Below the pieces are notes generated by a model that saw only the letters and a program-made list of their open reading frames with translations, was not told the origin of the DNA and did not search any database. Source: an uncultured Candidatus Saccharibacteria bacterium (GTDB lineage Bacteria > Patescibacteriota > Minisyncoccia > GWC2-36-17 > WO2-46-25). Taken from it: a stretch of 64,000 bases of DNA. The stretch lies in NCBI GenBank assembly GCA_964359755.1, contig CAYHUB010000001.1, positions 39,797 to 103,796 on the forward strand, written 5' to 3'. How positions within the stretch are numbered: the first letter of the stretch is position 1; each line of letters starts with the position of its first letter. The position numbers and the translations under genes were made by a program. Below, piece by piece: positions 1 to 64,000 of this stretch.

Positions 1-1
1 G

Positions 2-460
2 GCGCGTGAAGTGCTGAAAGCGCACGAACCGCGCATGTCGCTTTCTATTGATATTTTCGGATATACATTTATACAACAGCACGACCTTGGCATTGGCCAG
101 CGGCTTGAAGATATGATCGAAGCTTTTGATTTCGTGTACCCCATGGTGTATCCGTCGCACTACAGCACGGGAAATTTTGGTTTTACAAATCCCGCGGAAC
201 ATCCGTATGAAGTGGTAAAAGGGACGCTGGAAAGCGGGCTTGCGAAACTGGGGGAACACGCGACCAGCTCCGCGCACCGCATCCGTCCGTGGCTGCAGTC
301 ATTCAACCTCGGCGCGATATATACCTCCGACATGATGCGAGCCCAGATTCAAGGAACGCGCGACGGACTCGGCGATCCGCCAGCTGGTGGATCCGGATGG
401 CTGTTGTGGGATCCGAAAAACCGATATGACAATGCGCGCGTATATCTGAAAAAAGAATAG
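2..460 (+). CDS. C-terminal fragment of a putative glycoside-hydrolase-like (TIM-barrel, DUF4015-like) protein; 5' end lies outside the window
   Basis: The open frame runs in from the window edge, with the first in-frame GTG at 11. Motif block FGYTF...YPMVYPSHY...GFTNP resembles putative glycosyl-hydrolase domain proteins. Family assignment is from memory and is weak. Confidence 0.4.
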   Translation, partial: AREVLKAHEPRMSLSIDIFGYTFIQQHDLGIGQRLEDMIEAFDFVYPMVYPSHYSTGNFGFTNPAEHPYEVVKGTLESGLAKLGEHATSSAHRIRPWLQSFNLGAIYTSDMMRAQIQGTRDGLGDPPAGGSGWLLWDPKNRYDNARVYLKKE

Positions 461-487
461 GGTTGTATTGCTTTACAAATACTCATT

Positions 488-2164
488 ATGTTAAAATACC
501 CTCATATGTTTATCCGTCTCCTCCCTCATCGTTCATTCCTGCGTTTCCTTCTTCCCGTAGCCGTGTTTATGTTTTCCGCGGTAGCGGGTATCTCGTTTGC
601 CGCATGGCTTGACGCCCCCAACGCCCCGCCCAACTACGGCATCGTGGGCTGTACTCCGCCATGCTTGCAGGAGGACTTCAAGCCGATGAATCTCGGCAGT
701 ACTGCGCAAACAAAGCACTCAGGAGCAACCTTTGAAGGCAACCTGACCGCGGATAATTTGTATGACACGGCAAACTACCCCACCTATTTCATTGATCCAG
801 CAGGGGCAGCTACGGCGGCCAATCTCTTGGGTTCTCTCACAATCAACTCCGGTGCGCTGAACGTCACTCAACCTAGCCCTGTGGGCTACGCCATCTATGC
901 AAGTGGGGGCATCAATTACTTTAGTGGCAACGTAGGAATCGGGACAACAGGTGGTTTGGCAAAACTCGTAGTGAATAACCCTTCTACCTCGGGAAAGACA
1001 GGCTCAGCCGGCGATGCCATTTATGCCTATGCCAACAACACTAACTCTGCCATCTCCGCCGAGCAAGCCAACGCCGCCGGCTACGCCATTTATGCGTCAG
1101 GTGGGATCAACTATTTTAGCGGCAACGTCGGCATCGGGATAGCAGATCCTGGGGCGTACGCATTGAATGTGGTCGGCAGCGTATCTGCAGATGGTCTGTA
1201 TGATCGGCAAGACACCGCTTACTTCATTGATCCCCGCGCTACTATTTCATCAGGCAATCTCAGCGGTACGTTTACCGTCGGCGGCAACGTCGGCATCGGG
1301 ACGACTGATACCACGACATATAGATTAAATGTCGCAGGCAACGCCAACGCCACCCAGCTTTGTATCGCCGGTGATTGCAGGTCATTGTGGCCGAGTGTTC
1401 CTCCAGAGACAGACCCAAAAGTGACGGGCGGTAGTACAGGCTATCTCACCAAATGGACCGGCGCTACCTCGCTTGGCAATTCAGCCATTTATGATAATGG
1501 TAGTCTTATCGGCATCGGGATGACGAATCCAACGCTGGCGAAGTTGAATGTAAGCGGTATTGCTGCCGGTGGCAGTATGGGAATATATACTACCGGAAGC
1601 ACATATGGTCTTTATACTGCTAATAAAGTACGCGCCGGAGCATTATGCGTTGGATCCGATTCCGAATGTATCAATAGCTTAGTGCCGCGAGCGTATGCTG
1701 ATGGTAACGGCGTATGGACATGGACGCAGGTTGTAAATAATTCTATCCCTGATGGGTACTCTATGGTATGGCGGCAGGGCTCAGCTAATCTTGACTCGAC
1801 TCGGCCAGTGTTTGGTCTCAGAATTAGCGGTGGTAGCGATGATGGTGGAGTATGTGGAGCAGGGGTCGGCGGATATTTTTGGGGCTGGGTGGGTCGTCTT
1901 GCGACATTTACGGGTTATACATATGATGTATTTGGAAATTCCTCGGGGGTTCTTCTTGGTAACAATGGTGCGGGAGCTTTTAATACAGGTGAATGGATTT
2001 TTGAAAATATTCCCCCGGGAAGGAGTGGTAGTTCTCCCGTCAACAAGGCGGCGGGAGTTATTTTTATTCCCCCAGGAAAAACTTTGTATTATTGGCAAAT
2101 ATATAATAATGGTCCCGGAACAGGGGGGAATACATGTATAGTAGAAGCTCTATATGGGAATTAG
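488..2164 (+). CDS. secreted or cell-surface repeat protein (GNVGIGTT / YFIDP repeats; tail-fibre-like or beta-helix-like)
   Basis: N-terminal hydrophobic signal/anchor. The 21-aa unit GYAIYASGGINYFSGNVGIG occurs twice exactly, with further degenerate G-N-V-G-I-G-T-T copies. Very Gly/Thr/Asn rich. No enzymatic motif recognised. Confidence 0.55.
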   Translation: MLKYPHMFIRLLPHRSFLRFLLPVAVFMFSAVAGISFAAWLDAPNAPPNYGIVGCTPPCLQEDFKPMNLGSTAQTKHSGATFEGNLTADNLYDTANYPTYFIDPAGAATAANLLGSLTINSGALNVTQPSPVGYAIYASGGINYFSGNVGIGTTGGLAKLVVNNPSTSGKTGSAGDAIYAYANNTNSAISAEQANAAGYAIYASGGINYFSGNVGIGIADPGAYALNVVGSVSADGLYDRQDTAYFIDPRATISSGNLSGTFTVGGNVGIGTTDTTTYRLNVAGNANATQLCIAGDCRSLWPSVPPETDPKVTGGSTGYLTKWTGATSLGNSAIYDNGSLIGIGMTNPTLAKLNVSGIAAGGSMGIYTTGSTYGLYTANKVRAGALCVGSDSECINSLVPRAYADGNGVWTWTQVVNNSIPDGYSMVWRQGSANLDSTRPVFGLRISGGSDDGGVCGAGVGGYFWGWVGRLATFTGYTYDVFGNSSGVLLGNNGAGAFNTGEWIFENIPPGRSGSSPVNKAAGVIFIPPGKTLYYWQIYNNGPGTGGNTCIVEALYGN

Positions 2165-2190
2165 ATTTAAGATTTCAAATTTATCTAAAT

Positions 2191-2562
2191 ATGTTTTTAA
2201 AATCAAAATATACTTTACTATCAATTATTTTTGCGGCGGTTATGGCGTTGACCGGCTTGACATCGTACGCCCAAGATAGTGATATAAAAGACGGAACATG
2301 GGCGGAAGCGCCACCTACAATAGCTCCTCGAGTACTTGATGTTCCGCAGAGTGAACCGCTACAAGATTTTGTCATTCCAGCCGACGGAAAAGAACCGTCG
2401 CTTATTGCCGATACATCTGGGAAGATAGGCGTTGAGCAAAAGATTATTCAGCTTGAGCAAAAGGTAAATCAATTAATGTATCTTAATGCGATAGTGTTTT
2501 TGCTTATTGTGCTGGCGGCGGGATCTTTTGGTATTGCTAAAATGAGAAAAAAGCTTTTGTAG
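2191..2562 (+). CDS. small secreted or membrane-anchored protein (signal peptide, coiled segment, C-terminal TM helix)
   Basis: ORF-track ORF 2134..2562. The internal Met at 2191 begins a classical signal peptide (MFLKSKYTLLSIIFAAVMALTGLTSYAQ). The C-terminal stretch LMYLNAIVFLLIVLAAGSFGIA looks like a TM anchor. Region is AT-rich. Confidence 0.45.
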   Translation: MFLKSKYTLLSIIFAAVMALTGLTSYAQDSDIKDGTWAEAPPTIAPRVLDVPQSEPLQDFVIPADGKEPSLIADTSGKIGVEQKIIQLEQKVNQLMYLNAIVFLLIVLAAGSFGIAKMRKKLL

Positions 2563-2596
2563 ATCCTGCGAAGCCGGACGTTGTAAATTCTTCGTA

Positions 2597-2627
2597 AAAG
2601 AGTGCATTACGCACTCTTTTATTGTAT
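2597..2627 (+). terminator. rho-independent terminator (9-bp stem aaagagtgc/gcactcttt followed by a T-run)
   Basis: Perfect inverted repeat 2597-2605/2611-2619, followed by ttttattgtat. Confidence 0.6.
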
Positions 2628-2666
2628 ATCTTTTCGCTCATGGGGGCGGCGTGCTACACTGCGCAC

Positions 2667-3386
2667 ATGAAGCATCGGATACACAATGAAAAGGGGTCTG
2701 CGCTTCCGCTCGGGAATATCGTGCTTGCGACGATTGCGGCAGTTATGCTTATTGGCGTGGTGTGGTACATGGGGGGCCCGCGCGGAACTACGACCGAGAA
2801 AAAAACAACAGCGCAATCTCAAAAAGGCGAGGGTGATGAACGCGTTGAAATCGGCGCGGGAGGTTCCCCGTCGATCGGACGGCCTGATGCGAAAGTGACC
2901 ATTATTGAGTTTGCCGATTATCAATGCCCGTTTTGCGCGGTGCTTCATGCGGGCGCGGAAGCGGCGATCATAGACGAATACGTAAAAAAAGGGAAGGCGC
3001 GGTTTACCTTCAAACATTATCCTTTTTTAGGGGATGAATCGGTGCGTGCCGCGACCGCAAGCAAATGCGCGCAGGAACAAGAGAAATTTTGGGAGTATCA
3101 CGATGCGCTTTTTGAACGGCAAATGCAGAACACGGGCGAGAATGCCGGCGTTTTTTCCGGTGAAAATCTGAAACGCACTGCGGAAAATGTCGGGCTGAAC
3201 GAAGGGATGTTTGAAAAATGCCTTGCATCGGGAAAATATGAACAGATAATACTCGATGAGATGGAAGAAGGCAGACAGGCGGGCGTGGAAAATACTCCGA
3301 CCATGTTCATCAACGGGCGAAAAACCGAAGGCGCGCTGACGTTTGATGCGTATAAGGCGATAATCGATGAAGAGCTGAGCCGATAG
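2667..3386 (+). CDS. DsbA-family thiol:disulfide oxidoreductase (thioredoxin fold, CPFC active site), membrane-anchored
   Basis: C-P-F-C motif in FADYQCPFCA, preceded by an N-terminal TM helix. The ORF-track start at 2622 overlaps the upstream terminator hairpin, so the start is moved to the ATG at 2667. Confidence 0.75.
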   Translation: MKHRIHNEKGSALPLGNIVLATIAAVMLIGVVWYMGGPRGTTTEKKTTAQSQKGEGDERVEIGAGGSPSIGRPDAKVTIIEFADYQCPFCAVLHAGAEAAIIDEYVKKGKARFTFKHYPFLGDESVRAATASKCAQEQEKFWEYHDALFERQMQNTGENAGVFSGENLKRTAENVGLNEGMFEKCLASGKYEQIILDEMEEGRQAGVENTPTMFINGRKTEGALTFDAYKAIIDEELSR

Positions 3387-3394
3387 AAAAATGC

Positions 3395-3423
3395 TTGGCG
3401 TTTTACGCGAAGACGGATATAAT
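3395..3423 (+). promoter_or_regulatory. sigma70-like promoter (TTGGCG-N17-TATAAT) ending 6 nt before the trxB ATG; implies a leaderless transcript
   Basis: -35 at 3395-3400, -10 TATAAT at 3418-3423, ATG at 3430. No SD. Confidence 0.4.
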
Positions 3424-3429
3424 ACAACC

Positions 3430-4371
3430 ATGTACGACTTGATCATTATCGGCGGCGGACCTGCGGGGACTGCGGCGGCGGTGTATGCCGCGCGAAAAAA
3501 GATAAAAACCTTGCTTTGTACCGAGTCGTTCGGGGGGCAGTCGGTCGTGTCAGATAATATTGAAAACTGGATCGGTGAAAAAACCATTAACGGTCTTGAT
3601 CTCGCGAAGAAGTTCGAGGAGCATGTGCGCGCGCAGGAAGGGATAGAGATAAAAATGCCGGATCGCGCGGGAACGGTTCGCCGGTTGGAGGGGGGCGGGT
3701 TTGAAGTTGCTTCAGAAAAGGGAGAAGCGTACCTCGCAAAAACAGTGCTTGTGGTTTCGGGCGGGAGGCGGAGAAAACTCGGCGTGCCCGGAGAGGATGC
3801 ATTCTCGGGAAAAGGGGTTGCGTATTGCGCGACGTGCGACGCGCCGTTGTTTCGAAATAAAACAGTTGCCGTCGTGGGAAGCGGCAATGCGGCGCTTGAA
3901 GCGGTGATCGATCTGTTGCCATACGCGACGCACGTGTATCTACTTGTGCGCGGCGATCAATTGAAAGGAGATATGACCACGCAAGCGGAAGTAAAGAATT
4001 CGCCGAAGGTGACGGTGCTTATGAATACGACAGCGCAAGAGATCACAGGGGATACATTTGTGCGGGCGCTCACCTATGCCGATAAGGCCACGAATGAGAA
4101 AAAAACGCTTGATGTGGGCGGGGTGTTTGTCGAGATCGGCTCAATGCCGAATACGGAGATGGTAAAGGATGTCGTGAAGCTGAATGATTTTGGGGAAATC
4201 GTCGTTGATCCGGTGCATGGCACAACATCGCAGGCGGGCATCTGGGCGGCGGGGGATGTGACGGACGGTCCGTATAAGCAAAATAACATTGCGGCGGGAG
4301 ACGCGGTGAAAGCAACGCTCTCTATTTATGCGTATCTTTTAAAGCAAGAAAAGACCGCTTTGCGTATATAA
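3430..4371 (+). CDS. trxB: thioredoxin-disulfide reductase
   Basis: N-terminal FAD Rossmann motif IIIGGGPAG and redox-active CATCD motif. NAD(P)-binding GSGNAALE also present. Start chosen at MYDLIIIGGG (3430) rather than the ORF-track 3391. Confidence 0.9.
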   Translation: MYDLIIIGGGPAGTAAAVYAARKKIKTLLCTESFGGQSVVSDNIENWIGEKTINGLDLAKKFEEHVRAQEGIEIKMPDRAGTVRRLEGGGFEVASEKGEAYLAKTVLVVSGGRRRKLGVPGEDAFSGKGVAYCATCDAPLFRNKTVAVVGSGNAALEAVIDLLPYATHVYLLVRGDQLKGDMTTQAEVKNSPKVTVLMNTTAQEITGDTFVRALTYADKATNEKKTLDVGGVFVEIGSMPNTEMVKDVVKLNDFGEIVVDPVHGTTSQAGIWAAGDVTDGPYKQNNIAAGDAVKATLSIYAYLLKQEKTALRI

Positions 4372-4452
4372 CACACAATTGCGTGATATGCGGGGTTTTG
4401 TGAAAAGCATGAATAAAGGTATTTTTAACTACAAACATTAATATAAGCATAT

Positions 4453-5472
4453 ATGATACGAGTTGCGATCAATGGGTTTGGGAGAATAGGGCGCATGTTT
4501 TTTCGGGTCGGATTTCCCCGGGAAGAGTTGGAGATCGTTGCAATAAACGATCTGGGCGATATTGAAAATCTTGCGTATTTGCTAAGGCATGATTCGGTAT
4601 ACCGCGATTGGGGGCATGATGTGTCGGTGCACGAAGGGAAGCTGGTCGTGGACGGCAAAAGTATCGCATTTATTCAAGAAAAAGACCCGACAAAACTCCC
4701 ATGGAAAGATCTTGAAATTGATGTTGTGGTGGAATCAACCGGCCTTTTTGAAACATTTGAGAAGGCGAAGGTGCATGTGGTCTCAGGAGCAAAGCGCGTG
4801 GTTATTTCCGCGCCGGCAAAAGACGATGAATGCGACGATGCAAAAACGGTCCTGATGGGTATGAATGAAGATGAACTTGAAAACATCAGCGTCAGTTCAA
4901 ATGGTTCGTGTACGACCAATTCCGTGCACCCCGCTATACAGGTGCTGAACGAAACGATCGGCGTGAAGAAGGCGATGCTTACGACGGTGCACGCGTATAC
5001 GGCAACGCAAAAGCTGGTGGACGGCCCCGATAAAGGCGATTGGCGCAGAGGACGCGCTGCGGCACAGAACATTTCGCCCTCAACTACGGGAGCCGCGATC
5101 GCGGTGACGCGCGTCGTGAAGGAATTGCAGGGAAAATTCGACGGTATTGCGGTGCGGGTGCCGGTGATATCCGGCTCGCTTTCAACCGTTGTGTTTCTTG
5201 CGGCTCGTCCGACCAGTATTGAAGAAGTGAACGAAGCGCTCACAAAAGCGGAACAAACCGCGCGCTGGAAAGGCGTATTTAAAACCACAACCGATCCGCT
5301 CGTATCCTCCGATATCATCGGCATACCGTATGCCTCGCTTGTCGATTGTTCGCTTACGAAGGTCATTGATGGCGATCTGGTAAGCATCGGCGCGTGGTAT
5401 GATAATGAAATGGGGTACACGCATATGCTGGTTGAGCATGTGATCAAATCGGGAGCATACGCGAAGAAATAA
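4453..5472 (+). CDS. gap: glyceraldehyde-3-phosphate dehydrogenase, type I
   Basis: INGFGRIGR NAD-binding motif. SNGSCTTNS active-site block with the catalytic Cys. TTVHAYTATQK and AAQNISPSTTGAA blocks. Confidence 0.92.
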   Translation: MIRVAINGFGRIGRMFFRVGFPREELEIVAINDLGDIENLAYLLRHDSVYRDWGHDVSVHEGKLVVDGKSIAFIQEKDPTKLPWKDLEIDVVVESTGLFETFEKAKVHVVSGAKRVVISAPAKDDECDDAKTVLMGMNEDELENISVSSNGSCTTNSVHPAIQVLNETIGVKKAMLTTVHAYTATQKLVDGPDKGDWRRGRAAAQNISPSTTGAAIAVTRVVKELQGKFDGIAVRVPVISGSLSTVVFLAARPTSIEEVNEALTKAEQTARWKGVFKTTTDPLVSSDIIGIPYASLVDCSLTKVIDGDLVSIGAWYDNEMGYTHMLVEHVIKSGAYAKK

Positions 5473-5487
5473 TCAAAGAATAAAAAT

Positions 5488-5766
5488 ATGTTCGACAGCT
5501 ACCACTACTACATCTTTATTCTTCTATTGCTGTTTTGTATTTTACTGCTCGTGTTTAACAGTTTTGTGGTGCACCATTATTTTATTGACATCATTTCTGG
5601 CATCCTGCCATTTATTCCGATAGCCGGGTTTTTGTATCATCTGCGTTTTCAGGACGGAACGGTGATTCCGTTTTATGTGCTGTTTTGCGCTTTGCTTGCG
5701 GCGTATGTTGTCGTGTTTGCCGGTATGAAGATATATGCGATATTTAATCCTTCAGAAGGAATATGA
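5488..5766 (+). CDS. small hydrophobic membrane protein (about 3 TM helices), function unknown
   Basis: 92 aa, highly hydrophobic. 4-bp ATGA overlap with rpiB suggests translational coupling. Confidence 0.45.
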   Translation: MFDSYHYYIFILLLLFCILLLVFNSFVVHHYFIDIISGILPFIPIAGFLYHLRFQDGTVIPFYVLFCALLAAYVVVFAGMKIYAIFNPSEGI

Positions 5767-6233
5767 TCATTTATCTTGGCGCCGACCACGCGGGATTCGC
5801 GCTGAAGCAAAAAACGAAAGAATTTTTGGAAAGCGAAGGGTATGAGGTCGCGGATATGGGCGCGTATGCAAACAACGATGGCGACGACTACCCTGAGTTT
5901 ATTGCGGCGGCGGCACAAGCGGTCGCCAACGACCTTATTAAAGGCGTTGATTCGCGCGGGATCATTTTCGGCGGGTCGGGGCAAGGCGAGGCAATGGCGG
6001 CAAATCGCATTCACGGCATTCGCGCGGCGGTATTTTACGGCCCCTCGACTTCGCTCAGGACAGGCGGCCCGCTTGAAATAATAAAACTTTCACGAGAGCA
6101 TAATGACGCAAATATGCTTTCGATCGGTGCGCGGTTTGTTTCCGAGCAGGAAGCGCTTGATGCGGTGAAGCTGTGGCTCGACACCCCGTTTTCCAACGAA
6201 GAACGGCACAGAAGAAGGATAATGAAGTTCTAA
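5763..6233 (+). CDS. rpiB: ribose-5-phosphate isomerase B
   Basis: N-terminus MIIYLGADHAGFALKQK matches the RpiB/LacAB signature. Size is 156 aa. Confidence 0.88.
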   Translation: MIIYLGADHAGFALKQKTKEFLESEGYEVADMGAYANNDGDDYPEFIAAAAQAVANDLIKGVDSRGIIFGGSGQGEAMAANRIHGIRAAVFYGPSTSLRTGGPLEIIKLSREHNDANMLSIGARFVSEQEALDAVKLWLDTPFSNEERHRRRIMKF

Positions 6234-6245
6234 GCGTGGTATGTC

Positions 6246-6368
6246 CAGCCATCACTCCTCAATTCTTTCTTTTATCTTAATCCGCCAGCTGGCGGACAGC
6301 CTTTCGATAACTATTATATAAATAAAAAGCGTGAGAGGATTAAAGAAGGAATTGAGGGGTGATGGCTG
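6246..6368. repeat. 123-bp element bounded by 20-bp terminal inverted repeats (19/20 match), with an internal perfect 14-bp palindrome ccgccagctggcgg
   Basis: 6246-6265 cagccatcactcctcaattc versus the reverse complement of 6349-6368, cagccatcacccctcaattc. Internal palindrome at 6282-6295. Sits in the rpiB-rpe intergenic region. Confidence 0.6.
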
Positions 6369-6396
6369 AAAAAGTATATTTCGTAATCCAAAATAA

Positions 6397-7053
6397 ATGA
6401 TAGAAATTGTTCCGGCGATCATTGCACGCGATAGCGAAGAAGTGAAGCAGAAGCTTGCGCTTATTGAGGGCGCGGTTGAGTGGGCGCAGATCGATGTAAT
6501 GGACGGCGTGTTCACGCCGCCGGTGACCTTCAATGACCCAGCTGCGTTGCGCGATATTACGACCACAGTACGTCTCGAAGCGCACTTGATGGTGGCGCAT
6601 CCGGAGAATGTTATTGATGCATGGATCAATTCGCCTGTTGCGCGTATTTTACTTCACTACGAATCAACAACGCCTGAAAAATTGGCGGAGCTTGCCGCAA
6701 AGGTCAGTGCCGCCGGCAAAGAGGTTGGTATTGCGCTTAAACTGGAAACCCCGATCTCTGTCTTAGACCCTTTGTTTCAAATTTCAAGCTTCACGTTTCA
6801 GGTAGTACAGCTGATGGGCATCGCCGAGATCGGGTATCATGGGCATCCATTTGATGAGCGCGTGCTCGACAAAATCCATGCGTTGCACGAGCACTATCCT
6901 AATGTTATAATAGCGGTTGACGGTGGTGTAAGTTTGGAAAACGCCGGTACAATTTTAGAGGCGGGCGCTCCTTGTTTGGTTGTCGGAAGCGCAATTTTTA
7001 AAAGCGATAACGCGAAAGAAACGATTAAGAAATTTCAATCTGCAGTTCTATAA
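6397..7053 (+). CDS. rpe: ribulose-phosphate 3-epimerase
   Basis: QIDVMDGVFTPPVTF, AHLMVAHPE and C-terminal DGGV...LVVGSAIF blocks typical of Rpe. Confidence 0.85.
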   Translation: MIEIVPAIIARDSEEVKQKLALIEGAVEWAQIDVMDGVFTPPVTFNDPAALRDITTTVRLEAHLMVAHPENVIDAWINSPVARILLHYESTTPEKLAELAAKVSAAGKEVGIALKLETPISVLDPLFQISSFTFQVVQLMGIAEIGYHGHPFDERVLDKIHALHEHYPNVIIAVDGGVSLENAGTILEAGAPCLVVGSAIFKSDNAKETIKKFQSAVL

Positions 7054-7071
7054 GCTAACGAAGTTAAACAT

Positions 7072-7968
7072 ATGACCACACTGCACGAAGAAAAAATAAA
7101 ACTACTCGAGGAAAAAGCAAATCTCATCAGGCAGAGCATCATTGAGATGCTTATTGAGGCAAAAAGCGGGCATTCCGCGGGGCCGCTTGGCATGGCGGAT
7201 GTATTCGCGCTTTTTTATTTCCACATCCTTAAACACGATCCGAAAAACCCGACATGGCCGGAACGGGACAGATTGATCCTGTCGAACGGGCATATTTGTC
7301 CGGTGTTGTATGCAACAATGGCGCACGCGGGTTATTTCCCTGTGGAGGAGTTGAAAACATTGCGAAAACTTCATTCGCGTTTACAAGGGCATCCGCACCG
7401 CGAATGGCTGCCGATGGTGGAAACGAGTTCCGGCCCGCTCGGCTCGGGGCTTTCGCAAGCGGTAGGCATGGCGCTTGCCGACAGGATGGACAACGGAAAG
7501 ACATCAGGGAAATTCTTTTATTGCTTCATGGGAGACGGCGAGCTTGATTGCGGGCAGGTGTGGGAAGCGACGATGCTCGCGGGCAAAGAAAAATTGCACA
7601 ATATCATCGGCGTTATTGACCGCAACAACATCCAGATTGACGGGTTTACCGAAGACATTATGCCGCTTGAACCGCTGAAAGAAAAATTCGAATCGTTCGG
7701 CTGGCATGTGCTTGAAGTGGACGGGCATAATTTTGAAGCGCTCTCCGACGCGGTAGGCCAAGCGCAGGCGGTTTTTGAAAAGCCGTCGATGATCATTGCG
7801 CATACGATCCCGGGGAAAGGAGTTGAATTCATGGAGCGTCGGTTTGAGTGGCACGGCGTACCGCCGGGCCAAGGACCGGAAGACAAAGTGAAGAAAGCCG
7901 AGCAGGGTCTTGAGGCGCTGAACGAGTTACGTACGCTCTGCGGCAAAATTAAATCTGAACATGAATAA
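7072..7968 (+). CDS. transketolase, N-terminal (TPP-binding) subunit
   Basis: GHSAGPLGMADV and GDGELDCGQVWEA motifs. The gene ends where the C-terminal subunit gene starts. Confidence 0.88.
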   Translation: MTTLHEEKIKLLEEKANLIRQSIIEMLIEAKSGHSAGPLGMADVFALFYFHILKHDPKNPTWPERDRLILSNGHICPVLYATMAHAGYFPVEELKTLRKLHSRLQGHPHREWLPMVETSSGPLGSGLSQAVGMALADRMDNGKTSGKFFYCFMGDGELDCGQVWEATMLAGKEKLHNIIGVIDRNNIQIDGFTEDIMPLEPLKEKFESFGWHVLEVDGHNFEALSDAVGQAQAVFEKPSMIIAHTIPGKGVEFMERRFEWHGVPPGQGPEDKVKKAEQGLEALNELRTLCGKIKSEHE

Positions 7969-8950
7969 TATGGACACACTCAATCCGAAATTGTTCGATA
8001 AAGACGTAGAACAGCTTCCTATCCGCAAAGGATACGGCGACGGCTTGTTGCAGGCGGGGAAGGAAGATGAGCGGATTGTGGCGCTGTGCGCCGACCTGAC
8101 CGGCTCGACGATGACGAGCGTGTTTTCCAAAGAATTTCCGAAACGATTCGTGCAAATGGGCATCGGCGAACAATCAATGGCATCGGTCGCTTCCGGCATG
8201 GCGGCGATGGGGAAAATTCCGTTTCTCGCTTCGTATGCGATGTTTTCGCCCGGGCGCAACTGGGAACAGATTCGTACCACGATCTGCTACAATGATTCTA
8301 ATGTGAAAATTGCGGGCGCGCATGCGGGCGTTTCCGTGGGGCCTGACGGCGGCACGCATCAGGCGGTTGAGGATATTGCGATCACGCGGGTCATCCCGCG
8401 CATGACGGTTATTGTGCCATGCGACGCCATTGAAGCGAAAAAGGCGACGCTTGCGGCGGCAAAAATGACAGGCCCGGTGTATATACGGCTTGCGCGCGAA
8501 GCAACGCCGGTCATCACTACGGAAGCAACACCGTTTGCCATCGGGAAAGCACAGCTATTTTTCACGCCGAAGGAAAAAGCGCAGGTTGGCATTATCGCGG
8601 TCGGCGCGCTTGTCTATAATGCTATTATTGCGGCGCGTGAGCTCGAAGCGGAAGGAGTATATGCAACAGTAATGAATCTCGGCACCGTGAAGCCGATCGA
8701 TAAAGAGGCGGTTGTTGCGCTTGCAAAAGAAGCGGGTGCATTAGTGACGGTAGAAGAACACCAAGTTGCGTGCGGCGTCGGGTCTGCGGTCGCGGAAGTT
8801 CTTGTACAGCATCGTCCAGTGCCGATTGAATTTGTCGGCGTGCGGGATACGTTCGGTCAATCGGGAGAGCCCAATGAGCTTATTGAGCATTACGGCATGG
8901 GGGTGAGTCATATTAAGGACGCGGTGAAGAGAGTAATAGGAAGGAAGTAA
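7961..8950 (+). CDS. transketolase, C-terminal (pyrimidine-binding plus C-terminal domain) subunit
   Basis: MGIGEQSMASVASGMA and HAGVSVGPDGGTHQAVEDIA blocks. 8-bp overlap with the N-terminal subunit gene. Confidence 0.88.
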   Translation: MNNMDTLNPKLFDKDVEQLPIRKGYGDGLLQAGKEDERIVALCADLTGSTMTSVFSKEFPKRFVQMGIGEQSMASVASGMAAMGKIPFLASYAMFSPGRNWEQIRTTICYNDSNVKIAGAHAGVSVGPDGGTHQAVEDIAITRVIPRMTVIVPCDAIEAKKATLAAAKMTGPVYIRLAREATPVITTEATPFAIGKAQLFFTPKEKAQVGIIAVGALVYNAIIAARELEAEGVYATVMNLGTVKPIDKEAVVALAKEAGALVTVEEHQVACGVGSAVAEVLVQHRPVPIEFVGVRDTFGQSGEPNELIEHYGMGVSHIKDAVKRVIGRK

Positions 8951-8953
8951 TTT

Positions 8954-9958
8954 ATGTACGACGTTATCACTATGGGCGCGGCGACGCGGGATGTTTTTTT
9001 GTTGAGCGATCATTTTCGCGTGGCAAAAGACAAACATCTTTCGGCAGTCGGGGAGGTGCTCTATTTTAATCTGGGGTCAAAAAATGAATTGCAAGAAGTC
9101 ATTCTGACCACGGGCGGCGGCGCGACAAACGCGGCGGTAACATTTGCACGGCAAGGGTTAAGGACGGCGTGCATCTGCAGAGTCGGCGATGAGGAGAGCG
9201 GCCATGATGTGGTGCGTGCGCTTAAAAATGAAGGGATTACAACGGAATTCATCCAGCACGATAAAAAATCACCAACAGCGTACTCGACCATTCTCACGAC
9301 CAAAAAAGGGGAGCGGGTCATTTTAACGAAGCGCGGAGCATCTGATCATATCGACGCGCGCGCGATTCCCGTGAAACGCGTGCAGGCGAAATGGCTTTAT
9401 GTTTCTTCGGTCGCGGGCGATCTCGCATTGCTGAAAAAGGTTTTTGCCGTTGCGCACGCGCATGGCATACGCATTGCGATCAACCCCGGGATCCGTGAAT
9501 TGGAAAAAGGATTGCGTGCGCTTGAACCGCTCTTGCGCAGCGTGGACGTGCTGTTTGTGAATCATGAAGAGGCGGCGCAACTCACCGGTATTTCGCAGCG
9601 GAAAGAAAAAACTATTTTTGAAAAACTTGATGCGATTGTGCGCGGCATCGTGGTAATGACAAAAGGGCAAAAAGGCGTGGTGGTGTCCGACGGTAAAAAA
9701 GTATATCATGCGGGTGTTCCTAAGGCACCCATCGCGGGAAGGACGGGGGCGGGAGATGCGTTCGGTTCGGGTTTTATTGCCGGGCTTGCGCGGGGAAACA
9801 ATATTCCGTTCTCGATGCAATTAGGCACCGCAAATGCCACAGCGGTCATTCAGCATCTTTCTGCAAAGCAGGGTATTTTGCGAAAGGGTGAGTGGGGGAA
9901 ATGGCCGCGCGTAACCGTACAAGAAATTTCACTGAAAAATCATGGATACATCAATTGA
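8954..9958 (+). CDS. PfkB-family carbohydrate/sugar-phosphate kinase (ribokinase-like); possibly the 6-phosphofructokinase equivalent
   Basis: GGGATNAAVTFARQG and GAGDAFGSGFIAGL (PfkB signature 2). Sits inside the gap/rpi/rpe/tkt/fba cluster. Confidence 0.8.
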   Translation: MYDVITMGAATRDVFLLSDHFRVAKDKHLSAVGEVLYFNLGSKNELQEVILTTGGGATNAAVTFARQGLRTACICRVGDEESGHDVVRALKNEGITTEFIQHDKKSPTAYSTILTTKKGERVILTKRGASDHIDARAIPVKRVQAKWLYVSSVAGDLALLKKVFAVAHAHGIRIAINPGIRELEKGLRALEPLLRSVDVLFVNHEEAAQLTGISQRKEKTIFEKLDAIVRGIVVMTKGQKGVVVSDGKKVYHAGVPKAPIAGRTGAGDAFGSGFIAGLARGNNIPFSMQLGTANATAVIQHLSAKQGILRKGEWGKWPRVTVQEISLKNHGYIN

Positions 9959-11195
9959 AAGGATCGCGCGCGTATTGCGCACCGACAAGGATACGGTGGG
10001 AAATTTATGCAAGCGGATGGAAGAGGTGACAGGAAAAAGAAATGTCCCGCAAAAAGTGATGGAAGAGAACGATCTGCTTGTGGAGAAGTCTCTTACTGCG
10101 CTTGGCGTTGGGGGAAAAGCGTTTAATTTTGAGGTGTATCAGGCGCTTATCGCAAAAGTGAAGAAAAATGACGCGACCATTTTTGAGCTTTTTCGCAAGC
10201 CGCGATGTATTGACTATAAAGGGTGTAAGACGCTGTTAAACTTTGCCGAAGAGCTTGCAAATGTCGGCGAAGGATTTTTTCTTAAAAAAGAAAAAGCGAC
10301 AGAGTTGTTGAAGAACGAACCACCGGTGAATATCATGAAGGCGCTCGGGTACAAGGAGGTGAACGAGCTGATCGAGAAAGAAGACATTGATCAGGTATTT
10401 GCTGCGCTGCGGTTCGGGGAAGAACGGCAATGGCTGAATGAAGTGTTTTTCGCGCAATATAAAAATCTTACGGTCAATGATTTTGAGCGCAGAGGCATAC
10501 GGCTTGAAGTGCTTGACGGGAAATGGCTTACGATCGCGGAGCAATTCCTGAAAAAGAAATATCATAATGTGTCCCATCTCAAAGAATTGGGAGTGATATT
10601 TGTGATCCCGCTCGAGTTAAAAACACCCGGCGAAACGATGCGCGTGTTCGGGCTTATTCTGCATTATTTGCACGAGGTAAACTTTTACGCAAAATTGTTT
10701 ACGCTGTATGCGCAAACGCCTTCCAATTTCGCCGAGCGTGTTATTTCGTGTTTGCGCGGCGATGTGCTTGATGAGCAGATGCACAGCCATGTGGTATCCA
10801 ATTGGCTTATTGTACAGCGGTATCTTGCCAAAGAGGATGAATATGACTGGCGGTTATTCGCGCCGCATGTGAACCCGGAAGCGCTTCACTGGACGAAAGC
10901 GGAGGAAGATGTTGCGCGGCTCAATGAGCGGTTTGAGAATCTTGATCTGCATTTCTGGCACAATCTTGATTTTGTGGGAGAATTTTACCGCACGGAATCC
11001 GGCGTCGATAATCTCGTGAGCTTTAATCTGATCGACACCGTGATGTCGTTGGTCATGGAAAAGGATATGATCAAATATCTGTATCATCATCAGGAAGCGA
11101 TGTGGAACAAGCTATTTATGGAATACGTGGGCGGGCGCGATGAAATGGAGCGGCTTACCGTTGAAAACTTCATGAAAGGGTACATCGCGTTTTAA
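9942..11195 (+). CDS. hypothetical protein (417 aa) embedded in the sugar-phosphate operon; no recognisable motif
   Basis: Long ORF, overlapping the upstream kinase gene by 17 bp and ending 5 bp before fba. Soluble, no TM helices. Confidence 0.6.
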   Translation: MDTSIERIARVLRTDKDTVGNLCKRMEEVTGKRNVPQKVMEENDLLVEKSLTALGVGGKAFNFEVYQALIAKVKKNDATIFELFRKPRCIDYKGCKTLLNFAEELANVGEGFFLKKEKATELLKNEPPVNIMKALGYKEVNELIEKEDIDQVFAALRFGEERQWLNEVFFAQYKNLTVNDFERRGIRLEVLDGKWLTIAEQFLKKKYHNVSHLKELGVIFVIPLELKTPGETMRVFGLILHYLHEVNFYAKLFTLYAQTPSNFAERVISCLRGDVLDEQMHSHVVSNWLIVQRYLAKEDEYDWRLFAPHVNPEALHWTKAEEDVARLNERFENLDLHFWHNLDFVGEFYRTESGVDNLVSFNLIDTVMSLVMEKDMIKYLYHHQEAMWNKLFMEYVGGRDEMERLTVENFMKGYIAF

Positions 11196-11200
11196 TTGGC

Positions 11201-12091
11201 ATGAATTGTAATACGAAACAATTTTTCAGTGCTGCGGAGAACGGGAAATATGCGATCGGGCAGTTCAATGTGTCTACAGCAGATCAAATACGGGCAATTA
11301 TGAGGGTTGCGAAGGATCTCCGCTCACCGGTCATTATTGGCACGTCGGAAGGCGAGTGTGCATTTATTGGCGCGAGACAGGCGGTGAAGCTGTGCGAAGC
11401 ATACGAAGAAGAAGTGGGTGTCCCGGTCATTCTGAATGCCGATCATACCTATAAGGATGTGAAAGAGATAAAAAATCTTGATACGATACAAGCATTGCTT
11501 GATGCGGGGTATAATTCTATTCACTTTGACGGTTCCGTGCTGTCGTTTGAAGAAAATGTTGAGTGGACAAAGCAGGTGGTCGCAATGTGCAAAGAGAAGA
11601 ACCCGGGAATATCCGTGGAGGGTGAGCTCGGTTTTTTGCCCGGGGCATCGCAGATTTCTCAAGAAAAAGTGGAAATAAAGCCGGAGTATCTGACCGATCC
11701 GAAACAGGCGCTCGCATTTGTGGAAGCGACCGGCATCGATCGGCTCGCGGTGTCGGTCGGCAATAGCCACGGCATTTCATTTCAGGAGGATCGGCTTGAT
11801 ATTGAGCGCATCGCGGCGATCAAAGAGATGATCGGTGACCGCGCGGTGCTCGTGTTGCATGGCGGATCGGGAATCCCGGATGATCAGATACAAGCGGCGA
11901 TTGAGCACGGCATTCGAAAGATTAACATCAATACCGAACTTCGCGTCGCATTTCATGACGCGCTCAAAGCAACGCTTACAGGATCGGAACAAACAACCCC
12001 GTACAAGTTTTTGCCGCCGGCAATGGATGCGGTTGCGCGCGTGGTAGAGGGGAAAATAAAACTTTTTGGAAGCGGCAATGCTGCTAAGTGA
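11201..12091 (+). CDS. fba: class II fructose-/tagatose-bisphosphate aldolase
   Basis: N-terminal FSAAENGKYAIGQFNV, metal-binding H in LNADHT, and VLHGGSGIPDDQI blocks of the class II aldolase family. Confidence 0.85.
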   Translation: MNCNTKQFFSAAENGKYAIGQFNVSTADQIRAIMRVAKDLRSPVIIGTSEGECAFIGARQAVKLCEAYEEEVGVPVILNADHTYKDVKEIKNLDTIQALLDAGYNSIHFDGSVLSFEENVEWTKQVVAMCKEKNPGISVEGELGFLPGASQISQEKVEIKPEYLTDPKQALAFVEATGIDRLAVSVGNSHGISFQEDRLDIERIAAIKEMIGDRAVLVLHGGSGIPDDQIQAAIEHGIRKININTELRVAFHDALKATLTGSEQTTPYKFLPPAMDAVARVVEGKIKLFGSGNAAK

Positions 12092-13398
12092 TCATGGCAG
12101 ATACATTCATCATCAAAGGAGGAAAAAAGCTGAAAGGATCGATCGAGGTGCGCGGCGCAAAGAACGCCGCGTTTGCAGTGCTTGCCGCAACACTCCTTAC
12201 GAAAGAGACCTGTGAAATCGACAACGTGCCCCTTGTCAAAGATGTTTTCGTTATGCTGGAAATATTTACCAGTATCGGCGTGGAGCATGAATTCATCTCC
12301 GAGCGAAAACTGCGGATCTCTGCCGCAAAAATTTCCCCAAAAAACATCCGGCATGATGCCGTAGAAAAGATCCGCGCATCGGTGCTCTTGTGCGGGGCGC
12401 TTCCTGTGCGCGCGCCGCGCTTTGCGCTTACGAAGCCGGGCGGATGCTCGATCGGGTCACGGATCCTCGATCCGCATATCGATGCGCTTGCGCAGGTAGG
12501 TATTGAAATTAAAAAGCGCGGCAAATATCTTGATGTGATAAAACACGAAGTAGCGGGCGACCGCGAGATCGTGCTTTCTGAGATGTCAGTGACCGCGACC
12601 GAAAACGCGGTGCTTGCATCGGTGGTGCGCAAGGGCACGGTGACGATATATTGCGCCGCTTCGGAGCCATATGTGCAGGATCTCTGCCACATGCTGGTAA
12701 ACATGGGGGCTCACATTTCTGGCATCGGCACCAATACGCTTATTGTTAAGGGTGTCGCGAAATTACATGGCGTAAGGCACTTTATCATGCCCGACCCGAT
12801 AGAGATGGGGACGTTCATTACGCTTGCCGCCTGCACGAAAAGCCGTATCGTCATTAAAAATACCGTGCCGGAATTTATACGGTTCGATATGTTGAAGTTT
12901 GCGGAAGCGGGTGTTATAGTGAAGATGAAAAACCGAAGAAAAAATGCGCACGGATGGGGATATGAAATGGCGGATATGGAAGTTATACCGTCGCCGTTGG
13001 TTGCGGTGAAGAAGGTGCATAATATGCCGTATCCCGGGCTGTCTCCTGACATCCTTCCGATGTTTGTGGTGTTGATGACGCAGGCGCGCGGGATCAGTTT
13101 GATCCACGATTGGATGTACGAAGGAAGATTAAAATATGTTGAAGAGCTAAAACGCATGGGGGCGGATGCATTCATATGCGACCCGCACCGTGCGCTCATT
13201 ACGGGGCCGACGCCGCTTGAAGGAAAAGAGATCACCAGTTTCGATTTGCGGGCGGGAGCGGTGCTTATTATCGCCGCGCTTACCGCACAAGGGACGACCG
13301 TCATACAGAACGCGTATCAAGTCGACAGAGGGTATGAGGATATCGAAGGAAGGCTGAAAAAAATGGGGGCGAATATAAAAAGAATTTCTAATTCCTAA
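12088..13398 (+). CDS. murA: UDP-N-acetylglucosamine 1-carboxyvinyltransferase
   Basis: N-terminus FIIKGGKKLKGSIEVRGAKNAAFAVLAA is classic MurA. 436 aa. Confidence 0.9.
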   Translation: MIMADTFIIKGGKKLKGSIEVRGAKNAAFAVLAATLLTKETCEIDNVPLVKDVFVMLEIFTSIGVEHEFISERKLRISAAKISPKNIRHDAVEKIRASVLLCGALPVRAPRFALTKPGGCSIGSRILDPHIDALAQVGIEIKKRGKYLDVIKHEVAGDREIVLSEMSVTATENAVLASVVRKGTVTIYCAASEPYVQDLCHMLVNMGAHISGIGTNTLIVKGVAKLHGVRHFIMPDPIEMGTFITLAACTKSRIVIKNTVPEFIRFDMLKFAEAGVIVKMKNRRKNAHGWGYEMADMEVIPSPLVAVKKVHNMPYPGLSPDILPMFVVLMTQARGISLIHDWMYEGRLKYVEELKRMGADAFICDPHRALITGPTPLEGKEITSFDLRAGAVLIIAALTAQGTTVIQNAYQVDRGYEDIEGRLKKMGANIKRISNS

Positions 13399-13469
13399 TT
13401 GACCTAATTTCTAAATTTGGCATTGGGATTTAGGATTTAATTAGAAATTAGATATTAGGAATTTAAAGT
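13399..13469. promoter_or_regulatory. AT-rich imperfect palindromic intergenic region (taatttctaaat / atttagaaatta arms) between murA and mreB; likely terminator/operator plus promoter
   Basis: Reciprocal aatttctaa / ttagaaatt and cctaatt / aattagg arms around 13400-13460. Also TTGACC-N17 before mreB. Confidence 0.35.
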
Positions 13470-14477
13470 ATGTTTATTCGAAAGATCGGTATTGATCTTG
13501 GTACTACCAATACACTCGTATTCATTCCTAAAAAAGGGGTGGTGGTGAATGAGCCGACCGTTGTGGCGGTTTCCGCGCATGACCGATCGGTGATGGCGGT
13601 CGGAGCGGAAGCAAAAGAGATGCTCGGAAGAACGCCCGATGCGATTATCGCGTTACGGCCATTGAAGGAAGGAGTGATAGCTGACTACAAGATCACCGAA
13701 GCGATGATTTCTTATTTTCTCACGAAAGGGTGCGGGCGAATACGCCTTTTTAAGCCTGAAATGATGATATCGGTTCCTGCAGGAATTACTTCCACAGAGC
13801 GCCGTGCGGTGGTTGACGCCGCGATTCAGGCGGGCGCAAAGGCTGCGTATGTTGTAAAAGAGCCGGTGCTTGCCGCAATTGGCGCAGGTATCCCTATTAA
13901 CGAAGCATCCGGAAGCATGATCGTGAATATCGGCGGTGGAACATCGGAGATCGCGGTAATTTCGCTGGGGGGTATTGTGGCGTGGGCATCGGTACGCGTT
14001 GCGGGAAATAAGATCGATCAGGCGATTGCTGAGTATGTGCGCAAAACGCACAGTCTTGAGATCGGCGAGCGAACAGCCGAGGATATCAAGATAGGAGTCG
14101 GGTCTGCTGTTCCGGTGAAAGAGGAAGATTCTATGGACGTACGGGGGCGCGACATGATCACCGGTCTTCCGCGGACGATCCGCGTAACAACGAACGAGGT
14201 CGCGGAAGCAATTGCCGAGCCGTTAAAAGAGATCGTGCGCGCAGTAAAGTCCGTGCTTCAAGAAACGCCTCCCGAGCTTGCGGCGGATATTATGCATAAG
14301 GGGATGACGCTTTCGGGCGGCGGCGCTTTGCTTCGTAATATCGACGAGCTTTTATTTAAAGTGACCGGCGTGTCGTGTACGAAAGCGAATGAACCGCTGT
14401 TGTGTGTCGCAAAAGGGACCGGCATCGTACTTGAAAATCTTGATGTATATAAACGAAGTGTGATGAGTAAAAAATAG
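13470..14477 (+). CDS. mreB: rod-shape-determining actin homologue MreB
   Basis: IGIDLGTTNTLVF phosphate-1 motif and NIGGGTSEIAVIS. 335 aa. Confidence 0.9.
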   Translation: MFIRKIGIDLGTTNTLVFIPKKGVVVNEPTVVAVSAHDRSVMAVGAEAKEMLGRTPDAIIALRPLKEGVIADYKITEAMISYFLTKGCGRIRLFKPEMMISVPAGITSTERRAVVDAAIQAGAKAAYVVKEPVLAAIGAGIPINEASGSMIVNIGGGTSEIAVISLGGIVAWASVRVAGNKIDQAIAEYVRKTHSLEIGERTAEDIKIGVGSAVPVKEEDSMDVRGRDMITGLPRTIRVTTNEVAEAIAEPLKEIVRAVKSVLQETPPELAADIMHKGMTLSGGGALLRNIDELLFKVTGVSCTKANEPLLCVAKGTGIVLENLDVYKRSVMSKK

Positions 14478-14482
14478 AAAGC

Positions 14483-15556
14483 ATGAATATTGGTATTCAC
14501 GCAAAAGGCGCATTTAAATATGAACGTACCGGGGTTGAGGAGTATGTGTATCAGCTTCTCAAGCATTTTGCAATGCTTGATGAGTCAACGAATCACTCTT
14601 TTCTTCTCTATACCCCGTATTATAAAGACACCTTATATCTGCCGAAGAACTTTTCAGTACGGCGGCTTCGCAGCATATTTTTTTGGACGAGATTCCGTCT
14701 CTCGATGAAGATGCTTTTTGACGCACCGGATGTGCTTTTCATGCCGGCTAATTTTTTACCTGTTTTTTATCCCAGCCGTACGGTTGCGACGATTCACGGG
14801 TTGGAATTTGAATATTTCCCCGAGGTATTTGCGCCTTCGCAACTGGCGTATTTGAAAGAAGGCACGCGCCGCGTGGTGCGCTCCGCGAAAAAAATCATCG
14901 TACCGACGAACGCAGGAAAAGAAGATCTTATCAAATTCTATAAGGCGGATCCGAACAAAATAATTGTTATCCAGCATGGCGTCAATCCGCAGGTGGCGTA
15001 TCATCATCGGTATCCGCCGATCGACGAGCAGTATATTTTATTCGTCGGGAAGCTCGAAAAAAAGAAGAACGTACAAAGTATCGTGAAAGCATTTGCGGTA
15101 TTGAAAGAGAAATATAAGATCCCGCATAAATTAGTGCTCGTGGGGAGTCCAGGGTTTGGATATCATGAAATACAAAAAGAAATAGAAAGAACGCTGTATA
15201 AAACCGATATCATACTCACCGGATACATCAGCCAAGAGGAAAAAGAGTCGTTCTTCAAATATGCTGACGTATTCGTGTTCCCGTCGCTGTATGAAGGATT
15301 TGGTATGCCGATCCTCGAAGCGCAGCTCAGGCAGGTTCCGGTGGTCACGTCGCGGATTCCTAATATCATGGAGGTTGCGGGAGACGGAGCTTTATTTGTC
15401 GATCCTATGAGCGTACAGCAGCTTACCGAGGCGGTTATGAGCGTGGTTTCCGATGATGCCATACGAGTTGACCTTGTTGCAAAAGGAATAAAAAATTCCC
15501 AGAAATACAGCTGGTTTAAGTGCGCGAAGGAGACGCTTGAAGCTTTGACTTCTTAG
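14483..15556 (+). CDS. GT4-family glycosyltransferase
   Basis: C-terminal FVFPSLYEGFGMPILEA (E-x7-E GT4 motif). Confidence 0.8.
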   Translation: MNIGIHAKGAFKYERTGVEEYVYQLLKHFAMLDESTNHSFLLYTPYYKDTLYLPKNFSVRRLRSIFFWTRFRLSMKMLFDAPDVLFMPANFLPVFYPSRTVATIHGLEFEYFPEVFAPSQLAYLKEGTRRVVRSAKKIIVPTNAGKEDLIKFYKADPNKIIVIQHGVNPQVAYHHRYPPIDEQYILFVGKLEKKKNVQSIVKAFAVLKEKYKIPHKLVLVGSPGFGYHEIQKEIERTLYKTDIILTGYISQEEKESFFKYADVFVFPSLYEGFGMPILEAQLRQVPVVTSRIPNIMEVAGDGALFVDPMSVQQLTEAVMSVVSDDAIRVDLVAKGIKNSQKYSWFKCAKETLEALTS

Positions 15557-15580
15557 AACCCATTTCACCATAACACTATT

Positions 15581-16747
15581 GTGCGCGTCGTTCTCGTCCA
15601 TGATTTTTTAACGCAATTCGGAGGAGCCGAACGCGTGTTAACGGTGCTCGCTTCATTATTCCCTGAAGCGCCCATTTATACGCTGGTATATGATGAAGAG
15701 ATCGTACGCAAGCATTTTTCCGAAAGAGAAGTGCGCGGATCTTTTTTGCAGTCGCTTCCGGCAGGCATCCGCACACGGCACCGGTTGTTATTGCCGTTGT
15801 ACCCGTATGCGCTCGGACGGTTCAATGTGCGTGATTTCGATATAGTGATTTCTTCGTCTTCCGCATTCGCAAAAGGCGTGCAGCGAGGGCTCCATGCCAT
15901 ACATATCTGTTATTGCCATGCAACCGCGCGATTTTTATGGGAGGAACAGGAACAATATCTGAGAGATAACAAGTACGGAGCAATCACAAAGATGGCGGTG
16001 AAGCATCTGCTTACGCCGTTATTACGGCGCTGGGATATCGCGTCTGCGCGCAGGGTTGATGTATGGATCGCGAATTCGGCGACAACGCAACTGAAAATAC
16101 ACGAGCGGTACGAGAAGAACGCAACAGTGATATATCCGCCGCTTACAAAACTTGATCATACCAAGAAACACGATGCGCATCCCCGGGAATATTTTTTACT
16201 CGTATCGCGTTTGGCGGCATATAAAAAAATTGATGTGGTGATAGATGCATTCACGATACTCGGATTGCCGTTGGTCATCGTCGGCACCGGACCCGAGGAG
16301 AAGCGGTTTAAAAAGAAGGCAGGGAAAAATATCTCCTTTCGCGGATTTGTCACCGACAAGGAGCTTGCGGAGCACTATCGCAATGCGGTCGCGCTTATTG
16401 TCGCATGCGAGGAAGATTTTGGAATAAGCGCGATTGAAGCGCTGAGTTTTGGTACGCCGGTGCTTGCGTATCGCAAAGGCGGGGTAATGGAGTGGATGGA
16501 AGAAGGAAGAACAGGAGAATTTTTTGATAAGCAGACATCTTCGGAAATCCGCGATGGCGTGCGAAAGATATTGCACAATAACGCGCGTTATGCTTGCGCA
16601 TATCTTCAGGAGGTTGCGTCTCGGTTCGACGAAAGTGAATTTCGAGCGGCAATACTCCGCATGGTGTCGTTGCATGAGATTGACTTTTTTCAAAGGAAAG
16701 AGTACGATAAAAACAATAGTGAAACCGTAGACAAGAGGCCCGGCTGA
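15581..16747 (+). CDS. GT4-family glycosyltransferase
   Basis: GTG start. VHDFLTQFGGAERV N-terminus typical of GT4 mannosyl/glucosyl transferases. CEEDFGISAIEALSFGTPVLA block. Confidence 0.8.
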   Translation: MRVVLVHDFLTQFGGAERVLTVLASLFPEAPIYTLVYDEEIVRKHFSEREVRGSFLQSLPAGIRTRHRLLLPLYPYALGRFNVRDFDIVISSSSAFAKGVQRGLHAIHICYCHATARFLWEEQEQYLRDNKYGAITKMAVKHLLTPLLRRWDIASARRVDVWIANSATTQLKIHERYEKNATVIYPPLTKLDHTKKHDAHPREYFLLVSRLAAYKKIDVVIDAFTILGLPLVIVGTGPEEKRFKKKAGKNISFRGFVTDKELAEHYRNAVALIVACEEDFGISAIEALSFGTPVLAYRKGGVMEWMEEGRTGEFFDKQTSSEIRDGVRKILHNNARYACAYLQEVASRFDESEFRAAILRMVSLHEIDFFQRKEYDKNNSETVDKRPG

Positions 16748-16805
16748 AAGGCATATAAGCCCTCTCGAGGTATAAACCTTATCTTCCCCTGTGAAGATGC
16801 GTCTG

Positions 16806-16829
16806 CGGCCTTAAAAGGTCGTTTTTTTA
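16806..16829 (+). terminator. rho-independent terminator after the GT4 gene, immediately upstream of rplJ
   Basis: cggcctt..aaggtcg stem with one G-U pair, followed by ttttttt. Confidence 0.45.
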
Positions 16830-16851
16830 TTGGGTATTAACATAGTGGTAT

Positions 16852-17361
16852 ATGTCGCTTACAAGAAAACAAAAAGAGACGATAGTTGCATCGGTCGCGG
16901 ACAAGCTTTCAAAAAGCAATGTGCTTTTATTTACATCGTTTGCAAAGATCAGTGTCGAGAAGTTAAAGCAATTACGGAAAGAGCTTAAAGCAAAAAGCAT
17001 TGATTTTAAGGTTGTGAAAAAAAATCTTTTGCGCGTGGCGCTTGAAAAAGCGAAAATCGACGCGTCGGCGGCTGACATGAAAAAGATCCCTGAAGCATGC
17101 GGCGTGGTTTTTGCGGCCGATGATCAGATCACTCCTGTGCGCACGATATACACATTCGCGAAAGCAAAAGAGAATGCGTCGTTCACCGTGATCGGAGGCA
17201 TACTCGATAATGCGTTTGTTGCGCCTGAGCGAATGGCTCCGCTTGCAAAAGTTTCAACGCGAGAAGAGTTGTATGCGCGGTTGCTTGGTCAGTTGCAGGC
17301 CCCGCTTGCAAAGCTTGTCTATGCAATTAAAGCAGTAGGGGAAAGTAAATCAGCTGTGTAA
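16852..17361 (+). CDS. rplJ: 50S ribosomal protein L10
   Basis: LTRKQKETIVASVADKLSKS...FKVVKKNLL pattern of bL10. Followed by rplL. Confidence 0.88.
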   Translation: MSLTRKQKETIVASVADKLSKSNVLLFTSFAKISVEKLKQLRKELKAKSIDFKVVKKNLLRVALEKAKIDASAADMKKIPEACGVVFAADDQITPVRTIYTFAKAKENASFTVIGGILDNAFVAPERMAPLAKVSTREELYARLLGQLQAPLAKLVYAIKAVGESKSAV

Positions 17362-17385
17362 TAATAGTAGTAACTAAAAAAATAT

Positions 17386-17757
17386 ATGTCGGATAAATTT
17401 AAGAATCTGATCGAAGAAATCGAGAAAATGAGCGCGCTTGATATTGTCGAGCTCGTAAAGGCGCTTGAAGAAAAGTTTGGTGTGTCTGCGTCAGCTCCTG
17501 TCATGGCTGCGGGCGCAGCGGAGGGCGCAGCGGCAGTCGAAGAAAAAACATCGTTCAATGTCGAATTGAAATCGGCGGGCGAGCAGAAGATACAGGTTAT
17601 CAAGGCTGTCCGCGAGATCACCGGTCTTGGATTAAAAGAGGCGAAGGATATCGTTGACGGAGCGCCGAAAGTAGTAAAGGAAAACGTGGCAAAAGCGGAA
17701 GCGGAAGATATGAAAAAGAAATTGGAAGCGGCAGGCGCAACGGCGGAGTTGAAATAG
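17386..17757 (+). CDS. rplL: 50S ribosomal protein L7/L12
   Basis: N-terminal dimerisation helix, Ala-rich hinge, and C-terminal [25 protein letters not shown]. Confidence 0.92.
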
Positions 17758-17771
17758 TAGGAAAGCAAACA

Positions 17772-17810
17772 AAAACACCCTCCTGATATTTAGGAGGGTG
17801 TTTTTGTTTT
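17772..17810. terminator. bidirectional rho-independent terminator (caccctcc/ggagggtg stem)
   Basis: Stem flanked by an A-run and a T-run, between convergent rplL and the 554-aa minus-strand gene. Confidence 0.8.
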
Positions 17811-17815
17811 CATGC

Positions 17816-19480
17816 TTAATACGGCACGGAGAATACCGCGTGCGGAGTGAGTATATATATTTCTTTGCGGTCGGAAGAGACCGTGAAATCAACAATGTCT
17901 CTCAGCGTTCCTAAAAGATATTTTTCCACCATCTCGTTTTTTTGTTTCGGCATTTTGATTATTTTATTTCCTCCTTCCACTTTATAATCGGCATCGTTAT
18001 AGATACGGGTATTTTGGGATGAACTGACTGCAAGCGTCTTTTGGAGCGTTTTTATCACGTTCGTAAGCGATTTATCCGTAAGAGAAAAGAGAAGTGCTGA
18101 TCGCTTCGTATCATTGAGCATGTATACTTCGCCATTTTGCATGAACATTCTTTCGATCTCAAAATCGGTAGGTGCTTGAGTGAGAAATGTGTACGACCCC
18201 TCATGTGTTTGTTTTGATAGTGTATAGAATATGGATGGCTCGTTTCCGAAAATATAAATAAAATCATTATCGTCGAAGATAAAATGCGGCTGAAAGCGGA
18301 TAGAAGAGGTTGGTATCTTTCCTCGGTATACCGGTTGCACAATGTGAATGCCTGTCAAGAGATTTATTTTCACTTCTATTTCATACGCAATTTTTTGCGC
18401 GAGAGAGCCGAAAAGAAAAGAAGGAATCATGCGCAGGGCGTTATCCCGGGCTTCATGAAGCAGTGCGAAAGCAGCGTATTTGTCGTCTGCTTTATCTGCG
18501 GAGGTTATTTTCCTTTGTATGCCGTCCATAAATGCGATTTGTGTTTTGAGGAATGCGTAGCTACTGCCTCCAACGATAAAAATAAGCGCACTGGCAAGAA
18601 AGATCAATAAGTTTCTTTTATGAAGCGGGGCTTTGGAGTATATAGTTATTTTTTTACGAAAATCTCTGAATGAGAGCGTACGTAGCATGGCAAACACACG
18701 TAACATGCGTTTCATAAATGTGCCAATGCCGGTGAAACGTCCTTGCGCGCTGACAGCAACGCTCATCTTTGTCCCTGATTTTTTGCCGAACGGAAGCCAT
18801 GTTGTTTTTGCGCTTGCGATTGTAAGAAGGATAAGCGCTTGCGCGGGAAGCGGGATCTCCCGCGCATTTTTTTGGTATATCTTGCCAATGATATCCGCCT
18901 GCTCGTCGAGCGAAAGCGCAAACAGCTTCTCAATGCCTTTTTCAGAAAAAAGATCAATGGTCTTTTCAGTGCTAAAAATAAATTTGTCATCAAGGGCGAC
19001 ATTGCCGGTGATCACTGCGGAAAAAAGTTCACGCGTACTTTTGTGCTTATACTTCTTCGCCATATCAACGACTTCGTTTTCGCGGTACAGAAAGGTAATA
19101 ATATTTCCGAATTTTGAAAGGCGGATCGCTTCGCCCGCAATATTTATCACGCAGAAATGCGCGTCCTCAAGCACGCCTTCGTTTGCCTTCCCGATGTCAT
19201 GGAGCGTTGCATTCGCTTTTTTAAGCGCGTTCTCAAAGTGAAGCTCCGCATTCGCATCATCGAGTTTATAAAATTCACGCTTAATAACCGATGCGACGAG
19301 ATTCGGCAGAAATTCAAATTCGCTCTTCCGATTTTCGAGCCGGCCTATGATATAGAGATTTCCAAGGCGTTCCTCCTCAATGTTTGACGGTTCATAGACG
19401 AATGTTTCGGTGCCGCCGCCCTCTTTTCCCTGTTTGAGGATGAGTTCCTTTGTGCCGATCGTAAAATGAGTTGATTCCAT
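17816..19480 (-). CDS. hypothetical membrane protein (554 aa; N-terminal soluble domain, central TM helix, C-terminal domain)
   Basis: Long ORF with a TM segment LLIFLASALIFIVGGSSYAFL. No confident family match. Confidence 0.55.
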   Translation of the reverse strand: MESTHFTIGTKELILKQGKEGGGTETFVYEPSNIEEERLGNLYIIGRLENRKSEFEFLPNLVASVIKREFYKLDDANAELHFENALKKANATLHDIGKANEGVLEDAHFCVINIAGEAIRLSKFGNIITFLYRENEVVDMAKKYKHKSTRELFSAVITGNVALDDKFIFSTEKTIDLFSEKGIEKLFALSLDEQADIIGKIYQKNAREIPLPAQALILLTIASAKTTWLPFGKKSGTKMSVAVSAQGRFTGIGTFMKRMLRVFAMLRTLSFRDFRKKITIYSKAPLHKRNLLIFLASALIFIVGGSSYAFLKTQIAFMDGIQRKITSADKADDKYAAFALLHEARDNALRMIPSFLFGSLAQKIAYEIEVKINLLTGIHIVQPVYRGKIPTSSIRFQPHFIFDDNDFIYIFGNEPSIFYTLSKQTHEGSYTFLTQAPTDFEIERMFMQNGEVYMLNDTKRSALLFSLTDKSLTNVIKTLQKTLAVSSSQNTRIYNDADYKVEGGNKIIKMPKQKNEMVEKYLLGTLRDIVDFTVSSDRKEIYILTPHAVFSVPY

Positions 19481-19560
19481 TCCTTATATCTTATCACACC
19501 TCCGGCGTTGCATAAAGAATGTATTTTTGATAGTATGGATGATGAAAATAGTGTACTCAT

Positions 19561-20118
19561 ATGATGTTTGAACAGTTTTTAAATTCACCGATAAAATCAC
19601 GGATCGTGAAGTTTTTTGTGTATAATCACAGTAAATTTTTTGATATCGGCGATATTGCGAAGCGTCTTGAGCTGTCTCCGGGGAAAATAAGAGGTTATTT
19701 GAAGGAGCTCAAAAAACAAGGGTTTTTAAAATCAAAATCAGCCCATTCGTTTTCGATCAGCTATAAATTTTCGTATTTGAACGAGGTGAAGGGTCTTGTA
19801 TTGAAATTCCCTCCTGTATCGGATGAGTTTTTACTGCACGAAGCAAAGAAAATCGGACAGGTGAAGCTTCTCATTATTGCCGGTATGCTGGTGCATGCGC
19901 AGAAGGCGCGCACGGAGATCGTGATAGTGGGGGATCGTATCACGGAAAAGAAAGCAGAGCGTTTCCTGCGTTCCGTTGAGGCGCAAGCCGGCAAGGAGCT
20001 TCGGTATGTGCTTTTGACGAACGAAGAGTTCCTGTATCGCAAGAAAATGTTCGATCGGTTCGTGCTCGATGTACTGGAGCTTCCGCACAAAAAGGTCATC
20101 AACAAACTCGGAATATAA
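19561..20118 (+). CDS. hypothetical protein, possible winged-helix DNA-binding N-terminal domain
   Basis: GDIAKRLELSPGKIRGYLKELKKQGFL looks like a wHTH recognition region. 185 aa. Confidence 0.45.
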   Translation: MMFEQFLNSPIKSRIVKFFVYNHSKFFDIGDIAKRLELSPGKIRGYLKELKKQGFLKSKSAHSFSISYKFSYLNEVKGLVLKFPPVSDEFLLHEAKKIGQVKLLIIAGMLVHAQKARTEIVIVGDRITEKKAERFLRSVEAQAGKELRYVLLTNEEFLYRKKMFDRFVLDVLELPHKKVINKLGI

Positions 20119-20125
20119 TTCTTCT

Positions 20126-20200
20126 CGCGCTCTTAGCTCAGTGGCAGAGCGTCCGCTTCACACGCGGAAGGTCGTAGGTTCAATCCCTACAGGGCGCACC
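20126..20200 (+). tRNA. tRNA-Val (anticodon CAC)
   Basis: Hand-folded cloverleaf: 7-bp acceptor stem GCGCTCT/AGGGCGC, D-arm GCTC-AGTGGCA-GAGC, anticodon stem TCCGC/GCGGA with loop TTCACAC, T-arm GTAGG-TTCAATC-CCTAC. CCA is encoded. Confidence 0.85.
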
Positions 20201-20205
20201 ATGTC

Positions 20206-20239
20206 AAACCGGCGTTTCCCCGCTGGTTTTTACTTTTTT
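20206..20239. terminator. bidirectional terminator after the tRNA and the DedA gene
   Basis: aaccggcg/cgctggtt stem followed by tttttactttttt. Confidence 0.55.
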
Positions 20240-20826
20240 GAGTTCCTGCGATGCGCGATGTATTCCAGCGCAAGCGGCAGAAGTGATATGACTATGATGA
20301 GTAAGACGATCGGCACGAGGTAGTGTTCAAGATCGGGGATTAAACTGCCAAGATAATATGCGGTACCGGTAACGCCAAGTCCCCATAATGCGCCTCCGAT
20401 GATGTTGTAGGCAAGGAAAGTGCGGTAGCGCATTTGCCCAACACCGGCAAATATCGGCGCGAAGGTGCGCACGATAGGCACAAACCTGGCAAGGATGATC
20501 GTTTTGGTGCCGTATTTCTCATAAAAGATCCGCGTGCGTTCGATATTTTTTTTGTTGAAAAACAGTGAATTCTCGCTCGTGAATATCGCAGGACCGACTT
20601 TTTTCCCGAACGCGTATCCAACGGTATCGCCAAGCACTGCGCCCGCAAACACCAGTGGCGCAAGAATGTAAAAATCAAGAATGCCTTGCGATGCTAAAAT
20701 GCCCGCGGTGAAAAGCAGGCTTTCTCCGGGGAAAAAGAATCCGAAAAAAAGACCCGATTCGGCAAATACCATGCCGAATATTCCCACGTATCCGGCAGTT
20801 TTTACGAGCGCGACAAGATCAAACAT
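20230..20826 (-). CDS. DedA/SNARE-associated family membrane protein
   Basis: Conserved GESLLFTAGILASQG and ARFVPIVRTFAPIFAGV blocks of the DedA family. Confidence 0.8.
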   Translation of the reverse strand: MFDLVALVKTAGYVGIFGMVFAESGLFFGFFFPGESLLFTAGILASQGILDFYILAPLVFAGAVLGDTVGYAFGKKVGPAIFTSENSLFFNKKNIERTRIFYEKYGTKTIILARFVPIVRTFAPIFAGVGQMRYRTFLAYNIIGGALWGLGVTGTAYYLGSLIPDLEHYLVPIVLLIIVISLLPLALEYIAHRRNSKK

Positions 20827-23491
20827 ATTTTTTTCTGCTGATCAATTTTCTTATTTCTTCCGCGATAAGAATGGAAGACGCAACGGTGACGGCAAGAGCC
20901 CAGTCATACCATGAGAGAGGAACGGTGCGTAGTATCGTATGCATAAAAGGGGCGTATACTGCCATGATTTGAAGGCTTATCACGATGAGTGTCGCTCCCA
21001 CAAGATACATATTTGAAAAGAAGTTCATTGTAAAAATAGATCTATCTTCGGATCGGCAGTTCCATACATTGAACCACTGAAATACGGCGAGAGCGGTAAG
21101 CGTGATGGTCATCGCTTTGGCAAGATCGTCCCTGTAGTATTCGTTGAATAAAAAGAGAGACCCGACCATCATGGGAAGCGCCATAACAAACATGCGGCGC
21201 ACCATGAGCGAATCAACCAAGTATTTATTCGGGTGCCCGAATGTACCGCTTAAAAGCCCTTTCTCTTTTGGCTCCATCGCAAGAGTAATATCAAGGAACC
21301 CGTCGGTGACGAGGTTCAACCACAATATTTGCGCCCCGAGAATGGGAAGCGGGAGTCCGATGATGAGCGCACCCGTGATGGTAAGCACCTCGCCTAAGCT
21401 GGTGGAAAAGAGATAGAGAATAACTTTTTTTATTGTTTTATAAATAGAGCGTCCCTCTTCGATCGCGGCAACAATGGTGCTGAAATTATCATCGAGCAAT
21501 ATGATATCCGATGCCTCTTTAGCGACGTCGGTGCCGATCCTGCCCATTGCCACACCAAGGTCGGCGGCAACAAGCGAGGGAGCGTCATTGATGCCGTCGC
21601 CTGTCATTGCGATGACCTCGCCGCGACGCTTGTAGGCCTGTATGATGCGCAGCTTATGATTGGGCGTAACGCGGGCAAAGACCGAAACGGCATCCAGCCG
21701 CTGAGAAAGCAGGGTATCGCTCATCGCCTCTATCTCTTCTCCGGTGAGCACTTCGTGCCCTTCCCGGTAAATACCCGCTTCCTGTGCGAGCGCGGTTGCG
21801 GTTATTTTATGGTCGCCGGTGATAAGAACGACGCGTATGCCTGCCGCCTGCGCCTGTGCGATCGCCTCCGGCACCTCCTCTCTCAAACCGTCTTGGATGC
21901 CGTACATGCCTCCAAGCGTAAGCTGGGGAATGTGATCGTGGGTCTCGAACTTTGAATCCTTGGGAAGTTCCGCGGTTCCAAAAGCGACGACACGCATGCC
22001 TTTTTCGAGCATGCGGAAAAAGACCTTTTCAAGCTCGCTTTTTTCCTTTGGCGTCAGCGGCTCTGCTTTTCCATTTTTATAGATCGTACGGGAAAACGAC
22101 ATCACTACCTCGGGCGCGCCGACGACCGTGATGAATTGCATGTTATTCTTGCTATGAGCGGTCGCATGATATTTCGTTGTGTAATCAAACGGTATTTCAC
22201 TGATTTTTTGCGATTCATGCTCGAGCGCGCTTTTATTGAATCCCAATTTTTGAGCGAAGACCAACAGCGCCGCTTCGGTCGGGTCGCCCGATACTGCGAA
22301 TGTTTTTGTTTTTTCGATAAACATCGTGCGCGCATTTGCGCACAATGCGGCAACCGTTCCCGCAAGTATCAGCTCGGGGTGAGCGAGTGGATCGATGATA
22401 TCATCGCCAAATCTGATACTGCCGCTTGGGTCATAGCCAACTCCCGACACCTCAAAACGCTTGCCGTCGACAAATACTTCTTTTACGATCATCTCGTTTT
22501 TGGTGATTGTTCCGGTTTTATCGACGGCGATCACGCGCGCTTGCCCGAGTGCTTCAACCGCCTGCAGCCGTTTTACGACTGCGTTGCGCTTTGCCATACG
22601 AAATACGCCGCTCGCAAGTACGATTGTGAGCACGATAGGGAGTCCTTCGGGAATGATCGATACCGCCAAAGAGACCGAAACAGTGAACATTTCAAGAGCC
22701 GATCTTCCCGCGAGTATCCCGATCAAAAAAAGCGCGCTGACAATACCGCCCGCCACCACAACAATGAGGCGCGACAGATAGCGCACATTCGCCTTCAGAG
22801 GGATTTCAGCGTCAATGAGCGCGATGGACTGGCTGATCGTGCCGATGACCGTGGCAGCGCCGGTCGCCACCACCACCCCTCTGCCGTTGCCAACCATGAC
22901 GTACGTGCCTTTAAATACCATATTGCGCTGGTCAGATACGGGGAGATTCTCAACATCGATTGGGTCGCTTATTTTGCGCACGGGGTGCGATTCGCCGGTA
23001 AGCGCCGCTTCAGCGACAGAAAGATTTTCCGATTCCAGGATGCGCGCGTCAGCTGCGATTTTTTCTCCTTCTTGCAGGATGAGAATGTCTCCGGGAACGA
23101 TATCAGAGTCGGGAATAATGATCTCTTTTCCTTCGCGCAGTACGGTTGCATTTGTCTGGACGAATTGTTTGAGCGCGGAAAGCGTATTTTGCGCTTTCCC
23201 TTCCTGAAACACTCCGACGACCGCGTTAAACACAAGAACAAAAAGAATAACTCCCGCATCTATGAATTCACCGAGGAAAAAAACGACAACGCTTGCGGCA
23301 ACAAGTACGAAAATAAGCGGACTTTTGAATTGGCGTAAAAAAAGAACAAAAAGCGAGTCGGTTTTTCCTTCCGGTATCGTATTTTTCCCGTGTACACGGA
23401 GGCGGTCGTTTGCCTGCTCCCATGTGAGCCCCTCGCTTATATTCGTCTGCAGTTTTTTCTCTATCTCGGCGAGCGAGAGTTGGTGCCACAT
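20819..23491 (-). CDS. P-type cation-transporting ATPase (type II, Ca2+/Mg2+-type)
   Basis: DKTGTIT phosphorylation motif, TGDGINDAPSL, IPEGLP, and 10 TM helices. 890 aa. Confidence 0.9.
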   Translation of the reverse strand: MWHQLSLAEIEKKLQTNISEGLTWEQANDRLRVHGKNTIPEGKTDSLFVLFLRQFKSPLIFVLVAASVVVFFLGEFIDAGVILFVLVFNAVVGVFQEGKAQNTLSALKQFVQTNATVLREGKEIIIPDSDIVPGDILILQEGEKIAADARILESENLSVAEAALTGESHPVRKISDPIDVENLPVSDQRNMVFKGTYVMVGNGRGVVVATGAATVIGTISQSIALIDAEIPLKANVRYLSRLIVVVAGGIVSALFLIGILAGRSALEMFTVSVSLAVSIIPEGLPIVLTIVLASGVFRMAKRNAVVKRLQAVEALGQARVIAVDKTGTITKNEMIVKEVFVDGKRFEVSGVGYDPSGSIRFGDDIIDPLAHPELILAGTVAALCANARTMFIEKTKTFAVSGDPTEAALLVFAQKLGFNKSALEHESQKISEIPFDYTTKYHATAHSKNNMQFITVVGAPEVVMSFSRTIYKNGKAEPLTPKEKSELEKVFFRMLEKGMRVVAFGTAELPKDSKFETHDHIPQLTLGGMYGIQDGLREEVPEAIAQAQAAGIRVVLITGDHKITATALAQEAGIYREGHEVLTGEEIEAMSDTLLSQRLDAVSVFARVTPNHKLRIIQAYKRRGEVIAMTGDGINDAPSLVAADLGVAMGRIGTDVAKEASDIILLDDNFSTIVAAIEEGRSIYKTIKKVILYLFSTSLGEVLTITGALIIGLPLPILGAQILWLNLVTDGFLDITLAMEPKEKGLLSGTFGHPNKYLVDSLMVRRMFVMALPMMVGSLFLFNEYYRDDLAKAMTITLTALAVFQWFNVWNCRSEDRSIFTMNFFSNMYLVGATLIVISLQIMAVYAPFMHTILRTVPLSWYDWALAVTVASSILIAEEIRKLISRKKYV

Positions 23492-23558
23492 GAAAAATAA
23501 ACAAACAACAAATTACTGATAACAAACAACACAAGCAATCGGCTTGCGTTATGGGTTG

Positions 23559-24584
23559 TTAGTTATGGGTTGTTAGTTGTTTTTGGTAAATATCAAGCAA
23601 TGCGAAAAATAAGCTCAACAGCAATGGGCCGATGAGAAAGCCCGAAGGGCCAAACAGCGAAAGACCCCCAAGCACGGAAAAAAGAATGAGCAAAGGATGC
23701 AAGCGCGTACCGTGGGCGATAAGTTTCGGGGTGAGGATATTATCAACGAGGCCGACCGCGGTCGTTCCCCAAATGATAAGGCCTGTTGCGGCAAGCGAGT
23801 TGCCGATGATGAAAAGGTATGCGACAGCAGGGAGAACGACGATCGTTGTCCCTACAAACGGGATAAGCGCGGCGATTGCTGCAAATGCACCCCACAATGC
23901 TCCATTCGGTACGCCGAATATGTAAAATCCCGTTGCTACCAGCACTCCTTGCACAAGGGCAACAACAATCGTTCCCCATATTACCGAATGCACCGCTTTG
24001 TTGATTTTTTCAAAGATATCTTTGTCGTCAGTGTCTTTTAGCGGACTAAGGGTAATAAGCATTTTTTCGAGTTTTTTCCCGTCCTTCAGGAAGTAATACA
24101 GCGCGAGCATACTCAGCACGAAGCCGAGAATAAAATTAGTGACCTCGGAAAATATGACACCGATCTTCCCGAGGATCCATCCGAGAAGCTGTTTGAGCGA
24201 CTCATCGAAGTCGAATGTCGCCTGAGGGGCGAATAATTGTATTTTTTCCTGTACGAGCACTATGACCTGGTTTATAAAATCAGTATCTTTTGCGCCATCC
24301 GCGATGCTGAGGTATAGCTCTCCCGCCTGCGTCACGACTGCGGCGCCAAACATGAAGAGCGGGATAAAAATGACCAAAAGAGCGATGAGGACAGTAATAA
24401 GAGAGGCAAGGGTTTCGCGTGGTATTACCCGCATAATACGCCGATAGAGCGGGTACAACACCACCGCGAGCGTACCAGATACGATGATGACGGTCAGATA
24501 CGGCAAAAATACGAAAATGACGAGCGTAGATATACCAAGCAATAAACTGAGGAAAAAAAATGTTTGGAGCTTTTCTCTATCCAT
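23559..24584 (-). CDS. AI-2E family transporter (PerM/YhhT-like, UPF0118)
   Basis: 341 aa with 7-8 TM helices. Pattern typical of AI-2E family permeases. Confidence 0.7.
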   Translation of the reverse strand: MDREKLQTFFFLSLLLGISTLVIFVFLPYLTVIIVSGTLAVVLYPLYRRIMRVIPRETLASLITVLIALLVIFIPLFMFGAAVVTQAGELYLSIADGAKDTDFINQVIVLVQEKIQLFAPQATFDFDESLKQLLGWILGKIGVIFSEVTNFILGFVLSMLALYYFLKDGKKLEKMLITLSPLKDTDDKDIFEKINKAVHSVIWGTIVVALVQGVLVATGFYIFGVPNGALWGAFAAIAALIPFVGTTIVVLPAVAYLFIIGNSLAATGLIIWGTTAVGLVDNILTPKLIAHGTRLHPLLILFSVLGGLSLFGPSGFLIGPLLLSLFFALLDIYQKQLTTHN

Positions 24585-24619
24585 ATTACAATAATTAGTG
24601 GCTTAATCGTACCATTTAT

Positions 24620-25879
24620 ATGAAAAAGGGGCAATTTCCAGACGGTTTTCTGTGGGGTGCGGCAACCGCCGCTCATCAGGTTGAAGGTGGTCAGTATAAT
24701 GACTGGACGGAATGGGAGAAAGAGAACGCGGACCGACTTGCCGCCGCGGCAGAAAAGAAATTCGGCAATTTACCTAACTGGCCTGATATTAAAATACAGG
24801 CGCAAAACCCGCATAATTACATCTCAGGCCGTGCATGTGACCACTATAATCGCTATGAAGAAGATTTTGATATCGCGAGGTCGCTCGGGCACAACGCGCA
24901 TCGGTTTTCTATTGAATGGAGCCGTATTGAGCCAAGAGAAGGGGAGTTTGATAAAAAGGAGATTGAGCATTACCGGAAAGTGATCGCGGCACTTCGCGCG
25001 CGCGGCATAGAGCCGTTCGTCACCTTATGGCATTGGCCTTTGCCATTATGGGTAGCAGAAAAAGGGGGTTGGGGATGGAGGAGTGCCCCGGAATATTTTG
25101 CTCGATATGCTGAACTCATTTCCAAGGAATTGAACGATGTTCATTTCTGGCTCACACTCAACGAGCCCAATATCTACGCGGGTCATGTATATATAAAAGC
25201 GGCCTGGCCCCATGGATCAAAAAATCCGATTTTATATTGGCAGGTATTGAACAGGCTCATTTCCGCTCATAAAGGAGCGTATCAGGCGATAAAGAAGAAT
25301 CTCCCATTGGCGCAGGTCAGTCTTGCCTATAATCAAAGCTATTTCGAAGCTTATCAGGGAAAAATAACCAACCGATTGCTTAAAAAAATAGCTGATTGGT
25401 TTTGGAACGATTATTTCCTTGAAAAAATAAACGGGTTCTCCGATTTCATCGGATTGAATCATTACCATCATTCACGCATTAACTATGGGTTTAATCGCAA
25501 TGAGAATAAGAAGGTATCAGATATGGGCTGGGAACTCTATCCCGAATCGATGTATTATGTTCTCACCGGACTTAGAAAATATAATCTTCCCATCTATATC
25601 ACGGAGAACGGACTTGCCGACGCCGACGATTTGCAGCGCGAATGGTTCATCAAGGAATCATTAGCAAATATAGTGTGGGCGATAGGTGAGGGCGCGGATG
25701 TACGCGGATATCTCCATTGGTCGCTGTTGGATAATTTTGAATGGGACAAGGGCTTCTGGCCGCGGTTTGGGTTAGTAGAGATCGATTACGCAACAATGGA
25801 AAGAAAAATACGTCCGAGCGCGCAAGCGTATGCTGAAATTTGCAAAACAAATTCGCTCATTATAGATTCTCATTCCTAA
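24620..25879 (+). CDS. GH1 beta-glucosidase / 6-phospho-beta-glucosidase family
   Basis: FPDGFLWGAATAAHQVEGG N-terminus. TLNEP acid/base motif and ITENG nucleophile motif. Confidence 0.9.
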   Translation: MKKGQFPDGFLWGAATAAHQVEGGQYNDWTEWEKENADRLAAAAEKKFGNLPNWPDIKIQAQNPHNYISGRACDHYNRYEEDFDIARSLGHNAHRFSIEWSRIEPREGEFDKKEIEHYRKVIAALRARGIEPFVTLWHWPLPLWVAEKGGWGWRSAPEYFARYAELISKELNDVHFWLTLNEPNIYAGHVYIKAAWPHGSKNPILYWQVLNRLISAHKGAYQAIKKNLPLAQVSLAYNQSYFEAYQGKITNRLLKKIADWFWNDYFLEKINGFSDFIGLNHYHHSRINYGFNRNENKKVSDMGWELYPESMYYVLTGLRKYNLPIYITENGLADADDLQREWFIKESLANIVWAIGEGADVRGYLHWSLLDNFEWDKGFWPRFGLVEIDYATMERKIRPSAQAYAEICKTNSLIIDSHS

Positions 25880-25897
25880 ATTATAGCCTCTATCATT

Positions 25898-27718
25898 ATG
25901 AGTTGGTTTCCTATTGCGATCATCGCGCAAATAATCCTTGGAACATCTGCGGTATTCGATAAGATGCTCCTGAAACGAAGTATTTTTAACCCCGCCGCCT
26001 ATACATTTTGGCTGGGCGTGCTTGGGTTGTTTGCGGTTTTTTTGATTCCCTTCGGGGTGTTCGGGTTGCCGGTAATGACTATTGGTGTCGCGCTTATTGC
26101 GGGCGCGCTGTTTCTGCTTGCGATGCTGTTTCTGTTTCTTTCACTGCATAAAACCGAAGCCTCAAAATCTCTTTTACTTATCGGGGGCATTACGCCGATC
26201 ACCACGCTTCTTGTCGGGTCATTTTTTCAGGATGGCTCGCTCGCGCCAGCGGATATTGTCGGTTTCGTGTTTCTGGTGCTTGGCGGGTTCGCGCTTTTTT
26301 TATCGGATAAAAAAGAGATACGGGGGAATGTTGCATTACTTGCATGCGCAAGCGCGGTATGCTTCGGGCTTTCTAATACGCTTACCAAACAGGTGTTTTT
26401 GGAGAGCTCGTTTACGGCGGGGTTTTTTTGGGTGAAGATCGGCGGGGTTTTATTCGTGCTATCGTTTCTTTTGCTTCCCTCTTTGCGCCGTTCCATATTT
26501 TCCGCGGTTCACCGCGATAACACCCACCATCACGCATTGTATGTTTTTAACAGGGGATACGCCGCCGCGGGGTCGGTGCTTATCAATGCTGCGATATTTT
26601 TAGCGCACCCCGCCTTGGTGGAGGCGACGCAGAGCATTAAATATGCGGTTATTTTTATAGCGTCATGGTTTCTTCTCGGTGAGCATTTCAAGGGAAAAGT
26701 GCTTGTAGGAAAGCTTGCTGCAATTACGCTCATCGGCGGCGGGTTTATATGGCTTGCAGGCGCGGATATCGCGCGCAACATCCCCGTTGACCCCGAGCGG
26801 CCTATTATATGGGGGGCAACGTTTTCTCAAAAATTCAGCCGTGAACTCGGGCTTGATTGGAAAGAGAATTTCACTGCGTTCATGGACGAGCTGAAGCCGC
26901 GCGCAGTACGGCTGGTTGCGTATTGGGATGATATTGAAAAGGATCACGGCACGCTTGATTTTTCGGAAACCGACTGGATGTTTGAAAAAGCGGCGCAAAC
27001 AGATGTGCGCGTGGTGTTTGCGGTCGGCATGAAGGCTCCGCGATGGCCGGAATGTCACATCCCGCAGTGGGCGAAAACGCTTGATACCGAAAAGCGCGAG
27101 GAAGCGTTGCTCGCGTATATGGGAAAGGTTGTTGACCGGTATCACGCAAATAACACGATTGCGATGTGGCAGGTGGAAAATGAGCCGTATTTGGCGTTTG
27201 GCGACTGTCCTGAACGCGGTGTGCGATTTCTGGAGAATGAAGTGGCGCTGGTAAAGTCGCTCGACACAGAGCATCGTATTATAACTACCGACGGAGGGGA
27301 ATTTGGGTTATGGTATAAAGCGGCAGAAGAAGGAGATGTGTTTGGCACGACGATGTACCGCAAAGTATATCCAAAAGTCATCGGGCCGAGGTTTGGTGTC
27401 GTGGAGTATCCGCTCGCGCCGAGCTTTTTCCGGTTCAAAGAAAAAGTGGTGCGGCGCATCCTTGGCGACTGGGACAAGCCGTTTATGGTGATTGAACTGC
27501 AGGCGGAGCCGTGGGGGCCAAAACACATTTCACAGCTTACCGACCAGGAACAGGATGAGATATTCAGCCCTGATTATTTCAACGAAACAATTGAATATGC
27601 GAAAGAAACAGGGTTTAATGAATATTATCTTTGGGGATCAGAGTGGTGGTACTGGAAGAAGCTCAAAGGCGACGAGCGGTATTGGGATATTGCTAAGGAA
27701 TTATTTTTGAAACAATGA
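25898..27718 (+). CDS. fusion protein: N-terminal DMT/EamA-like 10-TM domain plus C-terminal clan GH-A (GH5-like) glycoside hydrolase domain
   Basis: About 300 aa of polytopic membrane domain. Then WQVENEPY (acid/base NEP) and TDGGEFG (nucleophile-type) motifs. Confidence 0.65.
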   Translation: MSWFPIAIIAQIILGTSAVFDKMLLKRSIFNPAAYTFWLGVLGLFAVFLIPFGVFGLPVMTIGVALIAGALFLLAMLFLFLSLHKTEASKSLLLIGGITPITTLLVGSFFQDGSLAPADIVGFVFLVLGGFALFLSDKKEIRGNVALLACASAVCFGLSNTLTKQVFLESSFTAGFFWVKIGGVLFVLSFLLLPSLRRSIFSAVHRDNTHHHALYVFNRGYAAAGSVLINAAIFLAHPALVEATQSIKYAVIFIASWFLLGEHFKGKVLVGKLAAITLIGGGFIWLAGADIARNIPVDPERPIIWGATFSQKFSRELGLDWKENFTAFMDELKPRAVRLVAYWDDIEKDHGTLDFSETDWMFEKAAQTDVRVVFAVGMKAPRWPECHIPQWAKTLDTEKREEALLAYMGKVVDRYHANNTIAMWQVENEPYLAFGDCPERGVRFLENEVALVKSLDTEHRIITTDGGEFGLWYKAAEEGDVFGTTMYRKVYPKVIGPRFGVVEYPLAPSFFRFKEKVVRRILGDWDKPFMVIELQAEPWGPKHISQLTDQEQDEIFSPDYFNETIEYAKETGFNEYYLWGSEWWYWKKLKGDERYWDIAKELFLKQ

Positions 27719-28737
27719 AAAATATTGTCACTATTGGAGGAGGAACCGGCAGTTTCGTGTTGCTTTCGGGGCTTAAGCGGCACCCGGTAAATCTCTCCGC
27801 CATTGTCTCGATGGCGGATGACGGAGGTTCAACAGGTGTTTTGCGCGACGAACTTGGCGTATTGCCGCCTGGCGATATCCGCCAGTGTCTGGTGGCTCTT
27901 TCTGATTCTTCCGATGAGATGCGTCAGCTGATGAATTATCGGTTCGAGCGCGGCGCATTAAAAGGACATAGCTTTGGAAATCTTTTGTTAGGTGCGCTTG
28001 AGAAAATAAACGGAGGGTTTTTGGCGGGCTTAAAGGAAGCGGTTAAAATATTGAATGTGAAGGGCGAGGTTATTCCCGTGACAGCTGATGCGGTGAATTT
28101 GATCTTGGATTTGAAAGACGGAAGCACGATTAAAGGAGAGGCGGCGATTAACCGCAGCTCCGTTCTTGAGCGCATTGGCATTAAGCGGCTCTATCTTCGC
28201 CCGCGCGCGCACGCAAACGCCCATGCGATCAAGAAGATCAAAGAAGCTGATATTATCATTATTGGACCCGGTAATTTTTATTGCAGTATTATTCCGAACC
28301 TGCTGGTAGATGGCATCGCCGATGCGATACGAATATCGAAAGCAACGGTTATCTTTAATTGTAATCTCGTAAACAAGAACGGGCATACCGAGCGGTTCAC
28401 ACTGGATGATTATGTCGATGTTATTAACGGATACTTAGGGGGGAATAGGATCGATTTTGTCACCTTCAACGGAAAGAAGCCGGCAAAAATGTTGGTGCAA
28501 AAATACGGCAGGAAGCGCGAATTCCTTGTCCCGTTCACAAAAGAGGATCGGGCTGAGCGTAGTTATAAAGTGATCGTTACTGACTTGCTTTCTGCAGCGT
28601 CGCAGAAATATGCCAAGGCAGATTTGCTTGCGAAATACAGGGCATTCATTCGTCACGATGTTGAAAAATTAGCAAAGATCATTATGTTCATTTCAGAGAT
28701 CGAAGAGAATAAGGATATCATTGAAAAGATCATTTAA
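27715..28737 (+). CDS. YvcK/CofD-like gluconeogenesis-factor family protein (UPF0052)
   Basis: IVTIGGGTGSFVLLSGL...MADDGGSTGVLR signature. Confidence 0.85.
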   Translation: MKNIVTIGGGTGSFVLLSGLKRHPVNLSAIVSMADDGGSTGVLRDELGVLPPGDIRQCLVALSDSSDEMRQLMNYRFERGALKGHSFGNLLLGALEKINGGFLAGLKEAVKILNVKGEVIPVTADAVNLILDLKDGSTIKGEAAINRSSVLERIGIKRLYLRPRAHANAHAIKKIKEADIIIIGPGNFYCSIIPNLLVDGIADAIRISKATVIFNCNLVNKNGHTERFTLDDYVDVINGYLGGNRIDFVTFNGKKPAKMLVQKYGRKREFLVPFTKEDRAERSYKVIVTDLLSAASQKYAKADLLAKYRAFIRHDVEKLAKIIMFISEIEENKDIIEKII

Positions 28738-28743
28738 TGGGGT

Positions 28744-29367
28744 ATGAAGATTTTTATTGATTTTGATGGAGTGATATTTGATGCAAAAAAGTTTAAAAAC
28801 GCGCTCGCGCGCATCTGTGCAAAGAATGGTATGGTAAGAAAAGATTTTTTTCATATCTATGCGCTCGCGAAGGAGAACGGAGAAGTGTATTCGGTTTCGC
28901 ATCATCTTCGCTTGTTGGCAAGGCATGCGAAGAACCGTATACAAAAGAAAACATTGCGCATAGCGATTGATCGCCTCATGAGCGATCTTCGCTCGTATGT
29001 TTTTAAGGACGTATTTCGTTTTTTCGATCGGATGCATAAGCACGATCTTTATTGTGTATCGTTCGGGGATCCCGCGTTTCAGAGGCGAAAGATCGAGGGA
29101 AGCGGCGTAAAGCGATATTTTAAACGCGTTATTGTGACGCGCGGTGATAAAGGAAAAGAGATCGCTGCATTATGCAAAAAGAACAGTACATCTGATGAAC
29201 AGATCGTTTTTGTTGATGACAGTGAAAAGCATATTCGCGAAGTTCGAAGCATTAAAAATGCTGTGATCATTCATTTGTGTAGAGGTAAAAACGTCCCGAG
29301 ATCTCCGAATGCGGATTATCGCGTATCTACACTTGCACAGGCAACTCGTGTTATTCTGTCTTTATGA
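28744..29367 (+). CDS. HAD-superfamily hydrolase-like protein
   Basis: N-terminal FIDFDGVIFD (DxD motif I) and later VFVDDS (motif IV-like). Confidence 0.55.
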   Translation: MKIFIDFDGVIFDAKKFKNALARICAKNGMVRKDFFHIYALAKENGEVYSVSHHLRLLARHAKNRIQKKTLRIAIDRLMSDLRSYVFKDVFRFFDRMHKHDLYCVSFGDPAFQRRKIEGSGVKRYFKRVIVTRGDKGKEIAALCKKNSTSDEQIVFVDDSEKHIREVRSIKNAVIIHLCRGKNVPRSPNADYRVSTLAQATRVILSL

Positions 29368-30740
29368 ACCGGTCTATTTTCAAGGCATACGATGTGCGGG
29401 GGTTATATCCTCACGAGTTTGATGAGGTTGCGGCATATCGCATCGCACGAGCAACGGCGAAGTTTTTGACCCGTTCGACAAGCTCAGGGTCAACCCTGAA
29501 CAAAGTTGAAGGGTTGAGCGCGAAAACAATGCTTATCGCGATGGATAATCGCGATTCATCGTCGTCGCTCAAGGAGGCGGTTATCAGGGGACTCACAGAA
29601 GAGGGCGTGGAAATAATTGATGCTGGTGTCGCCACGACGCCGATGTTTTATTTTGCCGCGTATGATTCTCAGGCAGACGGGGGTATTATGGTGACCGCAT
29701 CGCATAATCCGCCGCAGTATAATGGCCTGAAAATTGTTGGGAAAACCGCGATGCCGATAGGGGAGGCGTCGGGCCTTCCCGCGATACAAGAGATCGCGTG
29801 CGCGGAAGAAACGAAAGCGCAAAAAGCAGATACGGCACCAAACGTGCAAAGCGTTGATTTTCTCGCAAAATACGTTGATTTTCTTACGAACAATGTGCGC
29901 ATGCCAAAGATGCTCATTGCGGTTGACGCCGCATGCGGACCTGCGGGCACGATAGTTTCTGCGGTCGCAGAACGCCTAAAAATAGAGATCATCCCGCTTT
30001 GCTTTGCTCCGTGTGCGGTACGGGCGCATGGCGCCGACCCGTTAAAGGATGAAAATACGCGCGATCTTGCAGAAGCGGTCGTGGCGCAGAATGCGGATAT
30101 GGGTATTGCGCTTGATGGCGATGGCGACAGGGCGTTTTTCTTTGACAACGAAGGAAAACGGGTGCCGTCGCACGCCATCGCTTCGGTCATCGCAAAAGAC
30201 CTTCTTGAGCGTGATGGTGCTAGTATGGTTATTACGGATGTGCGAATGCCAAAAATTCTCCACGAAACCGTCGCGCAAAGCGGCGGCATAATAATGGAGA
30301 GCAGGGTAGGGCATGCGTTTATCAAGAAACTCATGCGCGAGCACAATGCGCTGTTTGGCGCGGAACTTTCCGGGCATTTTTATTTCCGCGATTTTTGGGG
30401 GATGGACTCGGGCATCATGATGATGATGCGCGTGCTTGCGGTGCTTGAAAAAACAGGAAAGTCGATCAAGGAACTTACCCAGCCCTATTGCGTGCGCGCA
30501 CAATCTGGGGAATTGAATTTCACCGTTGCCGATAAGGCATCGGCGATAGCAAAGCTGAAAGCGGCATTTACGGACGGCAAGCAGGAGGAACTCGACGGGC
30601 TGACAATTATGTATCCGACATGGTGGTGCAATGTGCGTCCGTCAAACACCGAGCCGTTCCTGCGCGTGAACATAGAGGCGGATACGCAGGAAGCATTAGA
30701 TGTCGCACGAAGAAAAATAGAATTAATTATCACGCAATAA
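29364..30740 (+). CDS. phosphoglucomutase/phosphomannomutase-family enzyme (PMM/PGM or GlmM-like)
   Basis: TASHNPPQYNGLK phosphoserine loop and metal-binding DGDGDR. Confidence 0.85.
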   Translation: MNRSIFKAYDVRGLYPHEFDEVAAYRIARATAKFLTRSTSSGSTLNKVEGLSAKTMLIAMDNRDSSSSLKEAVIRGLTEEGVEIIDAGVATTPMFYFAAYDSQADGGIMVTASHNPPQYNGLKIVGKTAMPIGEASGLPAIQEIACAEETKAQKADTAPNVQSVDFLAKYVDFLTNNVRMPKMLIAVDAACGPAGTIVSAVAERLKIEIIPLCFAPCAVRAHGADPLKDENTRDLAEAVVAQNADMGIALDGDGDRAFFFDNEGKRVPSHAIASVIAKDLLERDGASMVITDVRMPKILHETVAQSGGIIMESRVGHAFIKKLMREHNALFGAELSGHFYFRDFWGMDSGIMMMMRVLAVLEKTGKSIKELTQPYCVRAQSGELNFTVADKASAIAKLKAAFTDGKQEELDGLTIMYPTWWCNVRPSNTEPFLRVNIEADTQEALDVARRKIELIITQ

Positions 30741-30741
30741 T

Positions 30742-30771
30742 AAAAACCCCGAGAAATCGGGGTTTTTATTA
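30742..30771. terminator. bidirectional rho-independent terminator (aaaaccccga/tcggggtttt)
   Basis: Perfect 10-bp stem followed by a T-run, between convergent PGM and RNase J genes. Confidence 0.85.
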
Positions 30772-30783
30772 TATCTGATCGAA

Positions 30784-32748
30784 TTAAATCTCGATGACGA
30801 CCGGAAGTACCATCGGGTGGCGGTGCGTTTTCTTGTACAGGAACGCGCCGACCTCTTCGCGGATATTGTCTTTGATATACACCCAGTTGATATCTCCTCG
30901 TCCGCGATCTCCCGCACTGCTTTCTACGATGCGCCGCACCAGCTTTCTCACTTCCATCAGCAATTCTTTTGATTCCCGCATATAAATGAAGCCGCGCGAA
31001 ATGATGTCGGGGTTGCCCTTCACTTTGCGTGAGTATGAGTCGAATGTCGCGATAACGACGAACATGCCGTCTTTTGCCATCATTTGGCGGTCTCGTAACA
31101 CGACATCGCCGATATCACCGACGCCGAGTCCGTCTACGAAAACGTATTCTGATGAAGCCCGTTCTTTTGTTTTGTGGCAGACGCCATTGGCGCATTCTAC
31201 GATCTGTCCGTTATCGGCAATGATGATCTGCTCGTCGGTAAACCCCATTGATTTGGCGAGTTTGCCGTGGATGCAGAGGAACGAGTGATTTCCTTCGATC
31301 GGCATCAGGAATCGCGGTTTCACGGTTTCAATAAGCTTACGGAGATCTTCTTGTTTCGCGTGGCCGCCCGCGTGAATATCCATCATGCGGTAATTGATCA
31401 CCTCAACGCCCTCGCGGTACAGTTTATCGACAAGGCGCTGGACGGTGCGTTCGTTGCCCGGAATGACCGATGAGGAAAAGACGAATGTGTCGCCCTTTTC
31501 CGCCTCAATGTGCGGATGCTCGTGGTTGGCGATACGCATGAGTACCGCGCGGTCCTCTCCCTGCGCGCCGGTCGCGAGGATCACGATCTCATTGCGCGGG
31601 TATCGGTTCATTTCTTCTACGGGGATCACGACGCCCTTGGGAACATTGATATAGCCGAGCTCGCGCGCGATATCAATATTGATCTTCATGCTGCGCCCTT
31701 CAATAATGAGTTTCTTTTGATGTTTCGCCGCGATCTGAATGATCTCATTCAGGCGTCCAAGGAGGGATGCAAAGGTGCCGAAAATAAGTCGTCCTTTTGC
31801 GTTTCGCACGATCTCATCAAGCTCTGTGGATACATCAACCTCGCTCAATTGCTTTCCTGTTTCTCGCGCGTTTGTGCTGTCAGACAATAGGATCAGCGGG
31901 TTTTGGTTTCCCCAGCGTTCCAATTTATCAAGCTCCGTGGTGCCCGCGATGCCGGAACGCTCGTCGATCTTAAAGTCGCCGGTGTGAATGACAATACCTT
32001 CCGGCGTATGCACCACGACGCCGACCGCGCCGGGAATGTTGTGACTGACCCCGAAAAATTCGACTTTAAAAATACCAAGATTGATCACGCTGTCTTTCGT
32101 AATCTGATTAAGCTCCAGTTTCGAGGAAACATCTTTATATTCCTCCTGCCGTTTTTTAACAATGGCAATCGTGAGATCGGTGCCAAAGATAGGCGGGTTG
32201 CCGAGTTTCGGGATAAGGTGGGGAACGGCACCGAAGTGGTCGTAGTGTGCGTGCGTGATGATCACCCCGACGATGTTGCGCTCTTTTCCTTTAAGATAAT
32301 CGACATTCGGAATAATATAATCAATTCCAGGCATATCCTCCTCGGGAAATTGGAGACCCATATCAATAATGAGGATGTTGTCCGCATATTCAAGCACCGT
32401 CATATTCCTGCCGACTTCTTCCATGCCGCCGAGTGGTATGATCCGCAGGCAATTTTTTATAGGAAGCGTTTGTCCCGCGATCCGCGGCGTTAAACGAGGC
32501 GTTTGCGCGCGATGCGCCGGCGCTCGGAAAGGATGACGCGAGCGCTCCGGCCGTGCTGAAGTATTTTGAGGTTCTCCGCGAGGCGCGCTCGCGTGATGCG
32601 GGCGCTCTAGCGGATTATGTGGTGTTCCCGGATGATGCGGTCGCGGTGACCGCGGTTCCGCCGGGTGATGTGGTGCCGCCACGTTTCTGTGTGTCGGCTG
32701 TGCGCCGCGGATCCGTTTCCGCGCCGCACCGATATGTTCTTTCGTCAT
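30784..32748 (-). CDS. rnj: ribonuclease J (beta-CASP metallo-beta-lactamase RNase) with an unusual ~85-aa Arg/Pro/His-rich N-terminal extension
   Basis: The canonical domain starts at LRIIPLGGMEEVGRNM. HAHYDH MBL motif present. The ATG at 32748 gives an 85-aa basic, low-complexity extension; the true start is uncertain. Confidence 0.85.
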   Translation of the reverse strand: MTKEHIGAARKRIRGAQPTHRNVAAPHHPAEPRSPRPHHPGTPHNPLERPHHASAPRGEPQNTSARPERSRHPFRAPAHRAQTPRLTPRIAGQTLPIKNCLRIIPLGGMEEVGRNMTVLEYADNILIIDMGLQFPEEDMPGIDYIIPNVDYLKGKERNIVGVIITHAHYDHFGAVPHLIPKLGNPPIFGTDLTIAIVKKRQEEYKDVSSKLELNQITKDSVINLGIFKVEFFGVSHNIPGAVGVVVHTPEGIVIHTGDFKIDERSGIAGTTELDKLERWGNQNPLILLSDSTNARETGKQLSEVDVSTELDEIVRNAKGRLIFGTFASLLGRLNEIIQIAAKHQKKLIIEGRSMKINIDIARELGYINVPKGVVIPVEEMNRYPRNEIVILATGAQGEDRAVLMRIANHEHPHIEAEKGDTFVFSSSVIPGNERTVQRLVDKLYREGVEVINYRMMDIHAGGHAKQEDLRKLIETVKPRFLMPIEGNHSFLCIHGKLAKSMGFTDEQIIIADNGQIVECANGVCHKTKERASSEYVFVDGLGVGDIGDVVLRDRQMMAKDGMFVVIATFDSYSRKVKGNPDIISRGFIYMRESKELLMEVRKLVRRIVESSAGDRGRGDINWVYIKDNIREEVGAFLYKKTHRHPMVLPVVIEI

Positions 32749-32839
32749 GTGAGATGCTGTTCCCTCGCCGTATATAGAAAATACACGAGCGAAGTTTTGT
32801 TAATAATTTATTAGAGTATCACCTGTGGGATCTCCTATG

Positions 32840-32922
32840 TGCTCGGAGGGAGAGTTGAACTCCCATGATCTTGCGATCGCTGGCTCCTGAAGCCAGTGCG
32901 TCTGCCGGTTCCGCCACCCGAG
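32840..32922 (-). tRNA. tRNA-Leu (anticodon CAG), class II with a long variable arm
   Basis: Reverse complement folds into acceptor GCTCGGG/TCCGAGC, anticodon stem CTGGC/GCCAG with loop TTCAGGA, long variable arm, T-arm GGGAG-TTCAACT-CTCCC. CCA is not encoded. Confidence 0.8.
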
Positions 32923-32928
32923 CTATAG

Positions 32929-34608
32929 TTATTGTGTTTTATCTACGCGTCTTGTGGTAATGTACCATGTTTCTATCTCGGTAAACCGCCGAGCGGGTGC
33001 GCTGATATGCGTTGCGGAAATATTTTTCACGTTGTTGCTTACCGCATAGAGATACCGCGGCGAATACAGAAATATCGCAGGAATATCGGCAGTAAGAGTT
33101 TCTTGAAATTTTTTCACACTCTCGATGCGTTCGTCTCCACTGAGTGATTCCCGTATTTTTTCAAGCAGTGCATCGGCGCTCTTATTATCATACAGAGCAA
33201 GATTGAGGCCCGGGTCGCGTTTTTGCGAGGAATGCCAAAACAAATACGGGTCGGGAAGATGGGAGAGCGCCTCGCCAAAAAGCAGTGCCTCATACCGCCG
33301 TTGCTTGATAACTTGCTGTTTGAGCTCGTCTATCGTATAGGTTTCCAGCGTCACTTTTGCTCCTATCTGCTCCCATTGCGTTTTAAGCATTTCCCCGGTC
33401 TGTATAAGATCCGGAAGATCGGATGTAACGAGTGTGATCTCAAACGGCGTCGCTTCTTTGTCATTTCCGACGGTTTTTTCCCGTATCCCGTCGTTGTTTT
33501 TATCCTTCCACCCCGCATCATCAAGGATCGTCTGCGCGGCTTCGATATTGTATTCGTATTTCATTACGTCGGGATTATGTCCGGCAAGCCATGGGAGAAT
33601 GGGCGAAGTAATACTCGTCGCGTTACCACCAAATACTTCGCGCACGATTGCCGCACTGTCAGTCGCCCGCGTAAGCGCCGTGCGCACATTTTTATCCGCT
33701 AGGGCTTTGTTGCGCGTTTGATTGAAAAACACCGCAAAGTATTTCGGCATATTTAATTCGTATATATGCACGCTCCGTCGTTCGAGTTCGCTTTTTTGGC
33801 GCGGCGACACGCCGCCGATACCCATGACATCTTTTCTTTGGTATGCCTTCAATGCTTCATCGGTCGTCCGGTAAAAAAAGAAATCGATAGCGGTGATGAA
33901 GGGGGTTCTGCCGTAGAATCTCGAATGTGCCGTAAGCGAGAAGGATGCGATGCTTCCATATTTATCTTTGGTAAATTTCGAGAAACGATAAGGCCCGGAG
34001 CCGATCGGCATTACATTCGCTTCCGCGAGATTAATGTTTTTCGGATTGATATTTTCCCAAACATGTTTTGGAAGTATCCCGATCGTCATGCGTTCGAGAA
34101 ATTGAGAATACGGGTGGGGGAGTATCAGTTTGATGGCTTGATCGTCTATCTTTTCCGCCTTGATACCCTGGAGGCTTGCGCGTTGCGGACTGCCGTAATC
34201 AGAATCAAGGATCGCTGAGAAGGTAAACAGCACATCATCAATGGTCACTTTTTCTCCGTTGTGCCATTCTGCGTCATTACGGAGAAAGAACGTGTATTCT
34301 TTGCCGTCTGGGGACACCTCGTAGCGCTCGGCAAGATCGGGAATAATATTTCCTTGCGCGTCGTATTTCATCAGTCCGGAATAAACCAAAGCGGCAATAT
34401 CCCTGTCGACATCGTTGATGCCTAAAAGGATAGGATTGATGAATTGCGGTTCTCCGACCAATGCTTCGCTGTAGATGCCTCCCGGTGCGGGAATCGCGTC
34501 TGTTCGCTCGATATACGCCATCCACATCCATGCAACGCCGAATGCAAGCGTGCATACGAGCAGCCCGATCATGCTATATCGTTCTTTTACGGTAAGCGCG
34601 CGCGGCAA
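32929..34608 (-). CDS. ABC transporter substrate-binding protein, family 5 (OppA/DppA-like peptide/nickel binding)
   Basis: 559 aa, N-terminal TM/signal anchor, overall SBP_bac_5-like pattern. Confidence 0.7.
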   Translation of the reverse strand: MPRALTVKERYSMIGLLVCTLAFGVAWMWMAYIERTDAIPAPGGIYSEALVGEPQFINPILLGINDVDRDIAALVYSGLMKYDAQGNIIPDLAERYEVSPDGKEYTFFLRNDAEWHNGEKVTIDDVLFTFSAILDSDYGSPQRASLQGIKAEKIDDQAIKLILPHPYSQFLERMTIGILPKHVWENINPKNINLAEANVMPIGSGPYRFSKFTKDKYGSIASFSLTAHSRFYGRTPFITAIDFFFYRTTDEALKAYQRKDVMGIGGVSPRQKSELERRSVHIYELNMPKYFAVFFNQTRNKALADKNVRTALTRATDSAAIVREVFGGNATSITSPILPWLAGHNPDVMKYEYNIEAAQTILDDAGWKDKNNDGIREKTVGNDKEATPFEITLVTSDLPDLIQTGEMLKTQWEQIGAKVTLETYTIDELKQQVIKQRRYEALLFGEALSHLPDPYLFWHSSQKRDPGLNLALYDNKSADALLEKIRESLSGDERIESVKKFQETLTADIPAIFLYSPRYLYAVSNNVKNISATHISAPARRFTEIETWYITTRRVDKTQ

Positions 34609-34695
34609 TTCCCGCCACTGTGGCCATGATGGCCATCTGAAATTTTGAGGTCTTGTATCGATCTCAGTTCAAGTTAAAAATTCTGCGGCTACGAT

Positions 34696-34938
34696 TTAGA
34701 GTAGTAGCCGTATAAATGCGGAACCGATAAATAAAATAGAAAGCACAATGGTCGCGTAGAAGATCGTTTTTTCCATACCGCGTTTTGTGTGATACGCGCC
34801 GCTGCCGTCTCCTCCGAATGTTCCGGAAAGCCCTGCGCCGCGCTGCTGTAAAAGCACGCCGGCAGTAAACAACACCGAAACCACTATCATCGCCACATTA
34901 AGCCACATAGAAATATGATAAATTAGAAAAAATAACAA
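34696..34938 (-). CDS. secG: preprotein translocase subunit SecG
   Basis: 80 aa, two TM helices with central LLQQRGAGLSGTFGGDGSG...KRGMEK loop characteristic of SecG. Confidence 0.7.
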   Translation of the reverse strand: MLFFLIYHISMWLNVAMIVVSVLFTAGVLLQQRGAGLSGTFGGDGSGAYHTKRGMEKTIFYATIVLSILFIGSAFIRLLL

Positions 34939-34957
34939 TACACAAAAACTACCCTGC

Positions 34958-35299
34958 TTACTTTCGAAACACGATGTGTGTTATGAAATTCACCGCGCTG
35001 ACAAGCAGCGTCGCGAGAAAAAGCGCTCCGACACTTGCAATACTCATGTGCGGGAGGAGAAGGTCGGTGACCCATAGCACCCCCATATTGATGACCACAA
35101 TGAAAAGTCCTAAGGTAAGCAGAATGATCGGCCCCAGTAGTAATTTAAGCAGCGGTTTGAGGAAGAAATTTGCCGCAGAAAATACAAGTCCGACGATGAG
35201 TACGCTCTGCCACCCTCCGCTGATCGTTACCCCCGCGATATAATACGAAGCAAGGAATAACGCCAGTACATTTCCAAAGACAAGGGCGATTAATCTCAT
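34958..35299 (-). CDS. DUF360/YvlD-like membrane protein (phage-holin-4 superfamily)
   Basis: 113 aa, 3-4 TM helices, FLKPLLKLLLGPIILLTLGLFIVV pattern. TATAAT sits 8 nt upstream of the ATG, with no SD. Confidence 0.6.
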   Translation of the reverse strand: MRLIALVFGNVLALFLASYYIAGVTISGGWQSVLIVGLVFSAANFFLKPLLKLLLGPIILLTLGLFIVVINMGVLWVTDLLLPHMSIASVGALFLATLLVSAVNFITHIVFRK

Positions 35300-35351
35300 T
35301 GGGGTCTATTATAGCATAGGGAAATAAAAAAAACAATAGAGAGCAGAGGAA

Positions 35352-35384
35352 TAAAAAATCCCCCGTAGACCATTGTCTACGGGG
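35352..35384 (-). terminator. rho-independent terminator of the 65-aa gene (perfect 10-bp stem ccccgtagac/gtctacgggg)
   Basis: On the minus strand the hairpin is followed by TTTTTTATT. Confidence 0.75.
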
Positions 35385-35437
35385 AGCTGCGTTAGCGAGG
35401 TAATCTTTTTAGGTTTGACGGCATGATTTTCATTCTC

Positions 35438-35635
35438 CTACGATTTTGCAAGAATAAGCGCCAATTTTTCTACGTTTTTTTCCGACAAGGTAAATCCAGA
35501 AATCTCTGTATTAAACCTCCCACGGTCAATCATTTCCTTCATGATAACGAGAACTTCGTGGTCCTTCTCGTTCTCCGCTTCAAACTCAATTAAAAACGAG
35601 CCTGTTATTGGAATACGTACTAGCATTGCCTTCAT
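35438..35635 (-). CDS. small monocistronic protein, 65 aa, unknown function
   Basis: Consensus promoter TTGACA-N17-TATTGT. AAGGAGGT SD 5 nt before the ATG. Own terminator. Confidence 0.7.
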   Translation of the reverse strand: MKAMLVRIPITGSFLIEFEAENEKDHEVLVIMKEMIDRGRFNTEISGFTLSEKNVEKLALILAKS

Positions 35636-35690
35636 GTCATACCTCCTTTTGATTTATTTGTAAAAGTTCTCTGCCTCAATAGTAGCGCGT

Positions 35691-35719
35691 ACAATAGTGT
35701 GTTTTTTGGAAAGTGTCAA
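35691..35719 (-). promoter_or_regulatory. near-consensus sigma70 promoter (TTGACA-N17-TATTGT) for the 65-aa gene
   Basis: -35 at 35714-35719 and -10 at 35691-35696, read on the minus strand. Confidence 0.6.
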
Positions 35720-35787
35720 CTGTTTTTGTGATAAAATAAAACAGAGCGGTGAATTTTTCACCGCTCTGAATGTTGTGTGATTTTACA

Positions 35788-35979
35788 TCACTTTTTCCGC
35801 TTTTTGAAGTTATCTACTCCTTTTTCAAAAGCATCTCTCCTCTCTGCGTTGTTACTATGATCGCCAATCATTTGGCCTCTGTGCTGAAGGTGAAAAAGTC
35901 CCGCACCCTCGCTTTCTTCCTTCGCCCATTTTTGACCAGCTTCATACAAATCTTCTTTTTCTTCACTCTTAATACTCAT
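35788..35979 (-). CDS. small hydrophilic protein, 63 aa (MSIKSEEKEDLYEAGQKWAKEESEGAG...), unknown function
   Basis: AGGAGGTG SD 7 nt upstream of the Met at 35979; the ORF-track start at 36033 is probably too long. Downstream hairpin terminator at 35741-35768 followed by TTTATTTT. Highly charged, no TM. Confidence 0.65.
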   Translation of the reverse strand: MSIKSEEKEDLYEAGQKWAKEESEGAGLFHLQHRGQMIGDHSNNAERRDAFEKGVDNFKKRKK

Positions 35980-36166
35980 TGCAATCACCTCCTTTCTTCG
36001 GAAGAATCGCGCTTGGCAGATTTTAATAAACATCTGCGGCTAGATATGTATAGTACATATCTTAGGGGCTGCATATATGTATATCAGATCTGCTTTATCT
36101 TGTCAAATTTTTAGGTTAATGATTCCACGCTAATAGAGGTAGAGAGCTTTTTTGTACACGATGCAT

Positions 36167-36195
36167 TTTACAAGGAACTAAAAAATTGATAATAT
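36167..36195 (+). promoter_or_regulatory. promoter TTTACA-N17-TAATAT ending 7 nt before the dcd ATG (leaderless-type)
   Basis: -35 at 36167-36172, -10 at 36190-36195, ATG at 36203. Confidence 0.45.
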
Positions 36196-36202
36196 ACGAA
36201 AC

Positions 36203-36775
36203 ATGATTTTATCAGACAGAGACATCAAGTTATACATCAAGGAAGGCGGGCTGGGGTTCAAGCCGAAACTGAGCGAGGATCAGATTGGACCGGCATCGAT
36301 TGACCTGAAGCTCGGAAATATCTTCAAATTATTCCGTCCGGAACGGTATTTGAGTTTGGACGTAAAAAAAGGCATCCCGGTTGAGTACTTGGAAGCAGTT
36401 ACCGTGAAAGACGGGGATCCGTTTATTTTGCATCCGCATATGTTCGTCCTTGCCGCGACAAAGGAGTATGTCACTATCCCCGATGATATTTCAATGAAAG
36501 TGGAGGGAAAAAGTACACTCGGGCGCATGGGGCTTTTGGTGCATACCGCGGGGTTTATTGATCCGGGATTCGAGGGGCATATCACGCTTGAGCTTTCCAA
36601 TCAGGCAAATTTGCCGATCACCATTTACCCGGGGATGTATGTCTGCCAGGTGGATTGCCAAATGATGTCGAGCCCCGCGGAAGTTCCGTACAACAAGAGA
36701 AAGAAATCCATTTATTCGAAGCAAAGAGGTCCTACCGCGCCGAATACAAAAAACTTATTTGAGCATAAAGGATGA
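36203..36775 (+). CDS. dcd: dCTP deaminase
   Basis: MILSDRDIKLYIKEG N-terminus and beta-barrel dUTPase-like fold motifs. 190 aa. Confidence 0.85.
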   Translation: MILSDRDIKLYIKEGGLGFKPKLSEDQIGPASIDLKLGNIFKLFRPERYLSLDVKKGIPVEYLEAVTVKDGDPFILHPHMFVLAATKEYVTIPDDISMKVEGKSTLGRMGLLVHTAGFIDPGFEGHITLELSNQANLPITIYPGMYVCQVDCQMMSSPAEVPYNKRKKSIYSKQRGPTAPNTKNLFEHKG

Positions 36776-36796
36776 TCGTTTACATATTTATACAGT

Positions 36797-36832
36797 AAAA
36801 GCGAGCCGTGTTATGGCTCGCTTTTATTTTTT
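36797..36832. terminator. terminator hairpin (aaaagcgagcc/ggctcgctttt) between convergent dcd and the ThyX-like gene
   Basis: 11-bp stem followed by TATTTTTT. Confidence 0.7.
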
Positions 36833-36841
36833 ATATTTCAG

Positions 36842-38566
36842 TTACTTCAGAGGAATTCCCGTGCCGCCGCGGGCAAAGATATATGCCGGCGTCGTATTTG
36901 CGCGGGAAAGCTTTTCCCACCACGGATATGCTCTGCGCATATGCCGTTCCATCGCGAGAAAGATCTGGCGCACTTCGTGGTTCACGGAGAATTTGCTCCG
37001 TTGCCAGTTGCAAAATTCGATTTCAAGCATATTTGAAGCAAGCAGGAAGCCGATCATATTGCCCAATGAAAGCGGATATTGCATGAGCTCATCCGGAACG
37101 CCCTTTTCCTTCATTTCCGTATACAGCGCGAGGTTCGCGGCATGTATCTTTTCAAATGCTTCCGTAAGCGCGGCAGGCGCTTGCTTGTCGTAGCGGTAAA
37201 ATCCAAGCAGGGGAGTGACATACGTACGCAGATGCGTGCAGAATCCCTGCCGCTGGACGTCGCGCCATCCGCGGAATGTTATCATTCCGGCAAATGAGGC
37301 GCTTGCGAGCTCAAATTCGTTCGGGAGCTTGTCGTATTCTCCTCTCGGCGTTTCAAGGAGTTTGCCGACAACATCCGCAAACGCTATACAGTGTTCGTAC
37401 CCGATCTTTCGTGAGAATGCGCGATAGATCGTTTCTTCAGCTATTGCCGGGCTGTCCATAACCACGACCGCGTCAATTTCTGCTAATGCGTCATTTCCTG
37501 CAAACGGGGCGGTCGAAAGATATTTCCATGATTCCTGCTTCCATGCGCTCGCCTCGGTGTGGCGGATGAATTGGTCAACGCCTGTTTTTTTTGCCTCGAC
37601 GAGAATCTCGTCCACCAGCGCGATATTTTCCGGCGTGTTGTCGAGTATGAGGTGCCGGATAAGCTCCTGGAGCCCTTCGCCCGATACATTCACGCCGACG
37701 GAAGTTTGGGTACCGCAAGGCAAGAAATTACCCAGCACGTCGCACGTTTCGCCGATCACGCCGCTTTCAAGGTCTTTCTCGTTTCCCGCAAACAATGCGC
37801 CGTACTGTTTCCGTAGAAACTGCGGGAACGGACCGGTGAATTTTTCGCCTTCAAGGTCGGTGTAGAACGAAAACGCTCCGTCCATGACATCCTGCACTTT
37901 TTTCTCGTCTACGCCGTACGTGGCAAGCTCCTTGTGTATCGGGTAGTAGCCGCGCTTGCTCATATCAACGTAGCGGGTAGAAAGCTCGATATAGCCGGCG
38001 CCGGGACGGCCCCATTCGAGCGATTTTGCCGCAAGCGCGGAGATCTGTTCAAAGCATATCCATATCGCGCCCATACGCGCGATGGAGTTGTGGCCGTACG
38101 CGTCGAGCCAGCGCTTCATGAACCGCATGATCTTTTCCGCGTGCGTGAGCTCCTCAAGGAATTTCGTGTCCACGCGCACCGCATCGCGAAATGCTTCCCA
38201 TGCTTTTTTTGTTTCTGACGAGTGCGCGACGAACGCGTCGAACGATGTGATGTTGTGATGCTTGAGAAATTGCATACCATCGCCGCCAAACTTCTCTGCG
38301 GTTTCTTTCAGCATGCTTGCGAGCATCTCCGGCATGAAGTTGTCCGCGAATATACCGCGCAAACCCCGCGGATTTTTCATGCGCGAGAACATGGACAACA
38401 GCGCCGTTCCGATGCTTTGCGGAAGCGTGTGCATCAGATACACTTTTTTTTCCGTGTTTGTGAAAAACGGAGCAAGCAATTCCTGCTCGAGTTTCGTGAA
38501 CGAATAGACCGGTGTTGCAACGAACGATCGTGCGTGTGCGAGTGCTGATTTTGGGTACGTATGCAT
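36842..38566 (-). CDS. tandem-duplicated ThyX-like (flavin-dependent thymidylate synthase fold) protein, 574 aa, with degenerate RHR motifs
   Basis: The C-terminal half aligns by eye to ThyX: GVPDE...PLSLGN...NMLEIEFCNWQRSKFSVNHEVRQI...AYPW versus ThyX GVPRE..LPLNL...NFLNLRADSHAQWEIQQ...CPW. The N-terminal half carries YIELSTRYV (ThyX YNELSGRY) and LPCGTQT...IRH. The canonical R-H-R is replaced in both halves. AGGAGG SD 7 nt upstream. Confidence 0.65.
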   Translation of the reverse strand: MHTYPKSALAHARSFVATPVYSFTKLEQELLAPFFTNTEKKVYLMHTLPQSIGTALLSMFSRMKNPRGLRGIFADNFMPEMLASMLKETAEKFGGDGMQFLKHHNITSFDAFVAHSSETKKAWEAFRDAVRVDTKFLEELTHAEKIMRFMKRWLDAYGHNSIARMGAIWICFEQISALAAKSLEWGRPGAGYIELSTRYVDMSKRGYYPIHKELATYGVDEKKVQDVMDGAFSFYTDLEGEKFTGPFPQFLRKQYGALFAGNEKDLESGVIGETCDVLGNFLPCGTQTSVGVNVSGEGLQELIRHLILDNTPENIALVDEILVEAKKTGVDQFIRHTEASAWKQESWKYLSTAPFAGNDALAEIDAVVVMDSPAIAEETIYRAFSRKIGYEHCIAFADVVGKLLETPRGEYDKLPNEFELASASFAGMITFRGWRDVQRQGFCTHLRTYVTPLLGFYRYDKQAPAALTEAFEKIHAANLALYTEMKEKGVPDELMQYPLSLGNMIGFLLASNMLEIEFCNWQRSKFSVNHEVRQIFLAMERHMRRAYPWWEKLSRANTTPAYIFARGGTGIPLK

Positions 38567-38655
38567 AGATTCCTCCTGTTAAGGTTATAGTTTATTGGTA
38601 AAGTGCACGGTGTGCATGATTTGTATCATAGCGCTGGAAAGGATGCAAATCATCA

Positions 38656-39444
38656 TCACTGTGCGGCGATAACACAATTGGTAAATAAATGAATAACGGT
38701 CAATGGGCCGATACCGCCGGGAACCGGGGTAAGGATCGCCGCGCGTGAGCGTACCTTCGCACCATGCACATCGCCGACGATCGTTCCTTTATAAATGCTC
38801 GCCCCCGCATCAATGACGCGCGCGCCCTTTTTCACTGTGGTAATAAGATTTGCTTTACCGACACCGGACACGATGATATCAGCATCTTTGGTGAGCGCGG
38901 AAATATTTTTTGTCGTGTGATTGGCGACGACGATATTATTAAACCCGCGCGCGCGTAAGAACGCATGAAGTGGTTTGCCGATAACACGGCCATAGCCGAT
39001 GATCGCGATGCGGTCAGATGTTTTCGGCGCACCGGCATAGGAAAGCATCTCCCAGATAGCGGCAACCGCAGGAGCGACGAATGGCGAGTTCCCGCGCAAA
39101 TTATCAACGTCTTTCTTTGCGGCAATCGCGGCAAGAACACGATCGGTATCTGTGCGCTTTGGTAGGGGAAGCTGCACGATAATGCCATGAACCGCGGTGT
39201 TCGCATTTAGTTTTTTAACCTGCGTGATGATGTAGTCGGTTGTTGTATTTTCGGGAAGGTGTAACAAAAAAAAGCCGCACCCAAGTTGTATTGCCATGCG
39301 TTCCTTTTGGCGCACATACGAAAGCGAAGCGGGGTCGTTTCCCACAAGCACCACCGCAAGCGCCGGCGGCGTTTTCATGCCGCGCACTTTTTTTGCGATA
39401 GCCCGTTCGTGTTTTTTTACAAATGGCGCGCTTGAAAGTATCAT
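38656..39444 (-). CDS. folD: bifunctional 5,10-methylene-tetrahydrofolate dehydrogenase / cyclohydrolase
   Basis: [18 protein letters not shown] and GIIVQLPLP blocks. 262 aa. Confidence 0.88.
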
Positions 39445-40667
39445 CGTGACGTAAGTTCGCGTACTGCGCTTTTTGTTTTTTCTTTTTGTTCGTCGGTCGG
39501 GTTTTTGAGCGTATCTGCGATGAGCTTGCCGATAACTTTCATTTCCGCTTCTTTCATGCCTCGCGCGGTGAGCGCCGGCGTGCCAAGACGGATACCCGAC
39601 GGGTCTGCGGGTTTGCGCGTGTCAAACGGGATCATATTGAAATTTGCGTAGATATCGCACTCGGCAAGCGCGTCCGCGCCTTGCTTGCCTGAAATACCAA
39701 GCCCTGTGCAATCAATGATCATTAAATGCGTATCGGTGCCGCCTGATACGAGGCGCAACCCTTCGCTCATCAGCGCTTCTGCGAGCACTTTTGCATTTTT
39801 TACGATCTGTTGTTGATATTTTTTATACTCGTCCGTCATCGCTTCTTTAAAACATACCGCTTTTGCCGCGATAATGTGCTCAAGCGGACCGCCCTGCATG
39901 CCGGGGAACACCGTTTTGTCGATCTGTTTTGCAAATTGCTCTTTGCATAAAATAATGGCACTACGAGGACCGCGCAGTGTTTTGGTGGTTGTGGTCATGA
40001 CGACATCATGCGTTGGCACAGGACTTTCGTGCACACCCCCGACGACAAGCCCTGCGATGTGCGACATATCCGCCATCGCGTATGCCCCGACCTCTCGCGC
40101 AATTTCAGCGAAGCGCGAAAAGGGGACTGCTCGAGGATATGCGGTGAAGCCCGAAACAATAAGTTTCGGCTTTACTTCCCGCGCAAGCGCCGCAACTTTA
40201 TCCATATCCAATACTTCCGTGTCTTGCTCAACGCCGTAATGTACAAAGTTAAACAGTTTTCCCGAAAGCGACACGGGGTGGCCGTGCGTGAGATGACCGC
40301 CATGCGAAAGGTTCATCGCTAAAATAGTATCGCCCGGTTCAAGGAGCGCGAAATAACACGCGAGATTCGCCTGCGAGCCGGCGTGCGGCTGGACATTCGC
40401 GTGTTCCGCACCGAATAACGCTTTTGCGCGGTCAATGGCAAGCTGTTCTATCTGGTCGATATACTGAGCTCCCGTGTAGTAGCGTTTGCCCGGATACCCT
40501 TCGGCGTATTTATTGGTGAGTACCGTCCCTGCGGCCTCAAGTACCGCGTCAGATGCGATGTTTTCAGATGCGATCATTAAAAGCCCTTCCTGCTGGCGCT
40601 TTTCTTCCTGCGCGATAAGCGCATCGAGTTCGGGGTCAACCTGTGGCAGATGATGTCGTGGGATCAT
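39441..40667 (-). CDS. glyA: serine hydroxymethyltransferase
   Basis: LIASENIAS...[14 protein letters not shown] and PLP-lysine region. Start moved to the internal Met ([14 protein letters not shown]); the ORF-track start at 40745 overlaps the upstream gene. Confidence 0.9.
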
Positions 40668-40738
40668 TGTGTATATAGTACGACAGAGCGCCTCTACAGT
40701 GCAAATTCTGTATAAGCATCGCGGGGCAGGAACGATCT

Positions 40739-42763
40739 TTACCACAAAAATACTTCCAATTTCACTTCAGCATCATACGTATCGCTACTTTCAGCTCCGG
40801 AATATGCTTCGGTTATTTTTGATCCTATAAATATCAATTTCCATTTCGGGCCGCCTCGATAACCAACCTCCGCGCTGATCTTTTCAGACGAGGGAATAAA
40901 TCTTTCGTATTCTGATGTTGCTTTTTCATAGCCCAATTCACCCTTCCATTTCTCGCTGGCAACGCCACCTTTAATTTTAATTTTTTTACCCCAATCAAGC
41001 TCGCTCCCCGCCGCTTCTAAATTTAAAACTTGCACCTCATTGACCTTTACTCCTGTTCCAACGGTGAATGTTTTTGCCACCTCTTTTATTATTGGATCCT
41101 GGTTCTGGAAATCATTTTTTTGTTCGCGAAACATTTCCTGTGCACCGATATAAAATTTCCCGGTTTCGGAAGGATTGATATATATCAACCTCATTCCCGC
41201 CCCAGCTTCACTCATGTTACTCATAGTTCCAATTCCTATTTCTTCATCAAGCGGCAAACTCAAAGCTCCCTGAAAAGTCGCGCCAAAATTCAATATAAAT
41301 TTCCCGTAATCTTCTTTGGTAAATGCATGACTGTCTATGTAATCTGCCGCCAAGCGGGTGATAATTTCATCTTGCGCAACATTGCCTCCATATAAATCTT
41401 TTATGTTCATATGCACTACGGTCGCATCTGCCTCAAATCCAAGCCTCTCGCTTTTTACATTCAATCTCCCCCGTAAGGCGTTCAAATCTTCTAATGATTG
41501 ATATGGATTATTGTTAAAATCCTGAAAATTAAAATATGCCACGGCAAAAGTATCTTTGTTTAATTTGATTTCTTTGACTTCCGGGCTTACGTTGATCTCA
41601 AGTCCTCTTTCTTTTTTAAGCTCACCGCTTGAAAGTTCTCCTTCCAGTCTTTCCGCTGTTTCTTCAATTCCCGCCGCTTTTTCAACTACCTCCTGCGCGC
41701 GACTTTTCACTGGAAATAGCACTTCTTTTTCATTACTAACGAAGGAATGAAATGTCGCTACTGACCTATGGTATCGCTCTGCAACACCAAGAGCCTCCGG
41801 ATATTTCTCTGTGTCAGTTAGTATTAAGGTCCCATAATCACTAAAACCTATTTTCCTTTTCCCGTTAATATCCAGAGCAAATCCAGACCAAACATGTCCG
41901 CCCTGCTCGGTAGAGCCGTTTTGTAGCCATGCTTCCAATCCAAGACTTTTGGCTATTTTTGTCAAAAAAGTATGAATATTGCCGCAGATGCCAGTTCTGG
42001 TGATTTTTCCTGTCATTAATAACTCTCTGAGCGCAGAAAACATTGCGTCATCAGAAATTTCGATATGTTGATTTTTCTCAAGCATATCGAAGTTATAGGT
42101 TCGTCCAAGTGCATTCCCTATATATTGTAAAACTAGGGTTTTTTGATCATCGCTTAATTTATTCTTTTCACCGGATAATGCAGTAAAAAACTCCTTGGAA
42201 TTATTTGATTGAAATATAGAATTCAATTCCGTATCTATCGCACTGTCAAATTCTTGGTGTGAAAGATCTTTATAAAAATCAGAGCCGATCATGGTATTGT
42301 AACCATTAGCCTGTATTGCTTCCGGCCTTCCTTTTGGTATTTTCTCAAATTCACCACTAACAGAGATCTCTATCTTGTCGGCGAACTTCTCCCAATCAAA
42401 CGGCGCAAACTCGTCTTTTTTGTCGGAAGCGATCATTTTTTCAAATAACTCCTGCGGGGATAGCTTTTCTATTGTTGTTTCTTCTATCTGGTTTTCCGGA
42501 GACAATTTCCCCTTGTTTATTTCCTCCTTCTTAAGTCCCTCGGCAAAAGTAGATGCTGCGCTCGTAACTATCGAAAGCGCCGCGAGGCAAGCGACGGCCT
42601 CCTTTTTAAATTTCTCCGGCACTAATTTCATTAAAAAACCCTCGGTTTCTTTTTGGATGACCGATTCCTTTTCGTTAAAATCTTCAAAGATCGCCTCTTT
42701 TTCTTCCGGCGAAGTCTCTTCTTCGAGATATTCCTTTTCGAGTTCGAAATTATTTTCAGACAT
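40739..42763 (-). CDS. large envelope protein with a transglutaminase-like Cys-His-Asp core (DUF3857/TGase/DUF3858-like architecture), in an AT-rich island
   Basis: Acidic N-terminus then TM helix ([19 protein letters not shown]). TGase-like core G-I-C-G-N...GGHVWSGF...D. Beta-rich C-terminus ending in F-L-W. Local GC about 38-42%, against about 52% in the flanks. Confidence 0.6.
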
Positions 42764-42770
42764 AGTAGTA

Positions 42771-43046
42771 TTATTCTATTTCCTTCATCAGACCATGTAT
42801 CTCCTTGTGTTCCAGATCCAAAATTTCTTCCGCCAAATCTTTTGTCGGGTTTTTTGCAAATTCAATCTTCTTTTTGAGCAAATTCACAAATAGACCGATC
42901 TTATCCGGAAATCCCAAAAAAATCCCCATCAACTGCTGTCTTTTTTGAAAAGAAAAAGAACTCAAAAAATCACGGACCAATTGCTGGTTTTCGCTTGATA
43001 TGCCCGGGCTATCTATAACATTTTTTAATTCGCTCCAGTCTTTCAT
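42771..43046 (-). CDS. hypothetical 91-aa protein, co-oriented 8 bp upstream of the TGase-like gene
   Basis: ORF in the same AT-rich block, probably co-transcribed. Confidence 0.4.
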   Translation of the reverse strand: MKDWSELKNVIDSPGISSENQQLVRDFLSSFSFQKRQQLMGIFLGFPDKIGLFVNLLKKKIEFAKNPTKDLAEEILDLEHKEIHGLMKEIE

Positions 43047-43092
43047 ATGTTTAAAATGCTACCACGCGCGTTTACACAGCGCAAATTCTGCG

Positions 43093-44376
43093 TTATTTCA
43101 GAAATTCTTTACTTCGTACCTTTCGATGATATGAAACAGCAAACCGATGCGCTTCGTCGCGGACACGCTGGATGAATAATGCACACTCATTTCCCAACCG
43201 CGAAGAAGGGAGCGGGCGCGCAGACGACGGGGTATATATTTCTTCCTCTCGTTTTGCGATCGCAAACACAAGCTGGTTGGCGGGGAGCACAGCGCGCGCC
43301 GCGGAAAGCTGTCCTTTGCCGCCATCGATAATAATGAGGTCCGGCTTTTGCCATTCCGCATGCTTCATACGGCGGCTCATAATCTCATGCATCATTTTCG
43401 GGTCATTGGGTTCGTCTCCGGAATATCTGATTTTGAACCTGCGATATTCGTTTTTGTTCGGCGCGCCGTTTTTAAATACAACCATCGAGCCGACCGCATG
43501 CTTTCCGCCGATGTTTGAAATGTCATATCCTTCAACGCGGCTGATCAGGCGCGAGGTGGCGAGAAACTTCTGAAGAGACCCCTGTATTTTTTTCCATTCC
43601 GCGGTATCAGACTCGGTGCGCAGGGCAAATCGCTCGAGTGCCGGGCGATGCGCGAATATTTTTTGCAGATAAATAATTTTGCGTTTGAGTTCCTCCGCAT
43701 CTTGAAATCGCTCTTCTATAGCGGCGCGTTTCATGTCTTTTTCCAGTTTCCTCATGATCTGTTGGCGCTTACCGCTTAAGATGCGCGCGATCGCCTGAAT
43801 ATTTTTTTTTGTTTGCGCACGCGCCGAGGGGTACGCGCACGCGCCGAGGCATTTCCCGAGGTGATAATCAAAGCACGGTTTTTGCGACGGTCGCGCGGTG
43901 CAGTACGGGTAGATACGGCGCATATTTCGCAATGTTTGTTTGAGCGCCGCGCCGTCGGTAAATGGTCCGATGACCTTCAGGTCGCGCTGAAGCAGGGTAA
44001 GTTTTTTATCTCGTTCCGGCTGATGGGTGATGAATATGCGCGGATATTCTTTTTCAGCGGTGATGCAAGTGTAGTGATAGCTTTTGTCGTCGCGAAAGAC
44101 AACGTTGAATTTCGGGCGATATGCTTTAATGTAGTGCGCCTCCTCAATGAGCGCGTCGATCGCGGATACGCATACCTTCCATTCTATGTGCGCGATCTCT
44201 TTGTGCAGCGCGGCGAGCTTGGGGGATCGTTCTGTAGTGCGCGCAAAATACTGGCGTACTCTGTTTTTGAGAACGCTTGCCTTGCCGACGTAGATCACCT
44301 CATCCTTTTTATTTTTGAAAAAGTAAATGCCGGGCGCTGGGGGAAGCTTTTGCAGTTGGCGCGCGATTGTTTCCAT
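43093..44376 (-). CDS. uvrC: excinuclease ABC subunit C, short form (GIY-YIG, UvrBC-interaction and RNase-H-like domains; no C-terminal HhH)
   Basis: PGIYFFKNKKDEVIYVGKA...LKNRVRQYF GIY-YIG signature. C-terminal DEAHRFAVSYHR. Confidence 0.75.
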   Translation of the reverse strand: METIARQLQKLPPAPGIYFFKNKKDEVIYVGKASVLKNRVRQYFARTTERSPKLAALHKEIAHIEWKVCVSAIDALIEEAHYIKAYRPKFNVVFRDDKSYHYTCITAEKEYPRIFITHQPERDKKLTLLQRDLKVIGPFTDGAALKQTLRNMRRIYPYCTARPSQKPCFDYHLGKCLGACAYPSARAQTKKNIQAIARILSGKRQQIMRKLEKDMKRAAIEERFQDAEELKRKIIYLQKIFAHRPALERFALRTESDTAEWKKIQGSLQKFLATSRLISRVEGYDISNIGGKHAVGSMVVFKNGAPNKNEYRRFKIRYSGDEPNDPKMMHEIMSRRMKHAEWQKPDLIIIDGGKGQLSAARAVLPANQLVFAIAKREEEIYTPSSARPLPSSRLGNECALFIQRVRDEAHRFAVSYHRKVRSKEFLK

Positions 44377-45734
44377 TGTGCCGTAAAAAGTTTATAATAA
44401 GGAACGTGGAACCACTTATTAAAATTGAGGACCTTTCGCTCGTATACGATAAAGGGAAGCCGAATGAAACGAAAGCGCTTGCCGACATCAATGCCGAGAT
44501 CTATCCGAGCGAATTCATTATCTTTTACGGGCCGTCAGGATGCGGAAAATCAACACTCTTGTATGTTATCGCCGCGATGCAGAAACCGACCGAAGGGAGA
44601 GTATTGGTTGAGGGTTTACCTATCAGCCAGATGAAGGATGTTGAGGTCACGAAATACCGGCAAAACAGCATCGGTATGGTGTTTCAGCAATATAATCTTA
44701 TACCATCTTTAAGCGTTATCGACAATGTTGCTATTCCGCAGACATTCAAAAGCGTTTCACGTTCCGAGCGATCCGAAAAGGCTCAAAAACTGCTTGATCG
44801 GTTCGGTATCGGCGCATTTTCAAAACGTTTAACCACCGAGCTTTCCGGCGGTCAGCAGCAGCGTGTTTCGATCGCGCGCTCGCTTATCAACGACACGCCG
44901 ATCATCCTTGCGGACGAGCCGACCGGTAACCTCGATTCGAAATCGTCGCAAAACGTGCTCGACATTCTTCAGGAGTTGAATGAAAAAGACAAGAAGGCGG
45001 TTATTTTGGTGACGCACGACCCAAACCAGCTGCAATATGCGCATCGCGTCTTTCATATGAAAGACGGAAAGCTCATCCGGCAAACGATAAATCCGCAGCG
45101 GCCCCAGCGCATTGATTCGCAGACAAGAGAAAAAATTACAAAATCATTCTCCGACGTGTCGTCGGCGATCGTGGACATTCTTTCCGTGTATCCCGAGCTG
45201 ACCGAATCGCGCCTGAAATCAAAAGCGATCGTGAATTATCTCATGTCCGAATTCGACACGACGCAGATCGACCGGCTTGAACGGCTCGTGGAGGATCGTA
45301 TTCTCGGGAAGATCAGCAAGGATGATTTCCACGGTATGCTTGATGATCCGATGGAACAAGGAGGCGCGGGCCTTAATTATCAGACAGCAAAGAAAATCGG
45401 CGATTCCATAGAGGTGTTGCTTGCGGAAACCGATACCATACAAAAAGACATCGAAATGATCGACAAAACCCCGACGGCGAGTGATGATGCGGTGCGGGAG
45501 ATCCGCGGACAACTGTCAGATGCGCTTGCATCACCCTTATCGGAAGAACAGCTGACGCGGCTGTCCGACCTTATCAAGCGGCATGTCGTCGGTGCGGTGG
45601 ATAAGACGGGCTTTCTCAAAGAGCTTGATATGAGTTTCAGCCACGGAGGCGTGGGGTTGCGCAAAGAGATCGCGGAAGACATGACGCGAAGAATGGAAAT
45701 GTTGCTTATCAAATTTAAGGATTTCACCGAATAA
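44367..45734 (+). CDS. ABC transporter ATP-binding protein (MacB/LolD/FtsE-like) with an about 220-aa alpha-helical C-terminal extension
   Basis: Walker A GPSGCGKST, signature LSGGQQQRVSIAR, Walker B ILADEPTGNLD. The extra C-terminal domain is of unknown function. Confidence 0.85.
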   Translation: MFPLCRKKFIIRNVEPLIKIEDLSLVYDKGKPNETKALADINAEIYPSEFIIFYGPSGCGKSTLLYVIAAMQKPTEGRVLVEGLPISQMKDVEVTKYRQNSIGMVFQQYNLIPSLSVIDNVAIPQTFKSVSRSERSEKAQKLLDRFGIGAFSKRLTTELSGGQQQRVSIARSLINDTPIILADEPTGNLDSKSSQNVLDILQELNEKDKKAVILVTHDPNQLQYAHRVFHMKDGKLIRQTINPQRPQRIDSQTREKITKSFSDVSSAIVDILSVYPELTESRLKSKAIVNYLMSEFDTTQIDRLERLVEDRILGKISKDDFHGMLDDPMEQGGAGLNYQTAKKIGDSIEVLLAETDTIQKDIEMIDKTPTASDDAVREIRGQLSDALASPLSEEQLTRLSDLIKRHVVGAVDKTGFLKELDMSFSHGGVGLRKEIAEDMTRRMEMLLIKFKDFTE

Positions 45735-45741
45735 AGAATTT

Positions 45742-46941
45742 ATGCGTATTCCCGATATTTTTCAGCTGTCAACCAGAATGTTTCGCTCGCGCCTCATGCG
45801 TACGTTTTTGACGATCCTCGGCATCGGCATCGGTATTGGTGCGATCATGTTCTTGGTGTCGCTCGGATACGGGCTCCAGCGCGCTCTTATTTCACAGATT
45901 ACCAGCTCTGATTCGCTGTTGTCGCTTGACGTGGTACAGGGGGAAAAAGCGGCGCTCGTACTTGATACCTCGGTAATCGATACGATCAGGGCATTCCCTG
46001 AAGTAAAAGATATTGAACCATTAGTAAGTTTAAAAGGGCAGGTGATCTATGAAAACACCACCGCCGACATCATTGCGAGCATCACAACGGCAAACTTTCT
46101 CAAATTTTCCAATCTGAAAGTGGTGGACGGAGCTATGTTCGATCAGAACAAAAACGAGATCCTTATCTCAAAAGCGGTGGCGCGCGTACTTAATATTGAA
46201 GATACAAAAACGATCATAGGAAAGGAGGTTAATATTTCCTTTCTTGCGACCACGCTTACCGATGGAGCATATGAACAGCTCGACATGATAGCCCAACCGG
46301 GAAAATTCATCGTTGCCGGCGTGGTGGGCGATGAGTCGTCGTCATTCATTTTTTTCCCGCTGAGCAAGGTAAGCGGGATTACGCTCGACGCGTATTCGCA
46401 GGCGAAGGTCAGGGTCACCGGGACGGAAACACTTGATGTTGTGCGGAATAAAATCCTCGATATGGGGTTTTCGGTCGCGGCGCTTTCTGATGTGATCGAT
46501 CAGGCAAATAAGATTTTCAACGTTCTTCAGATAATTCTTGCGATCTTCGGCATTGTGGCATTGGTCGTATCGGCGATCGGAATGTTTAATACCATGACCA
46601 TTGCACTCATGGAACGCACGCAGGAGGTCGGCATCATGAAAGCGCTCGGCGCATCACAAAAAGATATCATGTACATGTTCATCACCGAATCGGTGATTAT
46701 GGGCTTTTTGGGAGGAGTGGTAGGACTTATAATTGGATTTCTGGGAGGCGAGGCATTCAACTATTTTCTTAATTTTCTCGCGAAGCGCGCCGGCGGGAAC
46801 ACCATAGATATTTTTTATACGCCTTTGTGGTTTGTGGTCACTATCGCAGTGTTTTCGACATTTGTCGGTTTTATTACCGGTCTGTGGCCTGCACGGCGTG
46901 CGGCGAAGCTCAATCCGCTTGAAGCGGTGAAGTATAAGTAA
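45742..46941 (+). CDS. ABC transporter permease, FtsX/MacB-like (4 TM helices plus a large extracytoplasmic domain)
   Basis: N-terminal TM, about 200-aa periplasmic-type domain, C-terminal FtsX-like 3-TM bundle (MKALGASQKDIMYMFITES). Confidence 0.8.
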   Translation: MRIPDIFQLSTRMFRSRLMRTFLTILGIGIGIGAIMFLVSLGYGLQRALISQITSSDSLLSLDVVQGEKAALVLDTSVIDTIRAFPEVKDIEPLVSLKGQVIYENTTADIIASITTANFLKFSNLKVVDGAMFDQNKNEILISKAVARVLNIEDTKTIIGKEVNISFLATTLTDGAYEQLDMIAQPGKFIVAGVVGDESSSFIFFPLSKVSGITLDAYSQAKVRVTGTETLDVVRNKILDMGFSVAALSDVIDQANKIFNVLQIILAIFGIVALVVSAIGMFNTMTIALMERTQEVGIMKALGASQKDIMYMFITESVIMGFLGGVVGLIIGFLGGEAFNYFLNFLAKRAGGNTIDIFYTPLWFVVTIAVFSTFVGFITGLWPARRAAKLNPLEAVKYK

Positions 46942-47007
46942 CAGCCGGGTGTTGTTTTTAGCGGAAGCCGTGGTATACTGACAAAAAATAAGAGGGGGAG
47001 GTGTGAT

Positions 47008-47208
47008 ATGGCAAAAATAGAGCTCATTGAAAATACCTGCACAATACGCAAGATGACTTTAGAGTCAAAGGAAGCATGTTTGCTTGACAACTGCGCACGC
47101 GAGCAAGCGTGTCCTGGCAAGAACAATCGCCGTGACAACGATTTCATCTGCAATTTGCAGGAATTACTGTCACTCTACAAGAGAGCGGCAGAGAGAAACA
47201 AAGAATAA
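47008..47208 (+). CDS. small Cys-rich protein, 66 aa (Cys at 11, 24, 28, 34, 47), unknown function
   Basis: Strong SD AGGGGGAGGTG 6 nt before the ATG. Own weak hairpin and T-run terminator. Confidence 0.55.
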   Translation: MAKIELIENTCTIRKMTLESKEACLLDNCAREQACPGKNNRRDNDFICNLQELLSLYKRAAERNKE

Positions 47209-47240
47209 AAGCCCAAAAAAAGGCTTTTATTTCTTTTTAA
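47207..47240 (+). terminator. weak rho-independent terminator after the Cys-rich peptide gene
   Basis: aaagcc/ggcttt stem followed by tatttcttttt. Confidence 0.45.
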
Positions 47241-47440
47241 AATTGACATCTTATAAGGGTTTTTGTACGATAGACCTACTGCGCAATAACCTTTCTGCTG
47301 CAATCCCTATATTTCGGCTGCGACTTCACAAAAATTTTTCACCATATACAGCGTATATGCTTCGAAATTCTTGTTTTGTCTCGCTCGAAATCTAATGATT
47401 TCGCTACGAAAATTATTACGCAGTCGGTCTATTCTTTGGT

Positions 47441-48796
47441 ATGCGATTTATCACAATACTACTTCGATTCATTTTTATCCCGGAAGGGGATAGAGCGCGC
47501 GCGGCATATTTATTGCTGGTGGTCGTGATCGCCGCGTTTTTTGCATTTGCGCTTGATTTTCCAGACTATGTACCGCGATTCTGGAACATAGACTTTAAAC
47601 TCGGACTCGACTTGAAGGGCGGAGCGCATCTTGTGTATGTGGCCGATCTTGATTCGGTGGAAAAGGAAGAACAGGCGCAAGCGATGTCCGGCCTGCGCGA
47701 CACGATCGAGCGGAGAGTAAATTCCTTCGGTATCGCCGAACCGAACGTGCAAACCTCATTGGTTGGAGGTGAAAACAGGCTTATCGTTGAGCTCGCCGGA
47801 GTCACTGATGTGAATCGCGCGATCGCGATGATCGGAGAAACGCCCTTTTTGGAATTTAAAGAGGAGCGCGATCCGGCGGAAACTCAGGTGATTCTTGAAG
47901 CGCATAAACAAAATCAGCGGACCACGGAAGACCCGTATTTCATATCAACGGCGCTTACCGGAAAATATCTCAAGCGATCCGAGCTCACCTTTGATCCGAA
48001 TTCGTATAAACCGGTGATCAATTTGAACTTTGATGCGGACGGCACGAAGCTTTTTGAAGAGATCACCACGCGTAACGTGGGCAAACGTGTTGCGATTTAC
48101 TTAGATGGCGGACCTGTCACGGTACCGGTGGTGAATGAACCGATCTCGGCGGGGCAGGCGGTTATTTCTGGTGATTTCTCCGTGGAAGAAGCGCGCACAA
48201 CGGTACAGCGGCTGAACTCGGGAGCATTGCCGGTCCCAATCAAGCTTATCTCTCAGCAAAGCATGGAAGCGTCGCTCGGGCAGATCGCGCTTGAAAAAAG
48301 TTTGAAAGCGGGCATCTATGCGATCATTGCGGTCGGCGTATTTATGATCCTGTGGTATCGGATCCCCGGCATCCTCGCGGTGATCGCGCTCGTCATGTAT
48401 ACGGTCTTTGCACTCGCGGTGTTCAAGCTGTTGTCGGTAACGCTGACGCTCGCGGGCATTGTCGGTTTTATTTTGTCCATCGGTATGGCGGTTGACGCGA
48501 ACATTCTTATTTTTGCCCGTATGCGCGAAGAAGTGCGGGCAGGAAAACGATTTGCTCTTGCGGTGCATGACGGGTTTGCGCGCGCATGGCCATCCATCCG
48601 TGATTCAAACATCTCTACACTCATTACTTGTTTTGTGCTGTATTTCTTCACCGCAAGCTTGGTAAAAGGATTTGCATTAACACTCGCGATTGGCGTGCTG
48701 GTTTCTATGTTTTCTGCTATCTTTATTACACGGTTGCTTTTGAGGGTCTTTATCAGTGAAAAGTTCGGAAAATTTAAATTCTTATGGTACCAATAG
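47441..48796 (+). CDS. secD: protein translocase subunit SecD
   Basis: Periplasmic domain followed by a 6-TM SecD/SecF family C-terminus. Immediately followed by secF. Confidence 0.88.
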   Translation: MRFITILLRFIFIPEGDRARAAYLLLVVVIAAFFAFALDFPDYVPRFWNIDFKLGLDLKGGAHLVYVADLDSVEKEEQAQAMSGLRDTIERRVNSFGIAEPNVQTSLVGGENRLIVELAGVTDVNRAIAMIGETPFLEFKEERDPAETQVILEAHKQNQRTTEDPYFISTALTGKYLKRSELTFDPNSYKPVINLNFDADGTKLFEEITTRNVGKRVAIYLDGGPVTVPVVNEPISAGQAVISGDFSVEEARTTVQRLNSGALPVPIKLISQQSMEASLGQIALEKSLKAGIYAIIAVGVFMILWYRIPGILAVIALVMYTVFALAVFKLLSVTLTLAGIVGFILSIGMAVDANILIFARMREEVRAGKRFALAVHDGFARAWPSIRDSNISTLITCFVLYFFTASLVKGFALTLAIGVLVSMFSAIFITRLLLRVFISEKFGKFKFLWYQ

Positions 48797-49701
48797 TCCG
48801 TTATCGAAAATTGTATTATGCGTTTTCAGGAACGCTTATTGCCCTGAGTATTGCGGCGCTTATGATGTGGGGGCTGAAGTTCGGCATCGATTTCAAAGGC
48901 GGTTCATTGCTTATCGGTGAATTTGCAACAACCGTTCCGGCAAACCAAGAGATCGCGGATGCGTTAACAGCGCTTGATCTCGGCGAAATAGTTGTTCAGC
49001 AGACCGGAGAAAAAGGGGTAATGCTCCGATTCAAAGATGTTGACGAGCAAACCCACCAGCATATTATTACCACGCTTGCAGAATTTGCCCACAAGCAGGG
49101 TTCCGAAAATAACTTCACGCAAAGGAGCTTTGAATCCATCGGCCCCTCCATCGGCAAGGAGCTTCGCACAAAGGCAATCACCGCGACCGCGATCGTGCTC
49201 GTCTTAATCATCGGGTATGTTTCGCTTGCATTCCGAAAGGTTTCGTATCCGCTATCATCTTGGAAATACGGCATCGCAACACTTATTGCGTTGTTTCATG
49301 ATGTTATTATTCCACTCGGAGTTTTTGCGGCGCTCGGACATTTTTATAACGTAGAGATATCAAGCGCATTTATTGCTGCCATCCTTACGGTGCTCGGGTA
49401 TTCGGTGCATGATTCAATCATCGTCTTTGATCGCGTGCGCGAGAATTTGCTCAAACATCACGGAAAGACATTCGATGAAACGGTAAATATTTCGGTAAAC
49501 CAAACATTCATTCGTTCATTAAATACTTCTCTCACAGTTATTTTGGTGTTGCTTGCGATTTATTTTTACGGCGGGGAAAGTATTAAATATCTCGCATTGA
49601 TGCTATTGCTGGGCATTGGCGTAGGAACGTATTCATCTATTTTCATCGGAAGCACTATTTTGACAAGCTGGTACGCGCGCATGATGAGTCAGAAAAAATA
49701 A
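48784..49701 (+). CDS. secF: protein translocase subunit SecF
   Basis: SecF-family sequence pattern. 13-bp overlap with secD. Confidence 0.88.
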   Translation: MVPIVRYRKLYYAFSGTLIALSIAALMMWGLKFGIDFKGGSLLIGEFATTVPANQEIADALTALDLGEIVVQQTGEKGVMLRFKDVDEQTHQHIITTLAEFAHKQGSENNFTQRSFESIGPSIGKELRTKAITATAIVLVLIIGYVSLAFRKVSYPLSSWKYGIATLIALFHDVIIPLGVFAALGHFYNVEISSAFIAAILTVLGYSVHDSIIVFDRVRENLLKHHGKTFDETVNISVNQTFIRSLNTSLTVILVLLAIYFYGGESIKYLALMLLLGIGVGTYSSIFIGSTILTSWYARMMSQKK

Positions 49702-49718
49702 TTTTCTATAGCATACGA

Positions 49719-49750
49719 AAAAAAAGGGCTCATGGCGAGCCCTTTTTTTT
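49719..49750. terminator. bidirectional rho-independent terminator (aaagggctc/gagcccttt)
   Basis: 9-bp stem flanked by an A-run and a T-run. Confidence 0.8.
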
Positions 49751-50117
49751 ATTGCGCAATCGGCATTTTTATGACGATGCCTCCGATAGTGAATGATATT
49801 TCCTTTATCGGCGGATGTACGCTTTTTAATATCTTGGTTTTAGTGGAGCGAATCTTAGTAGTAACATCCAACACCAGTTTTTTATCTACCCGAAACCTTT
49901 CGCAGATTTTGAGCAATGGCAGACGTCCATTATCCCATGCGCCACAGCACCACCGCGCTTTCTTCTTTGGATGTTCCGTGTAATTCGCTCCAAGACAAAA
50001 GTTGCAGAATCCAAAACGTTCAAAACCTCTGAGAAGAGATGTCGCATGCGCCCTATTCAGCCTGTTGGCCGCAAAAAACATCCCTTCAAAATCAAATCCC
50101 TTCACTTTCTCCATCAT
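49749..50117 (-). CDS. hypothetical protein, about 120 aa, with clustered cysteines (FCNFCLG...RWCCGAW)
   Basis: The ORF-track ORF starts at a TTG at 50144. The internal ATG-ATG at 50117/50114 is preceded by GGAGGTGG, so that is taken as the start. No family recognised. Confidence 0.45.
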   Translation of the reverse strand: MMEKVKGFDFEGMFFAANRLNRAHATSLLRGFERFGFCNFCLGANYTEHPKKKARWCCGAWDNGRLPLLKICERFRVDKKLVLDVTTKIRSTKTKILKSVHPPIKEISFTIGGIVIKMPIAQ

Positions 50118-50188
50118 CCACCTCCATATTTTGTTAAAAAGCAATAGTTTTAGCTATTATACGGAAACACCCTCTAATGTCAATATCC

Positions 50189-52369
50189 TCATTCTAAATG
50201 CACTTTTTCGGTGAACACGGAAAGGTGCGCAAGAAGTGTCGGGTGTTTTTGCAAGGTCGGGTCTTTTGAAAGTATGCGAAGCGCCTCTTCGCGCGCCGCT
50301 TTAATGAGAGAAACATCGGAAAGTGATGCCATCGCAAGATCGGGCGCGCCCCATTGGCGCGTACCGAGAAAATCGCCGGGACCGCGTATCGCGAGATCTT
50401 TTTCGGCAAGAAGAAAGCCGTCGTTGCACTCAAGAAGCGCCTTGAGGCGACGGCTGACGCTCTGCGACTCTTCGTCCTGAAATAAAAGGCAGTATGATTG
50501 ATGTTCGCTTCTCCCTACGCGACCGCGAAACTGATGGAGCTGTGCAAGGCCGAACTGCTCGGCGCCTTCAATAGCCATGACGGAAGCATTTGGCACATCG
50601 ACGCCGACCTCAACCACCGATGTTGATACCAAAATATCAAGCTCGTGCGTCTTGAATTTTTTCATGACCGCTTCCTTTTCTTTCGCTTTCATTTTTCCGT
50701 GTAGCATACCGACGCGGCATGCCGGGAAAATTTCCTGTGAAAGTTTTTCATATTCCTTCTTCACCGCCTTCACTTCTTTTCGCGCCATTTCCTCGAAGGT
50801 GAATTGGCGCGGCGTCATCATGACTGCGTCATCGCTAAACTCGTGTTCAATGCGCGGACAAATGACGAATATCTGACGCCCGGATTTCACTTGTTCCTCC
50901 ATGAAAACATATGCTGCGTTGCGCCCGGCGGGGGATATGAGTTTTGTGAGGATCGCTTTTCTGTTTTTTGGCATTTCATTGAGCAGAGAAATATCGAGAT
51001 CGCCATACGCGGTAAGCGTCAGCGTGCGGGGAATCGGCGTTGCGGTCATGCTTAAAAAGTGCGGGATAAGCGGTCTGCGCAGGGCGGTGCCGATACTGCG
51101 ATGCTGTGCCAGCTGCGCGCGCTGTTTGACGCCAAACCGATGCTGTTCATCGAGTACGATAAGTCCGAGCGAATAAAAAGAAAGCTCGTTTGCGATAAGC
51201 GCATGGGTGCCGATGATGATCTTCAAACTTCCCGAGCGCACCGTCGCAAGAAGATCCGCTTTTTTCATCGCATGCGTAGTTTTTAATTCTGCGTCGTACA
51301 TGACCGCGCCGCTGCCGGTCAGCAAGCCGACGTTTATAGTAAACGGTTCAAACAACCTTGAAAGGCTTGCAAAGTGCTGTGACGCAAGCACTTCGGTGGG
51401 CGCCATAATGACGCTCTGCCATCCGTTTTCTGCGGCAGTATACATCGCGATAGCGGCAACGACCGTTTTCCCCGAACCTACATCGCCTTCAAGCAGGCGG
51501 TTCATAGGGTGCCCGCGCTCCATGTCCTGCACGATCTCCCACGCCGCTTTTCGCTGTGCGTTGGTCAGGGAAAAGGGGAGTGTGCCGACAAATGTTTTTA
51601 TCTTTTCAATATGAATGGAAATCTTCGGCGCGTCCGCTTGCTTCATGGTTTCCCGCGCGCGCAGGGTGAGCAGTTGCATAAAAAACACTTCTTCAAATGC
51701 AAGCCGTTTGCGCGCAAGCGTGGCCTCTTTTTCCGTTTTGGGAAAGTGAATACTCACAAGCGCCGCAAAACGAGCAGGGAAGTGCTGGCGCTTGATAATA
51801 TCATCAGGAAGTGTTTCGGGCGCTTCTGTGACAACAGCAAATGCGTTCTTCATGAGATATCTGAGCCACCGGGAGGTGATTCCTGCCGTTTCGCGATATA
51901 CCGGCACCAAGCGACCGGTATGCGTTGTCGTATTTGTTTTTCCGACTATTTCGTGCGCGGGATTTTGCATCGTAAGACCGCTTCTGTCGGACATACTTAT
52001 TTTTCCCGACAAGCTCACTGTTTTTCCCTGCGCCAATGTTTGCGTAAGAAACGGCTGGTTAAACCACACCGCCTCCAATTCGCCGCTTCCGTCGGAAATG
52101 GTCGCGTGCGTGATATGCATATGACGCTTCCATGAGCGCGCATTTTCGATCGATCGTATCACTCCCTGTACGGTTACCGTTTCGCCGACCTGCGCGTCCG
52201 CAATGCGCGTGGTATGCGAAAAATCGTCATAGCGCGTCGGGACATGGAGCAGCAGATCAGCATAGGTAGTAATGCCTAGATTTTTAAGCGGCTTAAGGAT
52301 GGTTGCACTCGCTCCTTTGAGCCGCTCAATAGGTGTATTTATTTGTATCGGTGATGCGCGAAGTGCCAT
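50189..52369 (-). CDS. recG: ATP-dependent DNA helicase RecG
   Basis: Wedge domain, GDVGSGKTVVA Walker A, DEQHRFGV, helicase C-terminal motifs. 726 aa. Confidence 0.9.
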   Translation of the reverse strand: MALRASPIQINTPIERLKGASATILKPLKNLGITTYADLLLHVPTRYDDFSHTTRIADAQVGETVTVQGVIRSIENARSWKRHMHITHATISDGSGELEAVWFNQPFLTQTLAQGKTVSLSGKISMSDRSGLTMQNPAHEIVGKTNTTTHTGRLVPVYRETAGITSRWLRYLMKNAFAVVTEAPETLPDDIIKRQHFPARFAALVSIHFPKTEKEATLARKRLAFEEVFFMQLLTLRARETMKQADAPKISIHIEKIKTFVGTLPFSLTNAQRKAAWEIVQDMERGHPMNRLLEGDVGSGKTVVAAIAMYTAAENGWQSVIMAPTEVLASQHFASLSRLFEPFTINVGLLTGSGAVMYDAELKTTHAMKKADLLATVRSGSLKIIIGTHALIANELSFYSLGLIVLDEQHRFGVKQRAQLAQHRSIGTALRRPLIPHFLSMTATPIPRTLTLTAYGDLDISLLNEMPKNRKAILTKLISPAGRNAAYVFMEEQVKSGRQIFVICPRIEHEFSDDAVMMTPRQFTFEEMARKEVKAVKKEYEKLSQEIFPACRVGMLHGKMKAKEKEAVMKKFKTHELDILVSTSVVEVGVDVPNASVMAIEGAEQFGLAQLHQFRGRVGRSEHQSYCLLFQDEESQSVSRRLKALLECNDGFLLAEKDLAIRGPGDFLGTRQWGAPDLAMASLSDVSLIKAAREEALRILSKDPTLQKHPTLLAHLSVFTEKVHLE

Positions 52370-52424
52370 TGTTTCACTATATCACTTTGGTATGGTATAA
52401 TAAACCTCAGAAAATAAATTATCT

Positions 52425-52937
52425 ATGGAAATATCACAAAAGAAACAAATCATCGGACTTGCGGTTTTTGTAGCGGTCATTGTAGGGCTCGGATTCCTTT
52501 TAAGTGTTTTTCTGAAACAAGAGGAAGCGCCTCAACCATCTGGGCAGCCGACAACCGAGAAAGGCCAGCAGGAAGCGACTGCAAAGCTCCTTGCGACCGA
52601 CCCGTCAGACCCTTCGCATATCAATAATATAAAATATATTCAGGAAGGGTTAGAAAAGTATTACAACGACAAAAGCGCGTACCCCAAGAAGCTTGACGAG
52701 TTGGTACCGCTCTATGCGCGCATTTTGCCGAAATACTCATCATCGCGGGACTATTTCTACGCGTATTATCCAAAAGACAAACCAACGGCGTATCATATAG
52801 GCACATTGCTTGGCGGCAGAAACCAGGCATCGCCGGAAGCATTTGCAAAAGATGCAGATCTTAACTCAGAAAAAGTGGGATATGTCGGCGGCTTCAACGG
52901 CGCAGACCCCATCTACGATCTCAAGGGAGGGAAATAG
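52425..52937 (+). CDS. hypothetical membrane-anchored protein (single N-terminal TM, 170 aa)
   Basis: Extended -10 TGgTATAAT upstream. N-terminal TM helix. No prepilin motif. Confidence 0.5.
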   Translation: MEISQKKQIIGLAVFVAVIVGLGFLLSVFLKQEEAPQPSGQPTTEKGQQEATAKLLATDPSDPSHINNIKYIQEGLEKYYNDKSAYPKKLDELVPLYARILPKYSSSRDYFYAYYPKDKPTAYHIGTLLGGRNQASPEAFAKDADLNSEKVGYVGGFNGADPIYDLKGGK

Positions 52938-53127
52938 TTCTCCTACCACACACTCCTCTGTTTCTTATTTTTCCGACAAGGGGAGTATGTGAATTACTTC
53001 CTAAACCTATCCTGTCGCAAAAGATATAATGTGCGACGCATATGATAGAAATAGATAAAAGAAAAGAAGGCCTTTTTATAGGCCTCCCTCCTTCCTACGA
53101 CGCACCATATTGCCCTCAGAGCGATTA

Positions 53128-53649
53128 TTATTGCGCCTTGATGATATCCACCGCACGCTGATACGCGTTCTGTGTAATACTTAATACATCCTGTAGTGGT
53201 CCTTTTACCGAGTCGGGCGCTTTCTCAAGTATTAGGGTCAGCGACTCTTGTTGTTTAGCTACGACGGCGCTTGCCCTTTGTGCGAGCGCTTTTGCCTGTG
53301 CGTCGGCGGCATCACTAGCTTTTTGCTTCAAGCTTGCTATTACATCATCAGCAAGCTTGGTGTAGCCGGCTTTTACCTTTTCAACATTCTCCTGACTCAT
53401 TTTTTGCAAACGCTCAAGATCAGAAAGCTCGTCTAAACGCTCCTGCATGAGTTTGAGTTTAAGCTCCACCTTCTTCGTCTCGTCGCGCGTAAGCACGTTC
53501 AGCTCTACCCATTCTGCGGCCGTATCAAGAAAATACGTTATACTATCAGGACCAACGCCACCGGTGGCGGTATCTTCCCCGACATAATAAGCGGTGCCGA
53601 CAAAGAATGCTCCAAATATCGCAAGCCCTAAAAGTATTAGTTTGATCAT
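53128..53649 (-). CDS. hypothetical N-terminally anchored coiled-coil protein (173 aa)
   Basis: TM helix followed by a long helical, Ala/Gln/Lys-rich region. TGgTATTAT lies 9 nt upstream of the ATG. Downstream hairpin terminator at 53053-53085. Confidence 0.5.
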   Translation of the reverse strand: MIKLILLGLAIFGAFFVGTAYYVGEDTATGGVGPDSITYFLDTAAEWVELNVLTRDETKKVELKLKLMQERLDELSDLERLQKMSQENVEKVKAGYTKLADDVIASLKQKASDAADAQAKALAQRASAVVAKQQESLTLILEKAPDSVKGPLQDVLSITQNAYQRAVDIIKAQ

Positions 53650-53776
53650 ATAACATCTATAATACCATATTATCCTGTGATTTTCGAGTCCTATCCCCTA
53701 CTTCTCGTGCTATAAATAAAAGGGCGCCGTAATTGCTACGGCGCCTTTCTTCTTTAAAAGCAAATTAGAATTCCAA

Positions 53777-54499
53777 CTAATCTGCTCCTTTAAAAACTGT
53801 TTGGTACATGGAGATTACGACTTGAAACCCGAAACTGAGTGCCATAATGGCGCCGCTTACGTAAACCACATACGCGAAGAGCGGCAAGTAAAACTTAGTG
53901 AGCCACCATGAAATAATGTCTATTATGATTACGGCAAAGGGCAACGCAATCAAAAGACTCTTCCTTTTTTCATTCATATCTACATGTATGAATATTCTAT
54001 TTACGATGTAGAAGATAAATGCAAGTCCAAAAAGGTGAATATGGGAAACCTTCATCAGGGAGTGTTCACTTGTTCCGGTATCTTTTACCATTAACGCGGT
54101 AATGTTCTCGTAGCTACTGAGAGCCACTGAGTTTGTGGAGCCGTCATGACAGAATAAACAGCGGCTTTTGATCACGCCATCGATGTGCGCCGCATATTTT
54201 TCTTTGTCGGCTCCTTCCTTTGCCCACTGCAAAATAATATCTCTTTCCAACGGAAGGAGATTATTTGCCATGATTCCTCCTTCAGACAACGCTGATTCCA
54301 GCGTTGATTTCTTACCGTTCCCCCGGTACGCGATCTTTATGTCTTCCGGTGATAATCCTTTTATCCCGTCTTTTCCTCCGTGCGACTCAAGCGTGTACAA
54401 AAGCGCGAAGAAATAGCCGAGTGAAAGAACCACGAGCACCCCAAAATAATACATCCTCTTACTTGGGGATAAATCCTGAAACGTCCTGTCTTTCTTCAT
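53777..54499 (-). CDS. polytopic membrane protein with a single CxxCH motif in an extracytoplasmic loop
   Basis: SRCLFCHDGS motif between an N-terminal TM helix and a C-terminal 3-TM bundle. Terminator hairpin at 53722-53746. Confidence 0.55.
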   Translation of the reverse strand: MKKDRTFQDLSPSKRMYYFGVLVVLSLGYFFALLYTLESHGGKDGIKGLSPEDIKIAYRGNGKKSTLESALSEGGIMANNLLPLERDIILQWAKEGADKEKYAAHIDGVIKSRCLFCHDGSTNSVALSSYENITALMVKDTGTSEHSLMKVSHIHLFGLAFIFYIVNRIFIHVDMNEKRKSLLIALPFAVIIIDIISWWLTKFYLPLFAYVVYVSGAIMALSFGFQVVISMYQTVFKGAD

Positions 54500-54789
54500 C
54501 TTAATCCTCCTCCTTGTTTTGTAGTTACTTTTTTTATCGCGCGAAAACCTCGTGCGAGTTTTGAGAAAAGATAATTGAGTCCGAAAATCACCTCACAAGC
54601 ACCCAAAACAATTACCATCGTTAAGGTGACCCCGAAGAATGGGCTCATCAAACCGATGCCTAAAAAAAGTAACTGTCTTATCGGAACAGACCCCCCCGCG
54701 AGATACAACCCCAACAAAAATCCTCCGATAGGCACCATGGCAAAAAGCGACCATCCCGCAAACAACTTCCATTTCCTTTTCCACCGCAT
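54496..54789 (-). CDS. small 2-3 TM membrane protein (97 aa), overlaps the start of the downstream gene by 4 bp
   Basis: Hydrophobic. Probably translationally coupled to the CxxCH-motif protein. Confidence 0.45.
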   Translation of the reverse strand: MRWKRKWKLFAGWSLFAMVPIGGFLLGLYLAGGSVPIRQLLFLGIGLMSPFFGVTLTMVIVLGACEVIFGLNYLFSKLARGFRAIKKVTTKQGGGLR

Positions 54790-54898
54790 GATTCTCCCCT
54801 CCTTGTATTGAAATTTTAACGAACAAGGTCGAAATATATCAGAACACCTTCAAGTAGTCAACTGTTGAGCTTATGCGATAAACTACCCGCCTATTTTT

Positions 54899-56449
54899 CT
54901 ACATTCCCTGCAACACAGAGAGTGCTTTATCCAATTGAGGGTCGCGGCCGGCTTGGCGGTCTTCATCGGTGAGAGGAAGCACGATATCAGGGTCGATGCC
55001 GTGTTCTTCAAACGCCTTTCCTGATGGGCGCAGCCATTGGGCGGTGGTGATCTTCATCGTGGTACCGCCCGCAAGCCGTATCACCTCTTGAATAGTCCCC
55101 TTTCCGAACGACTTCTCGCCTATCAGTGTCGCTCCTTTTGAATCCTTCAGCGCGCCCGCAAGTATCTCTGACGCGGACGCGGAACCGCCGTTAATAAGCA
55201 CGACAACTGCCATATTTTCTGCAATGCCGCCTCCGGGCGAGATGAATTCGTTTTTATCTTTTCCTGCGCCGAAATCGGCGCTCACGATGATCTTTCCCTT
55301 CGGCACGAATTGCGCGGCGATATTGATAGACGCGTCAAGTAAACCACCCGGATTGTCGCGCAGATCAATGATAAGTTTTTTCGCGCCATCCGCTTGCGCT
55401 TCTTTGAGCGCATTAATGAAGTCGTATTCGACACCGCCAAAGAAATTGTGGATCTTGATATAGGCGATGTCGTTAGTTTTTTTGCTCCACTTTATCGTCG
55501 GGACCTTGATGGTCTCGCGCACGATGCGAAACTCCAGCAACGCGTCGGTGCCGAGCCGTTCTATAAGAAGCTTCACCTCCGTACCTTTTTCTCCGCGGAT
55601 ATGCGTTACCGCGTCTTCCACGGTCATGTCTATCGTGGACTGGTCGTTTATCTTCACTATCTTATCCCCTGCTCTAATGCCCGCGCGCTCAGCCGGCATC
55701 CCCGAAAGCGGCGCGACCACCACCACGCCTTTTTTATACCCAAGCTCCGCGCCGATGCCGCCAAACTCGCCCGCGACATCTTCCGCGAATTTCTTTGATT
55801 CTTCCTGTTTAAACAGCACGCTATAGGGGTCGCCGAGCGACTTAAGCACGCCTTCTGCGGCTCCCTGTACCATTTTCTGCTGGTCAAGCGTGGTGCTGTT
55901 CTTATGCTTTTCTATAACAGTTTTCCATACATTCCATAGCAAACCAAAATCAACTCCCGCGGGCACATCAGAATATGCGGGAATAGGGGTTATCTCAAGC
56001 GTGACGGTTGCGCCCTCCGAAGAAGATATTTTATCTGCGACATCGGCGCCGTCTTTGTAGTGGCTAAAGTCAACCGCATTGACCGGTTTTATTGCGTTCC
56101 AGTTGAAATTATTTGCATTGAACGCTTCAGGCGTGCGCACCCATCGCTTCTCTTCTCCCCGTACATGATATACTTTTGTGTCACCAGTCGGCTTGACCGC
56201 CTGAACATCGGGATACGCATTGAGCGTGGCGGGCGCGACCTCTTTTACATCTGCCCATTTGAATTTATACGAATTGAAAATTTCCGCGGTGCGCAGCCAA
56301 TATTTCTGCCCGTGAAAAAGCACGAATGTTTTTGACTCTCCTTGAGCGCGGATAAGCGCACCATCAGAAAGCGTCTGCGCGGATACCGTATACGGGAAAA
56401 CAACGAATGCGCTTACGAGAACAATACCGACAATTATTTTTTTGATCAT
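54899..56449 (-). CDS. S41-family C-terminal processing peptidase with N-terminal tandem ~45-aa repeats and a PDZ domain
   Basis: PDZ (GIGAELGY...AGIRAGDKIVKIN), S41 core (LIIDLRDNPGG, GEKSFGKGTIQ). Two N-terminal repeats (KTFVLFHGQKYWLRTAEIFNSYKFKW / KVYHVRGEEKRWVRTPEAFNANNFNW). Confidence 0.85.
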   Translation of the reverse strand: MIKKIIVGIVLVSAFVVFPYTVSAQTLSDGALIRAQGESKTFVLFHGQKYWLRTAEIFNSYKFKWADVKEVAPATLNAYPDVQAVKPTGDTKVYHVRGEEKRWVRTPEAFNANNFNWNAIKPVNAVDFSHYKDGADVADKISSSEGATVTLEITPIPAYSDVPAGVDFGLLWNVWKTVIEKHKNSTTLDQQKMVQGAAEGVLKSLGDPYSVLFKQEESKKFAEDVAGEFGGIGAELGYKKGVVVVAPLSGMPAERAGIRAGDKIVKINDQSTIDMTVEDAVTHIRGEKGTEVKLLIERLGTDALLEFRIVRETIKVPTIKWSKKTNDIAYIKIHNFFGGVEYDFINALKEAQADGAKKLIIDLRDNPGGLLDASINIAAQFVPKGKIIVSADFGAGKDKNEFISPGGGIAENMAVVVLINGGSASASEILAGALKDSKGATLIGEKSFGKGTIQEVIRLAGGTTMKITTAQWLRPSGKAFEEHGIDPDIVLPLTDEDRQAGRDPQLDKALSVLQGM

Positions 56450-56452
56450 ATA

Positions 56453-56881
56453 TTATTTAAAACAGGTTGTTGATGGGGTAAACCCCGCTTTCTCCGCGTC
56501 TTCTTTTGTTTTGAAAAAAACTTTATTTGCTTCTTTAATGGTGCTTTTGCATGTCGTGAGATAATACTTACTGCCGTTTTTGCTTGCGACATACTCCCCA
56601 TTTTTTGAAAGAACCGCCTTATCAGGAACCAATGCATCAGTAAGCGCGACTGCGGCCGCAACAGCCTTTCCCTGTGCGGGAATATCGATGGAAAGCGGCA
56701 TCGTGCGTACCGGCATGTGTTCAGTATACAGCACGCCAAGGCCAAAAAAGATAACCGCGATGAGCATGAGCTCCGCGAAACGGGCAAACATCTCTTTTCG
56801 TTCGGTCATAAATGTCCTAACCCGCTCCCCTATTGACTTTACCCTTTCTTTCACCGTATTATATATGAATTGCATACGCAT
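56453..56881 (-). CDS. hypothetical N-terminally anchored protein with a C-terminal Cys-containing (Ada-like / YHYH-like) small domain
   Basis: TM helix. C-terminal GSKYYLTTCKS...F.TKEDAEKAGFTPSTTC. Confidence 0.45.
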   Translation of the reverse strand: MRMQFIYNTVKERVKSIGERVRTFMTERKEMFARFAELMLIAVIFFGLGVLYTEHMPVRTMPLSIDIPAQGKAVAAAVALTDALVPDKAVLSKNGEYVASKNGSKYYLTTCKSTIKEANKVFFKTKEDAEKAGFTPSTTCFK

Positions 56882-56905
56882 TGATTCTAATATAAGTATA
56901 CCGCC

Positions 56906-57184
56906 ATGGCAACAACAAAATCATCAGGTTCTACTCGCCTCGGCCGCGATTCGCAAGCGAAACGCCTCGGGGTGAAACTATTTGACGGAGAGATCGTAAA
57001 ACCGGGTAATATTATCATACGCCAGCGGGGCACAAAATTTCTTGCGGGCGCGAATGTCCGGATGGGCAGTGATAATACGCTCTACAGTGTTGTTGAAGGT
57101 AAAATAAAATTCGGAGTACGAAGGAAAAAATGTTTCAACGGCAAATCGCGCGAAGCGAAGGTCGTGAATGTTATGACAGCGTAA
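56906..57184 (+). CDS. rpmA: 50S ribosomal protein L27
   Basis: [16 protein letters not shown]...[12 protein letters not shown] is a bL27 hallmark. Confidence 0.92.
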
Positions 57185-57200
57185 TCTATTCTAATATTTA

Positions 57201-57233
57201 AAAAACAGTCCCATACTTCGGGACTGTTTTTTA
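57201..57233. terminator. bidirectional terminator (acagtcc/ggactgt) between rpmA and rplI
   Basis: Stem followed by tttttt on the plus strand. Confidence 0.75.
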
Positions 57234-57674
57234 TTCTCGCTCGACAGTGATCGTCATGTCCGCCTCGATGCCGTGATCGAGTTTTATTTTTATTTTGTGC
57301 GCGCCAAGCGTTTTGAGCGGATGCTCTAAAAGAATAGCTGATTTATCAAGCGCGATCTTTTTTTCTTTTAAGATCGAGAGGATTTTCGGCACGCCCACGG
57401 AACCAAAGACGCTTCCGTCATCACCCGCTTTAAGCGTGGCAATGAACTGCGTACGGCCAAGCTCTAATGCGAGCGCGGCGGTCTTTTCCTTTTCTCCCGC
57501 CTTCCTGTGCTTCTCTATTTCAGCGCGCAGAGCCGCGTCATGCACAATACCTTCGGTTGCCGTCGTCGCGAGTCCGTTTTTAAAAAGATAGTTGCGCGCG
57601 TAGCCGTCCGCCACGTTCTTCAGCTCTCCTTTTTTACCGACGCCTTTTACATCTTTTTGCAGTAGTATCTTCAT
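57231..57674 (-). CDS. rplI: 50S ribosomal protein L9
   Basis: [31 protein letters not shown]-terminus of bL9. Confidence 0.9.
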
Positions 57675-57679
57675 AATTC

Positions 57680-58891
57680 TTATTTTAAACTCCGTGCGAT
57701 CTCAAACGCCTTTTCACGTTGAGGATCTTTCCCCGCGTCCCTGTCTTCCGCGGTTGTTTCCACCTTCACCGTCGGCTCGATCCCTTGCTCGTGAATGGAC
57801 GCGCCTGACGGCGTAAGCCATTTTGCGACGGTTATTTTTATGCTTGTGCCGTCTGCGAGATCAACAACCTCCTGCACCGATCCTTTTCCGAATGTTTTCT
57901 CTCCGACGAGCGGAACATCGCGCGCATCCCTTAACGCGCCAGCAACGATTTCAGCCGCAGAGGCAGACCCCTCGTTGATGAGCACGACGACCGGCATGGT
58001 TTGGAAATACCGATATCCGTTGGAGCGAAACTCATTGCGTCCTTTGCCGTTGTCGCCGAAATCCTCTATCGCAACGATCTTCCCTTCCGGAATAAAGAAA
58101 CTTGCGGTCTCGATTGCGGAATCAAGGAATCCTCCTGCGTTATTGCGCAGATCAAGCACGACGCTCTTTGCGCCTCGCGCAAGCGCTTGTCGGGCGGCTA
58201 TTTGAAATTCCTGATCGACATCGCCAAGGAAGTTGAAGAGCTGTATATATGCCACATTGCCCTCTTCCATGCGTAATTCCACCAAAGGCATCTTGATGAT
58301 GTCCCGCACAATACTAAAGTCTCGCGGTTCATCGAATCCGTCGCGCATAATATTTAAAAGCACTTTTGTGCCGCGCTCGCCGCGGATCTTTAACACCGCT
58401 TCCTCAAGTGATAATTCACCGGTAAAAACGCCGTCGATCTTGCCAATCTTATCTCCCGCGCGAAGGCCTGTTTTTTCCGCAGGAGAATCCTTGAGTGGCG
58501 CAATAATGGTCAGGATACCGTTTTTAAAACCGATCTCCGCGCCGATTCCCGAGAAACTGCCGTTGATGTCGTCCCCGAGCATCCGTGACTGATCGGGCGT
58601 GAAAAACGAGGTATACGGGTCGCCCAGCGATGCTACCATCCCTTCCACCGCTCCATACACCATTTTTTGCGGATCGATCGTTTTACGGTCGACGTATTTA
58701 TCGGTTGCCGTTTTCCATGCGTCCCAGAAGATGTCAAAATCCGCCTGCACGCCGGCCGGCTGTTCTTTATGCGTAACGCTTTGTACTTTGTTAAGCGATG
58801 GCACGGAACTCTCTCCGGCGTAAAACCCGAACGAATACGCAAGAAAGACTACAAAAGCGGCGCACACGAATTTTAGAATACGTTTAAACAT
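57680..58891 (-). CDS. S41-family C-terminal processing peptidase (paralogue of 54899..56449)
   Basis: The GDPY...GIGAE...AGLRAGDKI...DLRNNAGG...GEKTFGKGS blocks parallel those of the first S41 gene. Confidence 0.85.
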
Positions 58892-59702
58892 AATGGTGTG
58901 CGCGGATGCCGTGCTTTATAAAATAACGGATCGCGCTGCGTATGTGCACGCGCGTTAACGGATTGAATATCACGTCAAAAATTCCTTTGCGATGCGATTT
59001 TTTTCCATGATAATGATACATTCTCGCCAAAGGATGGTAGATGACCGCGTACCCATTTTCCCAGAATCTCCGCGCCCAGTCAACATCTTCAAAATACATA
59101 AAAAAAGATTCATCCATTGCGCCGACATGCGCGACCGCCTCTTTCGAGGTAAGCAGTACAGCGCCCATCAGCCAATCGACGCGTGTCGGCACGATGCAAT
59201 CTTTAAGGTTCTTGTCATGTAATAAAAAAGCGTTGAGATAGCTCTTAAATATTTTCATGCTGCCGAGCGGTGTCCTCCGTAAAACGATCGTGAGCGGCGA
59301 CGGAAAACGGAATGCCGATTGCTGATAGATGTTTTCAAATCCGTACAGTTTCGGAGCGATGAGTCCCACGCGCTCCCCATCTTTTTTCATGTATGCAATA
59401 AGCGCATCGATCGCATATTCAGTAGCGACGATATCGGTGTTGAGTATAAGAAAATAATCGCCGCTTGCGCGCGCAATTCCCGCATTGACCGCTTTCGCAT
59501 AGCCGGTATTTTCCTTAAACGCGATACAGCGCGCATCCGCAAACTCCTCCGCAAGCATCCGCTCTGCTTCCCCGTCCGATTCCGAATCAACCACGATCAC
59601 TTCATATGAAGTTTCCCGAATAGTAGCGGAAAGCGACGTGAGGCAATTTTTCAGGAGCGCGGGAGTTTTGTAATTGACGATAATAATAGAGAGCGTTGGC
59701 AT
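58884..59702 (-). CDS. GT2-family glycosyltransferase
   Basis: LSIIIVNYKTPALLKNCL N-terminus with DxD region. Confidence 0.8.
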   Translation of the reverse strand: MPTLSIIIVNYKTPALLKNCLTSLSATIRETSYEVIVVDSESDGEAERMLAEEFADARCIAFKENTGYAKAVNAGIARASGDYFLILNTDIVATEYAIDALIAYMKKDGERVGLIAPKLYGFENIYQQSAFRFPSPLTIVLRRTPLGSMKIFKSYLNAFLLHDKNLKDCIVPTRVDWLMGAVLLTSKEAVAHVGAMDESFFMYFEDVDWARRFWENGYAVIYHPLARMYHYHGKKSHRKGIFDVIFNPLTRVHIRSAIRYFIKHGIRAHHYV

Positions 59703-59713
59703 GGTATGTGGTA

Positions 59714-60748
59714 TTAGGGGGTTTTTGCAAAAACATTCTTGAACCGCTCACGGATCTCGCTATACTCCTCCATGCCCGCCTTGGGAGTGAGGATGTATGC
59801 GGCGTTTGCGTTCCCCGATACGAGTAAGCCGTCCTGTGTATCATCGAAAACAAAACGCTCAAGATTCCCTTGCGTGATTATTTTTGCATAGCGTGCGAGC
59901 CCGAGCATGCTGATAAAATCAATGTCGGTGCGCACGCCTGCGGCCACCGTATTGAGCGTTTTGTTGATCGCGATCGGGTTTGCAAGGATGCCCAGACTCA
60001 TGACTTTTTTCCCTAACGCCGTAATGATGTCCTGCTGGCGCCGCGCGCGGTCGAAATCATTTGTAGAATACCGTGAACGGGCGTAATACAGAGCTGTCTC
60101 GCTATTCATGTGATTCATTCCTTTTGGTACGGAGAATTCGTATCCCCACTGCGATGATTCGGTAAAATCAGCCGGCACGTACACATCTATTCCCTTCACT
60201 GCATCAATGAGCCCCCTGAATGTGGAAAAATCAATTGCAACAGCATGATCGATACTGAGCCCGCTTACCCGCTGGACCGTGAGCGTCGCAAGACGCAAGC
60301 CGTCTCCATGTGTTTGTATGCCGTATGCGTAGGCGTGATTGATCTTTTCCATTTTATTGTATCCGGGAATCCGTACATACAGGTCGCGCGGGATCGAAAA
60401 CAGCGCCGCTTTTTCTTCGTCCGTTTTAATGCTCAACACGATCATGGTATCGGTAAGATAATCTCCCGCATCTTCTCCTGTGTCGCCGCGAAGACCTAAC
60501 AGCAGGATATTGATGCGATTTTCCTCACGATACACATTGCCCTCGCCTTCTATATGAAATGACTTGCCAAAGACGCTTTTGGTGATAAGTGAAAATGTCT
60601 TTTCAACCTTAAAGAGCAGAAAACTCGGAATAATAAGCGCGAGCATAACCGCGCCAAGCGCAATGCGCCGCCGCCATGACATACGGCTGGGCGGTTGCGG
60701 CGGAGTAGAGATGGGAGGATTTTGAAAATTCATACGGAAAACCATTGT
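59714..60748 (-). CDS. LytR-CpsA-Psr (LCP) family cell-envelope glycopolymer transferase
   Basis: ILLLGLRGDTGEDAGDYLTDTMIVLSIK...FSIPRDLYV LCP core. Start moved to the internal Met, because the ORF-track start overlaps the upstream GT2 gene by 244 bp. Confidence 0.75.
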   Translation of the reverse strand, partial: TMVFRMNFQNPPISTPPQPPSRMSWRRRIALGAVMLALIIPSFLLFKVEKTFSLITKSVFGKSFHIEGEGNVYREENRINILLLGLRGDTGEDAGDYLTDTMIVLSIKTDEEKAALFSIPRDLYVRIPGYNKMEKINHAYAYGIQTHGDGLRLATLTVQRVSGLSIDHAVAIDFSTFRGLIDAVKGIDVYVPADFTESSQWGYEFSVPKGMNHMNSETALYYARSRYSTNDFDRARRQQDIITALGKKVMSLGILANPIAINKTLNTVAAGVRTDIDFISMLGLARYAKIITQGNLERFVFDDTQDGLLVSGNANAAYILTPKAGMEEYSEIRERFKNVFAKTP

Positions 60749-61746
60749 TCCATTTCTTGCCGGGTCGCTTTTGTATGCGACATAATATAGTTTCGCTTGC
60801 GCAGCATCCGCGGCAACAAGCGCAGCATATGCGGAATCGCGCGAAGCGTGTACGGCTCGAACAAAACGATATAGCAAAATAACATACATTCGCGCAGGAA
60901 GACATAGCGAATATCTTTCAACGCTGAAAGTACGAAATCGTTTTTGATAAAGGTAAAATGCTGATTCTGCCAATCAAGCATGCGTTTGCGTATCGGAATC
61001 GTGCGACGCAAGGCGATAAAGTCGCGCAACCCGCTGCGCAGCCGCTTGGTCGTCGAACGGTCATGATAGGCGATCACTGACGGCGCGTAATAGCTTTTCC
61101 AGCCGAATAGGCGCAAGCGCCACCCCAGATCAATATCATCCGCGTACCAAAAATAATCCTCGTCATGCACTTCGCCGTTGACCGCGCTTGCCTCAAGCGC
61201 TTCCCGCCGCCAGAACGGAACCGCTCCTTCGTATGAAAAAACCTCTTCTGCGTGGTCGTACTGCCCCGTATCTTTTTCGCCGTGTCCGCGATTAATTATG
61301 CGACGCGACTTGAAAATGATAAATCCGGTGGTGTCGATAATGTCGGTTTTAGCGCCCCCTTCAAGGCGATATATCTTTGCCTGAAGTGCGCCGATGCGTG
61401 CGTCTCGCTCCATTACCTCGACCGCGCGCGCAAGGAAATGTTCATCAAGCACGATATCAACGCAAAGGCCGAGGATGTACTTCCCTTTCGTGAGTGTGAG
61501 GCATTTGTTTTGCCCCGGTCCGAACCCAAGATTTTCAGTATGGGCTATGAGGCGAAACTCGGGAAATTCCTGTGCTACGATATCCCGCGTGCCATCGGTG
61601 GAATTATTATCAAAAACCACCACCTCGCTGTGGGTATATGTCTGGGAGCGCACCGAGCGCAGGCAATCACGGATGTATTTTTCCCCGTTTTGCACGACTA
61701 AATTGATAGAAACCAAGGGTTGTTCCATTTTTTCCAGTATCGTCAT
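60730..61746 (-). CDS. GT2-family glycosyltransferase
   Basis: VSINLVVQNGEKYIRDCLRS N-terminus, and DDIDLGWRLRLFGWK (GT2 rhamnosyl/galactosyl-transferase-like). Confidence 0.8.
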   Translation of the reverse strand: MTILEKMEQPLVSINLVVQNGEKYIRDCLRSVRSQTYTHSEVVVFDNNSTDGTRDIVAQEFPEFRLIAHTENLGFGPGQNKCLTLTKGKYILGLCVDIVLDEHFLARAVEVMERDARIGALQAKIYRLEGGAKTDIIDTTGFIIFKSRRIINRGHGEKDTGQYDHAEEVFSYEGAVPFWRREALEASAVNGEVHDEDYFWYADDIDLGWRLRLFGWKSYYAPSVIAYHDRSTTKRLRSGLRDFIALRRTIPIRKRMLDWQNQHFTFIKNDFVLSALKDIRYVFLRECMLFCYIVLFEPYTLRAIPHMLRLLPRMLRKRNYIMSHTKATRQEMEQWFSV

Positions 61747-61764
61747 CGCGCAACGATACGTAAG

Positions 61765-63330
61765 TTATTCGCCTGCAGATGGCAGACGCACTGACGACGA
61801 TCGCGCTAATGCAAACATCATGCCCAAAAGCACCATGAGCAAAAGAAACGGCCGCTCATCGAATATCGCAACATCCGTCATACTATACCACAAAATCCAG
61901 ACGAGATACATCAGCGCATTGAGCGCGAAAAATCGCACATAATCATCCGCACCGCGCGTAAACAGATACCATCCTTTTTTCATGATTACGACGATAAAAA
62001 GGGAGGTCGCAACAAATCCGAGCACGCCAAGCTCCGCGAAAAAGTTGAGATACAGATTATGCGCTGATGCGCCCGCTTTGCTTGCGCTCGGATTTAACGC
62101 AAGCACGACCGGAAAATTACCGATACCGACGCCGAGCAGTGGGTGTTTGCCCATCGAACGCAATGTTTCCTTCCATATATATATCCTTCCTTGGTTTGAG
62201 GTTTCCTCGGTATCGACGATCGACCTGATGCGCTCGGCAAATACGGCGCGCTCTGCGGGAGTACCGCGGAACTGGAACTGCGGTGAGTTAAAGATAAACG
62301 CCGCAAGCGGCAACGATGCAAAAAAGAGTACAAGCGGCAACAACGCTTCTTTGCGTATGGGGTATCGGCGCACAAAAAGATACCCGATAAATACCACGGC
62401 AAAAATCGCGCTTGCCCAGATGCCCCGCGTACCGGAAAGCACCGCTTCAAGCGCCGCAAACGCGATCACCGCGCCGAGTATATATTTTTTCGGTTTGTTT
62501 TTTTCAAACGCAAAAAGCGTCGTCGCAAAACACAGTATCATAAGAAGATACAGAGGAAATGAATGCGTGTCGGGAAATGAGGAAAACATCCGCAGGTGGA
62601 TCGTGCCGCTATAATACGCAAACCAGGTGTTTGCCACGATCGCGATATTCGCCCACGCGGCGCCGTAGAGCGCCTTATTGACCGTCAGCGCCCAGAACTC
62701 CGAGAAATGATCTACATTCATCGTATAGGCAAGCACCAGTTGAAGCATGCCAACCAGCACGACGATGATGCCCGAATACACGGCGTTCAGTGCGATACGC
62801 GCGGCGTTCTCCCTCGTGGTAATGCTCCGCACAACAAAAAAAAGCATCGTGAGATTCAAAAAGAAAATAATGCGCTTCACTCCCCCCAAAACATCAGCCG
62901 CGCCGATAAGGGATGCGACAGAAATACCTATGAGCGCCAAAGAAAGGAATTCAACAGGCCATTGCCGCCATGCGCGCACTATGCCGTGCCACGCGTTTGT
63001 TTTTATCGCACGCGCGTGCACCAGAACTTCGTCGATAATAGAGTGAATGCGCGCAGTATCTGACAGCCATCTGAAAAAAAGGATGAGTACGATGATGCGC
63101 CATACGTTGAGCGAATCGAATTGTTCGGTAATTGGCAGCGCCACAAAAATAGGGATAGACCGCGCGATAAGCAATACTGTTTCTTCAAGCGGGCAAAAGA
63201 GAGAAAAAAACACTAAAACAGCGGCGGAGAATAAAAACGTTTCGCGAGGAAAACCGCCAAACACCACCGCTATAGTGGTAGCACATTGAAGCGCAAAGAC
63301 GATATTCAGTTTAGTGAGGTAGCGTTTCAT
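61765..63330 (-). CDS. O-antigen-ligase/Wzy-like polytopic membrane protein
   Basis: 521 aa, at least 10 TM helices, large loop with GTRGIWASA... pattern of the O-antigen ligase family. Confidence 0.6.
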   Translation of the reverse strand: MKRYLTKLNIVFALQCATTIAVVFGGFPRETFLFSAAVLVFFSLFCPLEETVLLIARSIPIFVALPITEQFDSLNVWRIIVLILFFRWLSDTARIHSIIDEVLVHARAIKTNAWHGIVRAWRQWPVEFLSLALIGISVASLIGAADVLGGVKRIIFFLNLTMLFFVVRSITTRENAARIALNAVYSGIIVVLVGMLQLVLAYTMNVDHFSEFWALTVNKALYGAAWANIAIVANTWFAYYSGTIHLRMFSSFPDTHSFPLYLLMILCFATTLFAFEKNKPKKYILGAVIAFAALEAVLSGTRGIWASAIFAVVFIGYLFVRRYPIRKEALLPLVLFFASLPLAAFIFNSPQFQFRGTPAERAVFAERIRSIVDTEETSNQGRIYIWKETLRSMGKHPLLGVGIGNFPVVLALNPSASKAGASAHNLYLNFFAELGVLGFVATSLFIVVIMKKGWYLFTRGADDYVRFFALNALMYLVWILWYSMTDVAIFDERPFLLLMVLLGMMFALARSSSVRLPSAGE

Positions 63331-64000
63331 GAATAGCGCGGGCCCGCGGCTTATTGCGTACGATTGTCAGTAGGGCGCCGATAAAAAGAATGAGTCCTAT
63401 CATACTCAAAATAATCCCCTGCTTCAAGGGTTGAGAGGTGTAGCGCAGAAGCACCGTGTGCGTTCCTGCAGGCACGCGCACCGCTTGAAATAAATAATTG
63501 GCGCGCAACACCTCTGTTGTTTCCCCATCAACCGATGCCGTCCATCCCGGATAATACGCTTGGTTTATAAACACAAGCGTCGGTTTATTTGCGGTCACCG
63601 TCATATGCACCTCGTTTGGGTTATTATTCTCATTAAGGGTGACCTCTCCTTCGAGTGAACGCGCGTCTTGCGTAAGGTGCGGGTCTTTTTCAAGTACAAG
63701 TGTTTTTTTCAGATTGACCTCGGCCATGCGCGTAAGCGCCTCAGTGCCGGTGACCGCCACAGCATACGCATCGGCAAGAAATGCGCGCGAAAAATACCCT
63801 TCGTTCACGCACAAATTCCCCTCTTTTTTAAGCGCTTGCGCGCGCGAGATGATATATTCGCAAGGAAGGTATTTGATACTCCCCAGGTCAATAAGAGCAG
63901 GATTTTTCACCATCGCATCTTCATATGCCGCCTGGCGCTGGAGTGCGAGCGGATTGTAGCCGGAAAAATCATCAACGCCAAACACCTGCGCGAGGTTGCG
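63311..64000 (-). CDS. YfhO-family membrane glycosyltransferase-like protein, C-terminal part (N-terminus beyond the window end)
   Basis: C-terminal QAYYPGWTASVDGETTEVLRANYLFQAVRVPAGTHTVLLRY plus final TM is typical of YfhO C-termini. Confidence 0.6.
   Translation of the reverse strand, partial: RNLAQVFGVDDFSGYNPLALQRQAAYEDAMVKNPALIDLGSIKYLPCEYIISRAQALKKEGNLCVNEGYFSRAFLADAYAVAVTGTEALTRMAEVNLKKTLVLEKDPHLTQDARSLEGEVTLNENNNPNEVHMTVTANKPTLVFINQAYYPGWTASVDGETTEVLRANYLFQAVRVPAGTHTVLLRYTSQPLKQGIILSMIGLILFIGALLTIVRNKPRARAIHETLPH

Follow-up and report, generated by a model that had tools for sequence, protein, structure and literature searches.

What occupies the gap between rpiB and rpe in this Patescibacteria genome, and does it act on the genes around it? 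The two genes are separated by a 163-nt spacer, most of which is a 123-bp inverted-repeat element (6246-6368). A first-pass annotation of the sequence had put forward three candidates for it, i.e., a MITE-like insertion, a structured cis-regulatory RNA, and a protein operator. In the following, "the window" is the whole 64-kb stretch of DNA that was analysed, and positions refer to it unless another locus is named.

Anatomy of the element and its gene cluster

The element is flanked on the + strand by rpiB (ribose-5-phosphate isomerase B, 5763-6233, stop codon TAA at 6231-6233) upstream and rpe (ribulose-phosphate 3-epimerase, 6397-7053) downstream, and its annotated position between these cistrons is borne out by the open reading frames and their Pfam matches (PF02502 LacAB_rpiB and PF00834, respectively). 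From left to right, the spacer consists of an outer flank GCGTGGTATGTC (6234-6245, + strand), which lies outside the inverted segment described below, a left arm of 31 nt (6246-6276), an A+T-rich core or loop of 61 nt (6277-6337), a right arm of 31 nt (6338-6368), and an A/U-rich outer flank AAAAAGTATATTTCGTAATCCAAAATAA (6369-6396, + strand) that adjoins the rpe start codon. The 20-mer CAGCCATCACTCCTCAATTC at 6246-6265 was confirmed to recur as its reverse complement with one mismatch (19/20) at 6349-6368, and no further matches with up to three mismatches were found within the 64-kb window (0.00 expected from shuffles). The inverted repeat itself is thus present as annotated but longer than the 20 bp claimed, its 31-nt arms being 28/31 complementary (90%) and separated by 61 nt. 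Likewise, the sequence CCGCCAGCTGGCGG at 6282-6295, annotated as a perfect palindrome of 14 bp, was found in place, and the perfect palindrome actually spans 16 bp (TCCGCCAGCTGGCGGA, 6281-6296). It is restricted to the window lineage; the two other element-carrying species, L031 and L034, have CGCTTCCG instead. Additionally, a copy of the palindrome with one mismatch, GATCCGCCAGCTGGTGGATC, is located in coding DNA 5.9 kb upstream (373-392).

Among the inverted repeats of the 64 kb, this element alone has widely spaced arms, the other three being compact hairpins or a palindrome. It contains no ORF of note and has a GC content of 41.5% (window, 48.4%). Folding, a check that the first-pass annotation had proposed, yielded -65.5 kcal/mol (z = -8.4) for the + strand of the 163-nt spacer and -60.8 kcal/mol (z = -8.7) for the - strand, and no shuffled spacer matched the native fold energy on either strand. 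As single-stranded DNA, the spacer folded at -33.3 kcal/mol. The sense-strand hairpin is stable in both species, with -58.4 kcal/mol in L031 versus -65.5 kcal/mol in the window.

Contigs of the same-species locus were obtained from Hainich groundwater metagenomes (well H52) and from an NCBI Patescibacteria MAG (exact protein matches); Candidatus Azambacteria are the nearest named relatives. Since an identical spacer was recovered in contigs of at least four independent same-species assemblies, the element is not an assembly artefact.

The spacer is the largest gap in a co-directional + strand cluster extending from 2622 to 17361, in which gaps mostly measure 0-20 nt and which comprises dsbA-like, trxB-like, and gap genes, a 92-aa ORF, rpiB, rpe, a split transketolase, pfkB-like and fba genes, and others. 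No terminator-like site was detected in or beside the element in a terminator scan. The sole promoter-like match at the element (6352-6380, covering right arm and flank) was weak, and shuffled sequences gave as many. Because the cluster is tight and co-directional and neither a terminator nor a promoter signal intervenes, the spacer is most likely carried on the operon mRNA, i.e., co-transcribed with its neighbours. The 92-aa hydrophobic ORF (5488-5766) has no Pfam match and overlaps the rpiB start by 4 nt; an ORF of 89-92 aa occupies the same position in those relatives whose contigs extend that far.

The rpiB|rpe junction as an insertion site

Comparison with relatives identified the spacer as an addition within one lineage. 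The rpiB stop codon overlaps the rpe start codon (TAATG) in L020, L038-L041, and L045, and the two genes abut (TAAATG) in L032/L033. Given that rpiB and rpe abut or overlap without any spacer in close relatives, the 163-nt spacer is a lineage-specific insertion, in agreement with the insertion proposed in the first-pass annotation. Judged from these junctions, the arrangement of this Azambacteria-like clade without the insert is a translationally coupled overlap.

Other relatives carry unrelated sequences at the same place, namely 85 nt in L021, at least 90 nt with an 8-bp hairpin of its own in L036, at least 95 nt in L037, and a spacer common to L035 and L046 (53 nt in L035). None of the spacers of L021, L035, L036, L037, and L046 showed significant similarity to the element, while the last ~22 nt of the spacer are common to L034 and L036. 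The L035/L046 spacer was considered as a precursor or remnant and rejected, as its likeness to the element was not significant against shuffles. In L044 (RpiB 90% identical), a 2-kb type II restriction-modification cassette (L044:851-2849) lies exactly between rpiB and rpe, leaving spacers of only 19 nt and 12 nt. It encodes a 436-aa N6_N4_Mtase protein (with a weak SNase match) and a 232-aa RE_MjaI protein (MjaI-like endonuclease), and its GC content is 31-34% versus 49-53% in the flanking genes. The set of junctions compared marks rpiB|rpe in Azambacteria-like genomes as an insertion hot spot, where foreign or novel DNA, in one case a restriction-modification cassette, has been taken up repeatedly. 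A further Hainich relative, L046, has rpiB followed by the L035-like spacer and then by an ORF other than rpe (L046:492-705) that translates to MEVKPNIFLQQTFMVSLSNRTPSTSLRML...; this ORF looks like read-through of a palindromic repeat element and adds one more allele of the junction.

The element itself was found at the same site in two relatives, the sister species L031 (Rpe 95% identical, Hainich well H41; element at L031:2859-2973) and L034 (83%), the contig of the latter beginning inside its element. RpiB look-ups for the left half of the L034 element (P0122, P0128, and P0124) led instead to the restriction-modification insertion, to an empty site, and to a spacer of another type. In L031, a scaffold gap (N run, L031:2677-2776) close to the rpiB 3' end, ~170 nt before the element, prevents rpiB from being called there. 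About 55 nt are duplicated on both sides of this gap, as if two overlapping contigs had been left unmerged, probably because of co-occurring strains. In a tree of Rpe and the transketolase N-terminal protein (TktN), the window and L031 were grouped with 100% bootstrap support, and L032 joined them with 93.5%.

These patterns bear on the first candidate, a non-autonomous, MITE-like element akin to Correia, ERIC, or RUP that moved into the rpiB|rpe junction and was then inherited, lost, or re-oriented. We regard this as rather unlikely, although it has the architecture on its side: 123 bp with 31-bp terminal inverted repeats and an A+T-rich non-coding core, GC content below that of the window, a position inside a transcription unit, and a junction that demonstrably takes up foreign DNA. 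Empty sites in close relatives point the same way, as does L032, which is cleanly spacer-free although it is nested between element carriers (93.5% bootstrap). The L032 pattern requires precise loss, allelic replacement or recombinational exchange, or mobility; it fits a mobile element as well as it fits deletion, and it counts against the in-place palindrome that is favoured below. The same holds for the precursor of the spacer sequence, for which no candidate was found.

What speaks against mobility is, first, that no additional copy was detected, either within the 64 kb of the window or across ~0.2 Mb of related loci. Searches with nhmmer and blastn-short over 266 kb (window and loci) and then over later loci yielded no copies, and neither did a search with a degenerate arm pattern in IMG/VR or searches in plasmids and phages. 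In JGI metagenomes, a collection that does not hold this species' own locus, there was no hairpin-bearing match, and the three matches obtained were chance 20-mers. The element is hence apparently single-copy within ~64 kb of the host genome and the related loci and collections searched. Second, no direct repeat adjoins the arms, the flanking nucleotides being GTC/AAA in the window and GTT/AAA in L031. CREE duplicate a TA target. A TAA...TAA pair bounds the whole spacer in the window only and is absent in L031 and L034; as a target-site duplication it was therefore rejected as window-specific. Third, no transposase or integrase was present among the 58 window ORFs scanned. Finally, one site with two orientations and collinear flanks fits in-place inversion better than two independent insertions. 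From the MITE candidate of the first-pass annotation, the insertion, the terminal repeats, and the empty sites consequently stand, whereas copies (in the 64-kb window, ~0.2 Mb of relatives, and the collections) and a target-site duplication were not found.

Like CREE, ERIC, and RUP, the element is in the range of 100-160 bp with ~26-31 bp terminal inverted repeats, has no ORF, and resides inside a transcription unit (PMC2649163). As in CREE, a long mRNA hairpin would be formed as a potential RNase III substrate, and close relatives differ in whether they carry the element (PMC2649163). CREE, however, are bacterial MITEs with 100-250 copies per genome that can create promoters at their ends and may contain an IHF site, whereas the element was seen in one copy, with neither a convincing promoter nor a target duplication, and its sequence resembled none of the known elements in the collections searched.

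Core inversion and concerted change of the arms

The outer flanks of the spacer are collinear between the window and L031 (left, TAA-xxGTGGxAxGT, GCGTGGTATGTC in the window and TTGTGGCACGTT in L031; right, AAAAAxxTATTTCGTAAT), and the L031 core is the reverse complement of the window core. Flipping 6246-6368 raised the global alignment score to L031 from 132.5 to 205.5 with the flanks in the same orientation, and nhmmer matched L031 on the minus strand with an E-value of 2e-20, which is better than the 3.4e-11 for the other strand. Arm position 28, which is asymmetric and common to both species, flips together with the core; hence, the inverted segment spans at least 6273-6341. The orientation in L034 equals that in L031. 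As L034 matches L031, and the window and L031 group with 100% bootstrap support, the window orientation is the derived one by parsimony. In the loop, 3 substitutions were counted manually over ~45 aligned nt against L031, and the flanking DNA is 91.5-96.8% identical; by this count, the loop diverges at about the background rate.

The arms have changed in concert. Of 31 arm pairs compared between the window and L031, 25 are invariant, three have changed on both sides (G-C to U-A once, A-U to G-C twice), two have become U.G through a one-sided change in the window, and the remaining one lacks pairing in either species. No one-sided change leaves a pair open within the outer 27 pairs, and with eight changes placed at random, at least three compensatory doubles would arise with a probability of ~8e-5. 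Both one-sided changes in the window, A to G in the right arm relative to L031, are wobble-compatible on the + (sense) strand only. This strand-specific wobble is the sole hint of constraint at the RNA level and a weak one, as it concerns two sites only.

The covariation looked for as a sign of RNA structure is accordingly present, with three compensatory pairs, but it is not diagnostic of such structure, since DNA-level template switching between the arms yields the same pattern (PMC8794818, PMC8604942). One template-switch event can give several compensatory changes together with a loop inversion (PMC8794818), and template switching between imperfect repeat arms is described as homogenising the arms and inverting the spacer (PMC8604942). 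In non-coding plastid DNA, hairpin loops commonly flip between closely related species, and do so homoplastically (PMC6342102). The element shows the corresponding features, i.e., an inversion within a stem-forming repeat with collinear outer flanks, homogenised arms, and clustered compensatory changes.

We give an even chance to the reading that the element is a single-locus quasi-palindrome on the operon mRNA, the arms of which are kept complementary and which is occasionally flipped by DNA-level dynamics. A lineage-restricted, apparently single-copy quasi-palindrome (31-bp arms, 61-bp core) occupies the spacer inserted at rpiB|rpe; template switching between the arms during replication, or recombination within them, would keep the arms complementary; and the same DNA-level processes, a mechanism known elsewhere, would have flipped the core between the sister species, leaving the window in the derived orientation. 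The element is probably an unstable DNA palindrome rather than a dedicated regulator or a proven mobile element. It resembles plastid flip-flop loops and quasi-palindrome template switching (Monttinen & Loytynoja 2022) in that the inversion is bounded by stem-forming repeats with unchanged flanks. It also resembles the cases treated in PMC6342102, PMC8794818, and PMC8604942 in its complementary arms, its several compensatory changes, and its location in non-coding, presumably transcribed DNA. Unlike the typical cases in these papers (4-9 nt loops and 18-19 nt stems), it has a much longer loop of 61 nt and much longer arms of 31 nt, the host is a member of the Patescibacteria, and the event is deduced from only three lineages and not from direct observation of the mechanism. 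It is a new instance of known phenomena and not a new kind of system. Its weight is modest and lies in being a clean natural case, from a barely studied phylum, of a long intergenic hairpin with co-varying arms and a flipped loop; such a pattern could be mistaken for a selected RNA structure or a mobile element, and DNA-level template switching would explain it.

Inversion between repeats also characterises invertons, programmed and recombinase-driven switches, the orientation of which would here control how rpe and the transketolase genes after it are expressed. We consider this very unlikely. Like the invertons of PhaseFinder and DeepInverton, the element has inverted repeats around a short segment (<300 bp) with two orientations at the same locus, and its size is within the range, over 75% of PhaseFinder invertons being <300 nt (PMC11602134). 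A TATAAT hexamer in the core faces rpe in L031 and L034 and faces away from it in the window. The two orientations were, however, observed between species only: the window orientation was found in all six full-length same-species locus records (four contigs, four assemblies) and in all 12 partial contigs that extend into the core. A sigma-70-type promoter was absent from the core of both species, whichever way it was oriented, and an invertible promoter was rejected, the TATAAT having no -35 partner and the core scan being empty in the window and in L031. A tyrosine or serine recombinase is likewise missing from the 64 kb (no Phage_integrase or Resolvase match at E<=1e-8 among the 58 ORFs scanned), although a trans-acting enzyme is possible. 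Moreover, central pentose-phosphate genes are atypical inverton targets. In contrast to invertons, then, the element has no internal promoter, no nearby recombinase, and no contig-level heterogeneity within the population, and its orientations differ between species. An attC-like site was also rejected, as inspection of the ends revealed no GTTRRRY/RYYYAAC cores.

In assemblies, contigs repeatedly end within or close to the element, which could be taken to favour an inverton. In different runs, upstream Logan contigs stop at 6287 in five of six cases and at 6293 in the remaining one (L009), and the five downstream Logan contigs all begin at 6272. In one ENA assembly, the breaks are at 6243 and 6253. 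All breaks (window 6243-6293; L003-L009, L014-L019, and L004/L015) are confined to the left half of the element, at nearly identical positions in independent assemblies, and none falls in its right half. Since the ends of the Logan contigs overlap by 16 nt, k-mers appear to be missing there, which differs from a simple graph branch. Neither pair of break points (6287/6272 and 6243/6253) lies where a mixture of orientations would branch a k=31 graph; as a sign of mixed orientations, the breaks were therefore rejected. Two low-coverage same-species contigs, L012 and L013, which are 99.75-99.9% identical elsewhere, have their differences clustered in the left arm at 6256-6264. Our guess is that the assembly trouble reflects hairpin-induced failure of library preparation or sequencing; real left-arm heterogeneity from ongoing template switching is an alternative.

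A bolder version has the element as an actively flipping, hairpin-driven DNA switch that works without a local recombinase and tunes processing or translation of the pentose-phosphate operon, both orientations coexisting in natural populations. Its probability appears slight. If true, active flipping would explain the repeated assembly failure in the left half, and central metabolism in an ultra-small Patescibacteria genome would be subject to recombinase-independent phase variation. The presence of both orientations in one population would make the locus a more interesting case, i.e., phase variation in a reduced genome.

Possible effects on the transcript

The remaining candidates of the first-pass annotation require that the sequence itself be read, either as a riboswitch- or attenuator-like RNA, as a terminator, or as an operator centred on the 16-bp palindrome. 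Such a sequence-specific cis-regulatory element is highly improbable in our view, even though the element folds very stably, lies within a metabolic operon, and has a perfect palindrome the centre of which is PvuII-like. A 17-mer at the palindrome, ATCCGCCAGCTGGCGGA, recurs exactly in a distant Parcubacteria genome directly 3' of the stop codon of the last ORF (L023:7774-7790; ORF at 6733-7773), which would suit a regulatory motif. There, it forms a longer terminator-like palindrome, and chance or a shared motif are both possible.

No Rfam family was matched at the gathering threshold by the element; in Rfam 15, the best match was MIR815 with 28.5 bits versus a threshold of 63, i.e., generic microRNA-hairpin noise, and only two tRNAs passed the gathering threshold in the window. 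A U-tract is absent after the long stem (AAAAAG follows) and after the small hairpin (ACAGCC follows), whereas canonical terminators of the window do have one. As the loop is reverse-complemented between the sister species, no loop sequence is conserved on the sense strand, and most relatives are without the spacer altogether. The lack of an Rfam family and the inverted core in the sister species speak against the structured cis-regulatory RNA, and the absence of the palindrome from L031 and L034 speaks against the operator.

Translational control was assessed via the right arm, where GAGGGG is followed by an ATG at 6362 that opens a mini-ORF of 12 codons, the TGA of which overlaps the rpe ATG. 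The counterpart in L031 consists of GAGGAG, 6 nt, and an ATG with 7 codons. Shine-Dalgarno-like 4-mers at -20 to -4 precede only 8 of 46 window genes, upstream regions being A/T-rich, which suggests that initiation in the host genome is mostly Shine-Dalgarno-independent. Where so few genes show such a motif, GAGGGG in the right arm is irrelevant as a regulatory signal. Shine-Dalgarno sequestration or a leader peptide was rejected on the same frequency (8/46) and because neither peptide nor frame is conserved.

For the quasi-palindrome favoured above, any effect would lie in the structure of the stem and would not depend on orientation. The spacer would be transcribed with the operon mRNA and form a stem of ~31 bp, and the insert would break the translational coupling of rpiB and rpe. 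The long double-stranded RNA stem is predicted to be able to serve as an RNase III-type processing site or as a protective 3' hairpin, and the A/U-rich tail of 28 nt would stay unstructured for Shine-Dalgarno-independent initiation at rpe. A role as a neutral passenger is equally compatible with the data.

Two further features of the window were recorded. At 17755-17821 and 36786-36836 are two compact hairpins (arms, 22-30 nt; loops, 7 nt) with A-runs/T-runs on either side; they look like intergenic bidirectional intrinsic terminators, in contrast to the element with its missing U-tract. Additionally, a 574-aa ORF (36842-38566) matches the ThyX (Thy1) domain at residues 130-306 only; it is much longer than expected for ThyX, and extra domains or a fusion are possible.

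Follow-up and report, generated by a model that had tools for sequence, protein, structure and literature searches.

Gene X lies in a 64,000-nucleotide stretch of DNA from an uncultured Candidatus Saccharibacteria bacterium (the window) and is embedded there in a run of central-carbon genes with the local order gap-rpiB-rpe-tktN-tktC-pfkB-X-fba. The genes and the conserved features of the encoded protein X are listed below; the neighbours were assigned with Pfam, and residue numbers refer to X.

4453-5472, + strand: gap
5763-6233, + strand: rpiB
6397-7053, + strand: rpe
7072-7968 and 7961-8950, + strand: tktN and tktC, a split transketolase
8954-9958, + strand: PfkB/ribokinase-family kinase (Pfam PfkB, 5e-43)
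9942-11195, + strand: gene X, ATG start, 417 aa, TAA stop, soluble protein
9942-10271, + strand: N-terminal all-helical region of X (about residues 1-110), its least conserved part
10410-10433, + strand: R157-F-x-E160-x-x-x-W164 motif, on helices before the beta-sheet
10479-10493, + strand: D180-F-E182-x-R184 (DFExR), first beta-strand, the signature with the broadest conservation in the family
10563-10586, + strand: H208-N-x-S/T-H212-x-K214-E215 (HNxSHLKE), beta-hairpin
10662-10688, + strand: H241-Y242-x-x-E245-x-x-x-Y249, invariant, on the long helix 231-256 after the beta-sheet
10863-10892, + strand: P308-H309-x-N-P-E313-x-x-H316-W317, conserved motif
11034-11036, + strand: D365, conserved without exception in the members examined (100% in each of the three clades)
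11082-11096, + strand: Y381-H382-H-Q-E385 motif, C-terminal helix
11201-12091, + strand: class II fructose/ketose-bisphosphate aldolase, fba (Pfam F_bP_aldolase, 1e-80)

The start of gene X overlaps the end of the upstream PfkB reading frame by 17 nt, and a 5-nt spacer (TTGGC) separates its stop codon from the start of fba. The reading frame of 417 aa and both junctions had been described in a first-pass annotation of this DNA and were all recovered on the sequence. By this arrangement, X is translationally coupled to PfkB. Promoter- and terminator-like sites inside pfkB-X-fba occurred at chance level only, and the junctions are too tight for them. Both observations are consistent with the co-transcription that had been claimed earlier. 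The absence of a transmembrane segment was likewise borne out by a highest 19-residue Kyte-Doolittle mean of 1.19 and by a globular AF2 model.

The genes from gap to tktC (4453-8950) would together encode a route from pentose phosphates to triose phosphates. The aldolase matched TIGR00167 with 248 bits, which is over the cut-off of this model. The kinase stayed under every NCBIfam equivalog cut-off, the best match being ribokinase with 121 bits against a cut-off of 300 bits. Its closest relatives in the PDB are YdjH, fructokinase, ribokinases and adenosine kinase, and an assignment of its substrate by homology was rejected since it is equidistant from these. A scan of 41 window ORFs found no Pfam domain of transaldolase, PGI, TPI or an FBPase class.

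A search for homologues of X gave 2,636 clusters (E<1e-3) with full-length coverage and identities down to 50%. A deeper set comprised 558 clusters (50% identity clustering) with identities down to about 25%, and 527 species-level genomes with X were recovered with the HNxSHLKE search pattern. Because it is carried this widely, gene X is a real gene and not a chance ORF. The family is restricted to Patescibacteria (CPR) and previously undescribed, with gene X as its founding member; neither a description nor a Tn-seq phenotype was found in the literature. A Pfam scan of X and 39 diverse members gave no match at E<=1 that was common to the members, NCBIfam and PADLOC searches with X gave none, and PDB sequences compared with X as single sequence and as profile yielded nothing usable. 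This agrees with the earlier remark that X contains no recognisable motif. With PADLOC, neither X nor its Saccharimonadales orthologue matched a defence system; the sole match was PsyrA with 24 bits, within the SLOG part of an X::LOG fusion. Two giant 'fusions' of about 1,800 aa (P0224 and P0269) contain unrelated domains and were excluded as probable gene-calling artefacts.

About 20 His, Asp, Glu, Arg, Lys and Trp residues of X are invariant and are the same in standalone and LOG-fused architectures. The charged set consists of six His, eight Asp/Glu and four Arg/Lys, which are 100% conserved across clades of only about 30% identity. E160 and W164 are conserved to at least 96% in all three clades, and R157 to 100% in the Paceibacteria-type and LOG-fused clades. 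In a deep alignment of 39 sequences, D180 and F181 are invariant while E182 and R184 reach at least 90%; D180, E182 and R184 are conserved to at least 96% in all three clades. The HNxSHLKE hairpin is invariant in 57 Paceibacteria-type sequences and 100% conserved in 120 LOG-fused sequences. P308, H309 and E313 reach at least 88% in all clades, H316 and W317 100% in the fused and 97% in the Paceibacteria-type clade, and H382 and E385 100% in both of these. The window protein carries every motif of the family, namely R-F-x-E...W, D-F-E-x-R, H-N-x-S/T-H-x-K-E-x-G, H-Y-x-x-E-x-x-x-Y, P-H-x-x-P-E-x-x-H-W, D365 and Y-H-x-x-E, within a domain of about 410 aa.

In 61 of 76 species-level loci the gene immediately before X is pfkB, and in 45 of 73 the one immediately after it encodes an aldolase. 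X does not adjoin PfkB in about 20% of the loci, yet adjoins an aldolase there. A class I DeoC/LacD-family aldolase occupies the fba position in two loci (L002 and L023) and, by ORF size and order only, probably also in a third (L037). The pfkB-X order was also found in Saccharimonadia, where X is 25-32% identical, and the order gap-rpiB-rpe-tktN-tktC recurs in loci of Paceibacteria and Saccharimonadia. X is syntenic with PfkB and aldolase across two CPR classes. The first-pass annotation had argued from guilt by association and had named lost synteny as a point against its reading; with pfkB-X conserved across two classes, the argument is stronger than was supposed. It had overlooked that the steady partner of X is the ribokinase-family kinase itself, the specificity of which is putative. 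Two loci (L089 and L090) contain X with PfkB or SLOG and no tkt or other PPP gene nearby, and a gene of the Inositol_P family (IMPase/FBPase-type) and PGI are located next to some X clusters (L083, L092 and L089). MFS neighbours in L089 and L067 were considered as a clue to nucleoside transport; this was rejected, as they look like drug-efflux transporters.

In Saccharimonadia, a LOG/SLOG nucleotide 5'-monophosphate phosphoribohydrolase either comes next after X or forms a stable fusion with it. Full-length X::LOG fusions were found in at least 120 independent clusters, and a frameshift artefact was rejected on this ground. The PF03641 and PF18306 domains and the GGGxGxM and PGGxGTxxE motifs are confined to the part of the fusions C-terminal to X; X itself matches neither profile and does not belong to LOG/SLOG. 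Rigid packing of X and LOG was not supported by the monomer model of the fusion (pTM 0.55), which has a disordered linker between the two parts. In Paceibacteria, X is standalone with no LOG nearby. A gene of about 200 aa that follows X::LOG was considered as a second SLOG protein, and no similarity was found. The fusions resemble PpnN (YgdH) and other multi-domain LOG nucleosidases in that a LOG domain (PGGxGTxxE) is joined to a large accessory domain, here X, and the product ribose 5-phosphate matches the neighbouring RpiB, Rpe and Tkt genes. However, X shows no sequence relationship to the domains that flank LOG in PpnN, comprises about 410 aa, is N-terminal and stands alone in Paceibacteria. 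X::LOG gave only a 22-bit, zero-stretch match to the PpnN model, located inside LOG. The fusions are presently labelled 'TIGR00730 family Rossman fold protein', and the X family merits its own name and profile model, the fused form being mislabelled.

The AF2 model of X is globular with a pLDDT of 90.5 and a pTM of 0.92. Structural neighbours were limited to zincin peptidases and zincin-like DUFs, and the modelled core would remotely resemble the zincin metallohydrolase fold. Both this likeness and the link to nucleotide catabolism through LOG/SLOG had escaped the earlier reading. That reading had called for a Foldseek comparison; against PDB and BFVD it gave no match below E = 0.5. A match to an unrelated housekeeping family, which that reading had named as a point against it, was not found. 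By topology, without residue-level superposition, helix 231-256 would take the position of the HExxH helix of zincins. HExxH itself is present in just 6 of 288 members at scattered positions and is replaced by the invariant H241-Y242-x-x-E245, with Tyr at the position of the catalytic Glu and Glu at that of the second His. In the alignment, helix 260-272, which would correspond to the third-ligand helix of zincins, has no family-wide acidic residue, D274 being kept in some clades only. The comparison covered thermolysin (M4), M1 aminopeptidases, ACE (M2), M32 carboxypeptidase, lugdulysin (M30), MATCAP, the DUF885 proteins 3u24, 3iuk and 3o0y, and 3cmn. Apart from the replaced HExxH, X differs from these in its lack of similarity by sequence or profile and in an additional N-terminal helical region, and a third-ligand helix motif is not evident in it. 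A small ANTAR-like three-helix resemblance was also observed and may stem from the N-terminal region.

The zincin neighbours are the one argument for a divergent zincin-type metallopeptidase of housekeeping proteolysis that merely hitch-hikes in the operon. This is very improbable given the altered HExxH, and none of 39 members matched a peptidase or zincin-like Pfam family. Kinase synteny across classes and fusion to LOG are unexpected for a general peptidase, and the genomic context is one of kinase, aldolase and LOG rather than proteolysis. It is scarcely to be expected that X acts as an ANTAR-like RNA-binding antiterminator or regulator of the operon with its large domain as ligand sensor: matches of three helices over 45 residues carry little weight, the ANTAR Pfam profile did not match the X family, no known RNA element was found in the operon and a LOG fusion would be unexpected for an antiterminator.

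We infer that X is catalytic and metal-binding, with a phosphorylated ribose or nucleotide compound as substrate. It is tentatively proposed, as a plausible reading that falls short of probable, that X is a metal-dependent enzyme and not a peptidase, acting as a unit with the upstream ribokinase-family kinase. In Saccharimonadia, it would also pair with the LOG/SLOG phosphoribohydrolase. It would take part in the steps that turn ribose of scavenged nucleotides or nucleosides into ribose 5-phosphate, or hand the latter on, and ribose 5-phosphate would then enter the co-encoded RpiB-Rpe-Tkt-(PfkB)-aldolase-GAPDH route. Candidate activities are a phosphoesterase or pyrophosphatase yielding a substrate for kinase or LOG, an N-ribohydrolase feeding a ribokinase, and a ribose-phosphate mutase or isomerase. 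Two-gene modules of a PfkB kinase and a ribose-releasing enzyme are PsuK-PsuG, ribokinase with nucleoside hydrolases, and YegV-YegU. The pair described here is similar in that its ribokinase-family kinase is closely linked with another protein that looks metal-dependent, and in that the output of the pair would plausibly feed ribose 5-phosphate into the PPP. It differs in that X has no relation in sequence or fold to PsuG (Indigoidine_A), IU-nucleoside hydrolases or ADP-ribosylglycohydrolases, with no Pfam matches to them.

The first-pass annotation had suggested that X replaces a non-homologous transaldolase, a sedoheptulose or fructose bisphosphatase, or another isomerase-type step of the PPP or upper glycolysis. 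X indeed sits in rpiB-rpe-tkt-pfkB-X-fba, just where tal is 'missing', and the domain scan of 41 window ORFs found no transaldolase, PGI, TPI or FBPase. PFK and hexokinase are nearly always absent from CPR and transaldolase often, and transaldolase, PFK and FBPase are missing from closed CPR genomes (PMC7304191, PMC7143001). The invariant His/Asp/Glu and Arg/Lys residues would also suit a metal-dependent sugar-phosphate enzyme. Nevertheless, such a replacement is improbable. X keeps PfkB or SLOG in L089 and L090 where tkt and PPP genes are lacking, and its fusion partner is a nucleotide hydrolase and not a PPP enzyme. The model is neither a TIM barrel, that is the (beta/alpha)8 barrel of the TAL_FSA family, nor like any FBPase class. 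X has no match to TAL_FSA or FBPase classes I-V in Pfam, nor to FBPase, GlpX, FBPase_3, Inositol_P and FBP aldolase/phosphatase in Pfam and NCBIfam. Inositol_P and PGI genes already stand beside some clusters; a PGI substitute was rejected on account of a PGI gene 1.5 kb from X in L089, and a TPI substitute as TIM is near-universal in CPR (PMC7304191). Moreover, a bisphosphatase encoded alongside the kinase would give a futile cycle.

In cellulolytic clostridia, PFK and aldolase bypass transaldolase via sedoheptulose-1,7-bisphosphate (PMC7029132), and a kinase and an aldolase are thus already able to do without the replacement. The operon has transketolase, a sugar kinase, a class II aldolase and no transaldolase, a gene set that would permit this bypass. 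The clostridial route relies on a PPi-PFK from the PfkA family and does not require an extra protein, whereas here a PfkB-type kinase is accompanied by X. If F6P and S7P are substrates of PfkB, and FBP and SBP those of the aldolase, the conversion of R5P to triose phosphates is fully encoded (PMC7029132). This speaks for X as a non-catalytic or allosteric partner of PfkB, and of LOG in Saccharimonadia, with a regulatory or scaffolding, possibly metabolite-sensing role. Such a partner would control irreversible steps of the ribose-to-triose route, rather as OpcA aids G6PDH or the flanking domains of PpnN govern its LOG core. The translational coupling points to kinase and X being made in stoichiometric amounts, the flexible linker tethers X to LOG, the zincin catalytic motif is degenerate, and several His are dispensable in distant standalone members. 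OpcA is the G6PDH-associated accessory protein of zwf-opcA PPP operons. The analogy is based on its being a lineage-restricted protein without classical enzyme motifs that is encoded in a PPP operon beside the enzyme it serves, but X has no Pfam OpcA match and carries dense invariant residues of catalytic type. Their number and kind are more typical of a catalytic metal or phosphate site than of an interface. PfkB-family kinases are not known to require such a subunit, and in about a fifth of loci X is away from PfkB and still beside an aldolase. A non-catalytic or allosteric partner is rather unlikely. Of the earlier reading, the reasoning from context held and the guess of a transaldolase or SBPase substitute is a rival that is disfavoured by the L089/L090 context, the LOG fusion, the model and the kinase-aldolase bypass; its 'PFK-associated factor or regulator' is a live rival to the metal-dependent enzyme.

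For a decade, gaps have been noted in reconstructed CPR metabolism, both in upper glycolysis and in the non-oxidative PPP, and the entry of carbon into the lower-glycolysis core is the puzzle. In at least two large CPR classes, the core operon holds two proteins of putative role, the PfkB-type kinase and X. Because of its adjacency to the kinase in a pentose/glycolysis operon and its fusion to LOG, X stands out as a strong candidate for a step or point of control, as yet undiscovered, between scavenged ribose and energy in CPR. A vague 'missing step' is thereby turned into a concrete three-protein module (PfkB, X and LOG) with defined residues, and X::LOG occurs in Saccharibacteria including human-associated, cultivable lineages with genetics. 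It is possible, if rather doubtful, that X represents a new class of metal-dependent enzymes on a zincin-derived scaffold which, together with PfkB (and LOG), catalyses a reaction missing from CPR carbon maps. One possibility is a new point of entry at which ribose phosphate from nucleotides is released or converted; another is an activity that allows pentose-to-triose conversion without canonical PFK, transaldolase and hexokinase. If true, two major classes of Patescibacteria would share a core metabolic enzyme that has no counterpart in other life.

The 417-aa reading frame X lies in the window within a cluster of central-carbon genes that are all read on the same strand:

4453-5472 (+): gap (Pfam), upstream of the PfkB gene
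5763-6233 (+): rpiB (Pfam)
6397-7053 (+): rpe (Pfam)
7072-7968 and 7961-8950 (+): split transketolase (Pfam)
8954-9958 (+): PfkB-family kinase (Pfam, 5e-43), with its TGA stop codon 17 nt inside X
9942-11195 (+): X, ATG start, 417 aa, TAA stop
11201-12091 (+): class II ketose-bisphosphate aldolase, fba (Pfam, 1e-80; TIGR00167 above cut-off), after a 5-nt spacer

The extent of X, its 17-nt overlap with pfkB and the 5-nt gap to fba were recovered exactly as in the first-pass annotation, which had also claimed co-transcription of X with its neighbours. Promoter-like and terminator-like matches across the region were as frequent as expected from shuffled sequence and neither fits at the two junctions. 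Since these matches are at chance level and the junctions leave no space, pfkB, X and fba are almost certainly co-transcribed as claimed, with translational coupling at the pfkB/X junction. The gap-rpiB spacer is occupied by a very hydrophobic 92-aa ORF (5488-5766, +); elsewhere this spacer holds unrelated unannotated genes (437 aa in locus L002, 149 aa in locus L085). The rpiB-rpe spacer (6234-6384, +) contains a very stable long hairpin (MFE -65.8 kcal/mol, z = -8.2 against shuffles) with arms of ~28 bp (6249-6269 with 6345-6365, 2 mismatches) and an inner GC stem. It is present in one copy in the window and gave no Rfam family above noise. It may act in mRNA processing or stability or in attenuation, or may be a small repeat that was inserted here.

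A database protein on a 148.7-kb contig has exactly the sequence of the window protein, whose nearest relatives (87-93% identity) were found in Candidatus Azambacteria and other Patescibacteria MAGs. Homologues formed 2,636 clusters (90% identity) at E<1e-3, the best 120 of which were all full length with at least 50% identity. An exhaustive HMMER scan yielded 558 clusters (50% identity), in which identity falls to ~25% while the length stays at ~410 aa, and a relative is present in 527 species-representative genomes. Named sources are nearly always CPR (Azam-, Wolfe-, Jorgensen-, Niyogi-, Brenner-, Taga-, Terry-, Lipton- and Portnoybacteria, Paceibacterota, Saccharimonadales), and in these lineages the homologues are always annotated as "hypothetical". 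A few contigs of 5-24 kb bear non-CPR labels, namely, those of locus L012 (uncultured Gammaproteobacteria) and of the homologues P0107 (Marinimicrobia) and P0317 (Pedobacter sp.). As L012 shows the usual CPR order tktC-pfkB-X-fba, the labels are probably due to mis-binning, not horizontal transfer. Oversized proteins with an X domain, P0224 (1799 aa, methyltransferase/HTH domains) and P0269 (1830 aa, glucan-synthase/cytidylate-kinase-like domains), as well as P0185 (582 aa, with a 175-aa N-terminal extension that lacks a Pfam match), are probably gene-calling fusions.

The first-pass annotation had recognised neither a motif nor a TM segment in X. Consistent with this, X had no match in Pfam or NCBIfam, and the highest 19-residue Kyte-Doolittle mean was 1.19, with no hydrophobic segment. 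No match was obtained in PADLOC, and nothing among PDB sequences with either the single sequence or a 57-sequence profile. For 39 diverse members, Pfam at E<=1 returned 21 one-off matches and no family common to two members; no description of the family was found in the literature. Pfam at E<=1e-6 also assigned no domain to four further large ORFs of the window (554-674 aa; 488-2164, +; 17816-19480, -; 25898-27718, +; 40739-42763, -), which are more unannotated CPR proteins.

AlphaFold2, run with the 57-sequence alignment, gave a confident single-chain model (mean pLDDT 90.5, pTM 0.92). It predicts an N-terminal helical region (~residues 1-110), a short strand and several helices, beta-hairpins at 181-190, 210-221 and 346-360, and a long helix (231-256) followed by further helices. 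A Foldseek search of the entire PDB with this model gave no neighbour (best E = 2.5), nor did one of predicted viral structures, and the alternative of an unrelated housekeeping family, raised in the first-pass annotation, gained no support. X is new at the protein-family level, with no curated family and no significant structural neighbour. HExxH, the defining zincin motif, is missing from X (6 of 288 members carry it, at scattered positions); the long helix instead bears the invariant H241-Y242-x-x-E245-x-x-x-Y249. X therefore falls outside the zincins by their motif and resembles them in fold at best. That X is a bona fide peptidase appears very improbable, and an ANTAR-like RNA regulator even more so.

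Gene neighbourhoods were surveyed in 80 species-level loci. The sequence 5' of X was long enough in 76 of them, and 61 of these have a PfkB homologue directly upstream in the same orientation (median apparent gap 36 nt). Class II Fba lies directly 3' in 45/73 and within 3 kb in 49/73, and transketolase is found at the locus in 43/57. The absence of conserved synteny, which the first-pass annotation had named as a refutation, was thus not observed: the X-aldolase order is kept widely, and the pfkB-X order into the Saccharimonadales branch too. There, the cluster reads gap-rpiB-rpe-tktN-tktC-fba/pfkB-X, with 25-32% identity to the window X and 27-35% to its kinase. In exceptional loci, X is preceded by unrelated genes (SecA, ClpB, NifU), yet an aldolase and a 2-hydroxyacid dehydrogenase follow it. 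In some of these loci the aldolase is class II Fba; in others a class I DeoC/LacD-family protein occupies its place:

L002, 9430-10188: class I DeoC/LacD-family aldolase downstream of X, then 2-hydroxyacid dehydrogenase
L023, 9252-10004: class I DeoC/LacD-family aldolase downstream of X, then 2-hydroxyacid dehydrogenase
L037, 3169-3924: probable class I DeoC/LacD-family aldolase, by ORF size and order only

Through this non-orthologous displacement, an aldolase is still encoded beside X. Locus L090 carries PfkB-X alone (4-nt overlap) amid unrelated genes, and L089 an isolated X-SLOG-PfkB-MFS module distant from pentose-phosphate (PPP) genes. Because both keep PfkB and X together away from PPP genes, the invariant association of X is with the kinase and not with PPP genes as such. 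In Wolfebacteria (L065-L067 and L071, including the complete genome CP011209), X adjoins neither PfkB nor aldolase. The order is tktN, a double-zinc-ribbon protein, X and a PrsW-family protease (both neighbours by scan of L067), and no tktC was detected there. This lineage seems to have lost parts of the cluster but retains X at 49-50% identity.

In every Saccharimonadia-type context sampled, an SLOG-superfamily gene adjoins X. It is of the TIGR00725/LDcluster4 type in L083, L087 and L089 and a true, convergent LOG (TIGR00730 type) in L085/86, while X is fused to LOG in L084, L091 and L092. With the 658-aa fusion as query, 1,994 matches were obtained. The best 120 of these were all full length (643-684 aa, 56-83% identity) with PF18306/PF03641 at the C-terminus and annotated solely as "TIGR00730 family Rossman fold protein"; many lie on Saccharibacteria contigs of 0.3-0.9 Mb, including TM7i and Saccharimonadaceae. 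The LOG motifs are retained (GGGxGxM in 117/120, PGGxGTxxE in 87/120), which together with the full length of these 120 rules out an artefact. The X::LOG fusion is stable and ancient. Its AlphaFold2 monomer model shows two folded domains and a disordered linker of ~45 residues (pTM 0.55), so the domains are predicted to be tethered without rigid packing. No LOG/SLOG homologue was detected anywhere in the 64-kb window, nor up to 8 kb from X at any locus of the Paceibacteria type. LOG-family enzymes hydrolyse nucleoside 5'-monophosphates, which releases the base and ribose 5-phosphate (cf. PMC5379747 and the PpnN literature). RpiB, encoded nearby, acts on ribose 5-phosphate.

In the Saccharimonadia loci L084, L085, L086, L091 and L092, a divergent RelA/SpoT-family (p)ppGpp synthetase/hydrolase gene lies 5' of gap on the minus strand. 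The E. coli LOG-family protein PpnN is regulated by (p)ppGpp, which makes this neighbour of the X::LOG cluster intriguing. The window further encodes a PGM/PMM-family phosphosugar mutase (29364-30740, +), perhaps a GlmM or phosphopentomutase, as well as RNase J (30784-32748, -); both are potentially relevant to nucleotide-ribose salvage, though unlinked to X. A ThyX-like protein (36842-38566, -) of unusual size (574 aa, Thy1 domain at residues 130-306 only) adjoins dCTP deaminase, FolD and SHMT in a thymidylate/folate cluster.

The 57 Paceibacteria-type X sequences share 58 invariant columns, with a high content of His, Glu, Asp, Arg, Lys and Trp. In an alignment of 346 sequences (158 Paceibacteria-type, 68 distant standalone, 120 LOG-fused), E160, W164, D180, E182, R184, E215, G217, P223, E245, Y249, F263, P308, H309, E313, W339 and D365 are the same at >=85% in all three groups. 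The LOG-fused clade has only ~30% identity to the window X. Its further 100% conserved residues (R157, K206, H208, N209, H212, K214, H241, Y242, H316, W317, H382, E385 and W388) are those invariant in the Paceibacteria clade too, and because of this the same chemistry is kept in both architectures. Some distant standalone members lack several of the histidines. The preserved six His, eight carboxylates and four Arg/Lys suggest a putative metal site and an anion (phosphate) site, a set that would be expected of an enzyme sooner than of a passive scaffold. The leading rival reading, that X serves the irreversible steps as a regulatory or scaffolding subunit, is rather unlikely.

The window kinase scored below every NCBIfam equivalog cut-off (ribokinase came nearest, with 121 bits where 300 are required, ahead of ribose-1-phosphate kinase). 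Among PDB proteins, YdjH, fructokinase, ribokinases and adenosine kinase are related to it to about the same degree. It forms its own subfamily with the orthologues of L083-L092. These kinases could supply the phosphofructokinase/S7P kinase that is "missing" in CPR, or could be ribose or nucleoside kinases, and CPR surveys limited to PfkA and ADP-PFK types would have missed them. In ~1,000 CPR genomes, TIM, GAPDH and PGK are near-universal and PFK and hexokinase almost always absent (PMC7304191). Glucokinase, PFK, transaldolase and FBPase are all missing from a closed Microgenomates genome that keeps a tkt-aldolase operon (PMC7143001), and transaldolase can be replaced by a kinase and an aldolase via sedoheptulose 1,7-bisphosphate (PMC7029132). 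If PfkB phosphorylates F6P and S7P, the operon encodes all steps from R5P to 1,3-bisphosphoglycerate bar TIM, and X would thus have no obligatory catalytic slot there. The first-pass proposal, that X takes over a step of sugar-phosphate metabolism in place of, for instance, transaldolase or SBPase, is improbable: against it stand L089 and L090, the X::LOG fusion, a fold that is not a barrel and the Inositol_P and PGI genes adjoining some X clusters.

The Paceibacteria operon lacks a gene for ribose phosphate entry, and in Saccharimonadia the gene supplying it, LOG, is the one fused to X. Together with the enzyme-like conservation, this points, tentatively, to X as a metal-dependent enzyme at the entry of the pathway. 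It would work alongside the kinase, and also LOG in genomes that have it next to X, and its substrate would be a ribose phosphate or a compound derived from a nucleotide or nucleoside. That X represents a new enzyme class filling a missing step of CPR central metabolism is conceivable, if on the doubtful side. X is a well-supported and testable lead with a proposed mechanism. Few genes of the central-carbon operon are conserved as well as X in two major CPR classes, and it is located at long-standing metabolic gaps.

Follow-up and report, generated by a model that had tools for sequence, protein, structure and literature searches.

The window, by which we mean the whole 64,000-nucleotide stretch of DNA analysed here, carries on its minus strand a 65-codon open reading frame that lies in the slot between dcd and a holin_4_2-like gene. 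The genes around it encode a 574-aa ThyX-like protein, FolD, Dcd (divergently transcribed), the holin_4_2-like protein, SecG, an SBP_bac_5 protein and RNase J. The exact 65-aa protein is found in NCBI under MEK7488035.1, from a Patescibacteria MAG, and a ThyX-based scan placed the window among the Patescibacteria, close to Candidatus Azambacteria RBG_16_47_10. Many identical copies of the protein were found in groundwater of the Hainich wells H41 and H52. In the literature on Azambacteria and on Shine-Dalgarno (SD) and leaderless initiation in Patescibacteria, nothing was found that bears on the 65-aa gene. The features of the locus are as follows.

36842-38566, minus strand: ThyX-like gene, 574 aa, unusually long, with two Thy1 stretches and a weak Pfam score
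36203-36775, plus strand: dcd, transcribed away from the 65-aa unit
35726-36158, minus strand: strain-specific insertion of about 430 bp that the near relatives L006 and L008 lack
36106-36101, minus strand: TTGACA of the candidate promoter TTGACA-N17-TATACA of a 63-aa unit, within the insertion
35994-35987, minus strand: core of the 11-nt SD AAAGGAGGTGA of the 63-aa gene
35788-35979, minus strand: 63-aa CDS, hydrophilic (MSIKSEEKEDLYEAGQKW...KKRKK), NCBI MEK7488036.1, a singleton cluster
35742-35768, minus strand: terminator of the 63-aa unit, a 12-bp hairpin that insulates the 65-aa unit on its upstream side
35714-35719, minus strand: -35 hexamer TTGACA of the 65-aa gene, present in 10/10 loci about 70-84 nt 5' of the ATG
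35691-35696, minus strand: -10 hexamer TATTGT, separated from TTGACA by a 17-nt spacer
35636-35686, minus strand: inferred 5' UTR of about 50 nt, its position deduced from the -10 hexamer
35659-35666, minus strand: CTTT(T/C)ACA motif in the 5' UTR, kept in 9/10 loci
35641-35648, minus strand: Shine-Dalgarno sequence AAGGAGGT, 5 nt (ATGAC) before the ATG at 35635
35438-35635, minus strand: 65-aa CDS, ATG start, TAG stop (35440-35438), NCBI MEK7488035.1 "hypothetical protein"
35392-35437, minus strand: 3' UTR with relics of the ancestral C-terminal tail in frames +1 and +2
35350-35385, minus strand: intrinsic terminator, hairpin 35385-35360 and T-run 35359-35350
35308-35316, minus strand: extended -10 promoter TGCTATAAT of the holin-like gene, 8 nt before its ATG
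34958-35299, minus strand: holin_4_2-like gene, directly downstream of the 65-aa unit

The preliminary description had presented this ORF as a self-contained unit with a near-consensus promoter, a strong SD and a terminator with a 10-bp stem, in a stretch where most genes lack an SD. All of these elements were recovered: the promoter TTGACA-N17-TATTGT at 35719-35714 and 35696-35691, AAGGAGGT at 35648-35641, 5 nt from the ATG, and the hairpin with its T-run at 35385-35360. The unit is likewise self-contained, the gene upstream having its own terminator and the gene downstream its own promoter. The promoter scores 10/12 and is the top match within the 5.5 kb scanned, although a match of this quality is not by itself above chance, as the 64-kb window holds 11 sites scoring at least 10/12 compared with 12.4 +/- 3.5 in shuffled sequences. 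The decisive support for the signals being real comes instead from their conservation across ten loci. TTGACA, the 17-nt spacer, the -10 hexamer and the GC hairpin with T-run stand at equal relative positions in 10/10 loci while the sequence between them diverges. The -10 counterpart is TATTGT, TATCGT or TATGGT in 9/10 loci and TATTTA in L003. AGGAGG is present in 9/10 loci, L010 having AAGGGGGT instead. The terminator stem of the window, CCCCGTAGAC/GTCTACGGGG, comprises 10 Watson-Crick pairs and one G-T pair around an AATG loop and is followed by ATTTTTTATT; a GC hairpin and T-run come right after the stop in each of the ten loci, with some pairs kept through changes on both sides. An Rfam search gave no match at the gathering threshold, and in E-value mode returned sub-threshold terminator-like matches alone.

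The leader holds one further conserved element. CTTT(T/C)ACA occurs about 25 nt 5' of the ATG in the window, L002, L005, L006, L008, L010, L011, L031 and L032, at a position where L003 carries CTTTTAAA, and the leader around it diverges among loci; the motif could bind a regulator or enhance translation. The SD is of the strongest class in a genome in which such sites are rare: an SD of at least 6 nt precedes the first start in 3/58 long ORFs of the window, in line with the earlier remark on the scarcity of SDs, and AAGGAGGT is found 4 times in the window for 0.9 expected, two of the four preceding the two adjoining small genes. The 65-aa ORF is thus a genuine monocistronic protein-coding gene with a canonical sigma-70-type promoter, an SD and an intrinsic terminator, and the strength of these signals suggests that its product, whose expected tryptic peptides include IPITGSFLIEFEAENEK and FNTEISGFTLSEK, would be abundantly expressed.

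The extended -10 element TGCTATAAT ends just 8 nt before the ATG of the holin-like gene, so this gene is probably leaderless. Of 53 genes, 8 have a TATAAT-like hexamer whose end lies 4-12 nt upstream of the start codon, compared with 2.8% at random positions; examples are the holin-like gene (35308-35316) and the sites upstream of 34908 (secG), 50144 and 53649. These counts suggest that leaderless mRNAs may be frequent in the organism of the window. The possibility, raised previously, that the small ORF merely lies under an antisense UTR of its neighbours is incompatible with the gene order: dcd points away and every gene from 32929 to 35299 is on the minus strand, leaving no plus-strand gene able to cover the unit.

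We searched for homologues of the 65-aa protein. A word-indexed search and a full HMMER search of 1.84 billion representatives returned the same organism (P0001) and P0002, and nothing else. P0001 is a 54-aa error-truncated copy from L001 (ENA ERZ2470813, coverage 4.4) that serves as the database representative of its cluster; L001 is from the same organism as the window, and its many homopolymer-length errors split or truncate several genes, among them those for the small protein, the holin-like protein and the SBP protein. P0002 was rejected as a homologue, being a 1460-aa eukaryote-like mucin/repeat protein with an E-value of 7.5e-5 summed over 5 repeats and 23% identity; the resemblance is probably a chance match or one of analogous α/β fold patterns. 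The survey of conservation and synteny that had been proposed was more productive. In related contigs the syntenic slot is always occupied by a small ORF with the same signals, and a family profile was built from these positional counterparts. Synteny and the profile search together yielded 14 distinct proteins, 65-92 aa long and 13-32% identical to the window allele; every one of them belongs to Azambacteria-like Patescibacteria. The gene lies directly upstream of the holin_4_2-like gene and secG in every context examined, including L032, where ThyA, DHFR and dCMP deaminase are encoded, and L003, where dcd is missing. No paralogue was detected by HMM in the 64-kb window or the related loci, the gene being single-copy throughout.

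The thymidylate module beside this slot is itself swapped between lineages: L010 (1113-2732) has a ThyX merely 26% identical in a different gene order, and L032 (3482-4839) carries ThyA, DHFR and dCMP deaminase in place of ThyX and dcd.

The protein had been described as matching no recognisable family, and this holds for Pfam, NCBIfam, PHROGs, PADLOC and PDB sequence profile searches, none of which gave a significant match for the family; a Pfam scan of 10 members returned nothing and PADLOC nothing meaningful. In our data the family is restricted to groundwater Azambacteria-like Patescibacteria.

We then considered whether the ORF encodes a real protein. The frame is open in 14/14 alleles, with the ATG and the hydrophobic pattern kept throughout. 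L002 and L011 provide a clean comparison, since silent divergence of the small gene equals that of its flanks (34% of conserved-residue codons silently changed, 33% in the flanks). Between these two the small protein is 69% identical while ThyX and Dcd are 93-94% identical, and dN/dS is 0.27 for the small gene versus 0.04-0.05 for the flanks. Across allele pairs dN/dS ranges from 0.18 to 0.7 and exceeds 1 in no pair, so positive selection is not demonstrated. Protein change in the CDS is thus about 5-10 times as fast as in the neighbouring genes, yet the CDS remains under purifying selection. AlphaFold2, run with the family alignment, predicted for the window allele a confident ββαββ domain (pLDDT 83.5), with strands at residues 2-8, 13-19, 44-50 and 55-62 and a helix at 23-37. 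An 89-aa allele was predicted to have the same core, at about 73-93 pLDDT per ten-residue block, followed by a tail at 48-67. A Foldseek search with the model, a check that had been suggested at the outset, gave no match with E below 0.05, the fold being generic and without a functional label. No signal peptide or membrane segment was found in the family proteins, most of which are mildly acidic. The open frames, the low dN/dS and the domain shared by short and long alleles establish that the 65-aa ORF encodes a real protein, contrary to the earlier proviso that homologues with conserved coding potential might be lacking; the product is predicted to consist of one two-layer ββαββ domain, about 65 residues long and located in the cytoplasm.

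The most distinctive property of the gene emerged from comparing two contigs of one metagenome (ERZ1292633), L006 and L008. Between the two, identity is 98-100% for ThyX, Dcd, the holin-like protein and SecG and 32% for the small protein; at the nucleotide level, identity is 92-100% in the flanks versus 36-66% in the CDS. The low-identity segment begins with the first base past the SD and stops shortly short of the terminator, after which identity is 100% again. Over the 9.3 kb common to the window and L006, identity drops below 70% solely in the CDS and in the 430-bp insertion. Strains of one aquifer with near-identical flanks thus carry predicted proteins only 32% identical, and an identical SecG is common to three haplotypes in Hainich groundwater samples. 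One haplotype carries both the 63-aa and the 65-aa gene, another the 65-aa gene alone and the third a 76-aa allele. The GC content of the CDS is 39%, compared with 48% for the 64-kb window.

Silent changes were used to date alleles relative to their surroundings. Between the window/L008-type and L006 alleles, 50% of conserved-residue codons are silently changed in the CDS versus 16% in the pooled flanks (Fisher p = 6e-4), the value for the adjoining holin-like gene being 1%. L010 and L011 show the opposite, with 30% silent change in the small gene versus 59% in the flanks (p = 8e-5). Allele age is therefore uncoupled from flank age in both directions, which points to cassette exchange between lineages; the pattern of divergent alleles within identical flanks comprises one clear case (L006-type versus window/L008-type) and one incongruence in the opposite sense (L010/L011). 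Read in this way, the sequences indicate that strains and lineages exchange entire alleles, and recombination within the conserved regulatory flanks is the apparent route. The dS of the flanks is itself a mosaic, from 0.01 to 0.5; recombination is therefore common along the whole region, and the allele swaps could be neutral. A second copy of the CDS, such as a template repeat of a diversity-generating retroelement (DGR), was absent from the 64-kb window.

Alleles also differ in length. In the commonest, of about 89 aa, the core is followed by a disordered linker that is acidic and rich in proline, and the chain ends in a KKxYL[C/H] motif, which is missing from the window, L006 and L003 alleles. 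Among 3065 ORFs scanned, this ending occurs in the family and in one 35-codon stop-to-stop stretch of L011 ending FLH; it is thus confined to this family bar that stretch, and we rejected KKxYLC as a common sorting tag. In the window allele the CDS ends directly behind the final strand, and relics of the missing tail persist in its 3' UTR: frame +1 gives ...MPSNLKRLPR*, sharing its TAA (35394-35392) with the tail of the L006 allele (MPQKAEPALRLPR*), and frame +2 contains KDYLA where long alleles have KSYLC. These relics identify the 65-aa protein as a truncated, core-only derivative. Since it lacks KKxYL[C/H], the sole conserved linear motif, either the tail is dispensable or the allele is partly degenerate. 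The 65-aa allele is DNA-identical in 12 contigs from several wells and samples and therefore gives no sign of ongoing diversification within the allele. One variant of it was seen in L030 (1-260; ERZ1292620, a 940-bp contig of coverage 4), where TAT stands in place of the TAG stop and the ORF continues past the terminator as far as the promoter region of the holin-like gene; either a sequencing error or genuine read-through could account for it.

The 430-bp insertion next to the 65-aa unit contains a gene of similar build. Its 63-aa gene was called on 7 contigs and has a 9-bp palindrome in its leader, and its product gave no family match. No mobile-element ends, terminal repeats or attC were found around the insertion. 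Small genes may use the interval between dcd and the holin-like gene as a landing pad. The architecture of the 65-aa gene is ordinary, and its product is already deposited as a hypothetical protein; what distinguishes the locus is the sharply bounded allele cassette and the strain-specific twin unit.

The above findings can be accounted for in several ways. The explanation that we prefer overall, tentatively and at somewhat short of an even chance, is that the gene product is abundant, acts by binding and not as an enzyme, and exists as strain-specific alleles, possibly in connection with conflict. A more prosaic alternative, doubtful in our judgement yet well worth keeping in view, is a lineage-specific accessory or housekeeping small protein (structural, chaperone-like or stress-related) under weak purifying selection, the swaps being by-products of recombination. 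Fast evolution would then mean that few residues are constrained. A dN/dS of 0.18-0.7 that never rises above 1 fits this alternative well, as do the flank dS of 0.01 to 0.5, indicative of general recombination, the replacement of the adjoining thymidylate module in some lineages, the fixed position and single copy in every lineage seen, and the simple, generic fold. It accounts less well for an imported tract that matches the CDS almost exactly, with silent divergence far above that of every flank in 9 kb, for divergent alleles coexisting in a single sample, and for strongly conserved high-expression signals, which are unusual for a gene of marginal importance. The tail relics raise the further prospect that the gene is decaying in the lineage of the window, the 65-aa allele being a frameshifted or truncated remnant that may be on its way to a pseudogene. 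The relics in other frames end at the ancestral stop, most alleles keep KKxYL[C/H], and the low-coverage contig L030 has lost the TAG to TAT. Decay is nonetheless improbable, given that the complete folded core is intact (pLDDT 83.5), that promoter, SD and terminator are intact too, that the allele is identical in its 12 contigs from several wells and samples, and that the ORF is retained in the L006 and L003 alleles, which likewise have no motif.

Two other explanations assign the function elsewhere than to the folded domain. The protein could be the precursor of a ribosomal peptide or signal, with a folded N-terminal leader from which KKxYLC is released or on which it is modified, the alleles representing strain-specific "pherotypes". 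A small ORF with strong expression signals, allelic polymorphism between conserved flanks as at comC, agrD and comX, and a conserved Cys-containing C-terminal motif after a disordered linker would all suit a precursor. We consider it very improbable, because there is no signal peptide and no adjoining gene for a maturation enzyme, transporter or receptor, because a conserved tail tip on a variable folded domain is the reverse of a leader/core arrangement, and because the window, L006 and L003 alleles have no motif and no other gene-sized ORF among the 3065 scanned contains it. Least probable of all, with hardly any weight in our view, is that the protein is non-functional and the locus acts as a regulatory RNA or as a leader ORF whose translation merely tunes read-through to the holin-like gene and secG. 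Just 5-10 nt separate the stop from the terminator stem in most alleles, and a ribosome terminating there could disturb the hairpin as it forms; the transcript also folds somewhat better than shuffled sequences (z = -2.75), mostly owing to the terminator. A dN/dS of 0.27 where silent divergence is unsaturated, a hydrophobic pattern and confident predicted fold preserved across alleles 15-30% identical, the holin-like gene's own conserved promoter and the lack of an Rfam match all speak for a functional protein instead.

Returning to the binding protein with strain-specific alleles, its mode of action may be outlined as follows. A small-protein gene would be strongly expressed from its own promoter and SD and insulated by its terminator. 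The 65-aa family protein would act by binding a partner and not by catalysis, binding being the most likely mode for a protein that is too small and has no catalytic motif. The tail, where present, would serve as a short docking peptide. Alleles would move between strains by recombination in the conserved regulatory flanks, and the retention and exchange of very different alleles would reflect a strain-specific interaction, perhaps immunity-like or inhibitor-like, in conflict with phages, hosts or competitors. That the diversity is adaptive in this sense, reflecting a strain-specific, immunity-like or inhibitor-like interaction, is speculative and at best doubtful. The most specific version is unlikely, though far from negligible: a strain-identity or conflict determinant of an undescribed kind in CPR bacteria, whose divergent alleles are kept within a single population by frequency-dependent selection and shuffled via promoter and terminator, and which neutralises or senses a strain-specific phage, host or competitor factor. 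Were this the case, the 63-aa unit would identify this intergenic slot as one in which such small genes land. No phage, defence or toxin gene adjoins the small gene, and PADLOC and PHROGs also found nothing.

Small hypothetical genes passed over by annotation abound in the genomes of Patescibacteria (CPR), and the 65-aa gene encodes a true and probably abundant protein of an undescribed, lineage-restricted family. Its signature is unusually clean, with regulatory flanks conserved at the nucleotide level and a coding cassette that co-occurring strains have exchanged. Should this variation prove adaptive, the locus would give compact and tractable access to conflict or partner specificity among strains of uncultivated episymbionts; if neutral, it would still be a useful marker with which to follow strains and recombination in groundwater Azambacteria. 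The locus also shows the use of rare strong SD sites in a partly leaderless, mostly SD-less genome.

We compared the gene with known systems. An antitoxin-like role had been put forward in the preliminary description, and like type II antitoxins the 65-aa family is small, mostly acidic and equipped with strong expression signals; unlike them, it has no partner toxin on the same transcript. We dismissed this role since there is no co-transcribed toxin, the neighbours being the divergent dcd, the insulated holin_4_2-like gene and secG, and since Pfam and NCBIfam found no RHH, HTH, AbrB or Phd/YefM domain, DNA-binding folds to which the predicted ββαββ fold does not belong. Membership of the SUI1/eIF1/YciH family was rejected on an NCBIfam TIGR01158 score of 12 bits against a cut-off of 112 and an hhalign probability of 0.2% against an E. 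coli YciH sequence. A protein-kinase-like N-lobe was rejected in the absence of a C-lobe and catalytic motifs; the resemblance to the N-lobe of APH(2'')-Id (PDB 4dbx) and to de novo ββαββ sandwiches, at about 10% identity, is topological only. The locus does not look like a DGR target either, having no near-identical template repeat in the 64-kb window and no paralogue by HMM, nor like an integron cassette, as each unit has its own promoter and the hairpins are perfect short stems with T-runs, of the terminator type.

The pherotype loci comC, agrD and comX display allelic polymorphism between conserved flanks. Like comC, agrD and comQXP, the gene studied here is a short ORF in which identity collapses between conserved flanks within one species-level population; unlike them, it encodes a folded domain, has no signal peptide and adjoins no co-varying gene for a processing enzyme or receptor. 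A RiPP or pheromone precursor was rejected on the grounds that no maturation enzyme, exporter or receptor occurs in the gene contexts examined and that the layout is reversed, the folded domain varying and the terminal motif being conserved.

In common with CdiI/Imm immunity proteins, the family members are small and cytoplasmic, lack a catalytic motif, have radically different alleles in close strains and are moved by recombination. They differ from CdiI/Imm in that no toxin gene or toxin-domain remnant adjoins them, that no Imm/CdiI Pfam match was obtained and that the gene occurs once, with housekeeping genes on either side of its fixed place in the chromosome. A toxin-like ORF upstream was found in none of the loci examined, and strain-level hypervariability with allele exchange was found. 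SSB and FtsZ consist of a folded domain, a disordered linker and a C-terminal docking peptide. Although no sequence or fold relationship links the family to these proteins and the window allele has no tail, the long alleles share this architecture, with their core, acidic proline-rich disordered linker and terminal KKxYL[C/H].

Follow-up and report, generated by a model that had tools for sequence, protein, structure and literature searches.

Next to dcd, the window (the whole stretch of 64,000 nucleotides of DNA analysed here) carries a very small minus-strand ORF whose leader holds a palindrome. This locus raises the question of whether the ORF is a gene with signals of its own, how it came to lie beside dcd, and what the palindrome does. 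The preliminary description had taken the ORF for a small stress-protein-like gene under the control of an operator or a thermo- or riboregulatory hairpin. The features to which the text refers are as follows.

35390-36158 (approximate, ~770 bp), no strand: segment without DNA homology to the related genomes L015 and L016, delimited by blastn.
35742-35768, minus strand: intrinsic terminator with a 12-bp stem and a 3-nt loop, found by pattern scan; its T-run is at 35732-35741.
35788-35979 (stop codon included), minus strand: protein-coding gene of 63 aa, MSIKSEEKEDLYEAGQKWAKEESEGAGLFHLQHRGQMIGDHSNNAERRDAFEKGVDNFKKRKK, based on the NCBI annotation and the codon-position pattern.
35981-36010, minus strand: predicted RNA hairpin 3, GCGAUUCUUCC-GAAGAAA-GGAGGuGAUUGC (-10.9 kcal/mol, z = -3.0).
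35986-35993, minus strand: Shine-Dalgarno sequence AGGAGGTG, 6 nt 5' of the ATG, read from the sequence.
36016-36037, minus strand: predicted RNA hairpin 2, GCAGAU/AUCUGC with a 10-nt loop (-7.2 kcal/mol, z = -3.0).
36042-36062, no strand: perfect 9-3-9 palindrome AGATATGTA-tag-TACATATCT, found by inverted-repeat search.
36075-36083, both strands: third exact 9-nt half-site, ATATGTATA on the plus strand and TATACATAT on the minus strand, found by repeat search.
36078-36106, minus strand: predicted sigma-70-type promoter, TTGACA (36101-36106), a 17-nt spacer and TATACA (36078-36083), read from the sequence.
36167-36205, plus strand: dcd promoter TTTACA-17-TAATAT with a TG (36167-36195), found by promoter scan, and the dcd ATG at 36203.

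Two overlapping ORFs compete for this DNA. The 63-aa minus-strand ORF lies behind AGGAGGTG as the preliminary description had placed it, and a plus-strand ORF at 35770-36114 (114 aa) is the longer of the two, with a marginal Pfam match to Herpes_U55 (21.8 bits, cut-off 21.1). Judged from the sequence comparison, the minus-strand ORF is a real gene, since its product is annotated at NCBI, its substitutions follow a coding pattern, and the ATG and the Shine-Dalgarno sequence are kept in an orthologue. The identical 63-aa product in NCBI is AAB598_01815, a hypothetical protein of a Patescibacteria MAG. Relative to the 76%-identical orthologue, the differences fall 9/6/31 on codon positions 1/2/3, and 22 of the 37 differing codons are synonymous. 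Third-position-biased substitutions are thus accompanied by a kept start and a kept ribosome-binding site, of which GGAGGTG is found in the orthologue. If the plus-strand ORF were the real gene, the minus-strand ORF would be its shadow. However, the 9/6/31 pattern fits the minus frame, the antisense ORF is only 68 aa long in the orthologue and has other boundaries there, and the plus-strand ORF would cross the minus-strand promoter and begin beside the terminator. The Herpes_U55 match covers 42 residues of a herpesvirus family that are rich in phenylalanine and leucine. In view of the minus-frame pattern and the 68-aa counterpart, a plus-strand gene is effectively refuted and almost certainly wrong. 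Conservation, to which the preliminary description had looked as possible support for the plus-strand ORF, supports the minus frame and leaves the plus-strand ORF as the shadow. As for the start, the orthologue in genome L001 has an in-frame stop six codons 5' of the common ATG, so the 81-aa reading from 36033 is not conserved; the suspicion that a start at 36033 was too long is borne out by this stop and by the shared ATG and Shine-Dalgarno sequence.

The region reads as a self-contained transcription unit, with a predicted promoter, a ~92-nt leader, a strong Shine-Dalgarno sequence, the ORF and a terminator. Sigma-70-type promoters have a -35 TTGACA, a spacer of 16-18 nt and a -10 TATAAT whose second base is A and whose sixth is T. 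The predicted promoter is present as previously described, TTGACA-N17-TATACA, and in addition its spacer ends in TGA (36084-36086), which represents a TGn extension. Its -35 matches at 6/6 positions and its -10, TATACA, at 4/6. This promoter was recognised by reading the sequence; the consensus promoter scan missed it, as its -10 is without T at position 6. From the predicted transcript start near 36071, the leader would span ~92 nt, slightly less than the ~100 nt first given. At the other end of the unit, the hairpin and T-run terminator already noted was confirmed. Its stem contains 7 G-C pairs and folds at -19.5 kcal/mol (z = -7.8); TTTTATTTTA comes next on the minus strand, and hairpin and T-run together form an intrinsic terminator. 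The terminator stem of the orthologue differs, by reading, through compensatory changes.

Relatives for comparison were retrieved by a dcd search, namely L015 (dcd 93% identical), L016 (Candidatus Azambacteria, 90%), and L017 and L018 (74%). The blastn homology of the window to L015 and L016 ends at 35387/35389 and restarts at 36159/36161, and the segment in between contains a 65-aa gene and the 63-aa unit (~430 bp, about 35721-36158). The 7-nt sequence TTTTTGT is found at both segment junctions, which is a weak hint only. In L015 and L016, the promoters of dcd and of an 88-89-aa gene stand back to back across an intergenic region of 130-135 bp, and the 63-aa gene is missing; in the window, the 63-aa unit is placed between the promoter of dcd and that of the neighbouring small gene. 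It is also missing in the more distant Azambacteria L017 and L018. The 65-aa neighbour is no more than a weak positional counterpart of the 88-89-aa gene; BLASTP between them found nothing, and MAFFT aligned their first 40 residues at ~26% identity.

The gene is rare beyond these genomes as well. None of the GTDB species representatives encodes a relative of the 63-aa protein, a profile search of 1.84 billion representatives retrieved only four protein clusters, and viral contigs and JGI metagenomes yielded no further homologues. Ten contigs encode the identical protein, and in 10/10 of them a stretch of 561 bp surrounding the gene matches the window exactly; all ten come from groundwater samples, mostly labelled Hain_H52. 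Since all carrier contigs are identical across the compared region, selection on the dyad is not measurable. L002, a 97.6%-identical strain with an indel-ridden assembly, is uninformative on conservation. By sequence comparison, the ~430-bp unit is present in an Azambacteria-like genome and absent in its closest relatives. A gain in the window lineage seems the simplest reading, and we favour it over loss in L015 and L016 on the basis of the rarity of the gene and its different context elsewhere, not of a rooted tree. No repeats or integrase mark the ends of the unit.

The different context is seen in the orthologous unit, which encodes a 62-aa protein with 76% identity and occurs in L001 and its close relative L046, members of another Patescibacteria/Paceibacterota lineage. 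There, the gene is flanked by an unknown 422-aa gene on one side and a DEAD-box helicase on the other, and relatives of the L001/L046 lineage carry other genes at that place and no unit beside the helicase. A TTGACA 3' of the L001 terminator is part of the resident helicase promoter. The promoter of the orthologue, TTGACA-N14-TGA-TACGAT, has the same layout as that of the window, and both units have in common, by reading, an ATATGC after the -10, the 9-mer CAGATGTTT and a block GAAA..GGAGGTG..ATG. Because of this promoter layout, these shared elements and the related terminator, the leaders of the two units look homologous. The window leader is ~45 nt longer than that of the orthologue, and the palindrome lies within one extra stretch. 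Between L001 and L046, promoter and leader differ at 2/~100 positions and the ORF at 14/189, which hints that the leaders of the 63-aa gene may be under constraint.

The 63-aa protein has no match in Pfam, NCBIfam, PHROGs, PADLOC or PDB sequences. The label 'stress-protein-like' is unsupported, as no family was found in these collections; stress and small-protein families such as CsbD, KGG and others were considered, with a significant profile match as the criterion. In the AlphaFold model (mean pLDDT 69, pTM 0.28), two helices at residues 5-25 and 44-62 are connected by a loop that is conserved but of low confidence, and Foldseek with this model found no match in the PDB. The homology search proposed with the 63-aa peptide was productive in part, with the orthologue and distant homologues retrieved and no known family among them. 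In two distant homologues, P0004 and P0005, the domain forms the N-terminus of a larger protein. C-terminal to this head, P0004 has a hydrophobic region, read as membrane segments, and P0005 has a ~115-aa all-alpha domain (pLDDT >90, 37 homologues), referred to here as the RVICTHFY domain. The N-terminal heads of RVICTHFY homologues are very diverse. Some are double-glycine-type leaders, and a Vibrio splendidus member with such a leader adjoins a C39-peptidase ABC exporter; other members carry a ~60-aa 'HNxGQxDAAxG...AYxxGY' head, which aligns with the window family end to end but weakly in hhalign (probability 38%, E = 3.4e-4).

In other bacteria, the domain is thus found in frame with unrelated cargo, a putative membrane domain in P0004 and the RVICTHFY domain in P0005. 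L003 and L004 have in common only ~60 nt of leader and the head coding region; the leader and head DNA of the two fused copies is ~85% identical, and their flanks are unrelated. No RVICTHFY partner domain is encoded in the window. On these comparisons, the 63-aa protein is best described as a putative stand-alone version of an exchangeable N-terminal head. One could go further and suppose that the unit is a mobile 5' module (leader plus ~60-codon head) captured as an independent gene, whose palindromic leader would regulate or recombine the modules, a proposal that we consider quite improbable.

The palindrome was said to have near-perfect 11-bp arms. It is real, and its perfect arms measure 9 bp (36042-36050 and 36054-36062) around a 3-nt spacer; 11 bp needs a 1-nt bulge. 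The outer ctgcggc/gcagc arms likewise need a 3-nt bulge and a mismatch, and they lie partly 5' of the predicted transcript start and would thus be partly untranscribed (by reading). A second palindrome around AGATCT is present at 36086-36091 but weak (11 nt, 82%), and it falls within the promoter spacer. Measured from the predicted transcript start, the main palindrome occupies about +10 to +30. It is the sole match in the 64 kb when up to 3 mismatches are allowed, with no second dyad copy anywhere in the window, and 0/100 shuffles yielded any dyad match. Of perfect inverted repeats whose arms measure 9 bp or more, the window contains 14 distinct ones, and the others are G+C-core terminators or lie inside long ORFs (according to the ORF list). 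The third half-site overlaps the -10 hexamer, 5' of the predicted transcript start, and begins 31 bp from the copy in the palindrome; the chance expectation of a half-site copy in the intergenic region is ~0.004. A local duplication could have produced both this half-site and the palindrome. In JGI metagenomes, the exact 21-mer has 46 matches, which we regard as chance since every one has unrelated flanks. The preliminary description had named a lack of conservation in relatives as a refuting result, and the palindrome is absent from L001/L046, the only independent orthologous lineage. Strictly, this absence indicates only that the palindrome is not a conserved part of the control region of the gene; it is specific to the window lineage.

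The proximity of the palindrome to dcd raises the possibility that it serves this gene. The promoter of dcd was described as leaderless, and this is borne out, as its -10 ends 7 nt 5' of the ATG at 36203 with no Shine-Dalgarno sequence and the same arrangement is conserved in L015, L016 and L017. A search of the literature on leaderless mRNAs in this group found nothing usable. The dyad adjoins a dTMP-synthesis cluster (dcd, a ThyX-like gene, FolD and SHMT), and the 31-bp spacing of the two motif copies resembles that of tandem NrdR boxes. It might therefore regulate dcd, for example as an NrdR-type box pair of a nucleotide-metabolism regulon. The NrdR box is a 16-bp even palindrome, acaCwAtATaTwGtgt, which occurs in pairs ~31-32 bp apart upstream of a nucleotide-metabolism gene in genomes that encode nrdR. 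However, the centre of the dyad is ~115 bp upstream of the dcd -35, the site lies in DNA missing from relatives whose dcd promoters are conserved, and the dyad is 9-3-9, with a second site, CATATATG, that is by reading 2 nt too short. A tblastn search with an NrdR sequence found no nrdR in the 64-kb window. Control of dcd is very improbable, and the NrdR-box idea is ruled out by position, motif length and the absence of this DNA in relatives. Since the relatives are without the whole small-gene unit, its closeness to the dcd promoter is probably secondary, and we treat the dcd promoter as a neighbouring feature and not as part of the unit.

The fold check proposed for the leader predicts three consecutive hairpins from the predicted start, with a total of -29.2 kcal/mol (z = -3.3, 0/200 shuffles as good). 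Without the palindrome, the z-score is still -2.8, and the single hairpins each have z ~ -3 to -4. As RNA, the palindrome is A-U rich, has an energy of -7.2 kcal/mol and begins 6-9 nt from the predicted 5' end. Hairpin 2 holds an in-frame upstream ATG (36031-36033) and the 9-mer CAGATGTTT that is, by reading, common to the orthologue leader. Hairpin 3, with 11 bp, pairs the Shine-Dalgarno sequence directly 5' of the ATG. The mean unpaired probability of this Shine-Dalgarno sequence is 0.17, the second lowest among 21 crudely called Shine-Dalgarno-bearing starts, and at the start codon the local fold energy is no outlier, -13.0 compared with an average of -11.7 (sd 6.0). The orthologue leader has z = -0.5, an unpaired Shine-Dalgarno sequence and no equivalent hairpins; hairpin 3 is not present there. 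Rfam gave no family on the leader at E up to 10, and on the window only tRNAs passed, the sub-threshold matches being driven by the terminator. With no Rfam family and no structure kept in the orthologue, the leader does not qualify as a conserved cis-regulatory RNA. The predicted fold suggests that the element able to act on translation could be the hairpin that masks the Shine-Dalgarno sequence (35981-36010), not the palindrome.

For the palindrome itself, we tentatively adopt the reading in which the dyad and the third half-site form an operator, a dimeric protein represses the promoter, and the Shine-Dalgarno hairpin further lowers translation; this is quite possible, though short of probable. 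The repressor would be a dimeric DNA-binding protein from a gene elsewhere in the genome; sitting on the 21-bp dyad just 3' of the -10, it would prevent opening of, or escape from, the promoter, and the acquired gene would stay repressed. The third half-site on the -10, three helical turns away, would be an auxiliary site, and the hairpin covering the Shine-Dalgarno sequence, separate from the dyad, would reduce translation further. A repressor operator is a dyad on the promoter or start that is bound by a regulator and usually recurs at promoters or is conserved with its gene. The position of the dyad near the promoter and the extra half-site fit this description, whereas recurrence in the 64 kb and conservation with the gene were both not seen, and the single occurrence in the window and the dyad-free leader of the orthologue speak against an operator. 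No regulator gene was identified adjoining the unit. Self-regulation by DNA binding seems unlikely because, by reading, the 63-aa protein is near neutral and its orthologue acidic.

A perfect DNA palindrome necessarily folds as RNA too, and the leader may act at that level instead, with the 5' hairpin protecting the mRNA from 5'-end decay and hairpin 3 masking the Shine-Dalgarno sequence. Translation would then need melting, for example by temperature or a helicase. The stable leader fold, which persists without the palindrome, and the low accessibility of the Shine-Dalgarno sequence are in line with this, as are the RNase J encoded at 30784-32748 and the smaller divergence of the L001/L046 leaders than of their ORFs, which suggests constraint. 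Yet the structure is not conserved in the orthologue, Rfam recognises no family, the energy around the start codon is ordinary, and an A-U-rich hairpin of -7.2 kcal/mol placed 6-9 nt from the predicted 5' end is weak as a 5' stabiliser. Nor does an RNA model explain the half-site copy on the -10 and part of the outer arms, since these are 5' of the predicted transcript start, and the third half-site slightly favours a protein-binding operator over an RNA hairpin. We regard action as RNA as rather unlikely. The palindrome could also be functionless, a young by-product of replication template switching or local duplication of TATACATAT in DNA acquired not long ago, with the gene transcribed constitutively from its promoter. 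The arms and the -10 region have the same 9-mer, as expected from copying; the otherwise related orthologue leader is without the dyad; all available copies are identical across the compared region, so nothing shows maintenance; and the exact 21-mers in metagenomes have unrelated flanks. On the other hand, its position exactly between the -10 and the Shine-Dalgarno sequence and the spacing by whole helical turns are traits of a regulatory site, and long perfect palindromes are generally unstable unless selection keeps them. A functionless palindrome is unlikely in our view, and the operator remains our working model.

In practical terms, the locus is of modest value, as a clean and well-delimited presence/absence case of a tiny gene with its own signals in one reduced Patescibacteria genome. 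The window protein is also the founding member of a rare, previously undescribed domain of 60 aa, found both as a protein of its own and as the N-terminal head of other proteins. Should binding of a regulator to the dyad be demonstrated, this uncultured group would gain one of its very few defined operators.

Among known systems, the ROSE and fourU RNA thermometers mask the Shine-Dalgarno sequence, as would the predicted hairpin of 11 bp directly 5' of the ATG in the window leader. In contrast to them, the anti-Shine-Dalgarno sequence of the window is UUCUUCC and not UUUU or a ROSE motif, there is no Rfam match, and the orthologue is without the hairpin. The leaders of Escherichia coli ompA and Bacillus subtilis ermC and aprE also carry stabilisers, and the window shares with them a 5'-proximal hairpin in a long leader and an RNase J gene; unlike those stabilisers, its hairpin is A-U rich, set back 6-9 nt from the predicted 5' end and not found in the orthologue. 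As a DNA site, the dyad fits none of the operator consensus sequences compared, those of NrdR, LexA, Fur and CopY/BlaI (TACAnnTGTA), a comparison made by reading only. The lac operator O1 is a dyad of 21 bp shortly 3' of the start site; the window dyad, of the same length, follows directly on the -10 and predicted start, its candidate auxiliary site a whole number of helical turns away. It differs from lac O1-type operators in that no cognate repressor, regulon or conservation was found. In P0005 of the RVICTHFY family, the window-type domain occupies exactly the place of the double-glycine-type leader or 'HNxGQ' head of other members, whereas the window protein has no further domain attached and the homology between the two head types is weak. 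Unlike prophage 'morons', the unit is without phage context, with no PHROG matches and no viral-contig relative. Like morons and lineage-specific ORFans, however, it is a single small gene with its own promoter and terminator, set between resident genes; close relatives are without it, and elsewhere it has other neighbours. The region is in this respect an ordinary, small, lineage-specific orphan gene unit with a candidate regulatory palindrome.

Two unrelated contigs, L003 and L004, encode the domain of the window's 63-aa protein (hereafter head domain) fused N-terminally to larger proteins. A ~60-nt leader and ~180 nt of head-domain coding sequence are ~85% identical between them (L003 770-1010, L004 1420-1655), while the DNA upstream and the coding sequence downstream are unrelated, and only leader and head are common to both. 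Judged from these sequences, it looks as if leader and head may travel as a single module. In the window, the 7-mer TTTTTGT was found by reading at both junctions (35723-35729 and 36145-36151) of the ~430-bp transcription unit of the 63-aa gene, which is absent from relatives. The paired copies could represent a target duplication, microhomology, or a chance occurrence in A+T-rich DNA.

On one side of this unit, dcd appears to be leaderless. Its promoter reads TTTACA-17-TAnnAT with a TG extension and ends 7 nt before the ATG, and no Shine-Dalgarno (SD) sequence is present. The layout is conserved in three related Azambacteria genomes (L015, L016 and L017), whereas the 7 bases before the ATG differ, and in L017 the promoter lies within the 3' end of the upstream tmk gene.

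Window 36167-36205, dcd promoter region
L015 ~620-666, dcd promoter region
L016 and L017 ~2960-3003, dcd promoter region

A promoter-like site directed at dcd, TAAACA-16-TATAGT (36027-36054, plus strand), has its -10 element centred on the palindrome in the leader of the 63-aa gene and is probably a chance match.

On the other side lies a second tiny gene with its own promoter and SD sequence.

35438-35635, within 35390-35740, 65-aa gene
35719-35691, its promoter, TTGACA-17-TATTGT

Relatives have an 88-89-aa gene in this position, with the MKA start, SD sequence and promoter conserved. The two share only ~26% identity across 40 residues, BLASTP returned no match between them, and the 65-aa product belongs to no known family. 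The 65-aa gene is a small gene that is fast-evolving or replaced.

A further leader, that of a DEAD-box helicase gene, is strongly conserved across three Patescibacteria contigs as TCTCACTGAGGCCGCGC ... AAAATGTCGCAGGATTCCGTGCGACATTTTGC. The second of these blocks is clearly a hairpin, and the leader could be a cis-regulatory RNA.

L001 5300-5380, helicase leader
L047 and L048, immediately upstream of 3001, helicase leader

The longest perfect inverted repeat of the window (17767-17809; 18-bp arms, AAACAAAAACACCCTCCT / AGGAGGGTGTTTTTGTTT) contains an SD-like AGGAGG within its arm and looks like a bidirectional terminator.

Together, dcd, the ThyX-like gene, SHMT and FolD constitute a compact dTMP-synthesis cluster.

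36842-38566, minus strand, ThyX-like gene
38656-40745, minus strand, SHMT/FolD run

The ThyX-like gene is located downstream of SHMT and FolD, convergent with dcd, and the minus-strand run looks like one operon. The ThyX-like protein is unusually long (574 aa); two stretches of it match Thy1, but it matches the thyX equivalog no more than weakly.
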